Source: an uncultured Acidobacteriaceae bacterium (GTDB taxonomy: Bacteria; Acidobacteriota; Terriglobia; Terriglobales; Acidobacteriaceae). Taken from it: a stretch of DNA of 64,000 bases. The DNA is taken from assembly GCA_963819035.1 (NCBI GenBank), contig CAWFUU010000017.1, positions 140,030 to 204,029 of the forward strand. The letters run 5' to 3'. Below, in pieces: positions 1-64,000 of the stretch (positions within the stretch are counted from its first letter, which is position 1; each line of letters starts with the position of its first letter). The position numbers and the translations under genes are program-made. Under the pieces are notes generated by a model. The model saw only the letters and a list, made by a program, of their open reading frames with translations, had not been told where the DNA came from and did no database searches.

Positions 1-603
1 GCTCGAAAAGTAATTGCTGAGTTGAATCTTCCGTGCCATCACTCCGATCACGGTGAAGCGAACGCCCGACACTTGCACCGTCTCACCCACCGCGGGACGC
101 CCGCTGAAGAGTTGCTCTTTCAGACGTCCGCCAAGAAAAATCACGCGCCGCCGTTCCAATTCGTCTTCAGCATTGATCCAGCGCCCTTCCGACGGAACTT
201 CATTCCGCATCTCGCCATACTCCGGACAAACTCCGCGCACCGGCGCCGTCCCTGCCATGCGGTCGCCGTAAGCGATCCCCGGACGCCTCACAGTTTCGAG
301 GCACACGTGTTTCACCAGTGGCGCCGTCTCCTTCACCATTTCGAGATCAGCTTGCTCGAGAACGACTTTCTTCCCCGCACGCTGGCCGCCCGGCTGCTCG
401 CTGGTCTGCTGCGGCCAGCAAATTACCACGCTCTTTCCGAAGGCGTCGAATCCATGCACCAGCACACTGCGGAAGCTGTTGCCATACGCGATCAGCAGCG
501 TCACGGTCGCGATGCCCCAGACAATCCCCAGCATGGTGAGCATGCTGCGCGTCACATTCCGTTTCAGCGCGATCCAGGCCTCGATAATGACTTCAATCAG
601 CAT
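1..603 (-). CDS. ABC transporter permease, MacB/FtsX-like, N-terminal part (3' end runs off the window)
   Basis: Absent from the ORF track because it has no stop in the window. Reverse-strand translation from ATG at 603 gives MLIEVIIEAWIALKRNVTRSMLTMLGIVWGIATVTLLIAYGNSF... This shows the same N-terminal TM helix plus periplasmic domain layout as the paralogue at 763-2022. Confidence 0.8.
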   Translation of the reverse strand, partial: MLIEVIIEAWIALKRNVTRSMLTMLGIVWGIATVTLLIAYGNSFRSVLVHGFDAFGKSVVICWPQQTSEQPGGQRAGKKVVLEQADLEMVKETAPLVKHVCLETVRRPGIAYGDRMAGTAPVRGVCPEYGEMRNEVPSEGRWINAEDELERRRVIFLGGRLKEQLFSGRPAVGETVQVSGVRFTVIGVMARKIQLSNYFSS

Positions 604-610
604 GACGAAT

Positions 611-755
611 CAGGTTTCAAGGTTTCAAAGTTGCAGGGTTTCAAGGAAGCGGAAACTTGTAGTGATGAAACGGAACACCTCATCCCGGAAAAACATTTTG
701 AACTCTGAAATCCTAAAACATCACAACCTTGAAACATTGAAACTTTGAAACCTTG
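611..755. repeat. Inverted arrays of GGTTTCAA / TTGAAACC units forming a long imperfect hairpin between the two permease genes
   Basis: Left arm 611-646 is caGGTTTCAAGGTTTCAAagttgcagGGTTTCAAgg. Right arm 725-755 is aaccTTGAAACaTTGAAACtTTGAAACCttg. The core AAGGTTTCAAAGTT / AACTTTGAAACCTT is reverse-complementary. Confidence 0.8.
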
Positions 756-762
756 TTCCTTC

Positions 763-2022
763 CTATCCTCCCGCCTCATACCGCAACGCCTCAATCGGAT
801 CAATCGACGCGGCCCTCCGCGCCGGATACAGCGCTGCCCCAACCGCAATCGTTCCCAACAACCCTGTCGCGATCAGGCCCGAGCCCCAACTCGGCAGCAG
901 CCCGGCAAAAAAGTCGGGCATGGGCAGCATGTTGACCAGCGCGCAAATGCCAAACGCCACACCCAGCCCGATCCCTCCACTCAAAAACGCAATGATCAGG
1001 GCCTCAATAAAAAACTGCCGCAGGATTGTTCCTGCCGGAGCGCCGATCGCCTTGCGCACTCCAATCTCCCGCGTCCGCTCGCGCACCGCCACCAGCATCA
1101 CGTTCATCACCCCAATGCCGCCCAGCAGCAGCGTTACAATTCCGACGGCTCCCAGGAAGAATTTCATTCCGTCGGTCATGGTCTTGAAGGCCTGCGCCTC
1201 CTGCACCGTATCCCAGATGGGACACGCTTCCTTGTCGCGCGGATCATAGCGATGCATGCGCGCCAGCGCCACCCGCACTTCATGCTTGCAGGCCTCGTGC
1301 TGCGCCACCGACTTCGGTGTCACCAGCAACTGGTCAAATGTCGAGTTCGTTCCCGGAGGTTTGTCGGGAAAATCGCGTCGCATCGCGGCAAAGGGAACGA
1401 AAACTTTGTTCACGTCCCAGCCGTCGTAGCTGGAGTCCTGCTTCTTCTTCGCCATGACTCCAACTACGACGTAAGGAAAGTCGTTCAGATAGATGTTCTC
1501 GCCTATCGGATTGCGCCCGGAAAACAACTGCTTGGCCGCGTCCGACCCGAGGAAGGCCACGCGTCTGGCCTCGCGCATGTCATCCCAGTCGTAGAAACGT
1601 CCCGCACCCACGTCGAGGCTGCGGATATAGGCAAACGCCGGATACGATCCCGTCACCGTAAATGCCGCATTGTTGAAGTTCGAATGCGTACGGACGGTGT
1701 CTTGTTCCAGCTCCGGGATGGCGTACTCGCAGTCCGGAGATTCCGCCTGCACCACCGGCACATCCTGATCTTCCCAATGCACGACGCGTCCCGAGTGGAT
1801 CCCGCCAGCCTGCAGGCTGGTGCGCCCGTGGAACACAATCATCACGTCCTTGCCCAGGTTCCGCGCTTGTTCTTCCTGGCCCTTGCGCAGTCCTTCGCCC
1901 GCCGCCACCATCAACACAATCGAGACAATGCCCCAGGCAATCCCGAACATGGTGAGGAAGGCCCGTAGCTTGTGCGCCCACAACGTTCGCAGTACGTCGA
2001 AGAGAAGGTCGCGGATCGTCAT
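763..2022 (-). CDS. ABC transporter permease, MacB/FtsX family
   Basis: ORF 763-2055. N-terminus MTIRDLLFDVLRTLWAHKLRAFLTMFGIAWGI, and a C-terminal FtsX-type 3-TM bundle (VMNVMLVAVRERTREIGVRKAIGA). Start placed at ATG 2022 (MTIRD). Confidence 0.85.
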   Translation of the reverse strand: MTIRDLLFDVLRTLWAHKLRAFLTMFGIAWGIVSIVLMVAAGEGLRKGQEEQARNLGKDVMIVFHGRTSLQAGGIHSGRVVHWEDQDVPVVQAESPDCEYAIPELEQDTVRTHSNFNNAAFTVTGSYPAFAYIRSLDVGAGRFYDWDDMREARRVAFLGSDAAKQLFSGRNPIGENIYLNDFPYVVVGVMAKKKQDSSYDGWDVNKVFVPFAAMRRDFPDKPPGTNSTFDQLLVTPKSVAQHEACKHEVRVALARMHRYDPRDKEACPIWDTVQEAQAFKTMTDGMKFFLGAVGIVTLLLGGIGVMNVMLVAVRERTREIGVRKAIGAPAGTILRQFFIEALIIAFLSGGIGLGVAFGICALVNMLPMPDFFAGLLPSWGSGLIATGLLGTIAVGAALYPARRAASIDPIEALRYEAGG

Positions 2023-2507
2023 GGCGTACTTGTGATCACTGTAGTTTGGACGCAACCGAAGAGCGAAGGTAAGCCCTTCAACGGCTCGCCCTTAGCGGGA
2101 AAGACCGCCTCATCGTCATGCTAGAGAATCCCGACACCGATCGGCGGTGACTCGCATCACACCGCGTGGTCGAATTCGCGGTGCTGCAGGATGTTACGAA
2201 GGTTTCGAGCAAAATGTTGCGAAAAACCTGAGTCTGCCCATTGTTTTCCGACCACTCCTTGAGCTCAGCGGTTGAAAGCTCCCCTCAAAATAGGTTAACG
2301 TTACTTACTTTCTCCTCCCCCGAAAGCAGACGAATCCGTTTACACCCGGTGAAGAAAAGTCGAACGGGCATCCATTTGACGGCCGGAAAACTATCTGGCC
2401 TCATTCGCTCAAGGGACTGTTGACACCGCCGGGGATGTGTTCGGCTCGCATTCTGCCGATTTAGGGGGAAGCCTGATGTTGCCGCAACTTAGTTTCAGGA
2501 GGCCGCG

Positions 2508-3939
2508 ATGAAGTCCCACGTCTTGTTGACAATCGAAGCGACGCGCAAGCGTTTCCTCGCCAGGTTGGGCAGACACCTTTTACTTCTGCCCCTGCTCGCG
2601 ATGGTGGCGAGCCCGCACGCCCTACGGGCGCAATCGGGGCAGTCCGCGACTCCCGACCCGCAGACGCTGCAGGCACTCATCCAGCGGATTGATCAGCTCG
2701 AAGCCAGAGTCCGGCAACTGGAGGCGGCCCAGCGGCAATCCGCACCGGCGGCCACACTCTCAACCCCGCAGCAACCCGCCTCTGCGCCTTCCCAGGCGAC
2801 TCCACCGCCGACCTCGCCCGCCACCTCGCTCTCCGAACCAGCCCAAGCGAACCCTCCTCAGGAACATGAAGCCGAACCGACCGAACATGCGGAGACCGAG
2901 CGCATGGACCTGAGCAAAACCTTGCTGCGCATCCGCGGCTTCGGTGACGTAAACCTGCACGGCGACAACTATCACCCACCGGCTCCACTGCAGCCAGACA
3001 ATACGACTTTTACGCTGGGACAGTTGAATCTGTTTGTGACCTCCGACATCTCCGACAAGTTCAAGTTCCTGAGCGAGATTGTCTTTGAAGCTGGCCCGGA
3101 CAACATCTACGGCCAGACCCGAGGAGTAGCGAACACTTTCGGCGTGGACGTGGAGCGCTATCTGCTGACGTATTCCTCCAATGATTACTTCAGCCTGTCT
3201 GCCGGCCGCTACCACACCGCGATTGGTTATTACAACACCGCTTATCACCACAGCACATGGTTGCAGACGACAACCGGACGGCCGCTGCTCTTCGCCTTTG
3301 AGGACCAGGGCGGCATTTTACCCATCCACAACGTTGGCGTGGAGGCTCACGGGAGGATACCCTCCGGATCTCTGGGATTGCACTACGTTGCCGAGATCGG
3401 CAACGGCCGTGAATCGCGAGATCCCATCGGGGAAGAACCGGTCCAGAACATAATCACAGACAAGAACCACAAGGCTTTCAACCTCGCTGTCTTCGCGCGT
3501 CCCACAAAGGTTCCAGGGCTGCAAGTTGGCTTTTCGGTTTACAAGGATCAACTGGTCCCGTTCGGAAAGCCAACGCGTCGGCGAGACCATTCTGGCAGCT
3601 CACGCGATTTACTCTTCCACCAATTTCGAGTGGCTCAATGAATCCCTGGTGATTCGCCACGCGCCGACCGGCCTGGGACATGTATTTGATACACCCGGCT
3701 TCTACAGCCAGATTTCACGCCGCTTCGGTTCCTACCGACCCTATTTCCGCTATCAGTACATCAACGCCTCGTCCAATGAGCCGATCTTCCCCGACATTGG
3801 CCTTCGTGCCGGCCCCTCGGCGGGCGTGCGTTATGATGCCAGCGAATCGGTGGCGCTCAAGCTACAGTACGACTTCACCTCCTTGCGGGACCAGCGTGCG
3901 ACCCAGGGTGCTCAGGCGCAGATAGGATTTACCTTCTGA
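2508..3939 (+). CDS. Outer-membrane porin-like beta-barrel (porin O/P-like); reading frame broken once
   Basis: ORFs 2508-3641 and 3526-3939 are two halves of one protein. It has a signal peptide, a coiled coil (IQRIDQLEARVRQLEAAQ) and a beta-rich body, and the second ORF ends in IGFTF (OM-barrel C-terminal Phe). The +1 frame change falls near 3555-3580. AGGAGG lies just upstream of ATG 2508. Confidence 0.7.
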
Positions 3940-3953
3940 AAAAGGCCGAATCC

Positions 3954-4472
3954 ATGATCCGTCGTACGACCACGATTCTGCTGGTCCTGGCTGCGGCCGC
4001 GCTCCTGCGGGCGGCCCCGGAAGCCCGCTTGGCAACTTCGCCGCCCAAGCAGGAGAGTCTGGCCATCATCGTCAACCAGTCCAATCCGGTGGACGACCTC
4101 TCGTTGGTCGAACTCCGGGCTGTTTTTCTGGGAGAGCGTAGCCACTGGCCCAACGGACGCAGAATCACACTGGTAATGATGGAGCAGGGACAACCGGAAC
4201 GGGAGGCCATTCTGCGTGAGATCTGTCGCCTGAGCGAGTCTGACTTCCGCCGCCGCATTCTGCAGGGTTTGTTCACCGGTGAAGTTCTGGTTTCTCCCAA
4301 GACCCTGGCAACTCCGGTGGGAGTTCGCAAGTTCGTATTCAACGTGCCTGGGGCGATTGGCTATCTGCGTCCCGAAGACGTGGATGCGTCGGTCAAAGTG
4401 ATTCGCGTCGATGGCCACCTGCCCAGCGATGCCGAGTACGCTTTGCGCATCCCCGAGCGTCCGGAGAGGTAG
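3954..4472 (+). CDS. Small periplasmic PstS-like (PBP-like) substrate-binding domain protein
   Basis: Signal peptide MIRRTTTILLVLAAAALL. Motifs AIIVNQSNPVDDLSLVELRAVFLGERSHWPNG and GAIGYL are typical of phosphate-binding-protein-like domains. Confidence 0.6.
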   Translation: MIRRTTTILLVLAAAALLRAAPEARLATSPPKQESLAIIVNQSNPVDDLSLVELRAVFLGERSHWPNGRRITLVMMEQGQPEREAILREICRLSESDFRRRILQGLFTGEVLVSPKTLATPVGVRKFVFNVPGAIGYLRPEDVDASVKVIRVDGHLPSDAEYALRIPERPER

Positions 4473-4473
4473 G

Positions 4474-5994
4474 ATGAGCCAGCGAATCCAACCCACAGCG
4501 TCAGGCGGAGCGGCGTCGTTTGCCCCGCGCGTGGGAACCAAGCCGACTTTTCTCTCCCGTTATAGCTCCGCACTCCTGCTGTTGCTCGTGGTCGGCCTGG
4601 AAGCCTTTGTCGTCCGCTTCGTGATTCGTGATTTTCGCTCCGCCAATAGCGAAGTGCAAAGGATGTATGCCTGGTCCGTGCTCGGATTACGCCGGATTGG
4701 TGGCCTCCAGTATGACGCTCAGGAAACGCGCCGCAGCACCCTCTACGCGCTGACTACCAATGACAGCAACCTCCAGGTCGAATACGCCGACCAGTCCCGC
4801 GAAGCCGACCGCCGGGTCACGGAAGGAATTGCCGAGTATCTGCAACAGGCCCAATTGCCGCGTGAAGTGGACCTCGGTCAACGCCTACAGCGAGACTGGC
4901 TGGCGTATCTTGGCGTCCGCAACGAGGTCTTGGCCTCCATCCTCGAAGGCAGCACCAAAGAAGCCGTGGCACTCGACCTGTCGCAGGGAGTTCCGCTGTT
5001 CGATCGTGTGCGCCAGGACCTGGAAGAGACCCAGCGCGTCTATGACGAACAGGCGTCGCAGCGGCTCGCCAATGTGGCCACCCTGGCCAGCCGCTCGGTC
5101 ATCCGCTTGGTCGGAGTGCTCTTATGCACGGTCGTCCTGGTCAGCGTTTTCGTGTGGGTGCTGCAGAAGAGCAAAATGATGAGCACCCTCCAACTGGCCC
5201 GAATGCAGATGGATTTTGCGGCTTCGGTCTCGCATGAACTGCGCACTCCGCTGGCGGTTCTTTGTTCGGCGGTGGACAATATTGCCGACGGGGTCGTCAC
5301 CGGGAAAGAGCAGATGGCCAAGTATGGTGCAGTCATCCGCAACCAGTCTCGCCAGATCAATGGCTTGGTCAATCAGGTCATCCTGTTTGCCGCTACCCAG
5401 GATGGCAAGGGGCGCTACACGATGCGGCCGCTTACCGTGGCAGAAGTCGTCGAATCCGCCGTGACCGGCACCATGGAATTGGTCCACAAGGCTGGATTTA
5501 CCATGGAACAGCATATTGCGCCGTCGCTGCCGCGGGTGCTTGGTGATTCGACCGCACTGTCGCAATGCCTTCAGAATCTGATCACCAATGCTCTCAAGTA
5601 CGGCGATCAAGGCCGCTGGATTTCGATTTGCGCAACTTGCGAAGAATCCAAAGACCATCATCCCGAGGTCCGAATCAGTGTCCTCGACCGCGGGAAGGGA
5701 ATCGACCGCTCCGAGTTGCCCCACATCTTCGAGCCTTTTTATCGCAGCCCGGCCGTCGTGGCCGATCAGATTCACGGCACCGGCTTGGGATTGCCCATCG
5801 CAAAAAGCCTGGCGGAGGCCATGGGGGGGCGGCTCTCGGTATCGAGCGAAGTCGGCGTGGGAAGCATTTTTACCCTGCACCTGCCGGTGATCGAAGAGAT
5901 TAACGAGGAACCGACCGCAGAGCCAGACATCACAGACGAAGACATCGCGGCGCAAGACATCAACCAGCCCGGCCGCGGGCGGGAAGGACCATGA
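4474..5994 (+). CDS. Membrane sensor histidine kinase (HisKA + HATPase_c)
   Basis: ORF 4411-5994. Start moved to ATG 4474, which lies after GGAGAGG and one nt past the upstream stop. H-box FAASVSHELRTPLAV, N-box NLITNALKYG, G-box GTGLGLPIAKSL, and two hydrophobic segments. Confidence 0.85.
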   Translation: MSQRIQPTASGGAASFAPRVGTKPTFLSRYSSALLLLLVVGLEAFVVRFVIRDFRSANSEVQRMYAWSVLGLRRIGGLQYDAQETRRSTLYALTTNDSNLQVEYADQSREADRRVTEGIAEYLQQAQLPREVDLGQRLQRDWLAYLGVRNEVLASILEGSTKEAVALDLSQGVPLFDRVRQDLEETQRVYDEQASQRLANVATLASRSVIRLVGVLLCTVVLVSVFVWVLQKSKMMSTLQLARMQMDFAASVSHELRTPLAVLCSAVDNIADGVVTGKEQMAKYGAVIRNQSRQINGLVNQVILFAATQDGKGRYTMRPLTVAEVVESAVTGTMELVHKAGFTMEQHIAPSLPRVLGDSTALSQCLQNLITNALKYGDQGRWISICATCEESKDHHPEVRISVLDRGKGIDRSELPHIFEPFYRSPAVVADQIHGTGLGLPIAKSLAEAMGGRLSVSSEVGVGSIFTLHLPVIEEINEEPTAEPDITDEDIAAQDINQPGRGREGP

Positions 5995-6001
5995 CCCGGC
6001 C

Positions 6002-6682
6002 ATGAACGAAAACATTCTGCTGGTCGAAGACGAGGAAGCGCTACGCATGACGCTGAGCGACCGCCTGCGCAGCGAAGGCTACGTGGTGGACTTTGCCGCC
6101 GACGGGGAAGAAGGCCTCAACAAGGCCACGGGCCTGCCCTTCGACCTCATCATCCTCGACGTCATGCTCCCGCATCGCAGCGGGTTCGACATCTGCCGCG
6201 ATATTCGCACCGCCGGGCTTGCTACTCCGATCCTGGTGCTCACCGCCCGCGATCAAACCATGGACAAGGTGCTGGGCCTCAAGCTCGGGGCGGATGACTA
6301 CGTCACGAAACCTTTCGACACTCTTGAACTCATGGCCCGCATCGAGGCCCTGTTGCGGCGGGTCCCCGGCCGGACCACTCAAACCGTTTACCAGTTGGGC
6401 CCGATACGGATGGATGTTTTGGGCACGGAAGTTACGCGCGATGGCAAGCCCGTGCTGCTATCCGCTCGCGAATTCCAACTCCTGCGTCATTTTATGGAAC
6501 ACCCGGGAGTGACTCTTTCTCGCAGCGAACTCTTGCACGAGGTATGGGGCTACGAAGATGGCACTTTCACTCGCACCGTTGACGTCCACATCGCAAGTCT
6601 CCGGCAGAAACTGGAGAAGGATCCCAAGCGCCCCGAACTGATCCTTACTATCCCAGGCATGGGCTACAAGTTCAAGCCGTAA
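6002..6682 (+). CDS. OmpR/PhoB-family response regulator
   Basis: Receiver motifs LLVEDEE, LIILDVMLP, VLTAR and YVTKPF, plus a winged-helix C-terminus (REFQLLRHFMEHPGVTLSR...GMGYKF). Confidence 0.9.
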   Translation: MNENILLVEDEEALRMTLSDRLRSEGYVVDFAADGEEGLNKATGLPFDLIILDVMLPHRSGFDICRDIRTAGLATPILVLTARDQTMDKVLGLKLGADDYVTKPFDTLELMARIEALLRRVPGRTTQTVYQLGPIRMDVLGTEVTRDGKPVLLSAREFQLLRHFMEHPGVTLSRSELLHEVWGYEDGTFTRTVDVHIASLRQKLEKDPKRPELILTIPGMGYKFKP

Positions 6683-6733
6683 GAACGCGGCTTCGCAAGC
6701 GATCCGCCTGCGTGGTTCGCTCCTTCCCGGAAC

Positions 6734-6964
6734 TCACCGCTTGCTTTGCGGGTGCAGAGCGGCCATCGCCTTTTCGTGATGTTCCTCGGTGTACCAGGTG
6801 GGCGCGTACTGCTCGAGCAGATCTTGCAACTCCGAAAGTACGCCCACCAGACGGGCGCGGTCCAACTCCGTTTCGGACTTGTAACTCAGGAGCTCAGAAG
6901 CGTCGGGAGAATTCTTGCTCTTCATCGTGCGATTTCCGTTTGATCCCATGAACGAAGTCATCAT
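6734..6964 (-). CDS. Small hypothetical protein (76 aa)
   Basis: ORF with AAGGAG 5 nt upstream of ATGATG. The sequence is non-repetitive and helix-like (ELDRARLVGVLSELQDLLEQYAPTWYTEEHHEKA). Confidence 0.45.
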   Translation of the reverse strand: MMTSFMGSNGNRTMKSKNSPDASELLSYKSETELDRARLVGVLSELQDLLEQYAPTWYTEEHHEKAMAALHPQSKR

Positions 6965-7284
6965 CGTCGCTCCTTACCGTTGCCCGCCGCGAATCAAGTC
7001 GTGCGCATATGGCGCATGGCTGCGCGAGTGGCCGACGAGGGTACTGTTCCTTTTATTTAACCCTGCTTGACGATGGCTGGCCGTAAAAACTTGTAACGGA
7101 GGTGTAAATTCGTTGTAAGTCTTACCGTCACAAATCTTTACAACTTGTGCGCAAGTTGCTGGAGAGCAAGTAACTCTTCGTTTCTTGCTTGCCGTTGCTC
7201 AAACAACTGGCGAGCCAGCAGGTCCTTCCGGTACCATCACACGTCGAAGCTTACTGCTGGAACGTTTGTGCTGCGAACTCTTGC

Positions 7285-8190
7285 ATGACATCTTTGAAGC
7301 CCCTGCCGATCCAACGTAGCATCAGACTGCGTGTTTCCGCCGTTGCCCTCGCACTCCTCGCCGGCCCCGGCCTTTTTGCCAAGAACGCGACCCAAGTCGT
7401 GGTGGTTCCGGTCGCAAACATGTATTCGGCCCCAACCGACAAGTCTGACGTCGTTTCACAGGCGATCTATGCCAGCAACGTGACTCTGCTGACGGCTCGC
7501 GGAGAATGGTCGAGGATCCAGACCGAAGACCACTACAAGGGCTGGACTCCCAGCCGCTACCTTCGCCTGGTTCAAAGCGGAGCCGGCTATGCCACGGCAG
7601 GACAGACTGTCCAGGTAGAAAGTCTGTTCGCCAACGTCTATAACGAGCCCGACGTCGCCCGCCACAAGCCCGTTATTACGATTCCATTCGAATCGCACCT
7701 TGAAGTCATCGCGGAAGGTAAGGGAAGCGACGAAGGCTGGCTGCAGGTTCGCCTGCCCGACAAACGTTCCGCGTGGATTCAATCCGGTGATGTGGTCTCC
7801 GACCTCAAGCCGCTAGCCATCCCGCAATCGATCGAACTCGCCAAACGCTTTCTCGGTCTGCCTTACCTGTGGGGCGGACGATCCACCTTCGGTTTCGACT
7901 GCTCCGGCTTTACCCAAATGCTGCTGCGCTCCCGTGGCGTCAATATGCCTCGTGATGCCGATCAGCAAGCCGCCTGGAAAGGTCTGACGCCAGTCGAGCG
8001 CAAGGATCTCCAACCTGGCGACCTCCTGTTCTTCGGCTCCGCGCCGGCAAAAATCACGCACACCGGCATGTACATCGGCGACGGCCAATTCATTCACGCT
8101 CCCACCAACGGCCATCCCGTAGTGCAAATCAGTCGCGTCGACGACACCCCCTGGGCGAAGCTTCTCGTAGGCTGCCGCCGCGCGAAATAA
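7285..8190 (+). CDS. NlpC/P60 (C40) cell-wall peptidase with SH3-like N-terminal domains
   Basis: Catalytic-Cys motif YLWGGRSTFGFDCSGFTQ and HTGMYIGDGQFIHAP. Signal peptide begins at ATG 7285 (MTSLKPLPIQRSIRLRVSAVALALLA). Confidence 0.85.
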   Translation: MTSLKPLPIQRSIRLRVSAVALALLAGPGLFAKNATQVVVVPVANMYSAPTDKSDVVSQAIYASNVTLLTARGEWSRIQTEDHYKGWTPSRYLRLVQSGAGYATAGQTVQVESLFANVYNEPDVARHKPVITIPFESHLEVIAEGKGSDEGWLQVRLPDKRSAWIQSGDVVSDLKPLAIPQSIELAKRFLGLPYLWGGRSTFGFDCSGFTQMLLRSRGVNMPRDADQQAAWKGLTPVERKDLQPGDLLFFGSAPAKITHTGMYIGDGQFIHAPTNGHPVVQISRVDDTPWAKLLVGCRRAK

Positions 8191-8198
8191 GCTGGGTG

Positions 8199-8240
8199 CC
8201 CCGTCCTTGTCCCTGCGTTTTCTGCAGGGACAGGGCGGGG
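8199..8240 (+). terminator. Hairpin after the NlpC/P60 gene (also carries the GGGTGCCCCGTCC repeat motif)
   Basis: ccccgtccttgtccctgc-gttttct-gcagggacagggcgggg followed by aattt. The stem is imperfect and the T tract weak. Confidence 0.4.
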
Positions 8241-8281
8241 AATTTGACTCTCCATGCGCTACACTAGCCAGCCGGGAACCC

Positions 8282-10177
8282 ATGCCCCCATCGCTCGACG
8301 AGTTACTCACTAACCTTGAAGCAACAAAAAGCAGCTTCGGTCCGCAAGCAGCTGCCAATACGCAGAAAGTACTCAACCAGCTCTCCCGCAGCGAATTCCC
8401 CGACGCAAAATCTCTTCTTCGCTTCCACGAAGCGCTGCTCTTTCTTCGTGCCTTCCCTCAGTCGAAATCGCTAGTCGCGGATGCTGAGAAGATATTGAAC
8501 GCGTTCCACCGGCGCGTCGAAAAACTTCGCCAACAGGGCGCGGACATGTCGGTGTTTGACGACTTCGATACCTCGGGCGTTGCCGGCACCATCATGCAGG
8601 ACACGCTCAATTTCGAAGCCGCCCGCTGGATTGCCCGCCGCATCCCGCACAACATAGAAATCGCGTGGGACAACTACTGGGACGACCCTCAATCCGAGCG
8701 CGCCCTCGGCGCGACCTGGCCCCGCTTCATTCCGCTGCTCGAAGAAGATGCCGACGTCGAGGCCAACATTCCGTGGCCGCGCTGGCTCGACGCCGCCCGT
8801 GGCCGCGACCGTGACCTGCCCTGGCTCATTCGCCAGTTCGAGGCCTTGCCCCTGTCCGATCGCGAACGCGCCGAACTCTACGATTCGCTGCGCCTTCCTA
8901 TCCGTTGGCGTCTCGAGAATCTGAAGCTCTCCCGCACCCTCAACTGGAGCCGCCCACACCGCTTCTTCTTCCACGACGGGCCCCTCATCCCCCGCAGCCA
9001 AGTCTCTCTGGCGAGGGAACTCGCGCGCCCCGCTCCACGATTGGTGAAGCTCCCGCCGCCCGAAGGCGAAGCTGTCATGCGCACGATTCGCGAAGTAATG
9101 CTGGTGCGCTATCGTGAACTCTATGGCACCACGCTCGGCGATCCCCGTTCCGTCGTACGGGCCGATCTTGGCACCGACCCCGATGGCCGCGGCGTCGTCA
9201 TCCATCTCTGGAATCTTCGCCGCGCGCGCCGCCTCCCGCTCCGCGCCTACGTCGCCGGATTCACCCTGAAAAACGGTGTCCCCATCAACTACATCGAGGC
9301 CATCGGACTCTGCGAATGGGTCGAGGTCGGCTTCAACACCTTCTACACCTACCGCCAGGGAGAAACAGCCTGGATCTACGCCCAGGCCCTGCGCTGCCTC
9401 CGCGCCTTCACCGGTGCCACGACGATCTCGGTCTACCCGTACCAGATCGGCCAGAACAACGACGAAGCCCTCGACTCCGGCGCCTTCTGGTTCTACCGAA
9501 AGTTGGGTTTCCGCTCCGGACGTCCGGACCTGGAGCAACTGGCCAGAAGGGAAGAGCAGAGAATCGCCGCCAACCCGCAATACCGCACCCCGAAGAAAAC
9601 GCTAAAGCACCTTGCCGAGGCGCACATATTCTACGAACTGGACCGGTCGGCACTTTCGAAGAGCCCGGCTTTTGATAGCGCGCCGCAGACCGGGAACGGC
9701 ACGACGAGAACCGGACTCAGTTCGCAGCAAACCGGGAAGGGCACGACTTCCAGTCGTGCCACAAAACCGGCGTCCCCGACTTGGGCTTTAGCCCCTGAGG
9801 GCTCGTGGGATACTTTCTCCATCCGCAATCTGGCCCTGCGCGTGAACCGCCGCATGGCCCGCGAGTTCAACGGAGACACCAATCGCATCCGCCGCGCGTC
9901 CGTAGCCGAAGTCACCCGCGCGTTCAACGTCAACTTGTCCCGCTGGAGTTCGGCAGAGCGCCATGCCTTCGAGAATTGGTCTCTGGTGCTGGCCCTAATT
10001 CCTGATCTGAGCCGCTGGTCCCCAAGAGAAAAGCAAGACGCTGTCAAGATCATTCGTGCGCAAGCCGGCCCCCACGAAATGCGCTACCAGCGCCTAACCC
10101 AGCACCACGCGCGTCTGCGCAAAGAACTCCTGCGCCTGGGATCATGTGGGGCGGACACTCCTGTCCGCCGCTTTTGA
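8282..10177 (+). CDS. Large hypothetical protein with a GNAT-like motif (AFWFYRKLGF); carries an in-frame repeat-derived insert
   Basis: ORF 8207-10177. Start moved to ATG 8282, downstream of the terminator hairpin. No family recognised beyond the FYxKxGF-type acetyltransferase signature. Confidence 0.6.
   Translation: MPPSLDELLTNLEATKSSFGPQAAANTQKVLNQLSRSEFPDAKSLLRFHEALLFLRAFPQSKSLVADAEKILNAFHRRVEKLRQQGADMSVFDDFDTSGVAGTIMQDTLNFEAARWIARRIPHNIEIAWDNYWDDPQSERALGATWPRFIPLLEEDADVEANIPWPRWLDAARGRDRDLPWLIRQFEALPLSDRERAELYDSLRLPIRWRLENLKLSRTLNWSRPHRFFFHDGPLIPRSQVSLARELARPAPRLVKLPPPEGEAVMRTIREVMLVRYRELYGTTLGDPRSVVRADLGTDPDGRGVVIHLWNLRRARRLPLRAYVAGFTLKNGVPINYIEAIGLCEWVEVGFNTFYTYRQGETAWIYAQALRCLRAFTGATTISVYPYQIGQNNDEALDSGAFWFYRKLGFRSGRPDLEQLARREEQRIAANPQYRTPKKTLKHLAEAHIFYELDRSALSKSPAFDSAPQTGNGTTRTGLSSQQTGKGTTSSRATKPASPTWALAPEGSWDTFSIRNLALRVNRRMAREFNGDTNRIRRASVAEVTRAFNVNLSRWSSAERHAFENWSLVLALIPDLSRWSPREKQDAVKIIRAQAGPHEMRYQRLTQHHARLRKELLRLGSCGADTPVRRF
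10145..10169. repeat. REP-like hairpin (TGTGGG-GGCGGACA-ctcc-TGTCCGCC), within the 3' end of the CDS
   Basis: 8-bp perfect stem, 4-nt loop, TGTGGG flank. Same architecture as the elements at 20069, 23654, 28682, 30920 and 45413. Confidence 0.7.
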
Positions 10178-10253
10178 CTTTGGTTTTCCTGGTAGGTGTC
10201 CACCCCACACGGCCGATCCGCAGATGCTAGAGTTTTCGGTGTAGCCGGAGCCC

Positions 10254-10673
10254 ATGCCCCACCCCATCCTCCTCTACGACGGTGTCTGCGGACTCTGCAA
10301 CCGCCTCGTCCAATTCATTCTCCGCCGCGATCACGGCGCCGTCTTTCAATTCGCCTCGCTGCAGAGCCCCTTCGCCGCCCACATCCTCAATCGGCACGGC
10401 GTGAACCCCGCCGATCTCGACACGGTCTACGTCATCGTCGAGCATGACCAAGCTGACGAATCGTTGCTTGCGCGTTCCGACGCCGTTCGCAATGTTCTCC
10501 GCCAACTCGGCGGTTTCTGGCGTTTGGCCGGAGGCATGCTGGCGTGGATTCCACGCCCGCTTTGCGACTGGGGATACCGCGTCATCGCCCGCAACCGCTA
10601 TCGAATCTTCGGCCGCTATGACACGTGCCCCCTCCCGAGCGAAGATGTCCGCGCCCGCTTCCTCGATCTTTAG
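10254..10673 (+). CDS. Thiol-disulfide oxidoreductase DCC family protein (DUF393)
   Basis: N-terminal LLYDGVCGLCNRLVQFILRRD, the CxxC motif characteristic of DCC proteins. Confidence 0.85.
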   Translation: MPHPILLYDGVCGLCNRLVQFILRRDHGAVFQFASLQSPFAAHILNRHGVNPADLDTVYVIVEHDQADESLLARSDAVRNVLRQLGGFWRLAGGMLAWIPRPLCDWGYRVIARNRYRIFGRYDTCPLPSEDVRARFLDL

Positions 10674-10874
10674 AGTCCCCACGCGACGGAATCGGCGAGC
10701 CTCAGGGAGAAAAACCGATGGGCCTAGCGCCTTTGCTGGCAGCTTCCCTTGACCACACCCAATTGTGATCCGAATCACATCCTGCCGTTCGCTGTGTAGA
10801 ATAGACTCGTCGAATTTCGTGCTGCCTTCACCCGGGGCGGCCCGAACACATTCCTCCTCGTCGAGGTTCTCATC

Positions 10875-12851
10875 ATGCCCGAGAAAGCCGTCGTCGATCA
10901 GCAATCCACCAACATCGATTCCATCCTGCAGGAGCAGCGCAAGTTCGAGCCCCCCTCCGAATTCTCCAAACAGGCCCACGTGAAGAGCCTCGCAGAGTAC
11001 GAGCGCCTCTATCAGGAATCCATCGACGACCCTGACAAATTCTGGTCGCGCATTGCCGGTGAACTCCACTGGTTCAAAAAGTGGGACAAAGTTCTCGAAT
11101 GGAATTGCCCGTGGGCCAAATGGTTTGTCGGCGGCGAGATCAACCTCTCCTACAACTGCCTCGATCGCCACGTCACGACTCACCGCAAGAATAAGGCCGC
11201 CATCATCTGGGAGGGCGAGCCCGGCGAAGTCCGCGTCCTGACCTACCAGCAGCTTCACCGCGAAGTGCAGAAGTTCGCCAACGTCCTGAAATCGCTAGGC
11301 GTGAAGAAAGGCGACCGGGTCGCCATCTACATGGGCATGGCGCCCGAGCTGGCCATCGCCATGCTGGCCTGCGCCCGCATCGGCGCGCCGCACACCGTGG
11401 TCTTCGGCGGATTCTCCTCCAACGCCCTGGTCGATCGCATCCACGACTCGCAAGCCTCCGCCGTCATCACGCAAGACGGATCCTACCGCCGCGGCGCCGA
11501 GGTCAAATTGTTCCCCGCCGTCGAAGAAGCGTTGAAGTCCTGTCCCAGCGTCAAGCACGTCATCATCTACAAGCGCACCGGAACCGCCATCAACACCCAG
11601 CCCGGTCGCGATCACTGGTGGCACGAGCTCATGGCCAAGGCATCCGACGTCTGCCCCGCCGAGCCACTCGACGCCGAGCATCCTCTCTACATCCTCTACA
11701 CCTCGGGCACTACGGGCAAACCAAAAGGCGTCGTCCACACCACCGCCGGATACTCCGTCGGGACCTACCTGACCACCAAGTGGGTCTTCGATCTGAAAGA
11801 CGAAGACACCTACTGGTGTACCGCCGACATCGGCTGGGTCACCGGACACAGCTACATCGTCTACGGCCCGCTGCAAAACGGCGCCACCAGCCTGATGTAC
11901 GAAGGCGCTCCCAATTTCCCCGAGCCCGACCGCTTCTGGTCGATCATCGCTCGCCACAAAGTCAACGTCTTCTATACCGCCCCCACTGCCATCCGCACCT
12001 TCATCAAGTGGGGCGACGAGTGGCCCAAGAAACATGACATGAGCAGCCTGCGCCTGCTGGGCACAGTCGGCGAACCCATCAATCCCGAAGCCTGGATGTG
12101 GTACCGCGAAACCATCGGCGGCAACCGCTGCCCCATCGTCGACACTTGGTGGCAAACGGAAACGGGCCACATCATGCTGACGCCGATCCCTGGCGCGATT
12201 GCGACCAAGCCCGGCTCCGCCACGCGCCCGTTTCCTGGTGTCGTCGCCGATATCGTCACCATGGACGGCACCCCTGTGCCCGCAGGCTCCGGCGGGTTCC
12301 TCGTCATCAAGCGTCCGTGGCCCGGTATGTTGCGCACCGTCTATGGCGACCCCGACCGCTACGTAAAGAACTACTGGTCGCAAATCCCCGGCATGTATTT
12401 CACCGGCGACGGCGCCCGCAAAGATAAAGACGGATATTTCTGGATCATGGGCCGCGTCGACGATGTGCTCAATGTGAGCGGCCATCGCCTAAGCACGATG
12501 GAAGTCGAAAGCGCCCTGGTCGCGCACGAGGCCGTAGCCGAAGCCGCGGTAGTCGGCCGTCCCGACGATCTGAAGGGCCAAGCCATCTCAGCCTTCGTCA
12601 CGCTCGAGCAGGGAAGGCAGCCCACGCTCGAACTGAAAGAAGAGCTGCGCAAGTGGGTGGCCAAAGAAATCGGCGCCCTGGCCAAGCCGGACGACATCCG
12701 CTTCACCGACACGCTCCCAAAAACACGCAGCGGCAAAATTATGCGCCGCCTCCTCCGCGAGCTAGCCAGCAGCGGCGACGTCAAGGGCGACACCACCACG
12801 CTGGAAGATTTCGGCGTGATTGCAAGACTGAAGGAGCAGGACGAAGTCTAA
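10875..12851 (+). CDS. acs: Acetyl-CoA synthetase
   Basis: 658 aa with AMP-binding motif [13 protein letters not shown]-terminal [21 protein letters not shown] and C-terminal [15 protein letters not shown]. Confidence 0.95.
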
Positions 12852-13165
12852 AATCTCCATTGCTGAAATCGCAGGGCAAATGTAAGCTCGTGCCCCCAAG
12901 GGTTACACCTCAGCATCCCAGGCCTGACCATTCGTCCGCACCCAGAATCTTCGGCCTAGCGCGTCGATGAGTGCTATGGCGATTAAATCAACCATCCCAA
13001 GTCAACGGCAGGGGGGTGAGGACTCGAAGACTGTCGTTGACGCGGACAGATTGATGAAGAACTCTGCGAAGGCCCGGACGCCGGTCTTAGCTGTTGGCCA
13101 GGACCGACGCCCCACGATCTTCACTGCCGTTCTCGCGGAGAATCGCTGGTTCGGGAATGCGCAAT

Positions 13166-14614
13166 CTACGGCGTCACGATGAACTTCTTGTTGCTGGTCA
13201 ACCTGCCGCTGGAGGTTGTTACCGTGACGAAGCCTGTCGTCGCACCAGCGGGAACTTTGCTGCACAGAGAAGTCGCCGATTGCAGGTTCACTTCTGCGGG
13301 CGTTCCATTGAAGGCAACGGTGGTGGAAGAGTTGAAGCCCTGTCCTAGAATCTCGACAGAACTTCCCACCGGACCCATTGATTGAACCGTCCGGACGAAT
13401 GGCGGCAAGTTGCCGTCCCAACTGTAGAAGACACCGCAATAAAGGGTTTGATCGCACCCGCCGCCCCTAAAGGTGGCGCCGTACAGCAGCCCATTGGTGT
13501 GCTGGACCGGGGTGGTCAGGGGGAACTCGCCGGAACCGCTGCCGTCGAAGGTGTAGAGCACCGAGTAAGTCCCTTCTGGCGTAATCTGGAATAAGGTGCC
13601 GCAGCCCTGTTCGCACCAAAAGGGTCCGTTTGGCTGTGGGGTCCCTAAAATCGAGGCGGTGCCGTAGAGGTTCCCATCTGTCGCCTGCACCAACCCGGTA
13701 CGCGGGTTACTTCCGTCTGTCGTCCCGTTCAGGGTGTGCAAAACGGTCAGCGTTCCGCTCGCTGTGATCTTGAAAACTGTTCCGGTTCCAGGCCCAAATG
13801 TGCCGAAATTCTTGACCCCGCTTGTTGTCCCGTAAAAGTAGCCATCGTTGCCCTGGACTAGGGGACTCCAGGGGTGCCCATTGGTTTCATCAAAGTTGGC
13901 GAGCACCGTCAGCACCGCCGCCTTGCCGGGGCGGAGCTTGAGTTGGAAAACCACCCCTCCACCCTCGGTCCCGCCATTCACCGTCGTCCCGTAAAGATTC
14001 CCATCCGCGCCTAGAACCATCGGCGCGGCGGGATTGCAACCGTGCTGGTTGTCAAACTGGTACAAAAGCGTGAATCCGGCCTGCGTCATTTTGTAGATCG
14101 TGCCGCAGCCCGACGACCCTCCCCCGAGCTGCGCCACACCATAGAAACTACCGTCTGCTCCCTCGATCGGCGGCGCGTAGGGATACCCCCATGGCCCCCC
14201 GTCCTTGCCTCCGGTGAGGCTGTAGAGTGTGGTAAGCTGCCCGGTTTGCGACACGTCGAAGATGGTTCCACCAGTGCCGAGAAAGTGCCCGTCCGGGCGC
14301 AGGGTTAAGCCACTCATAGACCCCCCACCACAAATCTCAGTCGAACACCAGACGTACAGAGCTTTCTCGTTTCCCGCCGGGGTAATCTTGTAAATCCCCC
14401 CACCGGAGTAGGGAAGGCTGTACCCATCCCCGCCGGCTGCCGTGCCGTATAAGGCGCCGTCTTCGCCCTGCGCCACCGCTCCGATCGGGTAGGCGACATT
14501 GCTTTCGAAGCCATACAGCGCAGAAAAGGTCTGAGCGTGAGTGGGCGTGGTTACGGCCGTCACGAGCATGGCCAGCAGCGCGATAGCAATCTGATACTTC
14601 ATCATTCTCGTCAT
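13166..14614 (-). CDS. Secreted Gloeo_Verruco (GloVer) tandem-repeat beta-propeller-like protein with C-terminal IPT/TIG-like domain
   Basis: Repeats such as GTVFKITASGTLTVLHTL...DGSNPRTGLVQATDGNLYGT occur about 7 times. Start at ATG 14614 (MTRMMKYQIAIALLAMLVTAV) after AGGTGA. The C-terminus (VEILGQGFNSSTTVAFNGTPA) is IPT-like. Confidence 0.8.
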   Translation of the reverse strand: MTRMMKYQIAIALLAMLVTAVTTPTHAQTFSALYGFESNVAYPIGAVAQGEDGALYGTAAGGDGYSLPYSGGGIYKITPAGNEKALYVWCSTEICGGGSMSGLTLRPDGHFLGTGGTIFDVSQTGQLTTLYSLTGGKDGGPWGYPYAPPIEGADGSFYGVAQLGGGSSGCGTIYKMTQAGFTLLYQFDNQHGCNPAAPMVLGADGNLYGTTVNGGTEGGGVVFQLKLRPGKAAVLTVLANFDETNGHPWSPLVQGNDGYFYGTTSGVKNFGTFGPGTGTVFKITASGTLTVLHTLNGTTDGSNPRTGLVQATDGNLYGTASILGTPQPNGPFWCEQGCGTLFQITPEGTYSVLYTFDGSGSGEFPLTTPVQHTNGLLYGATFRGGGCDQTLYCGVFYSWDGNLPPFVRTVQSMGPVGSSVEILGQGFNSSTTVAFNGTPAEVNLQSATSLCSKVPAGATTGFVTVTTSSGRLTSNKKFIVTP

Positions 14615-15027
14615 AGGTTCACCTGTATGCTTCTCGGGGGAGACCACCCCGTGCGGGTGAGTGGAGTTAAAACGGGGTTCGTGCGAGTACCAACATTCTA
14701 CGCCAGCCAAGTTGCTTCTCAAGATGAAAGATTTTGCGACCGCATCAGGAGCGCCCTGACATCAAAGGTCGATGTTATAACTAGGCGCGTTAGCGCTCAC
14801 CGACCCCTGCGTCCACTTGACGTCCCGTGTTATTCTTCTTGACGTACCTCGCGGGCCCCGCGCGCTGACTTACCCAGCGCCACCGACAATGAGGCGGCCC
14901 TACCTGCGCTCCCCTCGCAGGGAGCGTGGATGGAGGCGTTGCGAACACATGATCTTGGTGTGCGTCGCGCCTCCCGACGAAATCTCGGCCGCGCCCCACC
15001 TTGAACCAAATCAACAGGAGAATGCCC

Positions 15028-15420
15028 ATGAAATTCCAGAAGCTCACGCCCAATCTTGTAGTCCGCGATGTCACCGCCAGCATGGAGTTCTACCGCTCCG
15101 TCCTCGGTTTTCAACCCGCCATCACCGTGCCCGATAATCCACCGTACGTCTTCGGATCGGTCACGAGCGGCGGGGTCGAGATTTTCTTCAACGACCGCAA
15201 AGCCGTGGCCGAGGACTATCCTCCGCTCGGAGCACGCCCCGCCGGCGGAGCACTCACGCTGTTCATGGAAGTAGAAGGAATCGAAGAGGTGCTGGCCGCG
15301 GTTCAGAAAAGCGGAGCCAAGGTCGTCATGCCTCTCAAAGAGCAGTTCTACGGCATGCGGGAATTCGCCTTCGAGGATCCCGAAGGCTGGATCGTCACTA
15401 TTGCCGAACGTATCAAGTGA
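15028..15420 (+). CDS. VOC/glyoxalase-bleomycin-resistance family protein
   Basis: MKFQKLTPNLVVRDVTASMEFYRSVLGF...YGMREFAFEDPEGWIVTI. AGGAG lies 7 nt upstream of ATG 15028. Confidence 0.8.
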   Translation: MKFQKLTPNLVVRDVTASMEFYRSVLGFQPAITVPDNPPYVFGSVTSGGVEIFFNDRKAVAEDYPPLGARPAGGALTLFMEVEGIEEVLAAVQKSGAKVVMPLKEQFYGMREFAFEDPEGWIVTIAERIK

Positions 15421-15514
15421 GGTCGCAGTAAGCACGCAAGGGCACAGGACCGAGAAGGCGGTTACCTCTCTCGACTCCTGCGCCCTTCGTGATTCGAAAA
15501 GCCTCGACCAGTGG

Positions 15515-15976
15515 CTATTGCACGTGGATCATCTTGGTGGCTGGATCCAGCGTTCCGTGCACACGCACTTTCTTTCCTTCAAACTTCTTCACTTCATCCT
15601 GATGGTCAATGTCATAGGTCGTGCCCGTGGCCGCTTCCTGGAATACATATTTGCTGCCTTGTTTCACCACGGTTCCGACAAACTCTTTGCTGCCGCTGGC
15701 ATCGGGCTGCTGCGCCTGATCCTGCGAAGGCTGAGTCTGATTGGGAGTCTGCTGGTCCGGTTGCTGCTGCGACCGTGCCGGAGGTTCCTGGCTGTCCGGC
15801 GATTGCGACTGCGCCGGAGGCGCTTGGCTGTCAGGCGCCTGTTGCGGTTGTTGCGTCTGCGGCGGTTGCTGTGGAGCTTTGTTATTTTGCGCATGCAGCA
15901 AACTTCCAAAGCACACCATCGCCATGACTACCGCGAGTATGGCGACGAAGGAAAGAGATTCAGTCCGTTTTCTCAC
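15515..15976 (-). CDS. Secreted protein with a Gln/Pro-rich linker and a small C-terminal beta domain (DUF5818-like)
   Basis: GTG 15976 preceded by GGAGGA. Signal peptide RKRTESLSFVAILAVVMAMVCFGSLLHA, low-complexity QQPPQTQQPQQAPDSQAPPAQ, and C-terminus FVGTVVKQGSKYVFQEAATGTTYDIDHQDEVKKFEGKKVRVHGTLD. Confidence 0.6.
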   Translation of the reverse strand: MRKRTESLSFVAILAVVMAMVCFGSLLHAQNNKAPQQPPQTQQPQQAPDSQAPPAQSQSPDSQEPPARSQQQPDQQTPNQTQPSQDQAQQPDASGSKEFVGTVVKQGSKYVFQEAATGTTYDIDHQDEVKKFEGKKVRVHGTLDPATKMIHVQ

Positions 15977-16269
15977 AAGATCCTCCAGAGACTGGGCGCG
16001 CTTGACCTCATCACAGGAGCAAACCGCATGCCAAAGAATTGCTGCTTCCTTACGCAACGATCGGTTCGCCACTGCACTTTGTTCCATTTCAACAAGTTAG
16101 ACGCAGGGCTATCCGGTTCGCACAGAGCGAGCTTCAGCGATTTTTCTGTTCGGAATACGGTGAAGGCTGTAGCGGATCGAGTCGATCTGCTCGAAGACGC
16201 AGCCGATGTGGTGGGCAGAATTTGCTCACATGGGAACATCTGGAGAGGAAGACGCCCAGCACTCGAGCC

Positions 16270-16629
16270 CTACTTGGTCTGTGCGTACTGGTCAGCGCCC
16301 ATGAAATGCAACGATACGTAGGGTTCATCGCCCACGACCCAGCTATCATGCCCCGGCTCAATGAAAAAAAGATCGCCCGCCTTCATCTCGATGACCCGAC
16401 CGTCATCCATTGCCGCCGTGGCACGTCCGGAAATCACCAACCCAACGTGCTCCACCATACAACTCTTCGCGCCTGCCGCCTTGCCCACATGTTCCGACCA
16501 TTTCCAGCCAGGTTCGTAACTCGCTCGCCCAATGGTCAGGCTCCCAATCCGCACGAGCTCGAACTTGCCCTTTTCGAACGTTCGAACCTCATCCGGCTCT
16601 TCAAATCGCTTGAGGATTACCTCGTACAT
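16270..16629 (-). CDS. Cupin domain protein
   Basis: MYEVILKRFEEPDEVRTFEKGKFELVRIG...HVGLVISGRATAAMDDGRVIEMKAGDLFFIEPGHDSW. AGGAGA lies upstream of ATG 16629. Confidence 0.75.
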   Translation of the reverse strand: MYEVILKRFEEPDEVRTFEKGKFELVRIGSLTIGRASYEPGWKWSEHVGKAAGAKSCMVEHVGLVISGRATAAMDDGRVIEMKAGDLFFIEPGHDSWVVGDEPYVSLHFMGADQYAQTK

Positions 16630-16850
16630 GGTTTCTCCTGTAACCATGGATGCACGATGCAAGTCTGAAGATGAAAAAAGGGATGGCCCATTTTCGCTTT
16701 GGAGAAGCGACTGATGCCGCTATCCGGTTGGCCCGTAGGGCAAGAAGTGCATAATTTCGGCTCGGGGTTTCCGTAAACTAGCTGCATACCGTGTGGAGGA
16801 ACTTGGATTTACAGTTGCACGCGCTCAGCCAATCACTACGAAGGAGAAAC

Positions 16851-17345
16851 ATGATGACACCGAAAAGATTAGCAATTGCAAGCGCCGCACTGGTGGCGAG
16901 CCTGGGGGTTTTCGTAGCATTGTCTCCAGCCCAGACGCCAGCCCCGAAACGACCTGCGCCCAAGGTGCCGGCAACAGCCCAGCAGATTGTACCCGCGGAA
17001 TACCAGGCCGGAATTTCGCAATTAAGAGTCGCCAAGGCCTACCTGCAGAAGGCCGGAGACAAGTGGGGCGGATATCGCATCAAGGGCATCGCGGCGATTG
17101 ACCAAACCTTCAGGACGCTCGGCGTGAGTGCAGAGTCAACTCCCAACGAAATGCAGTCCGGCGACGTCGACGAACCCGGCATGATGAACAACGGCATCTC
17201 CAGCCTGCAGACGGCAAGAGGCGAGTTCGAGAAGGCGGCCAGTGATTGGGGAGGCCGCAAGCAGAAAGCCATCGCGCTTATCGATCAGGCCCTCAAGGAT
17301 CTTCAGACCGGGATCGATTGGGCCAAGGAACACAAGACGTATTGA
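16851..17345 (+). CDS. Secreted hypothetical protein with an internal duplicated WGG motif
   Basis: AAGGAGAAAC precedes ATG 16851. Signal peptide MMTPKRLAIASAALVASLGVFVA. The motifs AGDKWGGYRIKGIAAIDQ and ASDWGGRKQKAIALIDQ are duplicated. Confidence 0.65.
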   Translation: MMTPKRLAIASAALVASLGVFVALSPAQTPAPKRPAPKVPATAQQIVPAEYQAGISQLRVAKAYLQKAGDKWGGYRIKGIAAIDQTFRTLGVSAESTPNEMQSGDVDEPGMMNNGISSLQTARGEFEKAASDWGGRKQKAIALIDQALKDLQTGIDWAKEHKTY

Positions 17346-17452
17346 CGCGAAAGTCCCAATAACAACGTCAACGAGTGCTACGCCAATATTGTCGCCGTTT
17401 CCCCGCTCCGCCAGTTACGTCATGACCTACGGATCCGGACTTCTAGCAGAAA

Positions 17453-17475
17453 GGGCCACGGTTTGCCCGTAGCCC
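17453..17475. terminator. Hairpin between convergent genes (hypothetical + and pnp -)
   Basis: gggccacgg-tttgc-ccgtagccc: 9-bp stem with 1 mismatch. On the reverse strand it is followed by tttctgc. Confidence 0.45.
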
Positions 17476-17515
17476 CTTCTTGGTCTGATCCGTGCGAATC
17501 CGCGAAGATCCGTGG

Positions 17516-19960
17516 CTAGTGCCGTCCGCCGCCACCACCGTGTCCGCCGTGTCCGCCACGTCCGCCATCGCGCCCGCCACCGCGTCCGCCGCGTCCACGA
17601 CCGCGTCCGCCGCCTCCGGGACGCCCGCCGCCGCGTCCACCGCGATCACCGGTCCGTGGCCGATCGCCTGCGCCTGCGCCGGCGCTTACGTGCGGCGCGC
17701 CTTCGCGGTTAAAGTTGGGTTCGGCATCGGGCTCATCCGGAAAATCCCCGCCGCCTTCGATGACGACCGTGCCCGCCGGAACCGGCTCTCCCTCCGCCAC
17801 CGGCGCCTGGGCTGGAGCCTCGGCAACGGCCCCACCGCCCATCTTCGCCCGCTGCTCTTTCAGAATCGCTTTGCGTGAGAGGCGGATGCGGTTGCCTTCG
17901 ACGGCCAGCACCTTCACCAGTACCTGGTCGCCTTCTTTCAACTCATCGCGCACATCGGCAATGCGATGCTCCGCCACTTCGCTGATGTGCAGCAACCCGT
18001 CGGTCCCCGGCAGAATTTCGACGAACGCGCCGAAATCCGCCAGCCGCGTGACTTTGCCGAGGTAAGTCTTCCCGACCTCCGCCGTCGCCGTGATATCGCC
18101 GATCAGTTGCAGTGCCTTAGCAGCCGACGTCTGATCGCTCGACGCCACCTTGACCAGTCCGGAATCTTCCACGTCGATCTTCACTCCGGTCTGCTCGACG
18201 ATGCTGCGGATCATCTTCCCGCCCGGCCCAATCAGATCGCGAATCTTGTCGACCGGGATCTGCACCGTATAGAAGCGCGGAGCGTAATCGGAAATCTTCT
18301 CGCGCCCGGATGTAATCACTTCATCCATCTTGCCCAGGATGTGCAGCCGTCCACGCTGCGCCTGCGCCAGCGCCTCACGCATGATCTGCGCCGTAATGCC
18401 GGCGACTTTGATATCCATCTGCAGCGCCGTGATGCCATCCTTGGTCCCGGCAACCTTAAAGTCCATGTCGCCATAGTGATCTTCCGCTCCAGCAATGTCG
18501 GTCAGGATGGCATACTGCTCGCCCTCCTTCACCAGCCCCATCGCCACTCCCGCAACCGGAGCCTTCAACGGAACGCCCGCATCCATCAGGGCAATCGAAG
18601 CCCCGCAAACGGTAGCCATCGACGAAGATCCATTCGACTCCAGAATGTCAGAGACGACGCGCATGGCATAAGGCCATTTCTCTTCCGTTGGCAACACAGC
18701 CGAAACCGCCCGCTCGGCCAGCGCTCCATGCCCAATCTCACGCCGTCCAGCCCCCCGCAGAAATGCTACTTCTCCCACCGAAAACGGCGGAAAATTATAG
18801 TGCAGCATGAAGCGCTTTTTGGCTTCACCTTCGAAACCTTCGAGGCGCTGCATGTCGTCGCTGGTGCCGAGGGTGGTGGTGACCAGCGCTTGGGTTTCAC
18901 CGCGGGTGAAGATGGCGCTGCCGTGGGTGCGGGGCAGGACTCCGGCTTCGATCCAGATTTCGCGCACTTCGTCGAAGGCGCGGGCGTCGGGGCGGCGCTT
19001 GTGATTGATCACTTGCTCGCGGAAGATGCGTTCGCGGAGAGTCTCATAGTAGTGATCCAGTTTCTTCTTCGCTGCTTCGTCGTCTTTTTCACTTTCCGTC
19101 TTGGGAAGCTCGGCGGCGAGTTTCTTTTTGATGTCCTTGACCAGGGTGTAGCTTTCGGCCTTGGGATGTTTCTTGGTATCGAGGGCGTCGGAAAGTTCGG
19201 CTCCGATTTTGGTTTTGAGCGAGTTGTAGTACGCTTCGTCGAACGCAGGTGGCTCGACTTGCCGCTTAGGCTTGCCGACTTTGGCGCGGAGGTCGTTAAT
19301 CGCGGCGCAGATTTTCTTGATCTCGGTGTGCCCGAACTCGATGGCGTCGACGACGGTTTCTTCCTTCACTTCCTTCGCGCCGGATTCGATCATCACGATG
19401 CCGTCAGCCGTGCCGACCACCATGATGTTGACCAAGCTCTCGCGCATCTCGTTGTAAGTAGGGTTCACCAGGAACGCGCCGTTCACCAAACCGACGCGGA
19501 CTGCGCCGATGGGACCGAGGAAGGGAATATCGGAAAGAGTCAACGCACAGGAAGCGGCATTGATGCCGAGCACGTCGGGATCATTATCGGTATCGGCGGA
19601 GAGAACGAAAGCGATGACCTGGGTCTCGCACTTGAATCCCTCAGCAAACATGGGCCGGACGGGGCGGTCGATCTGGCGACTGGTGAGCACTTCGCGCTCG
19701 CTCATGCGGCCTTCGCGCTTGATGAAGCCGCCGGGGAAGCGTCCGCCGGCATAGGTGTACTCGCGATAGTCGACGGTGAGAGGGAAGAAGTCGATGCCTT
19801 CGCGGGGATCGGCGTTGGCGACGGCAGTGGCGAGAACAACGTTTTCGCCCAGGCGGACCACGGCTGCTCCGTGCGCCTGCTTGGCGAGCTTTCCGGTTTC
19901 AAATGAAATTTGTTTGCCGCCGGTGAGGTTTACGGTAATGCTTGTCGGTTCTGGTTTCAT
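17516..19960 (-). CDS. pnp: Polynucleotide phosphorylase with a ~108-aa Gly/Arg-rich C-terminal extension
   Basis: 814 aa with two RNase PH domains, KH and S1 (GKVTRLADFGAFVEILPGTDGLLHISE). The tail ends RGGRGGGRPGGGGRGRGRGGRGGGRDGGRGGHGGHGGGGGRH. Confidence 0.95.
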   Translation of the reverse strand: MKPEPTSITVNLTGGKQISFETGKLAKQAHGAAVVRLGENVVLATAVANADPREGIDFFPLTVDYREYTYAGGRFPGGFIKREGRMSEREVLTSRQIDRPVRPMFAEGFKCETQVIAFVLSADTDNDPDVLGINAASCALTLSDIPFLGPIGAVRVGLVNGAFLVNPTYNEMRESLVNIMVVGTADGIVMIESGAKEVKEETVVDAIEFGHTEIKKICAAINDLRAKVGKPKRQVEPPAFDEAYYNSLKTKIGAELSDALDTKKHPKAESYTLVKDIKKKLAAELPKTESEKDDEAAKKKLDHYYETLRERIFREQVINHKRRPDARAFDEVREIWIEAGVLPRTHGSAIFTRGETQALVTTTLGTSDDMQRLEGFEGEAKKRFMLHYNFPPFSVGEVAFLRGAGRREIGHGALAERAVSAVLPTEEKWPYAMRVVSDILESNGSSSMATVCGASIALMDAGVPLKAPVAGVAMGLVKEGEQYAILTDIAGAEDHYGDMDFKVAGTKDGITALQMDIKVAGITAQIMREALAQAQRGRLHILGKMDEVITSGREKISDYAPRFYTVQIPVDKIRDLIGPGGKMIRSIVEQTGVKIDVEDSGLVKVASSDQTSAAKALQLIGDITATAEVGKTYLGKVTRLADFGAFVEILPGTDGLLHISEVAEHRIADVRDELKEGDQVLVKVLAVEGNRIRLSRKAILKEQRAKMGGGAVAEAPAQAPVAEGEPVPAGTVVIEGGGDFPDEPDAEPNFNREGAPHVSAGAGAGDRPRTGDRGGRGGGRPGGGGRGRGRGGRGGGRDGGRGGHGGHGGGGGRH

Positions 19961-20023
19961 ATAGCTTCTAGCTCCTAGCTGCTAGCTTCTAGCTCTTGGC
20001 TATTGGCCTTTGGCTCTTGGCTC
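19961..20023. repeat. Nine tandem heptamers directly upstream of the pnp start codon
   Basis: Read on the pnp strand: GAGCCAA GAGCCAA AGGCCAA TAGCCAA GAGCTAG AAGCTAG CAGCTAG GAGCTAG AAGCTAT then ATG. Confidence 0.9.
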
Positions 20024-20068
20024 ATACGGCTAGGTGCAACTCCTTTTTTTGATTTGTATGGAAATCGA

Positions 20069-20143
20069 TTGTGGAGCGGGCACTTCTGCCCGCTTGCTGG
20101 CAGCATCGAAAGGGCCAGCGGGCAGGAGTGCCCGCTCCACACA
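20069..20143. repeat. REPIN-like doublet: two inverted REP hairpins forming a ~24-bp stem in the rpsO-pnp spacer
   Basis: Left arm tgtggAGCGGGCActtcTGCCCGCT (20069-20094). Right arm AGCGGGCAggagTGCCCGCTccaca (20117-20143). The arms are reverse complements (1 G-U position), and each arm is itself an 8-bp hairpin. Confidence 0.8.
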
Positions 20144-20425
20144 CGCGGGCTGAGGGCCGCTTCGCATCCTGCAGAAATAAGGCCGCAAGCGTCCCGGCAC
20201 TCGCCTGGAGGGAGAATGGGGCTTGCGTTACGTGACGCACGTGAAGAGGATTTCTCAATGCTGACGTCTCTCACCGAGACTGTTTCAGAAATATCCTGGG
20301 ACGATTCAGGTGCCCCATCCTCCAGCGTGTCAGGCCAACCCTGATCGCGTTCGCTGTTTCGAGGACGGGGAATTTGATTAGGCTCCCAGCAATTGCCGCC
20401 GCCGGAAGCTAGACCCCAGGTGCGA

Positions 20426-20692
20426 TTACTTGCGGATACCGAGCTTGGTGATCACGGACTTGTAGCGCTCGGAATCGTATTTCTTGAGGTAGTCGAGCAA
20501 GCGACGCCGCTTGCTGACCAGCATGAGAAGCCCGCGGCGCGAGCCGTGGTCTTTCTGGTGCGTCTTGAAGTGCTCCGTCAACTGGCCAATGCGTTCGCTG
20601 AGCAGCGCGATCTGAACTTCCGGACTCCCGGTGTCGGTCGCGTGCGTGCGATGCGTGTCAATTACGGATTGCTTTTGCTCTCTGGCTAACAC
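20426..20692 (-). CDS. rpsO: 30S ribosomal protein S15
   Basis: 88 aa, GTG start. [50 protein letters not shown]. Confidence 0.95.
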
Positions 20693-20748
20693 TAGCCTGA
20701 TGTGCTCCTGTCTTTAATCGATTGTCTATGTGACTCTTAGAGAATATC

Positions 20749-21042
20749 ATGGAGCCGGAAAACACCGCAATGAACATCGAAATTCGAGACTCCGCCCTGC
20801 AAGCACGGATTCAGAAGCAACTTGAAGCAACAGGCTCGGGAAGCGTGGAGGAGTTGCTTGCTCACTTACTGGAGACCCAAGAGGAACAGGATCGGTGGCT
20901 TCTGGAAAACCGGGAGGAGATCGATGCCAAAATTCGCCGCGGAATCGCGCAGCTTGACCGGGGCGAAGGCATTCCAGAAGACCAATGGGATGCCTATCTG
21001 AAGGCTCGCAAAAACAAGTCGGACTCCCCGGCGCTCCCATAG
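20749..21042 (+). CDS. ParD-like (RHH) type II antitoxin, orphan
   Basis: Pattern SGSVEELLAHLLETQEE...IDAKIRRGIAQLDRGEGIPED resembles ParD/COG3609 antitoxins. No intact toxin ORF follows. The start is ATG 20749 or 20770. Confidence 0.5.
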   Translation: MEPENTAMNIEIRDSALQARIQKQLEATGSGSVEELLAHLLETQEEQDRWLLENREEIDAKIRRGIAQLDRGEGIPEDQWDAYLKARKNKSDSPALP

Positions 21043-21212
21043 CATAGCGGGCAGAAGACCATCACTTTTGCAACGACGTGAGCCGGTGGCCCGGTTCGAA
21101 CACCCGCCAGAAAAACTGGGGAAGGTCCAGTCTGTCCCCGGGTTTCTCTTTAGCATCGTCAGAGAAATGTGTGGTCACTGATGCGTTCGAATGGCGGCCG
21201 GAAGTTGGGCTC

Positions 21213-21227
21213 GAGGGTGCCCCGTCC
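21213..21227. repeat. Solo copy of the GAGGGTGCCCCGTCC terminal motif of the 143-bp repeat
   Basis: The same 15-mer begins the elements at 23430 and 24548. A 13-nt version occurs at 8194-8206. Confidence 0.6.
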
Positions 21228-21287
21228 GTTCCAATGTGAGCCGTCAATGTCGTTGCGCCCTCCCCCTGCCTTTGGTATCTTGCGGTC

Positions 21288-22136
21288 GTGGACCTCCACG
21301 TTAATGCCAGCGACTTACAGCAGGAACTGGAGCAACTGCGGTCGGAGAACGCCCGGCTCAGGCAGGAAATAATTGAAAGTCGCAAGGACAGCACCCGGTA
21401 TCTCCAGAACGTGGCACACCAGCTCACTGCGCCCTTAAACGCCATTAAGTGGAACATCGAGGCGATCAAGGACGAGAAAATCCCGATCCCGCGCAAGAAG
21501 AACCTGCTTAGTTCCATCTACTCCCAGGGGACGATACTTGTTCACCTGATTAAGAACTTCAGCCTAATGTCCAATCTCGAAGCCGACCACGAGCTGGGAC
21601 AGTTCCGGGAAAAACCCGAGCGTGTGAGCCCGCTCCGCCTCGCCATAAATCTCGCGGGGGACTTTCAGCCTCAAGCTGCGGAGACCAGTAAGAAGATAGA
21701 TGTTGACATAGATTCGTTTGACAAGATTTTCGCCAGCAAACCGCTATTGGTAGTCAAGAATCTCGTTGCCCAGGCCCTCTCGAATCTCCTAGAGAACGCC
21801 ATCAAGTACTCCGACATCGGAACCACAATCAGAGTGCTGGCTGCCCAGGGGACGATAAGGGAGCGTAAGGCGATTTACCGCGGGATAGCGGTGATCAATA
21901 CTGGGCTTCCGGTGCTGCTCGACGAAGCGAAAAAACTTTCAGATCGAGGCTTCCGCGGCAAAGCGGCGCGGCAAAAGATCCCGGCGGGAACCGGAATTGG
22001 TCTCTATATCGCAAACAGGATCATGGAACTTCACGAGGGGCTAATCGTGGTCAAGCCTGACGGCAGCGAGACGCGAATAACTCTATTCTTCCCCGAGTTA
22101 CGTGTAGTCGAGCCGGCCGGCGTCGAGGAAGAATGA
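21288..22136 (+). CDS. Soluble, sensor-less histidine kinase (coiled coil + HisKA + HATPase_c)
   Basis: About 45 aa of coiled coil (LQQELEQLRSENARLRQEIIE), then H-box NVAHQLTAPLNAI, N-box LSNLLENAIKYS, SDRGFRG and GTGIGLYIANRIMELHEG. No TM segment or recognisable input domain. GTG start. Confidence 0.8.
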   Translation: MDLHVNASDLQQELEQLRSENARLRQEIIESRKDSTRYLQNVAHQLTAPLNAIKWNIEAIKDEKIPIPRKKNLLSSIYSQGTILVHLIKNFSLMSNLEADHELGQFREKPERVSPLRLAINLAGDFQPQAAETSKKIDVDIDSFDKIFASKPLLVVKNLVAQALSNLLENAIKYSDIGTTIRVLAAQGTIRERKAIYRGIAVINTGLPVLLDEAKKLSDRGFRGKAARQKIPAGTGIGLYIANRIMELHEGLIVVKPDGSETRITLFFPELRVVEPAGVEEE

Positions 22137-22547
22137 CAATCTTGCTAGTAGACGACGAGCCGAGCTATGTGGACGCGCTAAGTTGCCACGCTTGAATCCA
22201 ACGGAATCAAGTGCATCACGGCGAAGAATATGACCGAGGGGGTGAAGGTGCTGGAAACGCAGTATGCCGACGTGGCAGCAGTTGTCACGGACATAATGAT
22301 GCCGCCCGGCCCTTCTTTCTCGCACGTCAATGCCGACGAATGCGGTTTCGAATTCATAGAGCACGTGCAGCAGAACTGGCCGCGACTACCGATCGTTTGT
22401 CTTTCAGTAATTGCCGATCAAGCTAGGATACGCTTTCTCGCAAGACGAAGGGTTAAGTACCTTAGAAAGGGAGAAACCCCACTTTCCACGGCGGTCGAAG
22501 TGATTACCGCCGTCGCCGAAGGAAGAACAGGACGGCTGAGGTTTTGA
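22133..22547 (+). CDS. Stand-alone response-regulator receiver domain; frame broken near 22180
   Basis: ATG 22133 overlaps the kinase stop (ATGA) and gives MTILLVDDEPSYVDALS, then a stop. The +1 frame continues ATLESNGIKCITAKNMTEGVKVLETQYADVAAVVTDIMMP...VCLSV...YLRKG (ORF 22230-22547). All receiver signature residues are present. Confidence 0.65.
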
Positions 22548-23387
22548 ATGCGGGTTCTAATTGTCGAGGACGACCAGTTCTACTCCCAACGAATTCGGGA
22601 ACTTCTCATGGATCACGGAGTTGATTCCACGATCGTGGGGAGTGCGCAAGAGGCAGTTGTTTTCGATCTAGCTCAGATCGACGCCGCTGTGGTCGACATT
22701 ATGCTGCCGAACGACCCGGGTGCATCGAGCATCACCGCGCAGGAGAGTAGGGGCGGCTTTATGACGGGCGTTGCCATAGCGCGGAGACTTCAAAAGAAGA
22801 AGTCTTCACTTCGGATTGTGATGCTGTCGTCCGACGTGACCAATATTGAGGCCGAGAACTGGGCCTCGCAGCAATCTATCCCCTTCATCCCCAAACATAC
22901 AGGAAGTGACGCGCTGTTAGGCGCGCTGCGTAAGCTGGCGATCATTTCGGGCCCACGAGCGCCACTCGCGTTCATAGTGCACGGTCACGACTCAGCCTCT
23001 GTTTTGGAGCTGAAGAACTACATACAGAACATACTTCACTGGCAGGAGCCTGTTGTTCTTCGGGAGCAGCCCAGCCTAGGGAAGACTCTCATCGAAAAGT
23101 TTGAGACGTTCGCACGCAAAGTCGACTGTGTTTTCGTCCTGCTCACGCCAGACGACAACGTCGTCCCGAGCGGCACCGATGATGAAAAGAGGCGCTCCCG
23201 TCAAAACGTCATTTTCGAGCTTGGCTTTTTTTACGCCTCCCTAGAGCGAAGGTCGGGGCGTGTACTCCTGCTGCACAAGGGAGAGCTCGAACTACCCTCG
23301 GACATATCGGGAATTGTCTGGATCGACATCAGCGGCGGAATAACAGCAGCGGGCGAGGATATCCGGAAAGAAGTGGCCGACGTGTGA
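22548..23387 (+). CDS. Response-regulator receiver fused to a CAP12/PycTIR-type TIR-like effector domain (PF10137/COG4271-like)
   Basis: ATG directly abuts the upstream TGA. Receiver motifs are VLIVEDD, AAVVDIMLP, VMLSS and FIPKH. The C-terminal half carries AFIVHGHD, VVLREQPSLGKTLIEKFE, VFVLLTPDD, SRQNVIFELGFF and ELPSDISGIVW, which are the hallmark blocks of the TIR-like family. Confidence 0.8.
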   Translation: MRVLIVEDDQFYSQRIRELLMDHGVDSTIVGSAQEAVVFDLAQIDAAVVDIMLPNDPGASSITAQESRGGFMTGVAIARRLQKKKSSLRIVMLSSDVTNIEAENWASQQSIPFIPKHTGSDALLGALRKLAIISGPRAPLAFIVHGHDSASVLELKNYIQNILHWQEPVVLREQPSLGKTLIEKFETFARKVDCVFVLLTPDDNVVPSGTDDEKRRSRQNVIFELGFFYASLERRSGRVLLLHKGELELPSDISGIVWIDISGGITAAGEDIRKEVADV

Positions 23388-23429
23388 ACGGGCAGCGGCG
23401 GGTGGCCCATGCTAGCCATCCCTGCTGTT

Positions 23430-23572
23430 GAGGGTGCCCCGTCCAAGCTTCGCTTGGGTGGGGATTTTGATCCGCATCGGGTCTGTGGCTGTGGCCGGAT
23501 TCGGAGAAGGAGTCAGAGGAAGTCAGAATCCCCACCCTATCCGCAAAGAACACGGATAAGGATGGGGCACCC
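23430..23572 (+). repeat. 143-bp MITE-like structured repeat, copy A
   Basis: 138/143 identical to 24548-24690. Terminal inverted repeat GGGTGCCCCGTCC...GGATGGGGCACCC, with internal complementary blocks GGGTGGGGA/TCCCCACCC and TATCCG/CGGATA. Confidence 0.85.
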
Positions 23573-23627
23573 AGCTCTATCAGAAAAGAACGCAGAGAAG
23601 ATGGGGAACCGGGCTCGTCCATGCCAA

Positions 23628-23681
23628 CTGCGGCCCGATACACCTGGGCCGCCGGACAGCCGGGGGCGGCTGTCCCTACAT
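23628..23681 (+). repeat. ~55-bp repeat ending in a REP hairpin (partner at 28656-28712)
   Basis: ctgcggcccgatacacctgggccgccGGACAGCCgggggcGGCTGTCCctacat is nearly identical to 28656-28712. Confidence 0.8.
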
Positions 23682-23732
23682 TGAGGTGGGTGGCCCATCC
23701 GAAAATCCACCCTAACTGAAAAGTTCGCGGCG

Positions 23733-24419
23733 TCAGGAATCTTCGTCTTCGTCCTTCATCGCGCTCTTGAATCCGCCGATCATGCCTTCCCGGAAGGCCT
23801 TCAGCATCTTAAGCAGGCGGAATTCCACTTTGGTGACGGTGCCTCCCCGCGTGTCGGACTTCTCATACGACCAGAACATTGCCTTCAGCTTCTTCGACAC
23901 AGTGCGCCCTTCCTTCGTCTTCTGCGTGAAGCTCGTCGGTACCAGGCCCACTACGGAGATAAGCACTCCACCAGCCAGAATCTCCAACGGATCTTCGATC
24001 AGCCCTTTCCTAAGCAGTGATTTATATGACGATTCGGCGGCCGCGACGAGTTGGTCCGTAGTGGTATTCAGTCGCAGGTTAAGAACCGCCTGTCCCAGCG
24101 CATCCGGATAAGGAAGAGATCCATGCGACGCCTTGGTTTCTTTCTCATATTCGGTTCGGGGAAACTCTTGGTAGAACTCTTTGATCTTAGGGTTCTTCCC
24201 AACTGCCGCCCGAACAACGTCCGCGACATCGATGTGTGGATGATATTCCGCCACATGCGCCAGCAGAGTGCCCCAGACGTAAGCCTCTTTTGTAGTGACC
24301 GTCACCGCCCAGTTCGCGGAATCGACCTTGCCCTTTGGATCGTTCGACAGTTCGAGGACCGCCATGTCCGCCAGGCTCATGCGCGTGAGCTTCCTCATAA
24401 CTGCCTTCTTCGCTCTCAT
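23733..24419 (-). CDS. Hypothetical protein (229 aa), no recognisable family
   Basis: C-terminal part of ORF 23733-25082. Start placed at ATG 24419 (MRAKKAVMRKL), 6 nt after GGAG. Non-repetitive with lower GC. The portion upstream of 24419 runs through repeat copy B and is low-complexity. Confidence 0.6.
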   Translation of the reverse strand: MRAKKAVMRKLTRMSLADMAVLELSNDPKGKVDSANWAVTVTTKEAYVWGTLLAHVAEYHPHIDVADVVRAAVGKNPKIKEFYQEFPRTEYEKETKASHGSLPYPDALGQAVLNLRLNTTTDQLVAAAESSYKSLLRKGLIEDPLEILAGGVLISVVGLVPTSFTQKTKEGRTVSKKLKAMFWSYEKSDTRGGTVTKVEFRLLKMLKAFREGMIGGFKSAMKDEDEDS

Positions 24420-24547
24420 ATGGAACTCCTGTGCGGAATGTCCCGCAGTGGGAAATATTATTCCCGCCCACACTGGAAGGTGAAGAAGATCGCAAAATCG
24501 TTTCTCGGGTGCGGCGTGGCCCATCCCCGAAGGCCATTCTTGGTCTT

Positions 24548-24690
24548 GAGGGTGCCCCGTCCAAGCTTCGCTTGGGTGGGGGTTTTGATCCGGATCGGGT
24601 CTGTGGCTGCGGCTGGATTCGGAGAAGGAGTCAGAGGAAGTCAGAATCCCCACCCTATCCGCAAAGAACGCGGATAAGGATGGGGCACCC
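24548..24690 (+). repeat. 143-bp MITE-like structured repeat, copy B
   Basis: Direct-orientation copy of 23430-23572 with 5 mismatches. Confidence 0.85.
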
Positions 24691-24750
24691 GCACGGTGGG
24701 AGAAAACAGATTCCTCCCTTTGGTCGGAATGACAAGACCCTTGATTTTCG

Positions 24751-25334
24751 TTATCGCGGGCGGCGGAGGAGGTGCCAGGCTTGGCGGTACTGGTCGTAGA
24801 GGCCGGGGCGGTGGTCCTTTTTCCTGCGGAACAGGAGGCTGGTGCCGCGGACGGCTCGGACGGGGATGATGTACCAGGTGTCTTCGGGGATGATGTAGGC
24901 GGCGATGAAGTCGATTTCGCTGGAGAGGTAGGGGACGGCGCGCCCTCCGCTGCGGTGGTGGCCGTTGATGCGGTAGAGGCCGTTGAGGAGTTGGGTGGAA
25001 CATTTGACCTGGACGCGGTAGAGAGGCGGACAGGGGATGCGCGCCAAGCGCGCGTTCTTGCCTGGCAAAGAACGCGAGGCATCGCGCGGCACGCCCAGGT
25101 ACCTTCGGCTCCGCCTCAGGGCAGGCTCTTCGTCGGGCAAGGCGCGCTCCTCAGGATGACGAGGTTTGTGGGTGAGGTCGCGGGCGTCGAGGATGAAGTC
25201 GTAGCGTTCGCTGTCGCCGTAGGGTTTGGAGACGCCGAAGCCAAGGCGGGTGGCGATGAGGAGGAGGACGAGTTCGGCGAGCTCGCCGCGGCGCTTGGTG
25301 TTGCGTTCCCGGCGGAGGGAATGGACTGGCGGGA
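24751..25334 (-). pseudogene. PD-(D/E)XK endonuclease (group I intron-associated type, PDDEXK_5-like), start codon missing
   Basis: Reverse-strand frame reads ...SLRRERNTKRRGELAELVLLLIATRLGFGVSKPYGDSERYDFILD...RVQVKC...SEIDFIAAYIIPEDTWYIIPV...YRQAWHLL. No ATG/GTG/TTG lies between the upstream stop (25378-25380) and NTKRRGE. A palindromic insert (cgcgttctttgccaggcaagaacgcg) precedes RVQVK. Confidence 0.6.
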
Positions 25335-25340
25335 CAGTTC

Positions 25341-25892
25341 TTGCATCCCGCTCCCGGCGATCTGCTCCATCTCGACATCAAGGGCATGACCCGCTATCAG
25401 CAGGTCTCCATTCGCGGCGACGGTCGTCGCCGCGGTCGCCCTCAGTTCGCTGGCTGGCAGGCTCTGCACGTCGCCATCGACGATCACTCCCGCCTCGCCT
25501 TCTCCCGCATGCTGCCCAATCAGCAAAGCGAAACCGCCATCGCCTTCCTGCGCGCCGCCGTCGCCTTCTACGCCCTGCACGGCATCTCCATTCGCCGCCT
25601 GCTCACCGATAACGGCTCCTGCTATCGCTCCCGACAGTTCCGCGCCGCCTGCCTTCAACTCGGCATCCAGCACCGCTTCACCCGTCCCTACACTCCGCGC
25701 ACCAACGGCAAAGCGGAACGCTTCATCCAAACCGCCCTACGCGAGTGGGCCTATGTTCGCCACTACCTCAACTCGGAGGAACGCGATCAGCAGCTCTCGC
25801 CTTGGCTGGAGCATTACAACTTCCACCGTCCGCATGGTAGTCTCGGTTACGCTCCGCCCATTAGCCGGGCTCCCGTGGGTATAACGTCTTGA
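25341..25892 (+). mobile_element. IS481-family (rve/DDE) transposase fragment lacking the N-terminal HTH third
   Basis: PGDLLHLDIKGM...WQALHVAIDDHSRLAF...LTDNGSCYRS...RPYTPRTNGKAERFIQTALREWAY...HYNFHRPHGSLGYAPPISR. Homology begins abruptly at about 25335. No N-terminal part is present in any frame. Confidence 0.75.
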
Positions 25893-26238
25893 TAGATCAC
25901 AGGCACCCAGCTTCCATGAAAAGAGGCGGTCGGCGCTTCGTCACTTTTCCACAGCCTTCCACAGCAAAAAAGCTGATTCCTGTGACGAACAACCTTTACT
26001 GAGAAATGTGGAAAACGCACACTAGCCTCATGCGCGTAGGCCTCCAAAACAAGTTCGGCGTCGGCTCCGCCCTGAACCTGCCGGAACGCGCAGCTAACCC
26101 CTTATCCCGCAATATTTTACCTCTAAGTCCTTGCGCCTCAAGATTTTGCCCGGATCCAGCCCGATCCATGCCCCGTAACCAATTGAGCCCGAGGATTTTA
26201 GCTCAAAGGGCAAAAAAAAATTGATCTGGATATCCCTC

Positions 26239-27816
26239 CTACTTCAGCAGCCCGTAGACTTCGACTTCGCCTCGGGCGGCGAAGTAGACGCGGCCGTTCA
26301 CGACGAGCGGGAAGACGAAGCGCGTGGCCAGGGCGGCGCGGTCGCGCTGGCTGTTCTGTTCCGAGGTGTAGATCGGTTGGTCGAGCCGCGTGGCGTCGAA
26401 GGCGTAGAGGACTGCCGGTTTGTTGTCGGGGCCGTTCCAGGTCTTGGTCGCGATGGCCCAGACGATCGCGTTCTTGTTGCCGTCGGCGGAGACCGAAGGC
26501 GTGGCTCCCGGATCTGCGAACTTCATGATGGAAGATGTATGCAGCGTGAGTTCGCCATTCTTAACCGCGTAGTCGCGAAGGTGATCATTATTGGCGGCGA
26601 AGAAGACGTGGCCGTTCCAGTAGGCGAGGGCGCCGAGGCCACCGCCAGACATGCGAATCAACTCGACCAGCGCGTCGCCGTCGCGACGAAACTTGCCCAT
26701 GTTGTCCCGGTCCATCACATAGATCGTCGAGTCTTTCGTGGGCTGTAGCAGCAGATGACGATGCGGGCCAGGCTGGTCGGGCAGCAGAAGAGGCCCGCTG
26801 GAGCCGACATCAGAATCGGCTTCGCTGATGCGATCCTGATCGTGCGGCGTGAAGTAATCGCGGATCGCGAGCGACGAAGAGGAGCCGTCGAGCGCCAGCT
26901 TCAGAACCGAGTCGCCATAGTCACGGCCGCCAGATCCGGCGTCGAACGTGCCGTTCCCGGTTGGGACGTAGAGGTTGCCGTCGGCATCGGCGGCGGGCCC
27001 GGTGTCGCTCAACCATATGCCGGCTTCGCCTCCGTCAGGTGTGACATTCAGGACCGCACGCTGGGCCAGCGTTTGCGGATCATACGCCATCACCCAACCG
27101 TGGTAAGGGTCCACGTCGCAGGACGACGCCCATTCGAGATAAAGGACGCCGTTGGCAAGCGTGAGCGCTGCCCGCGGATTTTCTTTCAGCGGATCGAAAG
27201 CCACTTGTCCATTGGCGGCTCCGGCACCCTTGCCCGGCACCGCGGCGGAGATGAGTTTGGGGCCTCCGAACTTTTCGACTCCGGTGGTGATGGCGAGGGC
27301 GTGCAGATGCTGGGAATATTCGTTGGCGCCGACTGCGTGTTTGATCCGGGTGCGAGCGAGCACAAAGAGGGTCCCGGTCTTGAGATCAATCACCGGCGTG
27401 GAAGTGATGCCGACTTCGGGGCGGATGAACGGACACTGTGCGTCGTCTTCAGAGACGGGGATGACACCGCGTGCTTTATCGAGAAAGCTAACCTGCCAGA
27501 GCGGAGGGTCGCCGGGACGATTGGCGTCGAAGGCGTAAACGCTGTCGTGCTCGGTCGCGACGTAGAGGACGTCGTGCGTTCCTTTGCCCGGGACGTCGAC
27601 GGTGGGGAGATATAGAGGTTGCGCGTAGACCGCGCCGTCGACTTTGAACGCGCCAAGTTTGCCGAATTGTTTAGTATTTACGTTCTGCGGCGTGAGGATT
27701 TTTTCGTGGAGCGTGGCGCCCGTGCGGGAATTGTCGTATTGCGACGTGGTGACTTGGGCGAAGGCAGGAATCGCCACGAGTACGATGATTGCAGCAATAC
27801 GACAGGACGAGTTCAT
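26239..27816 (-). CDS. Secreted PQQ-like/BamB-like beta-propeller repeat protein
   Basis: Signal peptide MNSSCRIAAIIVLVAIPAFAQ (ATG 27816). VTTSQYDNSRTGA, DGAVYAQPLY, ATEHDSVYAFDA, and repeated propeller blades. Confidence 0.75.
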   Translation of the reverse strand: MNSSCRIAAIIVLVAIPAFAQVTTSQYDNSRTGATLHEKILTPQNVNTKQFGKLGAFKVDGAVYAQPLYLPTVDVPGKGTHDVLYVATEHDSVYAFDANRPGDPPLWQVSFLDKARGVIPVSEDDAQCPFIRPEVGITSTPVIDLKTGTLFVLARTRIKHAVGANEYSQHLHALAITTGVEKFGGPKLISAAVPGKGAGAANGQVAFDPLKENPRAALTLANGVLYLEWASSCDVDPYHGWVMAYDPQTLAQRAVLNVTPDGGEAGIWLSDTGPAADADGNLYVPTGNGTFDAGSGGRDYGDSVLKLALDGSSSSLAIRDYFTPHDQDRISEADSDVGSSGPLLLPDQPGPHRHLLLQPTKDSTIYVMDRDNMGKFRRDGDALVELIRMSGGGLGALAYWNGHVFFAANNDHLRDYAVKNGELTLHTSSIMKFADPGATPSVSADGNKNAIVWAIATKTWNGPDNKPAVLYAFDATRLDQPIYTSEQNSQRDRAALATRFVFPLVVNGRVYFAARGEVEVYGLLK

Positions 27817-27921
27817 GGTGTTTCCCCCAAAGACAGGTTTTGTAAGGGGCCCAGAGAATTTCCGATGCGAGTTCCGATTGACGCGTTGTGTTGGAAGACG
27901 ACGCACTTCTGGCAGGGATAA

Positions 27922-27954
27922 GCCCCATTCTCGCGAAAAGTGCGAGAATGGGGC
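27922..27954. terminator. Perfect 13-bp hairpin downstream of the 27982-28458 gene
   Basis: gccccattctcgc-gaaaagt-gcgagaatggggc. No strong U tract, so it may be a repeat-family hairpin instead. Confidence 0.4.
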
Positions 27955-27981
27955 GCCCCGGCCAACAACGACAGAGTCTAG

Positions 27982-28458
27982 TTAACGCTTCTGAACTCTC
28001 ACCAGCTGCCACGGGTGGTCTGCGACGGGCGTATCAAATAGCTTGAGTTCGGCCTTGTCGGACTCCGTTTGCTTGAGTTCAAAACTGGAGGACGTACCAT
28101 CCGGCCGTTTTGCTCCCTTAAACGACAGGATGTTCTGTTGCGCGCTGGCGTCGCTGATTTTTTGCGCATGCTCTGGCACCGGAGGGTCCGAGACAGATAC
28201 GCATGCTCCGTTGTGATCGCCGCCCATGTTTCCAATACTGATGGTGCCTTCGAGTTGAGATCCGGTTAGGTGGAGAACGATCACAACGAAAGGTGCTCCG
28301 TCCTGACATTTTCCTTCCCAAGTGCCGGCGAATCTGTCGAGGGAATCTCCGCCTTTCTTGGTGTCAAGGGTTGATTTTTCTTGAGCAGCGGCGGGCTGCA
28401 GGAACGCGAATGCCAACGACAATACGAAAATCATTTGATGGGTGAGGGCCTTGGTCAT
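27982..28458 (-). CDS. Secreted hypothetical protein
   Basis: AAGGAG precedes ATG 28458. Signal peptide MTKALTHQMIFVLSLAFAFLQPAAA. Confidence 0.6.
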   Translation of the reverse strand: MTKALTHQMIFVLSLAFAFLQPAAAQEKSTLDTKKGGDSLDRFAGTWEGKCQDGAPFVVIVLHLTGSQLEGTISIGNMGGDHNGACVSVSDPPVPEHAQKISDASAQQNILSFKGAKRPDGTSSSFELKQTESDKAELKLFDTPVADHPWQLVRVQKR

Positions 28459-28655
28459 AGATAGCTCCTTGGGGCCTTCTGTTGAATGCCCCGGTGATCT
28501 TGCAGGCGACAGAAGGCCCAATATCCCGGCCCTCAGCAAGACGTGACGAGATCCTGCAAGAGCGGCCAGGTGATTTCTTTGGAGGTCTTAGACACCGGGT
28601 AAGTATGAGACGTTCCAGGAGATTCGTCTCGTCTACGAAAGCGGGGTCCACAGAG

Positions 28656-28712
28656 CTGCGGCCCGATACACCTGGGCCGCCGGACAGCCGAGGGCGGCGG
28701 CTGTCCCTACAT
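28656..28712 (+). repeat. ~55-bp repeat ending in a REP hairpin (partner at 23628-23681)
   Basis: ctgcggcccgatacacctgggccgccGGACAGCCgagggcggcGGCTGTCCctacat. Confidence 0.8.
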
Positions 28713-28717
28713 GAGCG

Positions 28718-30862
28718 CTACTGCTGGGAGCCTTGCTTTTCTGCCGGCTTATCTGCGGGCTTGGCGAAGAGTTTGGGATCGACTGCGGGGTTGAGTTCGA
28801 TCTTTTTGAATTCGGCGTTGCTGGTCTGCTGACCGTTTTGTTTGTTCTGGTGCTGGTAGGGCATGGTGAGGCCTTCGGCAGTGCGCCAGTTGGAAAGATC
28901 AGTTTCGCCGTCGAAGGGGCCGGATTGTCCGACGCCTTTGTATTTTTCGCGGAGGATGTGACCGGTTTTGGGGTCAATGTACCAGCGGACCCAGGGGATG
29001 GCGCCGCCGATGTCGAGAATTGCGGCATCGACGTCGCCGACTTTTTCAGTGCCAGCGGCCGCAAATGAAAAAGCGGGATCGTCGGCGTGCTGCGCGACGT
29101 AGACGAGATCGTGGTGAAGTTGGGCGAGCATCTCGTTTTTTTGCGCGGGGGGCATGGCGCGCGTGCCCATGCCGGCCACGGACATGAAAGCGTCATCGGG
29201 CGAGGCCACGATGGTCAGTTTGCCTTGGGGTATGTCCATGTCGACGCGCATGGTGTCAGGGAAGGCGAGGATAACGTCGACAGCGGAAGAAGGACCGCCG
29301 GAGTCGCTCTCGGCGATGTTGACGTGCATGGCCTTGATGGATTGCAGTTTGGGCAGGCCTCCCATGGCGGCAGCGACTTTGGCGGCTAGCGCGTTGCCCT
29401 CGGGATTGGAAGCGGTGGGCTTGGCTTCGTCCTTGGCCGCGGGCGGCGCCGGGATGGTGATGTCGATTTCTTTCACGGAGCCAAGCGACGAGAGCGGCTT
29501 GTCGAACTCCTTGGTGTTGCCCACCACCAGCACGGCGAGTTGATCTTTGTGCATGTACTTGGTGGCGACGCGGTTCACGTCGGCGGCCGTCACTTTCTTG
29601 ATTTCCGACTGATACTTGTCGAGCCAGTCGGGAGGATAGCCGTAGTACTCGTAGGTCATGCGCTCGCCGAGAATCTTGTCGGGGGAGTCGAGGCGGAAGA
29701 TGAAGGCGTTGAGGATGGCGTCTTTGGCGCGCTGAATCTCTTCGTCGGTGATGGGCTGCTTGGCAAGATTGTCGATATCTTCGCCGACCGCTTGCACGGC
29801 TTCGATGGTGCTTTGGCTCTTGGTGCCCATGGCGACCTGAAGAATGCCGGGATGGCCGAAATTGGTGCCCACGCCACCGCCCACGCCGTAGGCGAGTCCG
29901 CGTTTGGTGCGGATGTCGTTGAAGAGGCGCGAGGAGAATCCGCCGCCGAAGGCCTCGTTGAAAACGCTGATGGCGTAGTAGTCGGGATTGTCGCGGGTGG
30001 TGCCGAGCGCGACCATGCGGATGTTCGACTGGTTTACGTCGTCTTTCGGAATCAGGTAATAGCCGGGCTTGGCGGGGGAGTATTGAACGTCATTCTTCGG
30101 AAGGGTTGGGCCTTTGGGCCAGGACTCGAATGTCGCGCGCAGGCGGGCTTCCATGGCGGCGGAGTCGAAGTCTCCACTGATGCCGAGGATGATGTTGTTG
30201 GGATGGACGTATTTGGCGTGCCAATCGAGAAGATCCTGACGCGTGACGGCGCTGACCGTGGAGTATTCGGCGATGCGGGCGTAAGGATTATCGGCGCCGT
30301 AAGCCAGCTTGACGGCTTCACGGTGAGCGATTTCGCCGACCTGGTCGTTGCGACGGGAGATGCCGTCAAAAGCTTCTTTTTGGGCGAGGTCGAGTTTGTC
30401 GGCGCGAAACTCGGGATTCTGCAGCAAGTCGGTGAAAGCTTTGAAAACGTCGTCGAGGTCAGCCTTGAGGCAGGAGAAGTTCACCGTGGTGGAGTCGGGG
30501 CCGCCAGCGGTTTCGACTTTGGCAGCGCGGACTTCGAGGAAGTCGTCGAGTTGATCGCCGGTCTGCGACTTGGTGCCGCCGGTGCGCCAGACTTCGCCGT
30601 AGAGGTCGACGAGGCCGGTCTTTTCGGCGGGTTCGTTGACCGAGCCGCCGCGAATGCGCGCGGTAGCGTCGATCAGGGGCAACTCGTGATCTTCCTGAAG
30701 GAAGATCACCATGCCGTTCGAGAGTTCGATGCGCTTGGGCTGCTGCGGTTTAAATGCGGGCAGCGGAGGGATGGGGATTTGCTTCCAGGTCGTGGTTTGG
30801 GCTGAGGTCTGCCCTTGGAAAACGAAGCACAACACCGCATGTAGAATGGCGGCGGAAATCAT
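28718..30862 (-). CDS. M16-family peptidase, non-catalytic type, with a ~250-aa LolA-like C-terminal extension
   Basis: M16 fold without HxxEH (GLVDLYGEVWRTGGT sits at that position). Start placed at ATG 30862 (MISAAILHAVLCFVFQGQTSA) because the 5' end of ORF 28718-30973 is encoded by a REP hairpin. Confidence 0.75.
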   Translation of the reverse strand: MISAAILHAVLCFVFQGQTSAQTTTWKQIPIPPLPAFKPQQPKRIELSNGMVIFLQEDHELPLIDATARIRGGSVNEPAEKTGLVDLYGEVWRTGGTKSQTGDQLDDFLEVRAAKVETAGGPDSTTVNFSCLKADLDDVFKAFTDLLQNPEFRADKLDLAQKEAFDGISRRNDQVGEIAHREAVKLAYGADNPYARIAEYSTVSAVTRQDLLDWHAKYVHPNNIILGISGDFDSAAMEARLRATFESWPKGPTLPKNDVQYSPAKPGYYLIPKDDVNQSNIRMVALGTTRDNPDYYAISVFNEAFGGGFSSRLFNDIRTKRGLAYGVGGGVGTNFGHPGILQVAMGTKSQSTIEAVQAVGEDIDNLAKQPITDEEIQRAKDAILNAFIFRLDSPDKILGERMTYEYYGYPPDWLDKYQSEIKKVTAADVNRVATKYMHKDQLAVLVVGNTKEFDKPLSSLGSVKEIDITIPAPPAAKDEAKPTASNPEGNALAAKVAAAMGGLPKLQSIKAMHVNIAESDSGGPSSAVDVILAFPDTMRVDMDIPQGKLTIVASPDDAFMSVAGMGTRAMPPAQKNEMLAQLHHDLVYVAQHADDPAFSFAAAGTEKVGDVDAAILDIGGAIPWVRWYIDPKTGHILREKYKGVGQSGPFDGETDLSNWRTAEGLTMPYQHQNKQNGQQTSNAEFKKIELNPAVDPKLFAKPADKPAEKQGSQQ

Positions 30863-30919
30863 AGGCAATGCTCTCTGTAACCAGCTGCGACCGAGGGTGC
30901 CGTCGAGCTTCGCTCGACC

Positions 30920-30946
30920 GGACGGCCGGAGGCGGCCGTCCCCACA
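30920..30946. repeat. REP-like hairpin in the spacer between the two M16 genes
   Basis: GGACGGCC-ggaggc-GGCCGTCC followed by CCACA. Confidence 0.7.
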
Positions 30947-30969
30947 TAGGTTTTTCTGCCAGCGGGTTT

Positions 30970-32520
30970 TCATTGCGCACCTCCCTCGTTGCCGGAGTCG
31001 CTTGACGGCTGGTCGCCGCCGGGAGACCCGCCGCCTCCCGTTTCGATAATGCCGATGGTGCGATTGGTGTCGACGAAAATTTCGTTGGCGATGCGGCGGA
31101 TGTCGGCTTTGGTCACCTGGTCGATGCGGTCGACGGAGCGGAAGAGTTCACGCCAATCGCCGTAGCGGGTCTGATAGGTGGCGAGTTGTGTGGCCAGGCC
31201 CTCGTTGTCAGCGAGGCCGCGAATCAGGTTGGCCTTGCTGCGGGTCTTAATCATTTTTAATTCGTCGTCGGAGATGTCTTCTTTTTTCAGGCGATCGATT
31301 TCCGCGTGGATGGCGTCGCCAACCTCCTGCGGGGTGTGGCCGGGCATGGGAAAGGCGTAGAAAGCGAACAGGTGCGGATACTTGATGGCGGGCCAACCGC
31401 TGAAGCCTGCGGAAGAGGCGGCGATCTTTTTGTCGCGCACCAGAGCGCGATAGAGGCGAGAGGTGCGGCCTTCGGCCAGGAGGTCCGTGATGGCGTCGAA
31501 GACAGCGTCGTCTTTGCTGCGATAGTCGGGGCGGTGATAGCCCTCGATGTAAAGCGGCTGGGATCGGTCTTTGAGGACGACCCTTCGCTCGGAGTTCTGT
31601 GGAGGCTCGGTGGTGGTTTCCTCGTCGGGGTGCGGCCGGGTGGGCAGGCGTCCGAAATATTTTTCGAGGATCGGCATGGTCTGGGCGGTTTTCACATCGC
31701 CGGCGACGGCTACGACCATGTTCGACGGCACGTAGTACTTATCGAAGAATTTCTGGGCGTCGGTGGCAGAGAAATGGTTGAGGTCGGAGATCCAGCCGAC
31801 GGTGGGGCGGTGATAGGGATGCGCGACGAAGGCGGCCTCGGTGAACTGCTCGAGCAGGCGGCCGATGGGATTGCTGTCGGTACGCATTCGGCGTTCTTCA
31901 ATCACGACGTTGCGTTCCTTGTAGAACTCGCGCAGGACCGGATGCAGAAAGCGCTCCGACTCCAGATAAGCCCATAGTTCGAGGCGGTTTTCGGGGAGGG
32001 AGTAGTGGTATCCGGTCTCGTCGAAGGAGGTGAAGGCGTTCATGTCCTCGCCGCCATTTTGCTCGACGATCTTGCCGAATTCGTTGCCGACGACGAATTT
32101 GTCGGCCTCAGCGATGGCGTCTTTCCAGGCTTTTTCGAGTTGCTTCAACTTGGCTTCGTCGCGGCCGACATTTTTGTCGCGCTCGGCTAAGTAGGCGGCA
32201 TAGGCGGTCTCAACCTTGGCCAGGGCGGGCTTTTCGGCGGCGTAGTTGCTGGTGCCGATTGTGTCGGTGCCCTTGAAGGCCATGTGCTCGAACATGTGGG
32301 CGAGGCCGGTGGCGCCCATCGGATCCTGCACCGAGCCGGCATCGACCAAAGTGAAGAAAGAGAAGACAGGAGCCTCGGGGCGCTCGCAGATCATCAGCGT
32401 CAGGCCATTGGGGAGTTTCTTGACCGTGATGCGCTTTTCGAAGGAGGCGACGTCCTGGGCGGCGGCCGCGGCTGCGAGCAGGAAAAGGATGGCGGCAAGG
32501 TTAAGAGCACGGTGCTTCAT
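30970..32520 (-). CDS. M16-family zinc peptidase (pitrilysin-like), catalytic type
   Basis: HxxEH motif in GLAHMFEHMAFKGT. Signal peptide MKHRALNLAAILFLLAAAAAAQ from ATG 32520, after GGAGGT. Confidence 0.85.
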   Translation of the reverse strand: MKHRALNLAAILFLLAAAAAAQDVASFEKRITVKKLPNGLTLMICERPEAPVFSFFTLVDAGSVQDPMGATGLAHMFEHMAFKGTDTIGTSNYAAEKPALAKVETAYAAYLAERDKNVGRDEAKLKQLEKAWKDAIAEADKFVVGNEFGKIVEQNGGEDMNAFTSFDETGYHYSLPENRLELWAYLESERFLHPVLREFYKERNVVIEERRMRTDSNPIGRLLEQFTEAAFVAHPYHRPTVGWISDLNHFSATDAQKFFDKYYVPSNMVVAVAGDVKTAQTMPILEKYFGRLPTRPHPDEETTTEPPQNSERRVVLKDRSQPLYIEGYHRPDYRSKDDAVFDAITDLLAEGRTSRLYRALVRDKKIAASSAGFSGWPAIKYPHLFAFYAFPMPGHTPQEVGDAIHAEIDRLKKEDISDDELKMIKTRSKANLIRGLADNEGLATQLATYQTRYGDWRELFRSVDRIDQVTKADIRRIANEIFVDTNRTIGIIETGGGGSPGGDQPSSDSGNEGGAQ

Positions 32521-32726
32521 GGGACCTCCGGAGTAGACCGACACGACACGGTTATGTCTTGGACGGACATGCAGGGCAGAAGTTTGAAAGTACGTGGGGG
32601 GGAGGCGGGTTGTCAAACGGGCGCGGGAGGCTGGCGGGGGTGACGCTAGCTTTAATCCTGAAACCCTAAAGCGTCTCCCAAAGCGTCTATTCTGTGCAAG
32701 CATAGTGAGACTTTTGAGGAGGGCGA

Positions 32727-33827
32727 ATGGGAGACGCACGGAAGCCTTCTCGCCGGCGGGTATCCGCCTCGAGTTGCGGATTGCTGAAGGTCGGGATGCT
32801 GTTCGCGCTCAGCACAGCGATCGCGCAGAACACCAGTTCATCACAATTTACAGTTAAGCCGCTGCCCTTGCCAGGCGCGCACGGCCTGGTGACGTTGGAC
32901 TACTTCTCCTATGACAAGACGACGCATAGCCTTTGGGTGCCTGCATCCAACACCGGCAGCGTCGACGTGATCGATACAAAAACGGATCGGATCAAAGGCG
33001 CCAAGGGATTCCCCGTAGCGCAAGTTCAGATTCTTGGCAAAATGCGCACCGTGGGCCCATCGTCGATTGCCATCGGTGAGGGTGTGGCCTACGTCGGGAG
33101 TCGAGCCGACTCGAGAATTTGCGTGGTAGATGCGCGAACTCTAAAACAGCGCGGCTGCATCGCGTTTGCTCCTCGATCTGCAGGGCTCGCCGCCGCGCCC
33201 GATGGTCTTATCTACATCGCCGCTACCAAGGAACTGTGGGCCACCAGCGGAGCGCCGCCGATCGGCGTTCCCGCCGCAGACCGTTCGATCCAAATTCTTG
33301 CGGCCAGCCCGCCCGCGCAGTTGGCGCCAGCCGGGAAGATTCCGCTGCCGGGCTCAGCGGAGGGTTATGCGGTGGACAATCTTCACGGGCGCTTTTACAC
33401 AAACCTGGAAGAAACCGGGCAGACGGTCGCGATTGATGTCCGGAAGCGGGCTGTCTTGTCTACCTGGAAGTCTTGTGACGATCCGAGCGGGGTAGCGGTC
33501 GATAGCAAGCGTGGGTTCGTGTTCGTGGCATGTGTGGATCACGTCATCGTGTTGGACGCGGGACACGATGGGAAAGTGAGTGGATCGATCCCGACTGGAG
33601 CGGGCGTGGACAACATTGACTACTCCGACGAGAGCGGGCTGCTGTATGTGGCTGCGGCCGAGGCTGCCCAGTTGACCATTGCTCGGGTTGACGATAGCGG
33701 GGTACCTAGCCCGATGGCCGTCGTAAAGACTACAAAGGGTGCGCGCAGCGTGGTTGCGGGAGCGAGTGGGACTGCCTACCTTATCGATCCGCTGGGTGGC
33801 CGTATGCTGAAAGTCGAGCCTAAATAG
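32727..33827 (+). CDS. Secreted YncE/YVTN-like beta-propeller protein
   Basis: Repeated blades (SVDVIDTKTDRI, ICVVDARTLKQ, TVAIDVRKRAV, VIVLDAGHDGKV). The start is uncertain: 32727 or 32796. Confidence 0.6.
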   Translation: MGDARKPSRRRVSASSCGLLKVGMLFALSTAIAQNTSSSQFTVKPLPLPGAHGLVTLDYFSYDKTTHSLWVPASNTGSVDVIDTKTDRIKGAKGFPVAQVQILGKMRTVGPSSIAIGEGVAYVGSRADSRICVVDARTLKQRGCIAFAPRSAGLAAAPDGLIYIAATKELWATSGAPPIGVPAADRSIQILAASPPAQLAPAGKIPLPGSAEGYAVDNLHGRFYTNLEETGQTVAIDVRKRAVLSTWKSCDDPSGVAVDSKRGFVFVACVDHVIVLDAGHDGKVSGSIPTGAGVDNIDYSDESGLLYVAAAEAAQLTIARVDDSGVPSPMAVVKTTKGARSVVAGASGTAYLIDPLGGRMLKVEPK

Positions 33828-33838
33828 GGGGAGCACTT

Positions 33839-34861
33839 TTGACCGACTCAGTGATCGAGGTTCAGGGCAGGAATCTCAAGCTGTCGAATCTGGAGAAGAT
33901 CCTGTATCCCGCAGCGGGATTCACGAAGAAGGATGTCATCGATTATTACGTGCGCATAGCGCCGGCGATCATTCCGCAGTTGGCGGGACGGGCGCTGACG
34001 CGGAAGCGGTATCCGGATGGTGTGGAGGGGGAGCCGTTTTTCGAGAAGAACGCTCCCATGCACAAGCCGGAGTGGGTGAAGACGGCGCCGATCTGGAGCG
34101 GGCGCAACCGGCGCACAGTGAACTACATTCTGGCCGACGATCTGGCGACGCTGGTGTGGCTGGCCAATCTGGCTGCGCTGGAGTTGCATCCGTCGCTGGC
34201 GTTGGCGGAAGACATTACTTGTCCGACCGAGATGGTGTTCGACCTTGATCCGGGGCCGCCGGCAAATATTGTGCAGTGCTGCCAGGTGGGGCTGTGGCTC
34301 CGCGAGATCTTCGAGCACTTCGGGCTGCAGAGTTTTCCCAAGACTTCCGGGTCGAAGGGGCTACAGATCTATGTTCCGCTCAATACGTCGACGACTTACG
34401 AGGCGACCAAATTGTTTTCGCATGCGCTGGCGCAACTGCTGGAGCACGATCACAAAGAGCTGGTGTTGTCGGAGATGAGCAGACAGGCGCGTACGGGCAA
34501 AGTGTTCGTAGACTGGAGCCAGAATGACGAGCACAAAACTACGGTGGCGGTTTATTCGTTGCGGGCGCGGGAACGGCCTACGGTTTCGACTCCGGTGAAA
34601 TGGGAGGAAGTCGAGCGGGCGCTGAGGAAGAAGGATGCGGGACTGCTGGTGTTCGAGGCGGGGCAGGTGGTGAGCCGGTTTGAGAAGATGGGGGATCTGT
34701 TTGCTCCGGTGCTGGAATTGAAACAGAGACTGCCGGACTTGCGGAAGACTGGCGCCGCTGCGGAAGTGGCGGAGCCGATCGAGATCGCCGCGCAGGCGGA
34801 CGAAGATCATCCGGCGCCAAGTCGGCGGAAGCGACCAGGAAAGAAAGGCACTAACCACTAA
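33839..34861 (+). CDS. NHEJ DNA polymerase/primase, LigD polymerase domain (stand-alone)
   Basis: LKLSNLEKILYPAAGFTKKDVIDYY, FDLDPGP, KTSGSKGLQIYVPL and VFVDWSQN, the archaeo-eukaryotic primase motifs of LigD-Pol. TTG start. Confidence 0.85.
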   Translation: MTDSVIEVQGRNLKLSNLEKILYPAAGFTKKDVIDYYVRIAPAIIPQLAGRALTRKRYPDGVEGEPFFEKNAPMHKPEWVKTAPIWSGRNRRTVNYILADDLATLVWLANLAALELHPSLALAEDITCPTEMVFDLDPGPPANIVQCCQVGLWLREIFEHFGLQSFPKTSGSKGLQIYVPLNTSTTYEATKLFSHALAQLLEHDHKELVLSEMSRQARTGKVFVDWSQNDEHKTTVAVYSLRARERPTVSTPVKWEEVERALRKKDAGLLVFEAGQVVSRFEKMGDLFAPVLELKQRLPDLRKTGAAAEVAEPIEIAAQADEDHPAPSRRKRPGKKGTNH

Positions 34862-34890
34862 GGACACGAAGGTTCACGAAGGAAAACGCT

Positions 34891-35616
34891 ATGGCTCGGT
34901 TTTTTGCTGGAACTTCCGGATGGGCCTACCCTAGCTGGAAGCCGGACTTTTATCCGGCGAAGCTGGCGCAGAAGAAATTTCTGGGCCACTACGCCACACG
35001 GCTCAACACGGTTGAGGTGAATTTCACCTTTCGGCAGCTGGTCAAAGAAACTACGATTCAGAACTGGCTGGGCGAAACGCCTGCGCATTTTCGGTTTGGC
35101 ATCAAGGCGCACCAGATGATCACGCACATTAAGCGGTTGAAGGGGACGGAAGATTTTGTGCCGCGGTTCCTGGCGACGATCGAACCGCTGGCTGCGGCGG
35201 GGAAGCTGGGGCCGGTATTATTTCAGCTTCCGCCGAACCTGAAGGCGGATGCGGCGTTGCTGAAGGATTTTTTGGCGGTTGTTCCCCGGACCGTGCCGGC
35301 GGCGTTTGAATTCCGGCACGAGTCGTGGTTTAGCGAGGCGACCTGGGAATTGCTGAAGTCGAGCAACGCGGCGTTATGCGTGGCCGAGACCGAGACCCTG
35401 ACTACTCCCGATGTGGCGACGTCGGGCTTGGTCTACTACCGGTTCCGCAAGCCGAGTTATACGGGAGAAGAGCGGCGGTCGATGACGGAGCGGATCGGGG
35501 AGCACCTGTCGGCGGGACGCGATGTGTTTGCATACTTCAAACACGAGGAGACTCCCGAGGGAGCACTCTACGCGGTGGAACTGCTGCGGGAGCTGAGCGG
35601 TGCGGTGGGAGCATGA
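34891..35616 (+). CDS. DUF72 (YecE/UPF0759) family protein
   Basis: GTSGWAYPSWKPDFYPAKL...LNTVEVNFTFRQ...VLFQLPPNL. Confidence 0.85.
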   Translation: MARFFAGTSGWAYPSWKPDFYPAKLAQKKFLGHYATRLNTVEVNFTFRQLVKETTIQNWLGETPAHFRFGIKAHQMITHIKRLKGTEDFVPRFLATIEPLAAAGKLGPVLFQLPPNLKADAALLKDFLAVVPRTVPAAFEFRHESWFSEATWELLKSSNAALCVAETETLTTPDVATSGLVYYRFRKPSYTGEERRSMTERIGEHLSAGRDVFAYFKHEETPEGALYAVELLRELSGAVGA

Positions 35617-35693
35617 GTCGCTGGGCAGTCTCTCCGTTGCTCTGGGCCGTGACGACGCGGGTTCAGCAACCTGTCCAGAGATTCTGCTTGAAT

Positions 35694-36356
35694 CTACGAA
35701 CCGGGGGCGTTGCTCGTTCCAGGTCGACATAGCATCACGCCGACGATGACGAACCAGACGGCCTGACCGAGTACGACCAGGCCAAACCCGTGTACGTTGA
35801 GTCGCAAGTGGCCAGACAAGACCGCGATCACCGTGAGCGGACCCAAGATGCACCCGTAGACTCCCACGCCCCGAGCGAGGAGACCGTTGCGCAGGATGGC
35901 CACCGACCACAGTGTTAGGGCTGCTGATGAAGCCACGACAAACACCAGAGCAAAGGCCTGATTCAGAAAACCGTTATAGGTGAACAGTACGCTCCACAGA
36001 TTGGCGGTCTCGCTGGCGGGAGTTGCTGCCGCCATCTGCCGGGCCAGGCGCGGGGCGACGAGGCCGCTGAACGCGGCTGCGTTCATTGCTGCCACGCCCG
36101 CGAACCCGTACGCTACTACTGCGCAGAGTGAGAGCTTGTCGGGTGACGACAGCCGCCGCGACAATCCCAGTGTGCCCAGAAACATCACCGGGATGCTGGC
36201 CAACGCCAGCGTATGTACGGCGACTATCAGGCGCGCGATCCGGTCGAACTGTCCGGGCGTGAGGAGGTCGTGGCCGGTAGGATGGAGCGCCATCGTTATA
36301 ATCAAGCCGATTGATCCTGCGATCAGCGCCAGGCCGCTCTTGCGATCTTCTGTCAT
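35694..36356 (-). CDS. Integral membrane protein of unknown function, divergent from the TetR gene
   Basis: Start at ATG 36356 (MTEDRKSGLALIAGSIGLIITMALHP). About 6 hydrophobic helices. Confidence 0.6.
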   Translation of the reverse strand: MTEDRKSGLALIAGSIGLIITMALHPTGHDLLTPGQFDRIARLIVAVHTLALASIPVMFLGTLGLSRRLSSPDKLSLCAVVAYGFAGVAAMNAAAFSGLVAPRLARQMAAATPASETANLWSVLFTYNGFLNQAFALVFVVASSAALTLWSVAILRNGLLARGVGVYGCILGPLTVIAVLSGHLRLNVHGFGLVVLGQAVWFVIVGVMLCRPGTSNAPGS

Positions 36357-36438
36357 GTCCCGCACTGTAGGTGGAGACTTATCGGCGGTCAATGCGCATT
36401 TCGAGGAAACGTCGCGAATCCGAACAAAGAGGTGATTT

Positions 36439-37068
36439 ATGTCCGGAAAAGCAACCGCAACCACCGCACCGCGCAAGACTCGGAAGACCGATCGCCGTGT
36501 ACGCCGCACGCGAGATGTGCTCGGCGATGCGCTGGTGGAACTGATGCACGAGAAACGGTTCGAGGAAATCACGGTGCAGCAGGTGCTGGATCGCGCCGGG
36601 GTTAGCCGTTCGACTTTCTATGCGCACTATCGCGATAAGAATGACTTGTTCCTCGGCGACGTGGAAGACTTCTTTGAGATGATGGCAACCCATTTCACGC
36701 GGAGCGGCGAGGTTTCCAACAGGGTTGCTCCTGTGCGCGAACTATTCGCTCACATCGCCCAAGTGCGCGAGTTCTATGCCGCGCTGGTAGCATCGGGCAA
36801 GATCCACGACACGATGGAACTGGGAAAAGGCTATTTTGCGCGCTCTATCGAGCAACGTCTCTCCACGTTGTGTCCGGAGGACAAGGGTTCGTCTGAGCGC
36901 GCCGCTCTAGCCTATGCGCTCGCCGGGGCTTTGTGGTCGCTGTTGTCCTGGTGGATCGATCACGGCACAAAAGCCTCACCCGCGGAGATAGACGAGATCT
37001 ATCATCGGATGGTGTGGTCCGGAGTCAGTGCCGACGAAGCTGAAAAGAGGCTTTACCTCTGCCGCTAA
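36439..37068 (+). CDS. TetR/AcrR-family transcriptional regulator
   Basis: HTH block FEEITVQQVLDRAGVSRSTFYAHYRDKNDLF. Confidence 0.85.
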   Translation: MSGKATATTAPRKTRKTDRRVRRTRDVLGDALVELMHEKRFEEITVQQVLDRAGVSRSTFYAHYRDKNDLFLGDVEDFFEMMATHFTRSGEVSNRVAPVRELFAHIAQVREFYAALVASGKIHDTMELGKGYFARSIEQRLSTLCPEDKGSSERAALAYALAGALWSLLSWWIDHGTKASPAEIDEIYHRMVWSGVSADEAEKRLYLCR

Positions 37069-37075
37069 TTTCCCA

Positions 37076-38650
37076 TTACTTCGGCTTTTTCTTGCCGAAG
37101 AGGCCGGACAGCCCGCTCAGCGGATTCTGCTGGTTATTGCCTTGGCCCTTCAGCACTCCCTGCAACAGGCCGGTGGCCATCCCCTTCACGTCGGGAACGA
37201 ATTTGGGATCGGCGGTCGTGCCCTGAATCGCGAACGGGATAGCCAGTCCGCTCACGGCGGCGTTCATCTTGAACGCTAGTTCGTTGGCCGGACTCACAAC
37301 GCCCGCACCCGTCAGCACTCCAATCGAGGGAACCGTCAGATTGATGTTGTTGGCCTGAGTTCCCTCGGGTGCGACTCTCACGTCCGAACTGAAGTTCTTG
37401 ATCGTGGTGTCGTTGCCGGTTTGCTTTCCAGCGAGGGCCGTAATCGAGGAGAGTTTCGAACCGAGGTCAAAGTTGGCTAGCGCAGAATTCTCCAGGCGAA
37501 CGGTTCCGGTGGTTACCAGCTTGTCAACCGGCCCCACGATGTCCAGGGTCGTGTTCAGGTCGCCTCCCTTCAGGGTTGCCTTCGGAGGTAACACCACGCC
37601 GAGTGCTGGCAACATCGCTTCCAGATCGTCGACGGGCATGCCTTGCCCGTTCAACTTCATGTTGACCACAGTGACTTTGCCATGCGCGTCGTACGTCCCG
37701 GTAAGATGGGCCACCGCTTTGCCCATGGCAACGTCGCCCTGCGTAAGCCTTCCTTCCTCCTTGGCCAGATTGTGGACCACGGCATAGGTCAGGTCTACCG
37801 GCTTGCCCGCTGGAGAGCCCTTCTGAACCACCTTCAATTCCGTGGCTTTCAGGGTGCCGTTGGTTTTGGCTTCGCGTCCGTCGGAGGTGAGGGTCTCGTT
37901 CAGATCGGCGATCCCAGAGATACCGGTCGCTGGATCGATGAAGCCGGACTCGGCGAGGTTCAAGTGCTGGACCGAAACTTTGGCTTGCAACGGAGTGAGC
38001 GCCGCATTGTTGTCGTCGATGGGCCCGGCCTTGCCGTCGAGCTTAAGGGTTCCGCCCGCCGGCAGATCCGCTGTCACGCTGAAAGGGAAAGACGACGCGA
38101 ACGAGAACTTCGTTACTACGATATTAACCTTGTCATAAACGTGCGGCTTCTCGCCCGCGCGCGAGACCGTCAGCCGTCCGTCCTTTACGGTCAACTTCGC
38201 CACGGTGAGATTCGGATTGGACTGCGGCTCTGATTTCTTCTCGGGCGCCGCCGTATTCTTGCCACCCAAGCTGGAGAAATTCCACTTTTGTCCGTTCTCT
38301 GATTTCACCAGTGCGATTTCCGGTTGGTTCAATGTCAGCTCAGTGACATTGAGGACCTTCGAAAAAATCAATGGCATCAGCTCCACGCCGACCTTGAGCG
38401 ACTTCGCCTGCACGAACGGCGACTTGCTGAACTCCGGGTCGTCGGCGATCGAAATGTTGTCCGCCGACACCGCGCCCGAAAGCAGCGCTAGCGTCAAATT
38501 TCCGACTTTGACTTCACGCCCAAGGGCGCCCGTCAACTCGGATTCAAGTTTCGGCCGGAAGGTGTTGGCATCGATGAAGAAGGGCACCGCGATCACGATG
38601 ACAATCAGCACTCCAACGATAATGGCCAGGATTTTTAGAATGCGCTTCAT
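37076..38650 (-). CDS. AsmA-family outer-membrane biogenesis protein
   Basis: MKRILKILAIIVGVLIVIVIAVPFFIDANTFRPKLESELTGALGREVKVGNL, the typical AsmA N-terminus. Confidence 0.8.
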   Translation of the reverse strand: MKRILKILAIIVGVLIVIVIAVPFFIDANTFRPKLESELTGALGREVKVGNLTLALLSGAVSADNISIADDPEFSKSPFVQAKSLKVGVELMPLIFSKVLNVTELTLNQPEIALVKSENGQKWNFSSLGGKNTAAPEKKSEPQSNPNLTVAKLTVKDGRLTVSRAGEKPHVYDKVNIVVTKFSFASSFPFSVTADLPAGGTLKLDGKAGPIDDNNAALTPLQAKVSVQHLNLAESGFIDPATGISGIADLNETLTSDGREAKTNGTLKATELKVVQKGSPAGKPVDLTYAVVHNLAKEEGRLTQGDVAMGKAVAHLTGTYDAHGKVTVVNMKLNGQGMPVDDLEAMLPALGVVLPPKATLKGGDLNTTLDIVGPVDKLVTTGTVRLENSALANFDLGSKLSSITALAGKQTGNDTTIKNFSSDVRVAPEGTQANNINLTVPSIGVLTGAGVVSPANELAFKMNAAVSGLAIPFAIQGTTADPKFVPDVKGMATGLLQGVLKGQGNNQQNPLSGLSGLFGKKKPK

Positions 38651-38980
38651 GATTTGAACCTCCTGCTGGAAAATTGTGAAACTCGCGCTCGGGTGAGAGA
38701 AAGTGCTGGAGGCGCAAGTGTATCACTGCGCGTCCTCGAGCAGTTCGGGCGATGGCAGGGCTTCCGTTCTTGCCTGTTCCCGGCGATCATTCGCGATCCG
38801 TTTTCGACCGGTTTCGATGCTTCCAGCCCAGCCTGCCACGTGAATGCCTTGATCGGCGCCGCCGCCCGAAGCAGCCAGACAACACAGTCCCGTGTGATCC
38901 GAGCGCTTGACACTGATTCCACTCTCTGCTGTAGTGTCCGCCAGCGGTCGCACTTAATTCAAGCGATCGCGTTTCCGGCG

Positions 38981-40027
38981 ATGGTGACCATACGTGATGT
39001 GGCGAAGGAAAGCGGCTTCTCTTCGACCACCGTGTCGATCGTGCTGAACAACGCACCGCTGGCACGCTACATTCCTGCCGTCACCAAGAAGCGCATCGAG
39101 CGCGCGGCGCAGAAACTCGGCTACCGGCCCAACCAGTTCGCCCGCTCCCTGCGCAGCAAGCGCAGCCACACCGTAGGGGTCATGGTCTTCGACATGACAG
39201 ATCCGTACTGCACGCTGGTGCTGCGCGGCATCGAAAACACTCTGTACCAGTCGTCGTATCTTCCCATCCTCACTGACGTGCACAACGAACGCGGGCGTTT
39301 CGAGCGCTACCTCGAAATGCTCCTCGACCGCCGGATCGAAGCCCTCATTGTGCTGGCCAACTGGCTCTTCCTCGACATTAACTTGCTGGGCGACCTCGAG
39401 AAAAATAGCATCCCGACCGCCATGATCGGGTTCGAGTTGAAGACCGATTCCATCAGTTCGGTCATTGTCGACAACGAAGTTGGAGGCCACCTCGCCCTCG
39501 AACATCTGTATTCCCTCGGCCACCGCAAGATTGCCTTCATTCGGGGGCCAAAGGCCCTCACCGATACTTCGCCGCGCTGGCGCGGCATCCGCAATTGCGC
39601 CAAGTCGGTCGGACTCGAACTTGATCCTCGCATGATTATGGAACTGCCGGAATCCCGGGACCCCACCTCGAGCTTTGAAGCGGGTCACAAGCTGACCGAA
39701 GAGTTGATCAAACAGAAGCGTTCCTTCACCGCGCTTCTGGCGTTCGACGACATGAGTGCGTTCGGGGCCATCCACGCCCTCTCGAAGGCGGGCATTCGTG
39801 TTCCCGACCAGTGCTCGGTGATCGGCTTCGACGATGTCGCCGCTTCGGCGCTCTATACCCCCTCGCTGACCACGGTTCGCCAGCCCATGGAATCGATGGG
39901 AGCCTCCGCCGTCGGCATTGTGGTCGACGGCATCAATGCCGTTCTCGAAAAACGAGAGTTCGGCGCCACGCATCGCAAAGTTGCTCCTGAGCTGGTTGTT
40001 CGCGAATCGACGCGCAGCCTGCTGTAG
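38981..40027 (+). CDS. LacI-family transcriptional regulator
   Basis: Start at ATG 38981 (MVTIRDVAKESGFSSTTVSIVLNN HTH), with a periplasmic-binding-like C-terminal domain. Confidence 0.85.
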   Translation: MVTIRDVAKESGFSSTTVSIVLNNAPLARYIPAVTKKRIERAAQKLGYRPNQFARSLRSKRSHTVGVMVFDMTDPYCTLVLRGIENTLYQSSYLPILTDVHNERGRFERYLEMLLDRRIEALIVLANWLFLDINLLGDLEKNSIPTAMIGFELKTDSISSVIVDNEVGGHLALEHLYSLGHRKIAFIRGPKALTDTSPRWRGIRNCAKSVGLELDPRMIMELPESRDPTSSFEAGHKLTEELIKQKRSFTALLAFDDMSAFGAIHALSKAGIRVPDQCSVIGFDDVAASALYTPSLTTVRQPMESMGASAVGIVVDGINAVLEKREFGATHRKVAPELVVRESTRSLL

Positions 40028-40307
40028 GGGTGGCATTGTTTTTTCGATGGGGTAAATCCGATTTTTCCCCGCCCAAGTCCGCTCTCGCAAGGGTCGGATC
40101 GCGCTTTTTTCTTGACAGTCGATGCCTTCCAAAGCCACTATTCATACGATTTAATAGTCAGTCTCGGAGTTTGAATCGGCTAACGCGTTCGTGTGCGAAA
40201 CGACGCGCTGAGCCAGGAGGCTCGGAGAAAACGGGCAAGCTAACTGCAGGCGGGCGGAGTAAGCCCGCGCTTAAGGGGATAACGCGATCATGAACAGAGG
40301 AAATGCA

Positions 40308-43300
40308 ATGGTCAGGACAGTGCGGAACTTTCTTTCGGTTGGTTTCTTTGCCTCATCGCGGCTTCTGTCGCGCTTGCCCAGGCCGGCAGGGGCAGTATCA
40401 GCGGCCTGGTCACCGATCCAGGCGGTGCGCTAGTTTCCGGGCGCCCAGATCGTGCTGGCGAGTCCCGCAACCGGAGTGACCCAGCACACCGTAACCAGCG
40501 GCGCGGGACTCTACACCTTCATCTCCCTCAATCCCGGCGTCTATCAGGTCACCGCCAGCCAGACGGGCTTTAAAACCATCGCCCAGGACAAAATTACGGT
40601 CAACGTCGACCAAGTCACCGAGGTCAACATTACTCTGCAAGTCGGGGCTGCCACCGAAAAGGTCATCGTCACCGAAACCGCCGCTTTGGTCGAAGCCACC
40701 AACTCCACGGTTGGCTCCCTGATTCCGGCCGAGGCCATTGATCGCGTCCCGTTACTGTATCGCAACGTTTTCGATCTCATTCAATTAAGCGCGGGTGTGA
40801 TTGCGGTCAATGGTTCGCCCAATTCGAGCGATTCCATGCAGTCCGTGCAGAACATTTCAAACGGGCGCCCGGGAGTGGACGTCTCCGCCGATACCATCAA
40901 CGGCTCGCTTGTGGGATCGGTTTATTACATGCTCGATGGCGCCCCCATCGGAATTGCAGAAAACAACTCCGCCGCCATCATCCCGGCGATGAATATTCCC
41001 GAAGATGGAGTTGAGGAGGTTCGAGTTGAGACCCAGAATACGGCCGCGTCATACCAGAGCGGCGGCGGCGGCGTCATCAGCCTGGTGAGCAAGTCTGGCA
41101 CCAACAAGTTTCATGGCGACGCGTTTGGGGTCTTCCGGCCCGATGTCCTGTCCGCCAACGACTATTTCAATAAGAACACTCAATTATCCCAGGGCCTGAA
41201 GAACACACCTCCGTCTTTCCACCGTTATCAGGAGGGTGGCGCCATTGGGGGACCTATTAAGCGCGATAAGATTTTCTTCTTTGGGGATTACGAGGACACG
41301 CAACAGACGCAATTCGAAGGCCTCGATACCTTTACCGTCCCTACCAGTGCTGAGAAGACCGGAGACTTCTCGGCCTTTCTCGCTGCGGGTGGTCAAGGTG
41401 CTATCTACGACCCGACTCAGCCCGACGTTAACGCAGGGGCTTGTGCTCCCAATTGCTTCAGGCAACAATTTCCCGGGAACAAAATCACCAACCCCAACCC
41501 CATCGGCTTGCTCTTTCTGGCGAACATGCCACACTGCAACATTCCTGACCCCACCAGCTGTGATCAGGCAACCAGTGACGTCGCAAATAATTTCGGGTTA
41601 CCCGGCCTGGATCCGTTTAAGGCACACAGGTTCGACGTCCGGGTGGATTGGAACGCAAGCGAGAAGCAGCGCCTCTTTACCAGGTTTTCCTATGACCACT
41701 TGTTCTTTACCCAGGCCAACGTGTTCCCCGCTCCCGGGTGGGACCCTAACTATGCCCAGAACCTTACCAACGGGCGCAACGTCCTGGTGGCGGACGACCT
41801 TACCCTCAATTCTTCCACCGTGCTGAATCTGCGCTACTCCTTTACTCGCCACCACGAGCAACAGCAAGGGCAGCCATCATACGGCAGCGTTGACATTACG
41901 AAGCTCGGCTTTCCCGCCTCGCTGGCCGCGGAGCAGGTCGTCAAGCAACTCCCCATCATGGTTTTCAATGACCTGACTGGTTCGAGTCAGGAAGGGGTCG
42001 GCGGCACTGCCAACTACAATCTGTTCTTCTATGCCAGCATGAACAGCGACGCCAGCGCCACCGTCAACAAGGTGCACGGCAAGCACGAACTCTCGTTCGG
42101 CTTCGAGTGGATGAAGCGCTATCTCAACGTTACCCAGCCGCCTGCGCCCGCGGGCGTGTACGGTTTCGACTTCACCGGAACCGAACGGTCACTGAACGAT
42201 CAAACTCCTGTTGGGGGCAGCGATTTCGCCTCCATCCTGGTCGGGATGGGGATGGCCCCCGGCACCGAAGGGAATACTGGTTACCCCAATTTCACCAAGG
42301 ATGTCAAAGTAGCCGAATCCAACCCCTACTATGCGGCCTTCGTGGAAGATACCTTCCATTTTTCGAAATCTCTAACGATCACCGCCGGCCTGCGCTGGGA
42401 CATCTTCGGAGGGCGCAACGAGCGTTTCAACCGCCTGGAATACTTCGATCCTCGTGCCAGCGGCAGCTTAAACAACGTTCCATTTACCGGTGCGGAGATC
42501 TACGCTAGCGGCAGCCATCGCTCTCCGTTCACAACGAACATGCACGACTTCGGGCCGCGCCTGGCATTCGCCTGGCAGCCCGTTCAGCACTTTGTCGTGC
42601 GCGGTGGTGCAGGCATCTATTATGGCCCCAGCCTGCACAACGTCGCCAGCGCCGGCAATGACACCGATGGGTACTCTACGTCAACGACCTGGAACGCCAC
42701 TTGCCTTAACGCGGACCTCATCAACACAACTTTTAATGGCACCTCGTTATGTGGCGGGGCTGCGGCTGGAAGTCCAGCACCCAGCTTCACTGGTATCTAT
42801 TCGTTAAGCAATCCTTTTCCGCTGCCTACCAGCATCGTTCAACCGATCAGTTCGCCTTCGGGCCTCACCAATAACTTCGGAGTTCAGTTGAGTTCGGTGC
42901 TCCACTCCCAGCGCACACCCACCACCTACAATTTCAACTTGGGCTTAGAGTATGAGCTGCCGCATCAGGTCATCGTGAGCGTCGGCTACATTGGGAGCCG
43001 AGGACTTTTCTTGCCCCTTTCCAGTGTCGATTTGAACCAACTTGATCTCGGCACGATCCAGAAATATGGCGCCTCGTTGTGTGTCGTGCCAGCGGCGAGC
43101 TGCATGCTGCCCAACACTGGGCCGGTGAGCCTCAACTCCAACTTCAGCGGTCCAGTTCCCCTGTGGGCGACGCTCCAGCCATTCCCGCAGTTCGGTAATG
43201 GCGGCTACGATGGGTCCAGCGGCTTCAATGGCGGCAACGGCGTTCTCGTGAATGGCTACCCCGGAGGAGACTCGGAGTACAGTTCCCTGCAAACCAAGGT

Positions 43301-44015
43301 GCAGAAGAGGCTGACCGGTCACTTCACCACGCTTGCCACCTTCACCTGGGGGAAGTTGATGACCGATGATGGGCACCCTCCTCTGGGGTTTGTCGGTACT
43401 CACGCAACCGTCGTCCAGGACTGGAGAAACCTGCGCTACGAACACGCAATAGCTCCCCAGGACGTCAAGTACTCGTTCACCGGGCAGGCATCCTATGACC
43501 TGCCGATTGGCAAGGGCCAGGCTGTGAATCTGAATGGCTTTGCGAACGCCGTTGCGGGCGGCTGGACGCTGAATGGCATACTCTACCTCGGCACAGGCGT
43601 CCCGATCGCTTCACCGGTCATAGAAGCGCCTACCGGTTCTTATTTCAATCAGCGGGCCGACCTGGTCTGTAATCCCTCGAGCGGATTCCAAAGGTCTGCC
43701 AGCCAGTGGGTCAACAACAGCTGCTTCGCCTTTCCCGCCAGCCCCTTCGTTCCCGGGACTGCGCCCGCTTATCTGGATCACGTTCGGACCCAGGGAGCGC
43801 GCAACTTCGACATGTCCATTTACAAGACGTTCAAGATCAAGGAAGCCATGGCGCTTCGCTTCGACGTCTCGGCTTACAACTTGAGCAACACACGGCAGTT
43901 TGCAGCCCCGAGCAGGCAAAGCATGACATCGACTAGCGGGGCGCCATACGGCGCGATCACACAAACGATCAACACTCCGCGCCAGTTCCAGTTTGGCGCG
44001 CGGTTTAACTTCTAA
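40308..44015 (+). CDS. TonB-dependent receptor with CarboxypepD_reg-like N-terminal domain; two frame breaks in the first 150 nt
   Basis: Intact ORF 40452-44015 (plug, large barrel, C-terminal FGARFNF). The signal peptide and start of the Cna-like domain are split. Frame 0 gives MVRTVRNF. The next frame gives LSFGWFLCLIAASVALAQAGRGSISGLVTDPGGALVS. Frame 0 then resumes with GAQIVLASPATG. Confidence 0.75.
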
Positions 44016-44037
44016 ACGGAATTACTGCGGTAAGAAG

Positions 44038-44071
44038 AAACCCGGCCTCGCTAGAGACCGGGTTTCGTTTT
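44038..44071 (+). terminator. Rho-independent terminator after the TonB-dependent receptor
   Basis: aaacccggcctcgctagagaccgggttt followed by cgtttt. Confidence 0.75.
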
Positions 44072-44117
44072 GGACTCCTGTCCTGGAACAACGCAGTAGG
44101 CTTATCCTGGCTCGCAG

Positions 44118-45324
44118 CTAATCTATTCCCACCGGCACGATGGCCCGCGCCCCAACCGCTTCCAGCGCTTGCTCCAGATCGGCGATCAGATCGTCAGCGT
44201 TCTCAATCCCCACCGACAGCCGCACCATCTGCTCGGTGACGCCCATTTTCTTCCGCTGCTCGGCCGAGATCATGGCGTGCGACGTCAGCACTGGAATCGA
44301 TACCAGCGACTCGACTCCACCCAGGCTGGTTGCGAGCGTGAACAAGCGCATGGCCTCACTCACCCGCCGCGCGTCTTCGCCTGTGCCTTCCACTTCGAAG
44401 GTCACCATGCCTCCGCCCCCGCTCATCTGTTCGCGCGCAATGGCGTACTGCGGATGGCTTTTTAGAAACGGATAATGCACCCGCCGCACTTTTGCGTGCT
44501 GCTCCAGGAATTCCGCCACGCGTTGCGCGTTCTCGTTCTGCCGGGCCACGCGCACCGCCAGCGTCTTCAGTCCGCGGATCAGCAGCCACGCCGCATGCGG
44601 GTCCATGCAGTTGCCCAGCGTCGTCCGTGTCTCCCACAACTGCTCCATCAGTTCGCGCCGCCCGCACACCACGCCGCAAGTCAGATCGGCGTGGCCGCTC
44701 AAGTATTTCGTCCCCGAATGCATCACCAGATCAATTCCGTACTCGGCTGGATGCTGGTTGATAGGCGTGCCGAACGTGCTGTCGATCATGCTGATCAGTC
44801 CGTGCTGCTTCGCCAGTGCGGCAGCCTTCTTCATATCAACCACCCGCAACGCCGGATTGGTCGGCGACTCCAGGTACAGCAGCCTCGTATTGGGCCGGAT
44901 CGAGCGCGCATGCTGCTCATAGTCCGTCGTATCCACGAACGTCGTCTCAATCCCCATCTTGGGCAGCCACTCGGAGAAGAACTTCGTCACTCCGCCGTAG
45001 ATGTCACGCTGGGCCACGATGTGATCCCCGGATTTCAGCAGCGCCAGGATCGTGCTGGTGATCGCTCCCATGCCCGAAGCGAAGGTGCGCGCCGCCTCGA
45101 CACCTTCGAGTGCGGCGACGCGTCTCCTCCGCCACCGTGTTCGTCGGATTTCCCCACCGCGTGTAGTAGCGGTCGGTCGAGGTCACGCGTTGCTGCTCGT
45201 CGTTGTCGGTGACTTCGAAGGTAGAGGTTTGATAGATGGGCGTGGTAACGGGACCGTTTTTCTTCTCCAGGTCGGCCGCGCCGTGCACGGCGGCGGTTTC
45301 GGGACGATGGGTGCGACGTTTCAT
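44118..45324 (-). CDS. Cys/Met-metabolism PLP-dependent enzyme (cystathionine gamma-synthase/lyase-like); one frame break near 45123
   Basis: N-terminal ORF part: MKRRTHRPETAAVHGAADLEKKNGPVTTPIYQTSTFEV...YTRWGNPTNTVAEE. It continues in another frame as RVAALEGVEAARTFASGMGAITSTILALL...HSGTKYLSGH (PLP Lys) ...VESLVSIP. Confidence 0.8.
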
Positions 45325-45412
45325 GGGCGACCTCGTTGCTTCCAGAGTAATTGCGCCGGCTCGAATCCGGCAAGCGGTAGCGAGGCGACCGAGCTGTCGA
45401 GCGATGCTCGAC

Positions 45413-45438
45413 GGACAGCCGAGGCGGCTGTCTCCACA
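45413..45438. repeat. REP-like hairpin upstream of the metB-like gene
   Basis: GGACAGCC-gaggc-GGCTGTC followed by TCCACA. Confidence 0.7.
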
Positions 45439-45481
45439 TAGCATCGCACCATTTATAATGCCGACTTCAGTCGACTCGTAT

Positions 45482-46270
45482 ATGGATCTGGGACTGAAAA
45501 ACCGCGTTGCCCTGGTTGCCGCGTCCAGTCAGGGAATTGGCCTGGCCACCGCCGAAGCCTTTGCCGCCGAAGGATGCCGGATCGCCATGTGCGCCCGCAA
45601 TCAGCAGACGCTCGAGGCCGCCGCCGAGACGATCAGAAAACAGCATCACGCCGAAGTCTTCGCCGAGGCGTTGGACGTTTCCGACTCCGACGCCGTCAGC
45701 CGTTTCGTCTCTTCCGTAGTGGGCAGGTTTGGGGGCGTGGACATCTGCGTGACCAACGCGGGCGGCCCACCGGCTAAGGGATTTCTGGCCGCCAGCCTGG
45801 ACGATTGGCAGCGCGCGCTCGAATTGAACTTCATGAGCACGGTTTACTTTGCTCGCGAGGTCATCCCCCACATGCAGCGGCAGCGCTGGGGACGGATCAT
45901 CACCCTCACCTCGATCACGACCAAGCAGCCGGTCGCCGACCTGGTACTGTCGAACGCCGTGCGCGCGGCCGTGGTTGGCCTGGTGAAGAGCCTGGCCAAC
46001 GAGTTTGGGAAAGACGGAATCCTGGTCAACAACGTGGGCCCCGGCTTCACGGCCACCGACCGCCTGAAGCAGTTGGCGAAAGCCCGCGCTGCTGCCTCGG
46101 GAAAAACAGAGCAAGAACTTTTCGATGGATGGGCCGCCGAAGCTCCCCTCAAGCGCCTGGGTGAGCCTCGCGAAGTGGCGGAAACCATCGTCTGGCTGGC
46201 TTCCGAGCGAGCCTCGTATGTCACCGGCCAGACCGTGCTGGTCGACGGCGGCGTGTATAAAGGATTGTGA
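45482..46270 (+). CDS. SDR-family oxidoreductase
   Basis: MDLGLKNRVALVAASSQGIGLATA Rossmann motif, NAGGPP, GILVNNVGPG. An alternative start is ATG 45458. Confidence 0.8.
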   Translation: MDLGLKNRVALVAASSQGIGLATAEAFAAEGCRIAMCARNQQTLEAAAETIRKQHHAEVFAEALDVSDSDAVSRFVSSVVGRFGGVDICVTNAGGPPAKGFLAASLDDWQRALELNFMSTVYFAREVIPHMQRQRWGRIITLTSITTKQPVADLVLSNAVRAAVVGLVKSLANEFGKDGILVNNVGPGFTATDRLKQLAKARAAASGKTEQELFDGWAAEAPLKRLGEPREVAETIVWLASERASYVTGQTVLVDGGVYKGL

Positions 46271-46334
46271 ATCCCCGCGTTTCCCTTACAATCGGGTGTT
46301 GGCGCAAAAACCAATCTCCGTTCCACAAATTTGC

Positions 46335-46799
46335 ATGGCAAAGAAAATCAAGTCCAAATCGTCCCCAACCAAGCGAATCCGGACCGCGGGTGCACACGCC
46401 CGCGCTAAGAGCGCGCTCAAGAAGCACGCTGCCAGCCCGGCGGCGCTCCAGTACATTCCGTGGAGCACAGTGCCGCTGGAAGATCTCAACCCACTGCTGC
46501 AGCGGCAATTCGTTGTCGGACAGGAAATCATGCTGGCCCGGGTGCTGCTGAAGAAGGGATGCATCGTTCCGGAGCACAGCCACCACAACGAGCAGTTGAC
46601 CTACATTCTCGAGGGCGCGCTCAAGTTCTGGATCGATGGCAAAGAGATTGTGGTCCATGCCGGGGAGACTCTCTGCATCCCTTCGCATATGCCGCACAAA
46701 GCCCAGGCCATGGAAGATACGGTCGATCTCGACGTCTTCGCTCCCCCGCGCGCCGACTGGATCAACAAGACCGACCAGTATCTGCGGGGAGAGAAATAG
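46335..46799 (+). CDS. Cupin domain protein with a basic N-terminal tail
   Basis: Start at ATG 46335 (MAKKIKSKSSPTKR). Cupin motifs GCIVPEHSHHNEQLTYILEG and HAGETLCIPSHMPH. Confidence 0.7.
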   Translation: MAKKIKSKSSPTKRIRTAGAHARAKSALKKHAASPAALQYIPWSTVPLEDLNPLLQRQFVVGQEIMLARVLLKKGCIVPEHSHHNEQLTYILEGALKFWIDGKEIVVHAGETLCIPSHMPHKAQAMEDTVDLDVFAPPRADWINKTDQYLRGEK

Positions 46800-46808
46800 A
46801 TCCGGGCC

Positions 46809-48173
46809 ATGCTACCGTCTTCCAGTTCTGTGCCCGTTGTGCAGCCCGCGAATTCGCGCTTTCGCTGCATCGCTTGCGGCGATCTGAGCGACAATGCGAC
46901 CCAGAATTTCCGTTGCGCTCGTTGCGGAGACCTGCTCGAAATCACCTATCCTCACTGGCAGGAAGCCAAGCCCGATGCCGCCGACCTGAAGTCTGGGTGG
47001 CGCAAGCGCCGCCTGTCGCTCAGCGCAGTAGATTTGAGCGGGGTCTGGCGATTCCGAGAGCTGCTGCCCGCGATCGAGAACGATCAGGAAGTGGTCACGC
47101 TCTGCGAGGGGAACACGCCACTCTACGAACTTCCGCAGTGCGCGCACATCACGGGCGTGCCGCGCCTTTTCGCCAAGCATCAGGGGATGAATCCGACCAG
47201 TTCGTTCAAAGATACGGGCATGACCGTCGCCGCCACATTTGCCCGCCGTGCTGGATTCCGCTGGGTGGCCTGCGCCTCGACCGGCAATACTTCCGCGTCG
47301 ATGGCTGCCTATGCCGCTCGCGGAGGCATGCGCAGCCTGGTGCTGGTTCCGGAAGGGAAGATCTCGTGGAGCAAACTCTCCCAGGCCCTCGACTATGGCG
47401 CGGTCACTTGCCAATTGCGCACCGACTTCGATGGCTGCCTGCGCCTGCTGCAGGAACTTGTGCTGCGCGCGCCGGTCTATCAGTTGAATTCGATCAATCC
47501 GTTTCGTCTTGAAGGCCAGAAGACGATCGCGCTCGAATTGCTGGAACAACTCGACTGGCACGTTCCCGACCACATCATCGTTCCCGGCGGCAATCTGGGA
47601 AACAGCTCGGCGATCGGCAAGGCATTGCTTGAAATGCGCGAACTCGGGTTGATTTCGCATCTGCCCAAGCTGTCGGTCATACAGGCCGAAGGGGCGAACG
47701 CTCTGGTGCGTACTTTGCGCGAAGCCAAGGGCGAACGCCTGATCAGCGTGCAGGCCGAGACCCGCGCTACGGCGATTCGCATCGGGAATCCGGCGTCGTG
47801 GAAGAAAGCAGTTCGCGTTCTGGAAGCGACGGGCGGGGCCTGCGAGCAGGTCAGCGAAATCGAGATCGCTCAAGCTAAGGCAGAGATCGGGGCTGAAGGC
47901 ATCGGGTGCGAGCCGGCGTCGGCCGTGACGCTCGCTGGTTTGAAGAAGCTGGTGCAACAGAAATTCGTGAAGCCGGACGAAACTGTCGTTCTCGTCCTGA
48001 CTGGGAATCTGCTGAAGGATCCCGACTTCACCATCGACTTCCATCGTGGCGAATTGTTCAAAGGCGCCGAAGGTGCGAGCGGCGCACTGGAGCGCTTACG
48101 CCGTCCGCCCATTGTCCTGGATGCCACGCTGGACGCGGTGATTCGAACCCTGGAGCAAGCTGAGAAATCCTGA
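46809..48173 (+). CDS. thrC: Threonine synthase
   Basis: N-terminal Cys4 ribbon (FRCIACGD...FRCARCGD). PLP-lysine block NPTSSFKDTGMTV. GNTSASMAAYAA. Confidence 0.9.
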   Translation: MLPSSSSVPVVQPANSRFRCIACGDLSDNATQNFRCARCGDLLEITYPHWQEAKPDAADLKSGWRKRRLSLSAVDLSGVWRFRELLPAIENDQEVVTLCEGNTPLYELPQCAHITGVPRLFAKHQGMNPTSSFKDTGMTVAATFARRAGFRWVACASTGNTSASMAAYAARGGMRSLVLVPEGKISWSKLSQALDYGAVTCQLRTDFDGCLRLLQELVLRAPVYQLNSINPFRLEGQKTIALELLEQLDWHVPDHIIVPGGNLGNSSAIGKALLEMRELGLISHLPKLSVIQAEGANALVRTLREAKGERLISVQAETRATAIRIGNPASWKKAVRVLEATGGACEQVSEIEIAQAKAEIGAEGIGCEPASAVTLAGLKKLVQQKFVKPDETVVLVLTGNLLKDPDFTIDFHRGELFKGAEGASGALERLRRPPIVLDATLDAVIRTLEQAEKS

Positions 48174-48189
48174 ACCGCGACGATTGCTC

Positions 48190-49114
48190 ATGCCATCGAA
48201 AACCAAAATCCCAAAACAGTTCCGCATCTCCCTTCCCGCCACGTCGGCCAATCTTGGGCCTGCGTTCGACGCCGCCGCTCTGGCGATGGATTTTTACATC
48301 AAGATTGACGCCCGACCCGCAAAGGAATTCTCCATCACCGCGACTGGCCGCGATCGCGAAATCTGCGGAGCGCTCGAAAACCACCTCATCCTGCATACGT
48401 ATTGCGAAGTGCTCGAAGCCTCGGGCCAAAACCCCACACCCTTGTCACTGGGCGTTGCCAACGACATTCCGATCGGCAAAGGTTGCGGCTCGTCGGCGGC
48501 CGCGCGGCTGGCAGGCATTGCGCTTGCGGTACACTTCGGCGGCCTGCGCTGGACCGACGCTCAAATCATCGGAGAAGCCTCCCGCCGCGAGCACCATCCC
48601 GACAACGCTTCCGCCTGCTGGATGGGCGGCCTGACCGTGGCGCGAATGGCGACAGAGGCGGAGGCCCAGGTTGTGTGCGTGCGCCCGAAAGGGAAGTGGC
48701 CGCTACTGCTGGCCGTGCCCAGCCGGAGCCTCTCCACCGAGGAAGCGCGCCGCGTGCTGCCGGCAGAGTATTCACGGGCCGACGCCGTGACCAACATTCA
48801 GAACTCGATGCTGCTGCTCGCAGCGTTCACGCAAGGACGACACGACCTGCTATCCGCCGCTCTTGAAGACCGCATCCATCAGCCGTACCGCGCGGCGCTC
48901 TGTCCGCTGCTGCCTTGTCTGCAAGAATTGAGAGGGAGAGATCGGCATTCTCGGCGCAGTCCTCAGCGGAGCAGGTCCTTCGGTCCTGATGTTTCTAGCC
49001 CCCAACGCTTCGGTGCTAAAAGTACGCAAAGTTGTCTCGGCTCATCTCTCGAGAAACGGACTTGCCGCCGAACTCATTCCCACCTCCATTGCCATGGCTG
49101 GAGCGCGTTTCTAA
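48190..49114 (+). CDS. thrB: Homoserine kinase; one frame break near 48931-48940
   Basis: GHMP motifs PATSANLGPAFD and IPIGKGCGSSAA. After LLPCLQELRG the ORF-track frame becomes nonsense. The next frame reads EIGILGAVLSGAGPSVLMFLAPNASVLKVRKVVSAHLSRNGLAAELIPTSIAMAGARF, with TAA at 49112. Confidence 0.8.
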
Positions 49115-49280
49115 GCGTCGGTTTAGCCCGAACGGGCCATTGATCCACAGGTCGCGTTCCGGTAAGTTCAACTTTCCCCCGAAAAGCCCGAATCTGCATT
49201 TGCGGCATTTGTTAACGGCAACAAAATGCCGGGCCGCGGCATCTGAGGTGCGGACTCGTTCGGACGTAGGAGTGTGTGGT

Positions 49281-49478
49281 GTGAAGAATTTGATTTTAGT
49301 TGGGAAAAGGGTGGAGGCTCAGGTTTGGAACAATGAGCAGGTTTTGCAGGAGATGCGAGCCTTCCTGCGAGCCCTCGAGTCGTATCCGGACCGGTTTGCC
49401 TCGGACCCGACAATCACCTTCGAACAGCATCGCAGCAACCTGATCCCGGTCGTCAGTGCGATATCCATCGGAGCTTAG
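49281..49478 (+). CDS. Possible small hypothetical protein (65 aa)
   Basis: GTG 49281 lies 8 nt after AGGAG. The sequence is helix-like (NEQVLQEMRAFLRALESYPDRFASDPTITFEQH). Part of ORF 49032-49478. Confidence 0.3.
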   Translation: MKNLILVGKRVEAQVWNNEQVLQEMRAFLRALESYPDRFASDPTITFEQHRSNLIPVVSAISIGA

Positions 49479-49494
49479 CCGTTTACGCCCAGGC

Positions 49495-50064
49495 TTAGCG
49501 GCTGGCTGGCGGGATGATCCCATTCATTCGCAGGTACTCCACCATCTGCCCGTAGTGGTCGTAACCGTGCGATGAGACCGCGGAGGCCAGTCCGAGGCGC
49601 GAAACTTTTCCTTCGCCGAACGGGCTTCTGACGGTTGTGGTGAGATTTTGTTCGTTGATGGTCGCGATGGCCTTGTGGACGTATTTGAATGATTCTTTGA
49701 GGTATTTCAAGATGTCCGCTTTGGTCGTGATCGAGGCCGGGCCTGATTCCATGCCAATGTCGACTGGCGGCTTCTGTTCCAGAAGCGCGGCTCCAAGTTC
49801 GTAGTTCACCGCCGCTACGTGCTTGATCTGCTCCCCGAATGTGCGCACACCTTTGAACTCACCGCCAGTGGGGGCGAATCCGAATTTATCTTCGGGCATG
49901 GCCTCTGCGGCGGGAACAAACTCGTACTCGAGATTGATCACCGTATGGTCCAATATCTCAGTGACCGAACGACGTTCCTCCTTGGGCTTTGGCGTCTGCG
50001 CGGCTGCGGCAACGGTCAATGCCAGCAAGGCGCACGCCACTACGGCCAGAGTTCTCCTCATCAA
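49495..50064 (-). CDS. DinB-family protein, secreted
   Basis: Signal peptide MMRRTLAVVACALLALTVAAAA. RTFGEQIKHVAAVNY and HGYDHYGQMVEYLRMNG are DinB four-helix metal-site motifs. Confidence 0.8.
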   Translation of the reverse strand: MMRRTLAVVACALLALTVAAAAQTPKPKEERRSVTEILDHTVINLEYEFVPAAEAMPEDKFGFAPTGGEFKGVRTFGEQIKHVAAVNYELGAALLEQKPPVDIGMESGPASITTKADILKYLKESFKYVHKAIATINEQNLTTTVRSPFGEGKVSRLGLASAVSSHGYDHYGQMVEYLRMNGIIPPASR

Positions 50065-50077
50065 TTCCCCCTGTGGT

Positions 50078-51349
50078 CTAATCTCTTACAACGGCCGGAG
50101 CCGTCTTCAACTCTGCGGCTGATAAACGATGCCTCACGATGCTGGTCAGTCCTACGATCATAGCCAGGGCCGACCACATTAATGCCGCGGGAACGCCCTG
50201 CCACGAGGCCAATGCTCCCCACACGGCGCTGCCCAGGGCCATGCCGCCCTGTAGTACCAGCAGATACATGGAGAGCGCCCGACCTCGCATCCACGAGGGA
50301 CACATCGTCTGGGCCACGACATTGAAGCAGGCCAGGATGCCGATCCAAGCCGCTCCCGCGGTAAACAATACCAGACAGAGCCATTCAAAGATATGCGTTT
50401 GACCCGCCATGAAGGTCATGGCCGCGAAGACGACGGTTGCTCCGGCCACCAGGCCGTCCACCGAATAGCGCAGGCGCAAGCGCGGCAACACTGCGGCTCC
50501 AGCCAGGGCCCCAAGGCCAAAACAGGTGAGCAGAAAGCCGTATCCTTGCGCACCGTGCGGTTGGCAGACGACCGGAAGCAGCGCCAGGAGTGACGAAGCT
50601 CCCAAGCTGAAAGCCCCCGTGCGGATCAGGACTGATCTTACCTGCGGCGTGGCGCGCACATGGCGGAATCCCTCGATGATCGCATGCCACACCTTTTGCT
50701 TCGGCAAAGTCTCGTGCGGCGCCCGCCGCCACTGGCAGAGAAAGAAAATGACGCCGAAGAACGAGGCTGCGTTCAGCAGAAAGGACCACCCTGATCCAAC
50801 GGCCGCAACAACGAATCCTCCCAGTGCCGGACCGACCGCCCGTGCCACATTGAACCCGGCGGAGTTTAAGGCCACGGCCGATGCGTGACGCTCGGGCGAA
50901 ACTACTTCGGGAGTAATCGCCTGCCACGCCGGATCATTCATCGCCGCACCCAGCCCGAGCAAAAACGTGAACACCAGCAGCACCCACGGATTCACCGCCT
51001 GCAGCAGGGTTAGGACGCCAAGCGCAACCGCGGCCACGACCATCCAACCTTGGGTGAAAAGCAACAGGCGCCGCCGGTCGACCGTGTCCGCCAAAGCGCC
51101 GGCAGGCAACACCACGAAAAAGAAGGGAACCGCAGCCGCGGCCTGTACAAGGCTTACCATCAGCGGGGACGTCGTCAGCTGGGTCATCAACCAGCCGCCG
51201 CCGACGTTCTGCATCCAGGTGCCAGTGTAAGAAACAACCGCGGCGATCCAAAGGGATCGAAACAGGGGCTCGCCCAATGGCGCCCAAACCGCATCGGCCC
51301 GCTGGATGCCGGCGCCCCGAACCGGCGAAACTGTAATGTTGTCTGCCAT
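50078..51349 (-). CDS. MFS transporter (EntS/MFS_3-like)
   Basis: Start at ATG 51349 (MADNITV...FRSLWIAAVVSYTGTWMQNVGGGWLM). 12-TM-like. The upstream part of ORF 50078-52573 overlaps the permease gene out of frame. Confidence 0.8.
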   Translation of the reverse strand: MADNITVSPVRGAGIQRADAVWAPLGEPLFRSLWIAAVVSYTGTWMQNVGGGWLMTQLTTSPLMVSLVQAAAAVPFFFVVLPAGALADTVDRRRLLLFTQGWMVVAAVALGVLTLLQAVNPWVLLVFTFLLGLGAAMNDPAWQAITPEVVSPERHASAVALNSAGFNVARAVGPALGGFVVAAVGSGWSFLLNAASFFGVIFFLCQWRRAPHETLPKQKVWHAIIEGFRHVRATPQVRSVLIRTGAFSLGASSLLALLPVVCQPHGAQGYGFLLTCFGLGALAGAAVLPRLRLRYSVDGLVAGATVVFAAMTFMAGQTHIFEWLCLVLFTAGAAWIGILACFNVVAQTMCPSWMRGRALSMYLLVLQGGMALGSAVWGALASWQGVPAALMWSALAMIVGLTSIVRHRLSAAELKTAPAVVRD

Positions 51350-51378
51350 CCTCGCGTTTTCTTCTGCGCTTTTTATTC

Positions 51379-52857
51379 TTAGGAACCGGCAGCCTTTACC
51401 GGCGTTCCCGCAAACGGCCACTCCGAATCTTTCCACGCCCGAACCATGTAAATGATCACGCCAGTCAGCAGAATGACCACGGCGTACCGCATCTCCTTCT
51501 GCCAGTTCTCCCGCTTGAACAATATGAAGAGAAACCCCGCCGATGCCAGTAACGCAGGTAACGGGTACAGCCACATACGGAACGGCCGCCGCATATCTGG
51601 GCGCCAGATCCTCAACAAAATCGCGCCCACCGCCTGCACCAGAAATTGAAGAATGAGGCGGATGACCACCAGCGCGGCGATCGCATCCTTCAATCGCAGA
51701 AAACAGAAGGCCGCTGCCACCACTCCCAACGCCAACAGCGAAACATGCGGGAAACGGTGCACGGGATGCACCTTGGCAAATGCCTTGAAGTAGTTGCCAT
51801 CCCTCGCAGCCGCATAGGGAACCCGCGAATAGCCCAACATCAGGGAAAAGACCGAGGCAAACGCGGTAATGATTACCAGTCCCGTCACCAGTCGTGCCGC
51901 CCACGTGCCGTAGAGCCTCTGCATGAACACTGACACAACATACAGTCCGGTGTTGTTCTGTCCCGCTTGCAGCATCTCGCGCCAGGGCACTACGGCCATG
52001 ATGCAGACGTTCATCATGAGATATAGACAGGCCACCAGCAGAATGGAAAGCAACAGCGCCCGCGGAATATTCTTTTCCGGATCTTTGATCTCGTCGCCCA
52101 AAAAGGCGACGTTGTAATAGCCCCAGTAGTCGTAGGTGGCGATCAGCATCGCTCCGCCGAGCCCGGTCAGAAACTTGTGGGAAATGGTGAATGCGCCAGG
52201 AGGAAAATCGAAGGCCCGTGCGGCGTCGAAGTGCGTCAGCCCGGCGAAGATGATCCAGCCAATCGTTCCCATCACGCCGAACCACAATATTTTTGAAAGC
52301 CGCCCGATGGCCGTGATGTTCCGGTAAAGCAGCAGCACCGTGAAGAAACAAATGACAACGGCAACGGCTGTTCCGGGAGTTACGATCCAGTTTGCCTGCA
52401 GCGTCCCTGCCCACGGAATGTGCAGCACTGCCTCGCGGTGCGCGTACACCGTATCCAACTCTGGCCAGTAGTAGGCGGCGTACCCAGCCAGCCCAATGCA
52501 TCCGGTCGCAATGGACAGGGGCGCAGAAAACGACACCTGCCAGATAAACAGAAAGGAAATCAAACGTCCCCATTTCTGCGGCCCGTAAATCTCGCGCAAA
52601 TAGCGATACGATCCGCCCGACGCAGGCAGTGCCGCGCCCAATTCCGCGGACACCAGGCCGTCACAGACGGCGAGCAGAGCGCCCGCTACCCAGCCGAGCA
52701 GCGCCTGCGGGCCGCCCATAGCCGCCACCACCAGCGGCATGGTGATGAACGGGCCGACGCCGATCATGTCAATCATGTTCAGCGCCGTGGCGGCGCCGAG
52801 GCCCATGCCACGGATAAGGTTGGGCGAAGTTGTGTCCGGTTTTGTCGGAGAACCCAT
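51379..52857 (-). CDS. APC-family amino acid permease
   Basis: LIRGMGLGAATALNMIDMIGVGPFIT...SAELGAALPASGGSYRYL. About 12 TM. Confidence 0.85.
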   Translation of the reverse strand: MGSPTKPDTTSPNLIRGMGLGAATALNMIDMIGVGPFITMPLVVAAMGGPQALLGWVAGALLAVCDGLVSAELGAALPASGGSYRYLREIYGPQKWGRLISFLFIWQVSFSAPLSIATGCIGLAGYAAYYWPELDTVYAHREAVLHIPWAGTLQANWIVTPGTAVAVVICFFTVLLLYRNITAIGRLSKILWFGVMGTIGWIIFAGLTHFDAARAFDFPPGAFTISHKFLTGLGGAMLIATYDYWGYYNVAFLGDEIKDPEKNIPRALLLSILLVACLYLMMNVCIMAVVPWREMLQAGQNNTGLYVVSVFMQRLYGTWAARLVTGLVIITAFASVFSLMLGYSRVPYAAARDGNYFKAFAKVHPVHRFPHVSLLALGVVAAAFCFLRLKDAIAALVVIRLILQFLVQAVGAILLRIWRPDMRRPFRMWLYPLPALLASAGFLFILFKRENWQKEMRYAVVILLTGVIIYMVRAWKDSEWPFAGTPVKAAGS

Positions 52858-52994
52858 GCGTCAGGCGATGGATCCGAGATTCAAATCGCAACGGAGACGC
52901 AATTGCTGGCAACGTCTCTGCCGGCATGCACCTCAGAGCTTTCGGTCCGCAACGCCGCCGGCAGAGACGGCAGCAAGCCGTACTCTACCCGGTT

Positions 52995-55874
52995 CTATGA
53001 TTTATGTCCCGCGCTTAACAGATTTACGTATAGCCGCACCGCTCCGGGCACGCCTGCCGGCAGTTGACGGAAGAAGGCGTAGCCGGTGTAGATGTAAGTT
53101 CCTTTGCCGAACTGAGCGCGCAGCAACCCGCCCTTCTGCGCGTCTTCGCCCGGGTCATGACTGGATAATAGCGGCGTGAAATGTTCGTCCCACTTGCTCA
53201 TGAAGTACAAGCCGCGCTCCTGCACCCATCCGTCGAAGTCGCTGGCCGTAATGACGTTAGGAGAATGGAAGACGGGATCGTCTGGCGCCAGAATTTCCAC
53301 CGGAGCTTCTTCGACCGACACCCGCGCCCGGCTCAGCTCCGCAGGATAAGGAGTAAACTTTCCGCTATTAAAATCTCCTGTGCCGGAGTTGTATTGCACC
53401 ACCAGAGTTCCGCCGGCGGAAACAAAATCCAGAAGCTTCTTATTATTGGCCGCGACTTCTTTCTGCGTGTCGTAGGCGCGAATGCCCAGTACGATCGTTC
53501 CGTATTTTCCGAGGTCCTCCGAGGGTAGTCTTTCCGCCGGAATCAAGGTGACGTCCATCCCCACCTGCTTCAGCACAGTTGGAATATCATCGCCCGCTCC
53601 CATGATGTAGCCGACTTTGAGATCGTGCGGGGCGTGGACATCAACGATGCTGACGCGTTGCCGCGCCGGCTGGTAATAATAGAAGCTGCCGAGATCTTCG
53701 CGCGCAACCAGCGTGTATCCTTCGCCGTACTTTTGACCTTCCGAGTCCAGCACCGCGCGCACCGTCGCTCGACCTTCCTGTAATCCGGCGGGAAAGACTT
53801 TAAATTGGGAGTCTTTTTTCTCACCGCGCCGGGTGAAGTCCACAGCGGACTCGGCAGGCTCCGACCGCCAACCTTGGGGCAGTACCAGCCGAAGTACGCC
53901 GTGCACTCCGCGGGCGAGATTGCTCGTCACTCCCACCGTAACCGTGGAGGTCGAGCCATTGTGGGTCGATATCACCTGGGTGCCCGGCTCCAATTCCACG
54001 GAGAACGCGGGTACGATCGCCAGCGGGCGAGTGCGGAGCTTTCCGGCATCGTCCAGAAAAGGCGTGACCACCACGGCCGTAATGCCATTCTGCGTTTTCG
54101 TTCCGCCCGGCCCGCGGGCCGAATACTCAACATGCGCGCGCAGCGCCGGAGGTGGGAAGGGAAGAGTCGCATACTTCTCGTTATCAATGTGATTCAGGCT
54201 CTCGGTATCGGGATTGTCGCGATGCCAGTACGGCCGCGTGTAATTCGCGTCGTTGGGCACGCGCAAGCGGAAATTGGCATGCAAATCTTCTCCGGGCTTT
54301 ACCGTTTCCGGTTTCGTTTTACCGCTGATCGTGTTCCAACCTGCCGGGACTTCGAGTTTGATCTGATCGATGAGCAGGGGTTGGTTCGAGCCGTTGTGAA
54401 ATTTTGCGGCGATTAGAAATTCCTCGCCTGGGGAAACCGTAGTCAGCGCATCGGCTTCTTTGACGGGGTGGATGTCGCGGTTGCCATCGGACGAGACATC
54501 GGCGGTGAGGCTGACTCCCAGAGCCAGATTCAGCGCGGTCTGCGCCTGTTGTAACTTCTCCTTGATGCGCGACAGAAAATCGAACTTCGCCGCCGGGCTC
54601 AGCGCGGCACTACTCACTTCAGCGCTCACCCGCTTCAATCCGGCCACGACCTTCATGAGCGGCGCAGCCGCCCCGGATGCATCGTTTTTGGCGGCCTGGA
54701 CCGCCTCCGCGACTTGCTTTTGAATCTCCGTTAGCTGCTGGCGCATTTGCGGAACCTTACTCTCCGAAGCGCCCAGCCTCGACGCCAGCCCCGGCAGCGT
54801 GGTGTCGAGCCCGTCGAAGAAGTCCTTTTCGTGACCATCTTTGGCAGCGGCGGAAGGCACCACCGAATCTGCCAGCTTGTAGAACGTGAACCGGTCTCCC
54901 GGATCAACGGTCCAGTTGGCCGCGCCCTGCGACATCTGGTGCCGCAGCCCCTGCATGGAGAACTGGACGTAGGACATGCCCAGCTCGGTGCTCTTTTCGC
55001 CGGTATTGAGCTTCAGGGTCCAGTCCGCATCGGGACACGTCATCGCGCCGAAGCCGCACACGTTTCCGATATAAAGCTTTTTCACCTGCCAGGGCGTGAG
55101 TCCCTCGGCAATCTGCTCGGGAAAACGCGTCGGGTCAGCCGCCGCCCGAAAGGCCTCCTGCGCGAGAATGCTCGAAGCCTGATGATGTCCATGGCCATCG
55201 CGACTGGTGCCGGAAAACCGTGGGACCAGCACATCGGGACGAAAGGTCCGAATGACTCGCACCACGTCGCCCAGCGCCACGTCGTGGCCGCCCCACTTGG
55301 CGAATGTTTCGTCCGGGCTCTTGGAGAAGCCAAAGTCGGCGACGCGCGAAAAGCGCTCCTGTACGCCGTAATACTGGTCGGAAGCCAACAGTTCGAGCGC
55401 GCGGAGTACGCCCAGCACGTCTGACAAATTGCTGCCGATCTTGTTCTGCCCGCCTTCGCCCCGAGTCAGTGTCATCAGCAGGCTGCTCACCCCGTGCCCG
55501 CGGGCCTCAAGCGTGAGCATCCCACCATCTTCGTCGTCGGGATGCGCAACGACCTGCATCAGGCGCGCGGTCGTTCCCAGACGCAGCAACTCGAGGCGCA
55601 AGCCGGCCACTCCTTCATCTTGAGGGATCGCAGCCGGAACGCCCTGGTACAGCAGGCCGGGAGGATCGGGGAGGACTTCGGTGGGGGAGGATTGAGGCGT
55701 TGCCGTCGCTACCGTCGAAGTCTCGCGGGCGGCTGACGGAGCCTGGGCCGGTGCAGCGAGAGCGAGGATCGTGACGAGGCCAACCAACTTCAGCCCGAAG
55801 GAAAGCAACTTCAGAAGTACTCTGGAAACGCCGCGAGCGAGGGGCGGCAGGCTGACGGGTGCGGGATTTCTCAC
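52995..55874 (-). CDS. Large secreted PIG-L/LmbE-family deacetylase with C-terminal ThuA/GATase1-like domain
   Basis: VVAHPDDEDGGMLTLEA...TRGEGGQN LmbE motif. The C-terminus (GTLVVQY...FDGWVQERGLYF) is ThuA-like. Start uncertain; GTG 55874 chosen upstream of the hydrophobic leader. Confidence 0.7.
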   Translation of the reverse strand: MRNPAPVSLPPLARGVSRVLLKLLSFGLKLVGLVTILALAAPAQAPSAARETSTVATATPQSSPTEVLPDPPGLLYQGVPAAIPQDEGVAGLRLELLRLGTTARLMQVVAHPDDEDGGMLTLEARGHGVSSLLMTLTRGEGGQNKIGSNLSDVLGVLRALELLASDQYYGVQERFSRVADFGFSKSPDETFAKWGGHDVALGDVVRVIRTFRPDVLVPRFSGTSRDGHGHHQASSILAQEAFRAAADPTRFPEQIAEGLTPWQVKKLYIGNVCGFGAMTCPDADWTLKLNTGEKSTELGMSYVQFSMQGLRHQMSQGAANWTVDPGDRFTFYKLADSVVPSAAAKDGHEKDFFDGLDTTLPGLASRLGASESKVPQMRQQLTEIQKQVAEAVQAAKNDASGAAAPLMKVVAGLKRVSAEVSSAALSPAAKFDFLSRIKEKLQQAQTALNLALGVSLTADVSSDGNRDIHPVKEADALTTVSPGEEFLIAAKFHNGSNQPLLIDQIKLEVPAGWNTISGKTKPETVKPGEDLHANFRLRVPNDANYTRPYWHRDNPDTESLNHIDNEKYATLPFPPPALRAHVEYSARGPGGTKTQNGITAVVVTPFLDDAGKLRTRPLAIVPAFSVELEPGTQVISTHNGSTSTVTVGVTSNLARGVHGVLRLVLPQGWRSEPAESAVDFTRRGEKKDSQFKVFPAGLQEGRATVRAVLDSEGQKYGEGYTLVAREDLGSFYYYQPARQRVSIVDVHAPHDLKVGYIMGAGDDIPTVLKQVGMDVTLIPAERLPSEDLGKYGTIVLGIRAYDTQKEVAANNKKLLDFVSAGGTLVVQYNSGTGDFNSGKFTPYPAELSRARVSVEEAPVEILAPDDPVFHSPNVITASDFDGWVQERGLYFMSKWDEHFTPLLSSHDPGEDAQKGGLLRAQFGKGTYIYTGYAFFRQLPAGVPGAVRLYVNLLSAGHKS

Positions 55875-56017
55875 GTTACAAGGATGGGGCCTACCCCCGC
55901 TTTGACGCAAATTCTTTCCCTTGGCATCCCTGCCGACTGTGGCCCGGGCTTTCCCGCCGCCCAAACGACGGGCGCGGACGCCCGCCGGACAGCCGCCGAG
56001 ACGGCGGCGCTACGCAG

Positions 56018-56884
56018 CTACACATCACACAAATCCGCGGCGTTTCGCAGCGAAACCAGCGGATCGCCGGTGGGCAAGAACTCGTGCGCTACATAACCCT
56101 TGTAGCCGGCGTCGGCGATGGCCCGCATAACGGCGTCCCACTGAATCTCCTGCGTGCCGTCGAGTTCGTGGCGGCCGGGGACGCCTCCGGTATGAAAGTG
56201 CCCGATCCATTGGACGTTGTCGCGGATGGTCGCGATGAGATCACCTTCCATGATCTGCATGTGGTAGATGTCGTAAAGCAGCTTGACGTTGGGCGAGTTC
56301 ACTTCCTGCACCACGCGCACTCCCCAGGCCGTGTGGTCGCACATGTAATCGTGATGGTCGCGTTTGCTGTTCAGCAGCTCCAGGCAGATCGTCACGCCAT
56401 GATCTTCGCCGATCTTCTTGACGCGGTTCAGTCCGGCGATGGTATTTTTCGCGCCTTCGTCGTCGGACATGCCGCCCCGGTTGCCGGAAAAAGTAATGAC
56501 GTTGGGAACGCCCGCCTTGGCCGCGCGCGGAATGTTGGTGCGAAATGCCTCCTCAATCGCGGCATGGTTCTCGACGCGATTCATCGCCTTGCCAATTTCG
56601 CCGCCGCCCGCATATCCCATGGTGCACACGAGGCCGTACCGGCGCGGGATTTCGTATTCCTCTGGCTTGAGCAGGTCAACTCCCCGGAGTCCGATCTTGG
56701 CCGCATACTCGGCCAATTGGTCGAGAGGAGTGTGAGGGTAGCACCACTGACAGACGGACTGATGGATGCGGCCTTTGCGAGTTGGGGAGGCTGTGTCCGC
56801 GAGGGAGTTAAGAGACGGGACGCCCAGCGCGGCCACGCCGGCCATCGAAGACTTGAGCAACGTGCGCCTCGTTACGGTCTGCAT
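56018..56884 (-). CDS. Xylose-isomerase-like TIM-barrel protein (hydroxypyruvate isomerase family) with Tat signal
   Basis: TRRTLLKSSMAGVAALG twin-arginine leader. ICLELLN, HFHTGGVPGRHE. Confidence 0.8.
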   Translation of the reverse strand: MQTVTRRTLLKSSMAGVAALGVPSLNSLADTASPTRKGRIHQSVCQWCYPHTPLDQLAEYAAKIGLRGVDLLKPEEYEIPRRYGLVCTMGYAGGGEIGKAMNRVENHAAIEEAFRTNIPRAAKAGVPNVITFSGNRGGMSDDEGAKNTIAGLNRVKKIGEDHGVTICLELLNSKRDHHDYMCDHTAWGVRVVQEVNSPNVKLLYDIYHMQIMEGDLIATIRDNVQWIGHFHTGGVPGRHELDGTQEIQWDAVMRAIADAGYKGYVAHEFLPTGDPLVSLRNAADLCDV

Positions 56885-56894
56885 CTTGCGACGC

Positions 56895-56953
56895 CCTCAG
56901 GGGCTAAAGCCCGGCCTTTCTTGAGACAGCAACGGCCCGGCTAAAGCCGGGCC
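56895..56953. repeat. Two GGCTAAAGCC-centred hairpins between the kinase and isomerase genes
   Basis: cctcaGGGGCTAAAGCCCggcc and GGCCCGGCtaaaGCCGGGCC (8-bp perfect stem). The first matches the reverse complement of 9783-9801. Confidence 0.7.
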
Positions 56954-57014
56954 CTCTCAAAGCACAGCCACAGGGCTGCGACAAAAAACTGGCAACCCGG
57001 TACTGACAACTGCT

Positions 57015-59414
57015 CTACTGCCGCCCTTCCTTCAGCACCGCCTCGCAGTTGCTGGAGGCGGTCAGAACTTCGCTAAAGGCCGTCTCTTTGCGCAGATCCT
57101 TCAACAGAGGATCGTCCAGCAGAGTTGTGTGTGCACAATAATTCTGCTGTACCGCAGATTTGAGCAGCCTGAGGGCGGGTTCATTCTGCCCGCAAGCAGC
57201 CATCAGTGCGCCTACGTGATACCACGCCTCGGCGTCAGGTTCCATCATGACCGACGATTCGGCTTCGCGCACGATTTTTGCAAAGTCGGCGGGACGCTGC
57301 GCTGCCGTACAAGCTTCCATCAGCGGGCGGTGATAAGAGGAGGCCGTCCCCATATTCTTCGCAGTAGCGCGAGCCTCAGCAATATTTCCCTCTGCGAGAT
57401 ACACATATGGCGTGACCCAGGCCGCCCACTCCGAACCCGCGTCGAGGTGCACGAAATCCATGGCCCGGTCTGTCTTGCCCATCTCGAGGAAGGACCAGGC
57501 GCAGGAGCGGAAGGCGAAGTTTCCCGGATCGAGCGAACGCGCCGTGTTGCACTCCTGCGTGGACTGATCGAGCATCCCGGCGTAGCGAAGCACGTAGCTC
57601 AAAGCAAAATGAGCGTCGGCGCTCTGCGGGCGCCGCCGCACCAGATCCGTGGCAGCGTCGTAAGCCCGGCCCAGTTCGCCGCGCTCCACGCGGTTTGTAA
57701 TCAGGTTGCTCGCGGCCATCGTTCGATTCGGGTCGAGCGTGACCGCGCGTTCATAGGCAGCGTTGGAGCGCTGGAACATTTCTTCGCCGCCTCCACCGAA
57801 AGTCGAGTCGTAGTAATACCTCTGTCCCAGGGCTTCCCACGCCGGCGCATAGCTGGGATCGATGCCCACCGCCCACTCCAGCATCTTGATGGCTTCCTTG
57901 TTGGGCTTGGGATCATGCGGGACCGCGACGCTGCGCAGATAGAAGTCATAGGCCTGCTGATTCTTCGGCCGCGACGCCGCGGCCTCGGTGGCGCCGGTCG
58001 CGCCACCCAGAATCGGCAACAAGCCGTGCTGCACCTGCGTGCTCAATTGCTCCTGCAGCCCAATCAGGTCGTCGGCCTTGGCCATGACGTTGGCCTGCCA
58101 AAGCAGGCGGTCGGTCGGCACATCGATGGCTTCAAGCGTCACCATGAGTTGGTCGCCCTGCTTGCGGAACGACCCCGAGAGCAGCCTGCCGACGCGCAAT
58201 TCCTGCCCCACTTTTTTCGGATCGAGATCGAGGGCAACGTACCGCCGTGTGACTGAGGAAGGCCGTACCTCCAGCGATCGGGAATAGGTCAGCACGCTGG
58301 TCAACTCGTCCGCCAGCGCGAAACGAAGGTAGTCGATGTTGAAATCGCCGTTCATGTTCTGCAGCGGCAGCACTGCGATGGCATTTCGCTGCTCCGCGTT
58401 GGCCGCTTCGCGATGTTTGTACCACCACGCTCCCACTGCGCTCAGTACGGTTACCAGCAGACCTGCCATCGCCAGCGTGAGATAGATCTGCCACCGCGTG
58501 TTGTGGCCAAAAGTCCGGGTCCCAACCCGCAGCTTGGCGGTGTTGGTTCCACTCTTGACCTGTCCGGACTCGGTCTCGCGCTTGAGCAGCGCCAGATCCG
58601 ATTTCATTTCGGCGGCGCTCTGGTAGCGATGGTTGCGGTCCTTTTCCATCGCCTTGCCGATAATGCCCTCGAGCTCGACCGGAATCCTCGGGTTCAAGTC
58701 GCGCGGCGGTACTGGTTTGGAATGCAGCACCGCATCCAAAGTGACCAGGGAATTGTTTCCCGTGAACGGCTTCTTGCCGGTGGCCATTTCGTACATGACC
58801 ACGCCAAAGGAAAACAGATCACTGCGCGCGTCTACGGTCTCACTGCGCGCCTGTTCCGGCGACATGTATACGGCCGTGCCCGGGATGACGCCAACCGCTG
58901 TCAGGGAATTGTCGGCCCCGGCATCATCTTCCGTTCCGAGGTTGTGAACGAGTTTCGCCAGCCCGAAATCGAGCACCTTGACCTGCCCGCTCGGGGTCAG
59001 AAAAATGTTGGCCGGCTTGATGTCGCGATGCACGATGTTCTTGGAGTGCGATGCCACCAGCGCGTCCGCCACCTGCACTCCCACGTCGAGGACTTTATCG
59101 ACCTCCATAGCATGGCCGGAGATGTGCTGTTTCAGGCTCTCGCCGTCAAGCTTCTCCATCACGATGAAGGGATGCCCGTTGTTGTCTTCAATGCCGTGGA
59201 TGGTGCAGATATTGGGATGGTTGAGTTGCGAGGCCGCCCGCGCTTCGCGGGTAAACCGCTCCAGCGATTTAGGATCGCCGGCCAGATTCTCTGGGATGAA
59301 TTTCAGGGCTACGTGTCGCCCAAGCTTCAGATCTTCGGCCTCGTAGACGATACCCATACCACCGCCCCCAAGTTTTCCGAGGATACGATAGTGGGATACC
59401 TGCTGACCGATCAT
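57015..59414 (-). CDS. Ser/Thr protein kinase with TM segment and C-terminal TPR domain
   Basis: GKLGGGGMGIVYEA, VALKFI, HRDIKPANIF, DFGLAK, GTAVYMSPEQ. TPR-like C-terminus. Confidence 0.9.
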   Translation of the reverse strand: MIGQQVSHYRILGKLGGGGMGIVYEAEDLKLGRHVALKFIPENLAGDPKSLERFTREARAASQLNHPNICTIHGIEDNNGHPFIVMEKLDGESLKQHISGHAMEVDKVLDVGVQVADALVASHSKNIVHRDIKPANIFLTPSGQVKVLDFGLAKLVHNLGTEDDAGADNSLTAVGVIPGTAVYMSPEQARSETVDARSDLFSFGVVMYEMATGKKPFTGNNSLVTLDAVLHSKPVPPRDLNPRIPVELEGIIGKAMEKDRNHRYQSAAEMKSDLALLKRETESGQVKSGTNTAKLRVGTRTFGHNTRWQIYLTLAMAGLLVTVLSAVGAWWYKHREAANAEQRNAIAVLPLQNMNGDFNIDYLRFALADELTSVLTYSRSLEVRPSSVTRRYVALDLDPKKVGQELRVGRLLSGSFRKQGDQLMVTLEAIDVPTDRLLWQANVMAKADDLIGLQEQLSTQVQHGLLPILGGATGATEAAASRPKNQQAYDFYLRSVAVPHDPKPNKEAIKMLEWAVGIDPSYAPAWEALGQRYYYDSTFGGGGEEMFQRSNAAYERAVTLDPNRTMAASNLITNRVERGELGRAYDAATDLVRRRPQSADAHFALSYVLRYAGMLDQSTQECNTARSLDPGNFAFRSCAWSFLEMGKTDRAMDFVHLDAGSEWAAWVTPYVYLAEGNIAEARATAKNMGTASSYHRPLMEACTAAQRPADFAKIVREAESSVMMEPDAEAWYHVGALMAACGQNEPALRLLKSAVQQNYCAHTTLLDDPLLKDLRKETAFSEVLTASSNCEAVLKEGRQ

Positions 59415-59719
59415 GAGCTGTTCCGACCGTGCTCGGCGGTAATGTTAGGCTCCCCACCGATTCCGGTCAACTCCCTAGGTTTCATCGCGCACGGCAGGTC
59501 ATGGGCCGTCGGGTTCGAGCTGAAATGTGCGCTGTTGCCTTTTGTGCTTTCACGGTCGCCGCGCCGTTTTGAACCCGATTCCCAATTTTGTCGCAGCTAC
59601 GTCCTTCCGTAAGATGCTCGCTGCTCCGCCTCGGGTTTCGCCCAAATACCATAACAGAAGACAGCTTGCGTGCCAGCGCAGGCCTGCCGAGGGACTCGCA
59701 CAACCTGGAGATTATCTTT

Positions 59720-60100
59720 ATGGAAGCCGTGACTCATTCGAAACACCCACCCAACCCTTCGTCGATCGATCCAGACCGCCACGAAGCCATTCGCCGACGC
59801 GCGGAGGAAATCTACATTCGCAACGGCAGAATCTCTGGCCGTGATGTCGAGAATTGGGTCCAGGCCGAAACCGAAATCCTGCGTGAAGCGGAAGCTTATT
59901 CACACCGAGCCGCGGTTGTGATCAAAGTCAGCGGCGTCCGCTATGTGGGCGAATACTCGGTCGACGACGCTGCCGGATACGCTCCCGGAGAATTCGCGGC
60001 CGGCGATCCGGTTACGGTCCGCTTTGACGCCGATAAAATGTTTGTGAGACGAAACGGCGGCGCGGAACTGAAGACAACGATCGTCAAGAGAATCGGCTGA
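59720..60100 (+). CDS. DUF2934-domain protein
   Basis: Start at ATG 59720 after GGAG. IRRRAEEIYIRNGRISGRDVENWVQAETEI matches the DUF2934 signature. Confidence 0.65.
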   Translation: MEAVTHSKHPPNPSSIDPDRHEAIRRRAEEIYIRNGRISGRDVENWVQAETEILREAEAYSHRAAVVIKVSGVRYVGEYSVDDAAGYAPGEFAAGDPVTVRFDADKMFVRRNGGAELKTTIVKRIG

Positions 60101-60344
60101 GGCTCTCCGCAGCCATAGCCTCAGTGTGCAATTGTCTTTCACAGCATCGCGGTTTTCGGCACTAGAACATTACAGATCCCCGTTGTCCATAAATTTAGTG
60201 CACCCAACACCGCCTTGGGTTAGAATACCCCGCCAAATCTTTCTCGCCCAAAGCCTTTCCCAAAAGGAGGCTCTCCCCGTTGGCGAGTAGCCCAACCGTT
60301 AACAAAACGTGAGCCAACTTGCTGAATAAGAGGAGGAAGTGCAG

Positions 60345-61673
60345 ATGAGACGAGTAATTGTGTTTTCGGCTGTCGCCGCGCTGGTACTGGGCAGCGCGAT
60401 TTCTACGCCTGCCCAGGAACGGTCTTTAGCTCGCAAGGGCAGAGTGGTGATTCCTGATTCCAGTATTGAACGCCCTGAGGACATCGGGTATCGCATGCAT
60501 ACGAACACTCGAGTTTTTGTGCCTGCAGACCGGGCCAAGTGGGGAGCTGAACCTAATGGACTAGCCTTGCCCGACGTCGCCGGTTTGACTCCAGCGGGGC
60601 CTCCGTTCACCGGCTACGCCTTCGAGACACCGGCTTCACTTGCCTGTCTCTATGGTCTGGTGACGGCGGTAGTCGGCTGCAATCCCAACACCTTCAAAAC
60701 CAATCCCACAGGTGGCACCAAGGCCATCGGGATCGTCGATGCTTATGACTATCCCACAGCGATGGCGGATCTGAATGCCTTTTCGACGCAGTTCGGTTTA
60801 CCCAAGGTGACCGCGACGACCTTCAAAGTCGTTTTCGCCGGGGGCACCGGCGGATGTGCCGGAACTGATCCGGGCAACAATCCCGGATGGGAGGGAGAGC
60901 AGGCGCTAGATGTCGACATGGCCCACGCCATGTCGCCCAATGCCAAGATCTTCCTGGTCGAGGCGGCTTCGAATTCGCTTACCGATCTTTTGGTAGCCGA
61001 GGACTGTGCCACCAAACTGGTGGCGGCAGCTGGCGGCGGCGAGATCTCCAATAGCTGGGGCGGGGCTGAGTTCTCAGGCGAAACCGCGATGGATTCCCAT
61101 TTCGTACATGCCGGGATCGTTTACTTGGCCTCGAGTGGTGATTCGGCTGGCACCTCATGGCCAAATACTTCCACGAATGTGGTTTCGGTGGGCGGCACTA
61201 CCACCAGAAGAGTGAATGGCGGCGCCACGTTTGGAAACTTTATCGCCGAGGCTGCGTGGGAGGACGGTGGCGGAGGGTTGAGCCTCTACGAACCTCGCCC
61301 CTCGTACCAGAGCGTGTTGCCGGCGGCGAGCCATCGGCTCGTGCCCGACGTCTCCTCGGACGCCAACCCCAACACCGGGGTATGGGTCTATGACAATAAC
61401 CCCTCCGGCGGTTGCTGCTGGTATGTATACGGCGGCACGAGTGTTTCCTCGCCAACCTGGGCCGGCATTGTAAATAAGGCAGGTCACTTTGCTGCTTCGA
61501 GCGCCGCGGAGCTTACTACCATCTACAACGCCTACAACAACGCGACGACCTATGCTGCGGACTATCACGACATCACTACCGGCTTCTGCAGCTTCTACGA
61601 TGCAAACCTCGCGGTAGCCAAGTGGGACGTTTGCACCGGCGTCGGCAGCCCCAAGACTTACGTTGGGAAGTGA
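60345..61673 (+). CDS. S53-family (sedolisin/kumamolisin-like) serine peptidase
   Basis: Signal peptide MRRVIVFSAVAALVLGSA. EQALDVDMAHAMSPNAKI, SSGDSAG, GGTSVSSPTWAGI (catalytic Ser block). Confidence 0.75.
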   Translation: MRRVIVFSAVAALVLGSAISTPAQERSLARKGRVVIPDSSIERPEDIGYRMHTNTRVFVPADRAKWGAEPNGLALPDVAGLTPAGPPFTGYAFETPASLACLYGLVTAVVGCNPNTFKTNPTGGTKAIGIVDAYDYPTAMADLNAFSTQFGLPKVTATTFKVVFAGGTGGCAGTDPGNNPGWEGEQALDVDMAHAMSPNAKIFLVEAASNSLTDLLVAEDCATKLVAAAGGGEISNSWGGAEFSGETAMDSHFVHAGIVYLASSGDSAGTSWPNTSTNVVSVGGTTTRRVNGGATFGNFIAEAAWEDGGGGLSLYEPRPSYQSVLPAASHRLVPDVSSDANPNTGVWVYDNNPSGGCCWYVYGGTSVSSPTWAGIVNKAGHFAASSAAELTTIYNAYNNATTYAADYHDITTGFCSFYDANLAVAKWDVCTGVGSPKTYVGK

Positions 61674-61709
61674 GCGCTGCCAACGGAGTGTGACACGATT
61701 ACTGTTGGT

Positions 61710-61745
61710 AAGGCCCTGCTGGAAAAGCAGGGCCTTTTCCCTTTC
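61710..61745 (+). terminator. Rho-independent terminator after the S53 peptidase
   Basis: aaggccctgct-ggaa-aagcagggcctt followed by ttccctttc. Confidence 0.7.
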
Positions 61746-61882
61746 ACGTCTGCGGCCTTTCCGTTGAGCATAGCTTCGAACGACTCCTGAGGCTCAAAGA
61801 GGTAGACTTTGCACGAAAGCGATGTAGAATCGGCTGCCAGTCAGAAACAAAGTCTCGGCCACACCGAACAAAAGGACGAACG

Positions 61883-62053
61883 ATGAACCCCAAAGGCAGA
61901 ATGCTTGTCGGAGTACTTACCGCTCTTGCGATGATGCTGCTGACGTTTGCGCTGCCCAGAGGCGGCGCTTTGCGCGACGCGATGCTGGTGCAGTTTCCCG
62001 TGACCGTCGGGATCTGGGCGATTTTCGTGCTGCTGTTTGTGAAACTGAAATAG
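61883..62053 (+). CDS. Possible small membrane protein (56 aa)
   Basis: Below the ORF-track length cut-off. MNPKGRMLVGVLTALAMMLLTFALPRGGALRDAMLVQFPVTVGIWAIFVLLFVKLK has two hydrophobic helices. Confidence 0.35.
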   Translation: MNPKGRMLVGVLTALAMMLLTFALPRGGALRDAMLVQFPVTVGIWAIFVLLFVKLK

Positions 62054-62108
62054 GATGCTGGCCAGTCTGAAGTCTACGGTCGGGGGGAGGAGCGCTCGGC
62101 TAGCTGGG

Positions 62109-63299
62109 CTATCCCGGGTAGAACCCTGCCGATGCCCCAACCCACTCCATGTTCTTGTTGTGATCCACGCCCATCATCAGTCCCCGCCCCATGCGAATGA
62201 TCGTCAGGACCGGCGTCAGTTCTTCTTGCCACACATACATGACCCTAACCTCAGCTTTGGTCCCGCCAAACGGCGTGGCGATCACCGGCTCAAAGTGCAG
62301 GCGCTCCTGCAGAATGTAGTAAGGACGCTTCTCGGGGGGAATCGCCAGAATGTCTTCCTTCTTCGGAGCAATCACCACGCCTAGCCCGGCAAAAGAATAC
62401 AGTGGCTTCAGAGCGTAATTGTCGAGGTCTGGAGGAATCTCCTCCAGCCGATCCAGAAACCACGTTTTGGGCACCGACTCGTGCTTCAGGTAGGGAATGG
62501 AGAACTTGCTGATGCGGAAATACCAGTTGGGATGCCCCGCCCACTCCACATCGAGTTCGTCGCGCCAATCAAACCCAAGCTTCAGATTCTTGCGCTCTAG
62601 TTCGTCGACGATCGCACGGTTGTAAATCCGCCGGATGGGCACGCGCTTTCCGTCGCGCTCGTAGTAGAGCCGCGAGCCTTCCTTTTTAATGTCGACGATG
62701 TCAACGGTTCGCACGCCCAGCATCTTTTCCGTGAGCAAAAAATCCGGGAGGGTCTTCTGCTCCTGCGGGTGAATCTCCATCAAAATCACATTCTCAGGAT
62801 CTTGCGAGCCGACAATCGCGCGCCGCAGCAGGCTGCGATAAGACGTAGCATCAAGCCCACTCAAGAAGTATTTGAGCCCGAGAGCGCCCAATCCGTAAAC
62901 GTCGAGATACGCCTCCGCCAGCGGGCCCTGATAGGCGTACAGAGAAGGGAAGGCCTGCAACTCCACCAGCTTCGGCTGTAACTCCCCGCGCGCATCCCGC
63001 ACCAGCCCGAAATCGACCTGCACGAACATCGGATGCGAAGGCTCGTTCGGGACTTTGAACTCGGCGGGAACCGCCTCATCCGACTTCGCGTGATATTCGG
63101 GATTGTCAACCAGTTGCCGAATCAACTCCTGCCCGTCGCGCGCCATTCGATCGATCAATTCCCTCGGGAAAAAGCAGGGCGTCTCGGAGAGACGAAATTG
63201 CACATGGGTACCGCACGCATCGTCAATCCGGCGCAGGAATTGCTGATATTTGTCGGGAGTGAAACCGTCGTTGAACTGCTTTCGTAAGGAAGGGATCAT
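62109..63299 (-). CDS. Conserved-looking hypothetical protein, family not recognised
   Basis: ORF 62109-63389. Non-repetitive sequence. The start could be 63299 (MIPSLRK), 63326 or 63389. Confidence 0.6.
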   Translation of the reverse strand: MIPSLRKQFNDGFTPDKYQQFLRRIDDACGTHVQFRLSETPCFFPRELIDRMARDGQELIRQLVDNPEYHAKSDEAVPAEFKVPNEPSHPMFVQVDFGLVRDARGELQPKLVELQAFPSLYAYQGPLAEAYLDVYGLGALGLKYFLSGLDATSYRSLLRRAIVGSQDPENVILMEIHPQEQKTLPDFLLTEKMLGVRTVDIVDIKKEGSRLYYERDGKRVPIRRIYNRAIVDELERKNLKLGFDWRDELDVEWAGHPNWYFRISKFSIPYLKHESVPKTWFLDRLEEIPPDLDNYALKPLYSFAGLGVVIAPKKEDILAIPPEKRPYYILQERLHFEPVIATPFGGTKAEVRVMYVWQEELTPVLTIIRMGRGLMMGVDHNKNMEWVGASAGFYPG

Positions 63300-63405
63300 G
63301 AGCGCTGAGTGGGAACCAGCGATCATTTTAGCGCGAGTGTCCCGGTGCAGGCAGGCGTACTCTTGCACGCCTGCATAGTCCGAGCGCATGTCGGCGTGCG
63401 GATGA

Positions 63406-64000
63406 TCAGGGCACCACGAAGGCTACTTTGGTGGAGAGGGTTTCTTTGGGAGTTGTAACTTGCACGACGCCCTTCTTCGCCCCGACAGGAACAAACGTGG
63501 TGATTTCGGTATCCGAGTTGACAGTGAATTGTGCCGGTAACCCGTTGAAAGTGACGTGCGTCGCTCCGGTCAAACCTTGGCCGAGAATGAGCACTCTGGC
63601 GCCTATTCCACGTAACGGGGGAACGGTCGTGATGAATGGGCCCAAGCCTGTCGAGAGACTGAATATCGAGGCCGGCTCATTTGCGTAAGGGAACGAGCCG
63701 GTTGTTGTCCCATAGAAAGTTCCGGTTGTAGCTTGCATCAGCGTGAGATTGGCGGCGTTACCCGGACCGAAGTCGTGCAGACTGGTCAGCACGCCTCTTG
63801 GAGCGATTTCGAAGAGCACCGAGTCGCCTTGAATAGCATTCGCGAAGATCCCGCTTGCGCCTCCGTAAAAGCTGCCATTTGCCCCAAGCACCAGCCCTGT
63901 GTCCGGATTGCTGCCAGCGGAACAATTTGTAGCGAAGTCATACAAGGTCTGAAACGTGCGGCCCCCGGGGCTGATCACGAAAATTGTGCCAGTGTTGTAG
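63406..64000 (-). CDS. Gloeo_Verruco (GloVer) repeat protein with C-terminal IPT/TIG-like domain, C-terminal part (5' end outside the window)
   Basis: The frame stays open to the window edge (...YNTGTIFVISPGGRTFQTLYDF). The C-terminus (VLILGQGLTGATHVTFNGLPAQF) parallels the 13166-14614 protein. Confidence 0.8.
   Translation of the reverse strand, partial: YNTGTIFVISPGGRTFQTLYDFATNCSAGSNPDTGLVLGANGSFYGGASGIFANAIQGDSVLFEIAPRGVLTSLHDFGPGNAANLTLMQATTGTFYGTTTGSFPYANEPASIFSLSTGLGPFITTVPPLRGIGARVLILGQGLTGATHVTFNGLPAQFTVNSDTEITTFVPVGAKKGVVQVTTPKETLSTKVAFVVP

Follow-up and report, generated by a model that had tools for sequence, protein, structure and literature searches.

The variable DNA directly upstream of rpsO in this uncultured Acidobacteriaceae bacterium is, on sequence comparison, a mosaic and not a single island, because its ParD-like gene stands at backbone divergence, its PDDEXK_5 and 228-aa genes are linked to rpsO elsewhere, and only a three-gene cassette has been recently transferred. 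We think it likely that this slot is long-lived and variable and has been filled and eroded in separate events, and that the newly arrived cassette is probably Detocs-like. Three events have left their mark: the resident ParDE pair lost its toxin; a 2.23-kb kinase, receiver and receiver–TIR unit arrived recently by horizontal transfer; and the resident PDDEXK_5 gene was cut short at its 5′ end where it meets an IS481 copy, which is itself missing its 5′ third. All coordinates refer to the window, the whole 64,000-nucleotide stretch of DNA analysed.

The left anchor of the slot is rpsO (20426..20692, minus strand), an 88-aa open reading frame encoding ribosomal protein S15, whose product is 84–97% identical in amino acid sequence across all genus relatives; the homologous contig L075 carries a Ribosomal_S15 annotation. 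With pnp downstream of it (17516–19960), rpsO forms a pair present in 24/24 genus genomes, and conservation upstream of rpsO reaches only about 60 bp. DNA matches from around 20 genus genomes define this conserved leader (20693..20752, minus strand) and end at window positions ~20752–20759 (query 3253–3260). Past that point no relative compared shares the gene order, which bears out the preliminary description of an accessory, variable region. The same description asked whether relatives lacking the island join rpsO directly to the sequence at 26.0–26.2 kb, an arrangement found in none of them; G022 and G009 come closest to an empty site, with the PDDEXK_5 gene only 0.45–1.1 kb from rpsO. In G041, the closest relative, 7.1 kb of other genes separate ParDE from the M16 peptidase. 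The right edge of the slot is a copy (25944..26240, plus strand) of a dispersed repeat family of ~260–300 bp, with at least eight copies in this genome and further copies in G001, G019 and G041, and beyond it lies a PQQ-like propeller gene (26239–27906, minus strand). The slot resembles integration hotspots and variable regions between core genes in its conserved anchors (here rpsO–pnp), species-specific cargo and accumulated toxin–antitoxin modules, IS remnants and MITE/REP elements; unlike them it has no tRNA, integrase or att repeats, only the IS481 remnant.

Adjacent to the rpsO leader lies an orphan ParD/CcdA-like antitoxin gene of 97 aa (20749..21042, plus strand), with a weak CcdA match (E 0.006) under the Pfam cut-off. 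Its G041 ortholog (88% nucleotide and 95% amino acid identity) is directly followed by an intact, translationally coupled ParE toxin (PF05016, E 2e-16), as in type II ParDE loci. Here, in contrast, ParE is absent from both the window and the whole genome; the deletion starts exactly at the ParD stop and ParE start, homology to G041 breaks at 21023, and the orphan antitoxin has an altered C-terminal tail. ParE is also frameshifted in G005 and truncated in G016. The divergence of the ParD-like gene from G041 is at backbone level, and by this measure the gene is vertically inherited. A 154-bp junction segment (21024..21177), which has no match to G041 on either side, separates the ParD remnant from the cassette.

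The transferred unit (21178..23407, plus strand) is a three-gene HK–REC–REC/TIR operon, present as a single copy in this genome. Relative to a copy on contig C2 of G041, its nucleotide identity is 95.7–98.6%, compared with 85–88% for the backbone, and third-codon identity, which is mostly synonymous, is 0.92–0.95, compared with 0.69–0.88 for comparison genes. The G041 copy occupies another locus on another contig with unrelated flanks, and the homology ends sharply. Identities this high at all and at third positions therefore indicate, as seen against this one close relative, that the cassette was acquired recently by horizontal transfer. Among the DNA matches listed, none placed the cassette in any of the 24 other genomes of the genus, and a search of 200 other family genomes returned no full-length homolog. 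The unit has no recombinase of its own and is bordered by neither a mobility gene nor a target duplication nor an att site; its ends adjoin REP/MITE-like motifs.

The first gene encodes a predicted cytoplasmic, sensor-less histidine kinase (21288..22136, plus strand; HisKA E 2.5e-7, HATPase_c E 1.3e-12), in which a coiled coil precedes a DHp domain with the H-box AHQLTAPL and then the catalytic ATPase domain. The H-box is invariant among orthologs, and an alignment of 13 of them (255–290 aa) revealed no additional domain. The second gene (22133..22547, plus strand) encodes a DtcB-like stand-alone receiver with conserved DD, D, S and K receiver residues. It is split by one additional base near 22183 relative to the G041 and L033 frames, intact orthologs being 135–141 aa long. 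This frameshift may be an assembly indel, because the window also contains a metB-like housekeeping gene with the same kind of split. The receiver gene of the G041 cassette carries two IS630 insertions, and lesions in both close copies could also mean that the system is being lost and not used.

The third gene (22548..23387, plus strand) encodes a receiver (PF00072, E 8e-9) fused to a CAP12/PycTIR-type TIR domain (PF10137, E 2.8e-29; 102 bits against a cut-off of 24.7), a putative NADase effector that also matches the PADLOC PDC-S35 model (E 1.4e-41). Residues E7, D8, D9, D50 and K116 and the TIR residue E224 are invariant (E224 in 14/14 sequences), and the DD, D and K positions are invariant in both cassette receivers. 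The TIR domain carries FIVHGHD and RQNVIFELGFF motifs together with the invariant Glu; AF2 modelled the protein with a pLDDT of 82, and Foldseek paired the C-terminal domain of the model with the TIR of the TIR–STING structure 9lmq_B (E 1.9e-4). PF10137 is otherwise known from the CBASS Cap12 and Pycsar PycTIR effectors, in which a SAVED, cNMP-binding or other sensor domain couples activation to cyclic nucleotides. The protein encoded here shares its TIR-like effector domain with Cap12, PycTIR and PDC-S35; unlike Cap12 and PycTIR, it has as its N-terminal regulator a receiver that can be phosphorylated and is paired with a dedicated kinase.

Twelve further cassettes were found in Acidobacteriota, Dormibacterota, Planctomycetota, Desulfobacterota, Verrucomicrobiota and others, at least six phyla altogether. 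Gene order and overlaps are conserved across the 13 loci, which have only the three genes in common and unrelated flanks. The receiver–TIR protein matches at least 1,040 clusters (90% identity) at E ≤ 1e-10, with both domains present in nearly all of the best 120.

Immediately 3′ of the cassette is the first of two MITE/REPIN-like repeats (23415..23572 and 24533..24690, both plus strand), which form a direct repeat at 94% identity. Each contains a non-coding core of 143 nt (23430–23572 and 24548–24690) with 13-bp terminal inverted repeats and a fold z of about −6 (−6.0 for copy 2); their end modules are dispersed genome-wide, with ~25 partial matches besides the two full copies. A terminator-like hairpin in copy 1 (23437–23463) would provide the terminator for the cassette operon. 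Between the repeats lies a gene for a 228-aa orphan protein of a rare, conserved family (23733..24419, minus strand) that matched nothing in Pfam or PADLOC and had 18 homologs of 45–83% identity among 5.8 billion proteins. A 71% homolog lies 3.9 kb from rpsO–pnp on the related soil contigs L075/L076. The predicted structure is all-helical (pLDDT 67.5) and returned no fold match.

The remainder of the slot consists of two truncated genes that abut head to head. The PDDEXK_5 endonuclease pseudogene (24751..25338, minus strand; PF11645 E 8.6e-17, PADLOC HEase) is truncated at its 5′ end and lacks a start codon, whereas its orthologs have an ATG and ~35–50 additional N-terminal residues. The gene neighbours rpsO in eight genus genomes at ~58–60% amino acid identity, in the same orientation in 7/8, with orthologs 0.45–6 kb from rpsO in G004, G007, G008, G009, G016, G022 and G023; by this linkage it is a long-standing rpsO neighbour. 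Facing it is the only IS481-family copy in this genome, a transposase remnant reduced to its rve core (25341..25908, plus strand; rve and rve_3 matches, rve fragment 25341–25892) and missing its left end and ~128 N-terminal residues. The copy in G041 is 91% identical in nucleotide sequence, and its open reading frame has the ~128 further residues, including a helix–turn–helix. The junction between the two truncated genes is a synteny break that joins the slot to the PQQ-propeller and M16-peptidase block.

Base composition by itself would not warrant calling an island. The window has 59.3% GC and the genome 58.5%, and the drop from 60–65% to 50–55% noted earlier by eye was overstated: the region as a whole (20693–26035) has 57.4% GC, and only the part from 20693 to about 24650–24692 is lower (55.6%, the 8.5th percentile of 4-kb genome windows). 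The PDDEXK_5 and IS481 part (24751–25908) is GC-rich at 64.9%, above the genome and at the 98th percentile. Compared with random genome segments of matched size, the block 21024–26238 falls at the 29th percentile for GC and the 76th for tetranucleotide distance, neither of which is significant, and the cassette falls at the 9th and 70th percentiles. As its composition is not significantly atypical, the transfer signal of the cassette depends on one close relative, G041. More generally, judging composition by eye is a poor way to detect islands that come from a closely related donor.

Every gene in the preliminary list—the orphan antitoxin, HK/REC/REC–TIR, the repeats, the ~228-aa gene, PD-(D/E)XK and the IS481 piece—is present, and erosion is real for the antitoxin, the start-less endonuclease and the truncated transposase. 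The proposal that bound them together, one horizontally acquired island (20693–26035) inserted beside rpsO and eroded later, appears to us highly improbable. It draws on the accessory genes, the IS remnant, the slightly lower GC of the core and an imperfect short direct repeat of 9–16 bp, CACTAGCCT(G/C)ATG(T/C)GC, at 20690 and 26020. The right-hand copy of this repeat sits within the dispersed repeat family, however, and the motif is missing from the family copy in G041, so that no convincing flanking repeat accompanies the missing integrase and tRNA. Whole-block composition is ordinary, only 21178–23407 is common to G041 at 96–99%, and component histories differ: a signature of recent transfer is confined to the 2.23-kb cassette. 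ParD, the 228-aa gene and PDDEXK_5 do resemble old slot residents, as they would had the entire region been ancestral and differentially lost in relatives, the cassette being an old, untransferred resident under strong purifying selection. That history is very unlikely for the cassette, whose third-codon identity to G041 contrasts with 0.69–0.76 for the pnp and M16 genes; as this identity is mostly synonymous, purifying selection is no explanation. The unrelated location of the G041 copy also speaks against it, as does the failure to find the cassette in 200 family genomes or, among the DNA matches listed, in the other genus genomes. Nor is this a typical defence island, because in relatives the slot holds mainly genes unconnected with defence (propellers, kinases and phosphatases), without defence-gene enrichment; only one candidate defence system occurs here. 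Considered as an island, the region is unremarkable: a variable slot of the usual kind, strewn with toxin–antitoxin, IS and MITE debris.

We propose that the cassette probably works like Detocs (DtcA/DtcB/DtcC; Rousset et al.), which combines a histidine kinase, a buffering receiver and a receiver–effector and for which dependence on phosphotransfer was shown experimentally (bioRxiv 10.1101/2023.01.24.525353). Both systems are operons of three genes, first for a histidine kinase, then for a stand-alone receiver and last for a receiver with a cell-killing effector (putative here). They also share conserved phospho-acceptor His and Asp residues, receivers whose loop after the D-x-x-LP motif is extended, modularity at the effector position and a cross-phylum spread. 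DtcA carries TPRs and is phosphorylated at His 645, and the effectors in Detocs Table S5 are PNP, hydrolase-TM, REase, OLD-like TOPRIM nuclease and 'Unclear', with no TIR effector and no Acidobacteria (bioRxiv 10.1101/2023.01.24.525353). The cassette differs in its ~255–290-aa kinase, which is without a TPR sensor region, and in its PF10137 TIR effector. Sequence similarity to DtcB is at the generic receiver level (hhalign, 94% probability over the receiver), that to DtcC is confined to the receiver N terminus (BLASTP E 0.05), and no Detocs-named PADLOC model matched. By analogy, a trigger, possibly a phage factor acting on the highly conserved DHp helices, would cause the sensor-less kinase to autophosphorylate on its conserved His, and the phosphate would pass to Asp50 of the receiver–TIR protein. 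Phosphorylation would drive dimerization or oligomerization of the receiver, which could then assemble the TIR domains into an active form that cleaves NAD+ through the catalytic Glu224, leading to growth arrest, while the stand-alone receiver would mop up stray phosphate and so prevent self-killing.

A different function for the same three genes carries more weight than either alternative history of the slot, and we still judge it rather unlikely. The cassette could be an ordinary physiological two-component pathway, for example in NAD+/nucleotide signalling or stress dormancy, or a module of the addiction type, whose TIR toxin is freed once the kinase signal is lost. The majority of flanking genes at the 13 loci are housekeeping, the kinase has no sensor domain and the rpsO slot of relatives is not enriched in defence genes, all consistent with such a role. 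Against it stand a patchy, cross-phylum distribution driven by horizontal transfer, the unrelated flanks, the known use of PF10137 in CBASS and Pycsar effectors together with the PDC-S35 match, and a three-part layout identical to that of Detocs. Known defence genes also lie near some, though only some, of the loci: matches to MADS, BrxA, AriA and AbiL among 86 flanking ORFs place some cassettes beside MADS, BREX, PARIS or AbiL genes.

The Detocs-like reading leads to a broader and more tentative proposal, to which we give a little less than even credence: that the cassette belongs to a branch of two-component immunity against phages that has not been described before, widespread in soil phyla and spreading as a bare three-gene unit, in which a minimal sensor-less kinase activates a TIR NADase by aspartyl phosphorylation, the receiver serves as phosphate buffer, and the kinase may sense its trigger directly through the DHp helices. 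The cassette is a clean natural case in which a bare three-gene module has recently passed between two species of Acidobacteriaceae. Should it be a defence system, the Detocs principle, abortive infection gated by a phosphorelay, would also cover TIR effectors and kinases that appear sensor-less, and phosphorylation would join the known switches for bacterial TIR enzymes.

Every gene named in the preliminary description of the stretch between rpsO and the PQQ-propeller gene (20693-26035) was present: a ParD/CcdA-like gene of 97 aa (20749-21042); a three-gene cassette encoding a kinase (HK, 21288-22136), a stand-alone receiver with a frameshifted gene (REC or REC1, 22133-22547) and a receiver-TIR protein (REC-TIR, 22548-23387; PF10137, E 2.8e-29); an orphan gene of 228 aa (23733-24419, minus strand); a start-less PDDEXK_5 gene (24751-25338, minus strand; PF11645, E 8.6e-17); an IS481 rve fragment (25341-25892); and two MITE-like elements of 143 nt each (23430-23572 and 24548-24690). 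The description had also proposed that GC content drops across this stretch. Overall GC was 57.4%, compared with 59.3% in the window and 58.5% in the 6.88-Mb genome, and the drop was confined to the left three quarters (20693-24650, 55.6%; HK, REC and REC-TIR genes, 54-55%), whereas the right quarter, comprising the PD-(D/E)XK gene and the IS481 fragment (24751-25908), reached 64.9%, above the genome value. Ranked among 3,370 4-kb windows of the genome, the core fell at percentile 8.5 for GC and percentile 91 for tetranucleotide distance; against size-matched random segments, the corresponding values were the 9th and 70th for the cassette and the 29th and 76th for the whole variable block. The compositional deviation is real, yet small, heterogeneous and not significant, so that the lower-GC claim holds for the left three quarters only and the GC and k-mer profiles are essentially no different from the flanks. 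A separate local GC peak of 70% derives from the Gly/Arg-rich C-terminal tail of PNPase (GDRGGRGGGRPGGGGRGRGRGGRGGG..., within about the last 40 residues), encoded at the 3' end of pnp (17516-17760, minus strand); tblastn matches of PNPase to genus relatives end before this tail.

A DNA search of 40 relatives showed that pnp and rpsO are kept in 24/24 genus genomes and that DNA conservation across the genus ends some 60 bp upstream of where rpsO starts. The slot beyond holds mixed content in relatives, including PD40 propellers, Ser/Thr kinases, phosphatases, Sel1/TPR proteins and some housekeeping genes. PADLOC analysis of these slots gave four 'homing endonuclease' matches, all from the PDDEXK_5 gene; the remaining matches shown fell on only two members, which also matched a kinase model and carried Pkinase domains, and we therefore read them as generic kinase matches. 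These results indicate a hypervariable slot but no dedicated defence hotspot. The closest relative, G041, which was found via the cassette search, has a backbone 85-88% identical in nucleotides to the window: pnp-rpsO-ParD (17436-21023) matched at 88.3% and the M16 peptidases and beyond (28658-35600) at 85-87%. Between these anchors, G041 carries 7.1 kb of unrelated genes, encoding ParE, DUF1801, DUF4256, SRPBCC, glyoxalase and ArsR-type proteins.

The cassette has a history of its own. Window positions 21178-23407 matched a different locus of G041, on contig C2, at 95.7-98.6% nucleotide identity with sharp ends. Third-codon-position identity to G041 was 0.92 for HK, 0.95 for REC and 0.93 for REC-TIR, compared with 0.76 for pnp, 0.70 and 0.69 for the two M16 genes (M16a and M16b) and 0.85-0.88 for ParD/rpsO in the backbone, indicating that the low divergence of the cassette reflects recent common ancestry and not constraint. 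By these comparisons, the cassette appears to be the sole recently transferred piece of the block. It is single-copy in its genome, and a search of 200 other family genomes from 142 genera gave no full-length homolog, with three matches limited to the TIR part. No recombinase, target duplication or inverted repeat was found at its bounds; the ends adjoin REP/MITE-type motifs (GAGGGTGCCCCGTCC at 21213 and GGTGGCC at 23400). The G041 copy (contig piece L031: 947-2337, 3250-4410 and 4692-5875) bears three separate IS insertions, one IS481-like upstream of HK and two IS630-like inside the REC gene with TA/CTAG-type target duplications. Repeated insertion into so small a gene suggests selection to silence the operon in G041.

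The REC1 gene of the window starts at ATG 22133 (MTILLVDDEPSYVDAL...), runs into a stop at 22193 and has the rest of its coding sequence in the +1 frame; the shift is caused by one extra G (GCGCTAAGTTGCC in the window versus GCGCTAATTGCC in G041). We considered programmed frameshifting and rejected it, as neither the G041 copy nor any of the 12 orthologs is out of frame and the window also contains a similarly split housekeeping gene: a Cys/Met-metabolism PLP enzyme (metB-like; 45004-45444 and 44118-45071, minus strand) is divided between two reading frames, which cover Pfam profile positions 1-60 and 77-381. The split metB-like gene fits single-base assembly indels in this genome, making an assembly indel plausible for REC1 as well.

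The other genes of the block look like older residents or remnants. The ParD-like gene is vertically inherited. In G041, an intact ParE toxin gene (PF05016, E 2e-16) directly follows and overlaps the ParD ortholog, and the homology break between window and G041, at 21023, falls exactly at the ParD stop/ParE start. ParE was found nowhere in the genome carrying the window, bearing out the label 'orphan antitoxin'. The ParE gene beside the rpsO-linked ParD is frameshifted in G005 (L019, 3415-3701) and truncated in G016 (L011, 11801-11989), indicating that toxin decay at this locus is recurrent across the genus. The PDDEXK_5 gene is long established in the slot and comes closest to serving as a right-hand anchor: orthologs lie 0.45-6 kb from rpsO in seven relatives (G004, G007, G008, G009, G016, G022 and G023), with about 58-60% amino acid identity in the closest and down to about 42-48%, and orientation is the same in 7/8 genomes, the present one included. 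These orthologs start with ATG and have about 35-50 extra N-terminal residues, whereas in the window copy the conserved NTKRRGELAEL motif is not preceded by any start codon. The IS481 fragment begins at the HPAPGDLLHLDIKG motif, and a G041 copy with 91% identity extends N-terminally by about 128 residues, which include the HTH. The two truncated genes meet head to head at 25339-25341, the mark of an IS-associated deletion. In other genus members (G007, G013, G014 and G017), the PQQ-propeller and M16 genes are mutually adjacent but lie at a distance from pnp-rpsO or on separate contigs, placing a synteny break at the PDDEXK_5/IS481 junction.

The 228-aa gene belongs to a rare family (18 proteins among 5.8 billion, 45-83% identity) without a known domain; its product had no Pfam or PADLOC match, and its AF2 model, all-helical with a pLDDT of 67.5, retrieved nothing at E < 0.9 in a Foldseek search. 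On two soil contigs from a related organism, a homolog with 71% identity is located 3.9 kb away from rpsO-pnp, in matching orientation, and other members lie near integrases and transposases. A conserved upstream partner was sought at other loci of the family, where neighbours were unrelated.

Several repeat families populate the region. The two 143-nt elements are 94% identical. Both carry terminal inverted repeats of 13 bp as well as nested inverted repeats internally, and both fold much better than shuffled sequences (z about -6); about 25 occurrences of their end modules are spread over the genome. In each element, a T-run follows a terminator-like hairpin; that of the first element lies 50 nt past the REC-TIR stop. 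A dispersed family of about 260-300 bp is represented at 25944-26240 and has at least 8 copies in this genome (C12:213837-214094, C25:8716-8949, C19:104788-104982 and others), as well as members in G001, G019 and G041. It comprises conserved blocks TTTTCCACAGCCTTCCACAG...TGTGACGAACAACCTTTACTGAGAA and GCAGCTAACTCCTTATTCCGCAATATTTTGCC..GCAAGTCCTTGCGGCTCAAGATTTTGCC and a variable middle beginning at a conserved ATG, and has no Rfam match; candidate identities are a small-ORF gene family, a MITE or a regulatory RNA. A short direct repeat at 20690 and 26020, considered as an island boundary, is probably a chance match; it lies within the dispersed repeat family and is absent from G041. The pnp-rpsO spacer contains a 28-nt inverted REP doublet (20070-20141) with about 45 related matches genome-wide, and the only match of an Rfam scan of 19900-29000 was a chance miRNA-model match on this doublet. 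Another REP-type repeat, CTGCGGCCCGATACACCTGGGCCGCCGGACAGCCG.GGGCGGCTGTCCCTACAT, is unrelated to the first and is present in over 40 copies in the genome; one copy follows the first MITE (23628-23681) and one lies where G041 synteny resumes at 28658 (28656-28712).

A scan of one genome per species yielded 12 further complete cassettes with 47-66% amino acid identity in REC-TIR, in Acidobacteriota, Dormibacterota, Planctomycetota, Desulfobacterota, Verrucomicrobiota and others. Gene order was identical across loci, in most with a 4-bp overlap of the HK stop and REC start. All-against-all clustering of flanking ORFs showed that only the three genes are common to cassette loci, with no fourth conserved gene. 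Most flanks of the 13 loci are housekeeping genes; the 86 pooled flanking ORFs included matches to MADS, BrxA, AriA and AbiL models and two integrases. REC-TIR matched at least 1,040 clusters (90% identity) at E <= 1e-10, and nearly all of the best 120 listed combine REC with PF10137 under generic names only.

In the kinase (255-290 aa), a short coiled coil precedes a highly conserved DHp (YLQNVAHQLTAPLxAIKW...SIYSQxTILVHLIKNFxLMSNLE), which is followed by the catalytic domain; the ortholog alignment shows no transmembrane or sensor domain. The middle protein is a canonical receiver of about 137 aa. The third joins an N-terminal canonical receiver with invariant E7 D8 D9, D50 and K116 to a C-terminal PF10137 TIR with invariant FIVHGHD and RQNVIFELGFF motifs, including E224; in its AF2 model (pLDDT 82), the N-terminal half matches the receiver fold and the C-terminal half the TIR of a TIR-STING cryo-EM structure. 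This layout recalls Detocs, in which DtcA is a kinase with a TPR sensor, DtcB a stand-alone receiver proposed to act as a phosphate buffer, whose Asp mutant is toxic, and DtcC a receiver-effector with a PNP ATP nucleosidase; defence requires the His, the Asp and the effector site (bioRxiv 10.1101/2023.01.24.525353). The cassette shares the three-part layout and conserved phospho-sites, but its kinase lacks the TPR region of DtcA, its similarity to DtcB and DtcC is only at generic receiver level and its effector is a TIR. The effectors tabulated in Table S5 of the preprint are PNP, hydrolase-TM, REase, OLD-like TOPRIM nuclease and 'Unclear' (bioRxiv 10.1101/2023.01.24.525353), with neither a TIR effector nor Acidobacteria among the entries; a 2025 survey of bacterial TIR systems mentions no kinases or receivers, and no Detocs-TIR precedent was found in either source. 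By the tests run, the cassette would not be classed as a Detocs member. Because of the shared layout and phospho-sites, we infer by analogy that it may work by the same logic: a trigger would activate the kinase, phosphate would pass to Asp50 of the receiver-TIR protein, receiver-driven oligomerisation would assemble the TIR active sites, and NAD+ depletion would arrest growth, with leaked phosphate buffered by the stand-alone receiver.

The proposal of a horizontally acquired, partly eroded island thus survives in part. The DNA is accessory, variable and partly decayed, but each component has its own history, forming a mosaic rather than one island. The window gene order was found in none of the 20 relatives from which the rpsO-proximal 8-15 kb was fetched. 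An empty site is approximated by G009 and G022, in which PDDEXK_5 lies within 1.07 kb and 0.45 kb of rpsO, respectively. The region upstream of rpsO is an accessory, variable, partly decayed mosaic from several events without a significant compositional signature, and a recently transferred, Detocs-like kinase/receiver/receiver-TIR operon is the one notable cargo of this slot.

Follow-up and report, generated by a model that had tools for sequence, protein, structure and literature searches.

The closest described analogue of the locus studied here is Detocs, which is composed of a kinase (DtcA), a buffer receiver (DtcB) and a receiver-effector (DtcC) (Rousset et al. 2023, 10.1101/2023.01.24.525353). 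Replacement of the receiving aspartate of DtcB by alanine is toxic, the histidine of DtcA and the aspartate of DtcC are both required for defence, and a role as a phosphate sink, or buffer, has been proposed for DtcB from experiments; the effectors given for these systems are PNP, REase, OLD-like TOPRIM and TM-hydrolase (10.1101/2023.01.24.525353). TIR-like domains of the PF10137 family, gated by an N- or C-terminal regulatory domain, are found in the NAD+ hydrolase effectors Cap12 (TIR-STING) of CBASS and PycTIR of Pycsar. A further point of comparison is the core of the Bacillus Spo0F-Spo0B-Spo0A relay, in which a lone receiver and a receiver-effector are combined with an input-less histidine kinase-like protein; in both Spo0B and ChpT, the N, F and G2 motifs are degenerate.

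The window (the whole 64,000 nucleotide stretch of DNA that was analysed) contains, at 21288-23387, a three-gene cassette encoding a HisKA and HATPase kinase, a lone receiver and a receiver fused to a PF10137 TIR-like domain. These domain assignments were first made in an earlier note on this DNA, and Pfam, PADLOC, the PDB and Foldseek all agree with them. The tight spacing of the genes is also as described there, with an ATGA overlap joining the kinase to the lone receiver (22133-22136) and a TGA/ATG junction joining the lone receiver to the fusion (22545-22550). The features are as follows.

21288..22136, + strand: input-less cytoplasmic histidine kinase, 282 aa, GTG start (Pfam HisKA and HATPase_c, family alignments)
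22133..22547, + strand: stand-alone receiver gene with a +1 frameshift (ORF list, translation, homologue alignment)
22182..22182, + strand: extra G causing the frameshift in the receiver gene (blastn, window against closest relative L007)
22548..22970, + strand: receiver domain of the fusion, residues 1-141 (Pfam, 21-sequence alignment, AlphaFold2, Foldseek)
22971..23387, + strand: PF10137 (Cap12/PycTIR-type) TIR-like domain, residues 142-279 (Pfam, PADLOC, PDB, Foldseek)
21178..23407, + strand: unit in common with closest relative L007 (blastn, window against L007)
23437..23463, + strand: terminator-like hairpin, a 12-bp stem followed by a T-rich tail (pattern match only, from a consensus scan)

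With moderate confidence, we interpret the cassette as a self-contained mobile phosphotransfer module whose output is a TIR-like, NAD+-consuming enzyme and not a transcription factor. The resemblance to Detocs is considerable: three overlapping genes lie in the order kinase, lone receiver, receiver-effector (Detocs loci L087-L089), an effector of the cell-killing type takes the place of the usual DNA-binding domain, and the lone receiver may buffer phosphate, in keeping with the phosphate sink envisaged in the earlier note, which matches the proposal made for DtcB. As Detocs is a described analogue, the architecture of the cassette is not unprecedented. However, the kinases differ markedly. 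DtcA is 944-984 aa long, has an N-terminal TPR sensor and has a divergent core for which PF27260 (Y4jQ) is the only Pfam family on record, whereas the 282 aa cassette kinase is a sensor-less protein of classical HisKA/HATPase composition with no Y4jQ-type core. An HMM of the cassette kinase family scored at most 1.5 bits against three DtcA proteins, and the PADLOC M60A profile failed to match the cassette kinase even at E values of up to 10. The PDC-M60B and PDC-M60C profiles of PADLOC, taken as a proxy for Detocs, matched the cassette with E values of 1e-3 (M60B) and 0.015 and 0.009 (M60C), as against 1e-17 to 1e-64 for true DtcB and DtcC, and HMMs of the cassette receiver families had no greater affinity to DtcB and DtcC than to PhoB and Spo0F. 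Membership of Detocs is thus rejected at the sequence level, given that the kinase is unrelated to DtcA, that TIR is not a listed effector and that the Detocs profiles barely score; neither 'TIR' nor Acidobacteria appears in Table S5 of 10.1101/2023.01.24.525353. Papers from the Aravind group name receivers as effectors in STAND and ternary systems, and the cassette is absent from these; a search of one collection of papers for REC-TIR, and for response regulators with TIR and NADase, found no description of the cassette architecture.

The receiver-TIR fusion

The last gene of the cassette (22548-23387) encodes a protein of 279 aa. Its N-terminal half matches PF00072 (E value 8e-9, residues 3-127) and has the acidic residues E7-D8-D9, the phospho-acceptor Asp50, Ser93 and Lys116, none of which varies in an alignment of 21 sequences. 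Within the beta3-alpha3 loop there is a 14-residue insert (residues ~55-72), which AlphaFold2 modelled as two short helices; the mean pLDDT of the model is 86.5, rising above 90 across the receiver region, and Foldseek matches this half to receiver domains.

The remainder of the protein matches CAP12-PCTIR_TIR (PF10137) over residues 142-261, with an E value of 2.8e-29 and a score of 102 bits against a cut-off of 24.7, and retains all the motifs that had been quoted when it was first described as a receiver joined to this domain. The PADLOC profiles found in the TIR-like half are PDC-S35 (1.4e-41), the CBASS TIR effector (4e-12) and PycTIR (3.5e-8), and its sequence matches in the PDB are to Cap12 (9lmq and 7un8) and PycTIR (8jsj). 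Foldseek aligned the predicted structure of this half with TIR-STING (9lmq_B) over 152 columns, with an E value of 1.5e-5 and an rmsd of 4.1, and the C-terminal half is hence modelled with a TIR-like flavodoxin fold. Glu224, within RQNVIFELGFF, aligns with the glutamate of RDNVVFEFGLF in Cap12 and of RDNVHLEFGIS in PycTIR; from the TIR-STING literature, we take the glutamate of the NV(I/V)FE(L/F)G motif to be catalytic in Cap12. Across 21 homologues having 55-81% identity to the window fusion, there is no variation in this residue or in the HGHD and TPD motifs. The domain composition is thus accompanied by conserved catalytic and phospho-acceptor residues.

The fusion has the family, fold and glutamate-containing catalytic motif of Cap12 and PycTIR, and likewise places the TIR-like domain alongside a regulatory domain. 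However, the gate in those proteins is a cyclic nucleotide sensor, whereas in the fusion it is a phospho-receiver, and the cassette has no cyclase gene. The NCBIfam Cap12 equivalog models score just 23-27 bits against a cut-off of 450, and identity with Cap12 or PycTIR proper is rejected. The single-gene PADLOC candidate PDC-S35 is also similar, with residues 141-263 of the fusion matching profile positions 121-238 (E value 1.4e-41), but its N-terminal half is not a receiver and it is accompanied by neither a kinase nor a lone receiver. Other combinations of the same domains were found as REC-REC-TIR fusions (P0352 and P0357), an NB-ARC(STAND)-REC-TIR fusion (P0320), which was counted as a conflict-type use of the module, and an HPr-REC-TIR fusion (P0305).

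The stand-alone receiver and its frameshift

The middle gene had previously been read as one intact ORF, but an extra G at 22182 breaks the frame. Translation from the ATG at 22133 ends after 20 codons, at the TGA at 22193-22195, and the remainder of the receiver is encoded in another frame (22182-22547, ending at the TGA at 22545-22547). The window's stand-alone receiver becomes readable as a domain once one base is removed: the resulting 137 aa receiver aligns end to end with intact 138 aa homologues, with 66% identity. The closest relative, L007, lacks exactly one G, at window position 22182 (blastn alignment of GCGCTAAGTTGCC with GCGCTAA-TTGCC), and the receiver is in a single frame in 20 of the 22 genome loci having the gene order of the window. 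Programmed frameshifting is ruled out on both of these grounds.

The acidic pair, the phospho-Asp, the Ser/Thr and the Lys are retained in both receivers at all loci examined. Both also have an insert following the phospho-Asp, as previously noticed, although the size of 15-20 aa then given does not hold: the insert is ~8-9 residues long in the stand-alone receiver and ~14 in the fused one. The distance from the phospho-Asp to the conserved Ser/Thr is 37 and 43 residues in the two receivers, against 27-29 in CheY, Spo0F and PhoB. The receivers of Detocs share such an insert, with an Asp-to-Thr distance of 42 residues in DtcB and 35-36 in DtcC, comparable to the 37-43 of the cassette. In the receiver comparison the two cassette receivers look paralogous to one another, as the earlier note had suggested.

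With the frameshift, the window copy of the cassette would be either defective or deregulated, provided that the extra base did not arise through misassembly. It is quite possible, if short of probable, that the cassette in this genome is a decaying, non-functional remnant: in addition to the frameshift at 22182, there are repeat elements and an IS remnant nearby, and L007 has two IS insertions within the receiver gene as well as a 2-nt deletion in the kinase. However, the kinase and fusion ORFs are intact in the window, and the dN/dS of the fusion gene between the window and L007 is 0.23, representing purifying selection. Between the same two sequences the receiver gene has five synonymous and no non-synonymous differences, so any damage is recent. 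The extra base could itself be an assembly error, and split genes of the cassette are likewise found in the related metagenome-assembled genomes L045 and L082.

The input-less kinase

The kinase matches the HisKA (E value 2.5e-7) and HATPase_c (1.3e-12) families of Pfam. It has an N-terminal coiled coil-like segment of ~35 aa, a DHp domain with His44, which lies in the sequence VAHQLTAPL, and a CA domain. The Pfam scan found no recognisable domain N-terminal of HisKA, and no hydrophobic segment is present, the maximum 19-residue Kyte-Doolittle mean being 1.18; hence the protein has neither a transmembrane segment nor a known input domain, as had been proposed.

The phospho-acceptor histidine is invariant in the family, within an H-box of the form HQ(L/I)xAPL in 34 of 35 kinases, where the residue following the histidine (His+1) is a glutamine in place of an acidic residue and His+4 is an alanine in place of threonine or asparagine. 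The G1 box is (S/N)xG(L/I)P in all 36 family kinases, against a canonical DxGxG; in the window it is INTGLPV, with Asn204 replacing the G1 aspartate when aligned to the solved structures of VicK and HK853. Neither the classical H-box, H-(E/D)-x-x-(T/N), nor the G1 motif DxGxG is therefore found in these proteins, whereas the kinases of the sister clade of the fusion, described below, keep the canonical SHELRTPL and DxGxG. By contrast with these changes, three other motifs of the kinase family, namely the N-box (SNLLENAIKYS), the F-box and the G2 box (GTGIGL), show strong conservation across phyla. Judged by its motifs, the kinase is a non-standard enzyme, with an H-box and a G1 box devoid of residues on which autophosphorylation, phosphatase activity and adenine binding usually depend. 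Without the acidic His+1, the His+4 threonine or asparagine and the G1 aspartate, ATP-dependent autophosphorylation is not assured.

These substitutions speak in favour of a phosphorelay, in which the 'kinase' would be a phosphotransferase similar to Spo0B or ChpT, passing phosphate from the lone receiver via His44 to the receiver-TIR protein, with acetyl phosphate or an unlinked kinase as the source of the phosphate. In composition, the cassette corresponds exactly to the core of the Bacillus relay, and the loss of residues is family-wide (His+1 Gln; G1 Asp to Ser/Asn in 36/36; His+4 Ala). Such a relay would also explain why it is the lone receiver that is knocked out in the window and in L007, since a system that has lost one step of its relay falls silent and is not unleashed. 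We nevertheless think this arrangement unlikely. The cassette kinase resembles Spo0B and ChpT in its lack of canonical autokinase residues, but keeps the N, F and G2 boxes, the conservation of which across phyla suggests that the nucleotide pocket works, and there is no linked upstream kinase, the absence of one travelling with the cassette being awkward for a module that moves between phyla. The cassette also differs from these relays in having a TIR-like enzyme as its output.

It is also conceivable, albeit improbable, that the protein is not an ordinary ATP-dependent enzyme at all. Its catalytic domain may act as a sensor, of a non-adenine nucleotide or of a change in the nucleotide pool, given that the G1 aspartate, His+1 and His+4 are changed while the remaining nucleotide pocket is intact; or the protein may do nothing but transfer phosphate, within a mobile relay of a new kind that arms a NADase. 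In both cases, this would represent a so far undescribed trigger for an immune or suicide effector.

Distribution, output and genomic setting

Homologous loci were surveyed in contigs representing one genome per species, with the best 80 loci being considered. The receiver-TIR fusion is present in ~57 of these, with the kinase, receiver and fusion in the order of the window in 22 (counting a locus in which the fusion gene is split and another interrupted by IS elements) and in a permuted order, fusion-kinase-receiver, in a further 15, bearing out the expectation that the fusion would regularly have the kinase beside it. In total, the cassette recurs in at least 38 genomes from around ten phyla. 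The only genes common to the window, the 22 and the 15 loci are the three of the cassette itself, the composition of which is constant even where the order has changed, and no conserved flanking or fourth gene was found across this set. The closest relative, L007, is an Acidobacteriaceae metagenome-assembled genome having 96-98% nucleotide identity with the window (98.6% for the copy that lacks the extra G), a similarity that extends, at ~96%, over 21178-23407 only; in the 16.8 kb of L007 compared by blastn, no similarity was detected beyond these boundaries, and the surroundings differ. Integrases and transposases lie near the cassette in loci L003 and L001, and in the window its GC content is 54-56%, compared to 58-62% in its flanks. 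Intact cassettes are present in L003 (4755-6858) and L006 (4753-6849). The three-gene cassette is a self-contained, horizontally mobile module, the genes of which obligatorily occur together. The complete cassette was not found in the plasmid and phage collections, in which the PF10137 domain by itself is frequent (1146 plasmid records, and P2-like phages); the best full-length-like plasmid match, from Mixta, has no neighbouring kinase or receiver, and the one full-length fusion in IMG/VR is without a kinase. This near-absence from viral contigs and plasmids counts against our preferred reading.

The association of the cassette with defence islands is weak. The 131 nearest flanking proteins are mostly housekeeping, with few known defence proteins and around five from IS elements, and the two nearest flanking genes at 36 loci gave only sporadic matches to defence genes (BrxA, type IIG RM, DrmD, MADS and RtcR), a count that has no matched control. 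The abortive infection-like function suggested in the earlier note consequently gains little from the neighbourhood.

A non-immune role, with the receiver-TIR protein as a housekeeping regulator that tunes NAD+ or makes an NAD-derived signal in response to environmental or metabolic cues, such as dormancy or stress, and the small kinase plugged into host signalling, would accord with these flanks, which in the window's clade consist largely of metabolic or housekeeping genes and in the window itself include the adjoining rpsO-pnp. It would also accord with the sister clade of the fusion (L039, L040, L041, L046, L049 and L057), which couples the fusion to canonical sensor kinases (ETR1_N, PAS, HisKA and HATPase) and a canonical stand-alone receiver, at a site with conserved flanks including uvrC; with the CHASE3-PAS hybrid kinase found upstream in L060; and with the HPr-containing fusion P0305, which hints at a link to carbon metabolism or the PTS. 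However, the cassette of the window's clade has no conserved genomic address or sensor domain, and moves between phyla as a unit. No conserved fourth gene accompanies it to read a signal made by the TIR-like domain, which favours a terminal effector. The PF10137 members named by function in Pfam and the PDB (Cap12 and PycTIR) are immune effectors, and the NB-ARC fusion P0320 points the same way. Hence we consider a non-immune role somewhat unlikely, whilst regarding a defence role as plausible rather than established, on account of the weak defence island association and the wiring of the sister clade to ordinary environmental sensor kinases.

Under our preferred reading, of a phosphotransfer module with a toxic output, the soluble input-less HisKA-type kinase would hold phosphate on His44, from where it would be transferred to Asp50 of the receiver-TIR protein. 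Phosphorylation of Asp50 is predicted to cause receiver-mediated dimerisation or oligomerisation, bringing together the TIR-like domains, the putative NADase activity of which would hydrolyse NAD+ via Glu224 and result in growth arrest or cell death. The paralogous lone receiver may compete for phosphoryl groups, as a sink or buffer comparable to DtcB, or may act as a relay partner, and in so doing would set the threshold for activation. Activation may be triggered by phage infection or by some other stress, perhaps sensed by the unusual nucleotide pocket or the coiled coil of the kinase. A pure buffer model would not lead one to expect the breakage of the middle gene in both the window and L007 if loss of the receiver were as toxic as the mutation of DtcB, although the toxicity in Detocs concerns DtcB with a mutated receiving aspartate, not the loss of the receiver.

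Should the module function in this way, it would be a second, independently assembled family of two-component style with a cell-arresting enzyme as its output, and the first such family with a TIR-like NAD+-consuming effector gated by aspartate phosphorylation. It would then test whether toxic response regulators are generally safeguarded by a lone 'buffer' receiver, whether the insertion following the phospho-Asp, seen in Detocs too, is characteristic of such regulators and insulates them from other kinases of the cell, and how a sensor-less kinase with an altered nucleotide pocket is triggered. The cassette family is common in the soil phyla Acidobacteriota, Planctomycetota and Verrucomicrobiota, in which, to our knowledge, few defence or dormancy systems have been characterised.

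In the window the cassette adjoins rpsO-pnp, and repeat elements and an IS remnant are found nearby. The terminator-like hairpin at 23437..23463 lies 50 nt past the stop codon of the last gene, within a 158-nt repeat element; consensus scans for promoters and terminators gave counts no higher than chance. A 15-nt motif is present on both sides of the cassette, at 21213 and 23430, the similarity at the left copy (21213) being limited to a 15-17-nt core. This motif is a member of a local repeat family, the third copy of which lies at 24548, and is not claimed as a transposition signature.

Cassette genes and effector domain

The observation in the earlier note of a three-gene cassette is real, with one important correction concerning the middle gene; its interpretation is partly supported. 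An ORF list and the sequence of 21100-23600, read directly, revealed two intact genes on the forward strand, encoding the kinase and the receiver-TIR fusion, in which Pfam domains were found as follows:

21288-22136, + strand, kinase gene (282 aa, GTG start)
kinase residues 37-99, HisKA (E 2.5e-7)
kinase residues 159-270, HATPase_c (E 1.3e-12)
22548-23387, + strand, receiver-TIR fusion gene (279 aa)
fusion residues 3-127, Response_reg (E 8e-9)
fusion residues 142-261, PF10137 CAP12-PCTIR_TIR (E 2.8e-29; 102 bits against a gathering score of 24.7)

These HMM matches bear out the proposed architecture of the last protein, and the gene junctions are as had been described, with ATGA at 22133-22136 and a TGA directly followed by ATG at 22545-22550. 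His44 of the kinase lies within the H-box VAHQLTAPL, upstream of which Pfam reveals no recognisable domain; nor does the protein have a hydrophobic segment, the 19-residue hydropathy mean peaking at 1.18, in agreement with the claim that it lacks both a transmembrane segment and a known input domain.

However, the stand-alone receiver gene is not one intact frame in the window. The frame starting at the ATG at 22133 encodes MTILLVDDEPSYVDALSCHA and reaches a stop at 22193-22195, with the remainder of the receiver in a different frame at 22182-22547. With one base removed, the gene encodes a 137 aa receiver, alignable over its whole length with intact 138 aa homologues (66% identity). The copy in the closest relative, an Acidobacteriaceae MAG (L007), is 98.6% identical over this receiver stretch and is without exactly one G, at window position 22182. 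This extra G may be a genuine mutation, as it lies outside any homopolymer run, or may be an assembly error, in keeping with which cassette genes are also split in related MAGs (L045 and L082). In L007, two IS elements have inserted into the 417 bp receiver gene, after the equivalents of window positions 22149 and 22426:

L007:5250-6410, IS element of the DDE_3/HTH_23 type, around 1.2 kb
L007:6692-7875, IS element of the same type, around 1.2 kb

L007 also has a 2 nt deletion in the kinase, and its fusion gene is intact. Any damage is recent, because in the comparison of the window with L007 the dN/dS of the fusion gene is 0.23 and the receiver gene differs by five synonymous and no non-synonymous changes.

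By its sequence, the C-terminal half of the fusion is a bona fide PF10137 domain. Its top PADLOC matches are to the single-gene candidate PDC-S35, the strongest (1.4e-41), the CBASS TIR effector (4e-12) and PycTIR (3.5e-8). A profile of 21 homologues matched, amongst solved structures, those of Cap12 (9lmq and 7un8) and PycTIR (8jsj), and pairwise alignment equates RQNVIFELGFF in the fusion with RDNVVFEFGLF in Cap12 and RDNVHLEFGIS in PycTIR. Homologues with 55-81% identity to the window protein all retain Glu224, the FIVHGHD block, TPD and LPSD. The predicted TIR-like fold was recovered in an AlphaFold2 model of the fusion (mean pLDDT 86.5), which superposes on TIR-STING 9lmq_B over 152 columns (E 1.5e-5, rmsd 4.1) and the N-terminal half of which resembles receiver domains. 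This protein is distinct from Cap12 and PycTIR proper, since its regulatory domain is a receiver and since the Cap12 equivalogs of NCBIfam give it 23-27 bits where 450 are required.

Gene orders and the kinase core

Fusions of this kind are common: at 90% identity, 1040 clusters match with E <= 1e-5. Nearly all of the best 120 are around 280 aa long with both domains present, and their source names, where given, are solely 'TIR domain-containing protein', 'predicted nucleotide-binding protein' or 'CheY-like chemotaxis protein'. There are 265 representatives at 50% identity with E <= 1e-30, alignment being full-length in around 95 of the best 150. Scanning one genome per species gave 527 relatives, of which the best 80 loci were searched with profiles from the three window-type proteins. 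The kinase does recur beside receiver-TIR proteins, a point that the earlier note had proposed to check: the order kinase-receiver-fusion (type A) is found at 22 of these 80 loci, forming the window's clade (47-96% identity) across Acidobacteriota, Verrucomicrobiota, Planctomycetota, Nitrospirota, Desulfobacterota and Dormibacterota, and the permuted order fusion-kinase-receiver (type B; around 40-44% identity) at 15, from Alpha- and Gammaproteobacteria, Chloroflexota, Planctomycetota, Verrucomicrobiota and Acidobacteriota.

When flanking ORFs from the window, the 22 type A genome loci and the 15 type B loci were clustered, only the three cassette genes were common between loci, the remaining flank clusters being antisense shadows within the cassette. 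Nucleotide identity between the window and L007, at 96%, is confined to 21178-23407, the surroundings being unrelated, and the cassette has a GC content of 54-56%, against 58-62% in its flanks. Since only these genes are shared, with a bounded block of identity and contrasting GC content, the three genes act as a single mobile, self-sufficient unit. Other fusions of the receiver-TIR module point several ways: the NB-ARC(STAND)-REC-TIR protein P0320 (719 aa) has a typical conflict-system architecture, the REC-REC-TIR proteins P0352 and P0357 (420-427 aa) tie both receivers together, and the PTS-HPr-REC-TIR protein P0305 (434 aa) suggests a His-phosphocarrier input.

The type A and B kinases are all short, with stop-to-stop frames of 257-340 codons, and all depart from the HisKA norm in their catalytic core. 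The H-box reads HQ(L/I)xAPL in 34 of 35, the acidic residue after the His having become Gln and the Thr/Asn at His+4 Ala. All 36 of 36 have a G1 box of the form (S/N)xG(L/I)P, as opposed to DxGxG in other kinases; that of the window, I-N-T-G-L-P-V, aligns with ISDQGLGI in VicK and VEDNGIGI in HK853. These changes spare the N-box (SNLLENAIKYS), the F-box and the G2 box (GTGIGL), all of which are intact. In HisKA kinases and GHKL ATPases, the residues missing here are those for autophosphorylation, phosphatase activity and adenine recognition; hence the protein may be a kinase of low activity or of different specificity, or else a phosphotransferase like Spo0B/ChpT. This altered core, which extends beyond what the earlier note had found, is in our view the most intriguing detail.

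Comparison with Detocs and probable mechanism

The nearest known counterpart of the cassette is Detocs, a three-gene anti-phage operon encoding DtcA, a TPR sensor with a histidine kinase; DtcB, a lone receiver named a 'buffer' because mutation of its Asp is toxic; and DtcC, in which the receiver is joined to an ATP nucleosidase, with around 20% of operons having other effectors, namely an REase, an OLD-like TOPRIM nuclease or a transmembrane hydrolase (Rousset et al. 2023, 10.1101/2023.01.24.525353). Three Detocs loci (L087-L089) have the same gene order and overlapping genes as type A, and in the Table S1 sequences DtcB and DtcC likewise have extra residues inserted behind the phospho-Asp: their spacing from Asp to Thr is 42 (DtcB) and 35-36 (DtcC), compared with 37-43 in both cassette receivers and 27-29 in CheY, Spo0F and PhoB. 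Precomputed Pfam records were available for the DtcA genes:

L087:1617-4571, DtcA gene
L088:1697-4558, DtcA gene
L089:1719-4553, DtcA gene

These list PF27260 (Y4jQ) only, with neither HisKA nor HATPase_c, and therefore standard two-component searches would miss DtcA. The profile of the cassette kinase family scores around 0 bits against DtcA; PDC-M60B/C match DtcB and DtcC with E values of 1e-17 to 1e-64, but the cassette receivers with 1e-3 to 0.015; PADLOC gives no M60A match for the cassette; and 'TIR' is absent from the supplementary tables searched, including Table S5 with the Detocs effector types. Hence, as far as sequence comparison indicates, the cassette is not Detocs by descent, and is best described as a Detocs-like phosphotransfer module built from non-orthologous parts, with a TIR-like effector. 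The only mention of Acidobacteria in these tables is within a pAgo entry, in a table other than S5. Among the papers searched, none describes a receiver-TIR cassette.

In the mechanism that we favour, phosphate on His44 of the small kinase would pass to Asp50 of the fusion protein, and phosphorylation of the receiver would then promote oligomerisation. In TIR-domain NAD+ hydrolases such as TIR-STING, oligomerisation assembles the active site. Solved structures exist of the TIR-STING/c-di-GMP complex and its fiber (9lmq and 9lmr). NAD+ would then be consumed via Glu224, with the paralogous lone receiver taking phosphate from the same kinase as a sink; that it is instead an upstream relay step, as might apply if the kinase is really a phosphotransferase, seems unlikely. 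That no fourth gene is conserved speaks for a TIR-like domain that is itself the terminal effector, as opposed to one that generates a signal. The overall picture, of phosphotransfer from kinase to receiver-TIR, oligomerisation and NAD+ consumption, with the lone receiver as sink or relay, is on balance probable.

Genomic context and surroundings

That the natural role of the cassette is anti-phage is conceivable, though we lean against it. Several facts, relating to a further clade, the flanks and the mobile element databases, cut against a simple defence reading. The type C fusion clade (L039, L040, L041, L046, L049 and L057; around 42% identity) is found behind large kinases having an ethylene-receptor-like ETR1_N membrane domain, PAS and canonical SHELRTPL and DxGxG motifs; after the kinase comes a lone receiver that is canonical and lacks the insert, and the site, which adjoins uvrC, is conserved:

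L039:5672-8843, example of a type C locus

In Acidobacteriaceae and Bryobacteraceae, such loci may couple an input linked to ethylene or copper with a TIR-like output. Of the 131 proteins flanking types A and B most closely, the majority are housekeeping, such as enolase, phosphoglycerate mutase and tRNA methyltransferase, around five are IS proteins and a few match defence profiles (BrxA, type IIG RM, DrmD, MADS and RtcR). Some individual loci do lie in mobile or defence-like surroundings, with an integrase and transposases at L003, and GmrSD and a methyltransferase at L006. The cassette is almost missing from IMG/VR and PLSDB, whilst the bare PF10137 domain is frequent in both. The latter, as a 'nucleotide-binding protein', is on 1146 plasmid records, mostly from Klebsiella and E. 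coli and around half conjugative, and is also in three E. coli phage genomes (36-43 kb), annotated as a TIR-like domain-containing protein.

Around the cassette in the window, a 158 nt direct repeat containing a hairpin is present at 23415-23572 and 24533-24690 (94% identical). Its 15 nt core, GAGGGTGCCCCGTCC, is also at 21213-21227, just upstream of the cassette, making three copies, all on the + strand, against 0.01 expected by chance. Downstream is a transposase fragment (rve and rve_3 integrase core) at 25341-25892, in a GC-rich stretch (63-66% at 24500-25700). Between rpsO and the cassette, a small ORF of 97 aa (20749-21042) weakly resembles CcdA antitoxins (E 0.0057, below cut-off), and no toxin partner was seen for it. 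Neither Pfam nor NCBIfam nor PADLOC gives a family for a 449 aa ORF on the - strand (23733-25082); its N-terminal part is of low complexity (rich in Pro, Ser, Thr and Ala) and extends into the repeat element, so that the real gene is probably shorter. The polynucleotide phosphorylase gene (17516-19960) encodes a Gly/Arg-rich, RGG-like C-terminal tail of around 80 residues (17516-17760, - strand).
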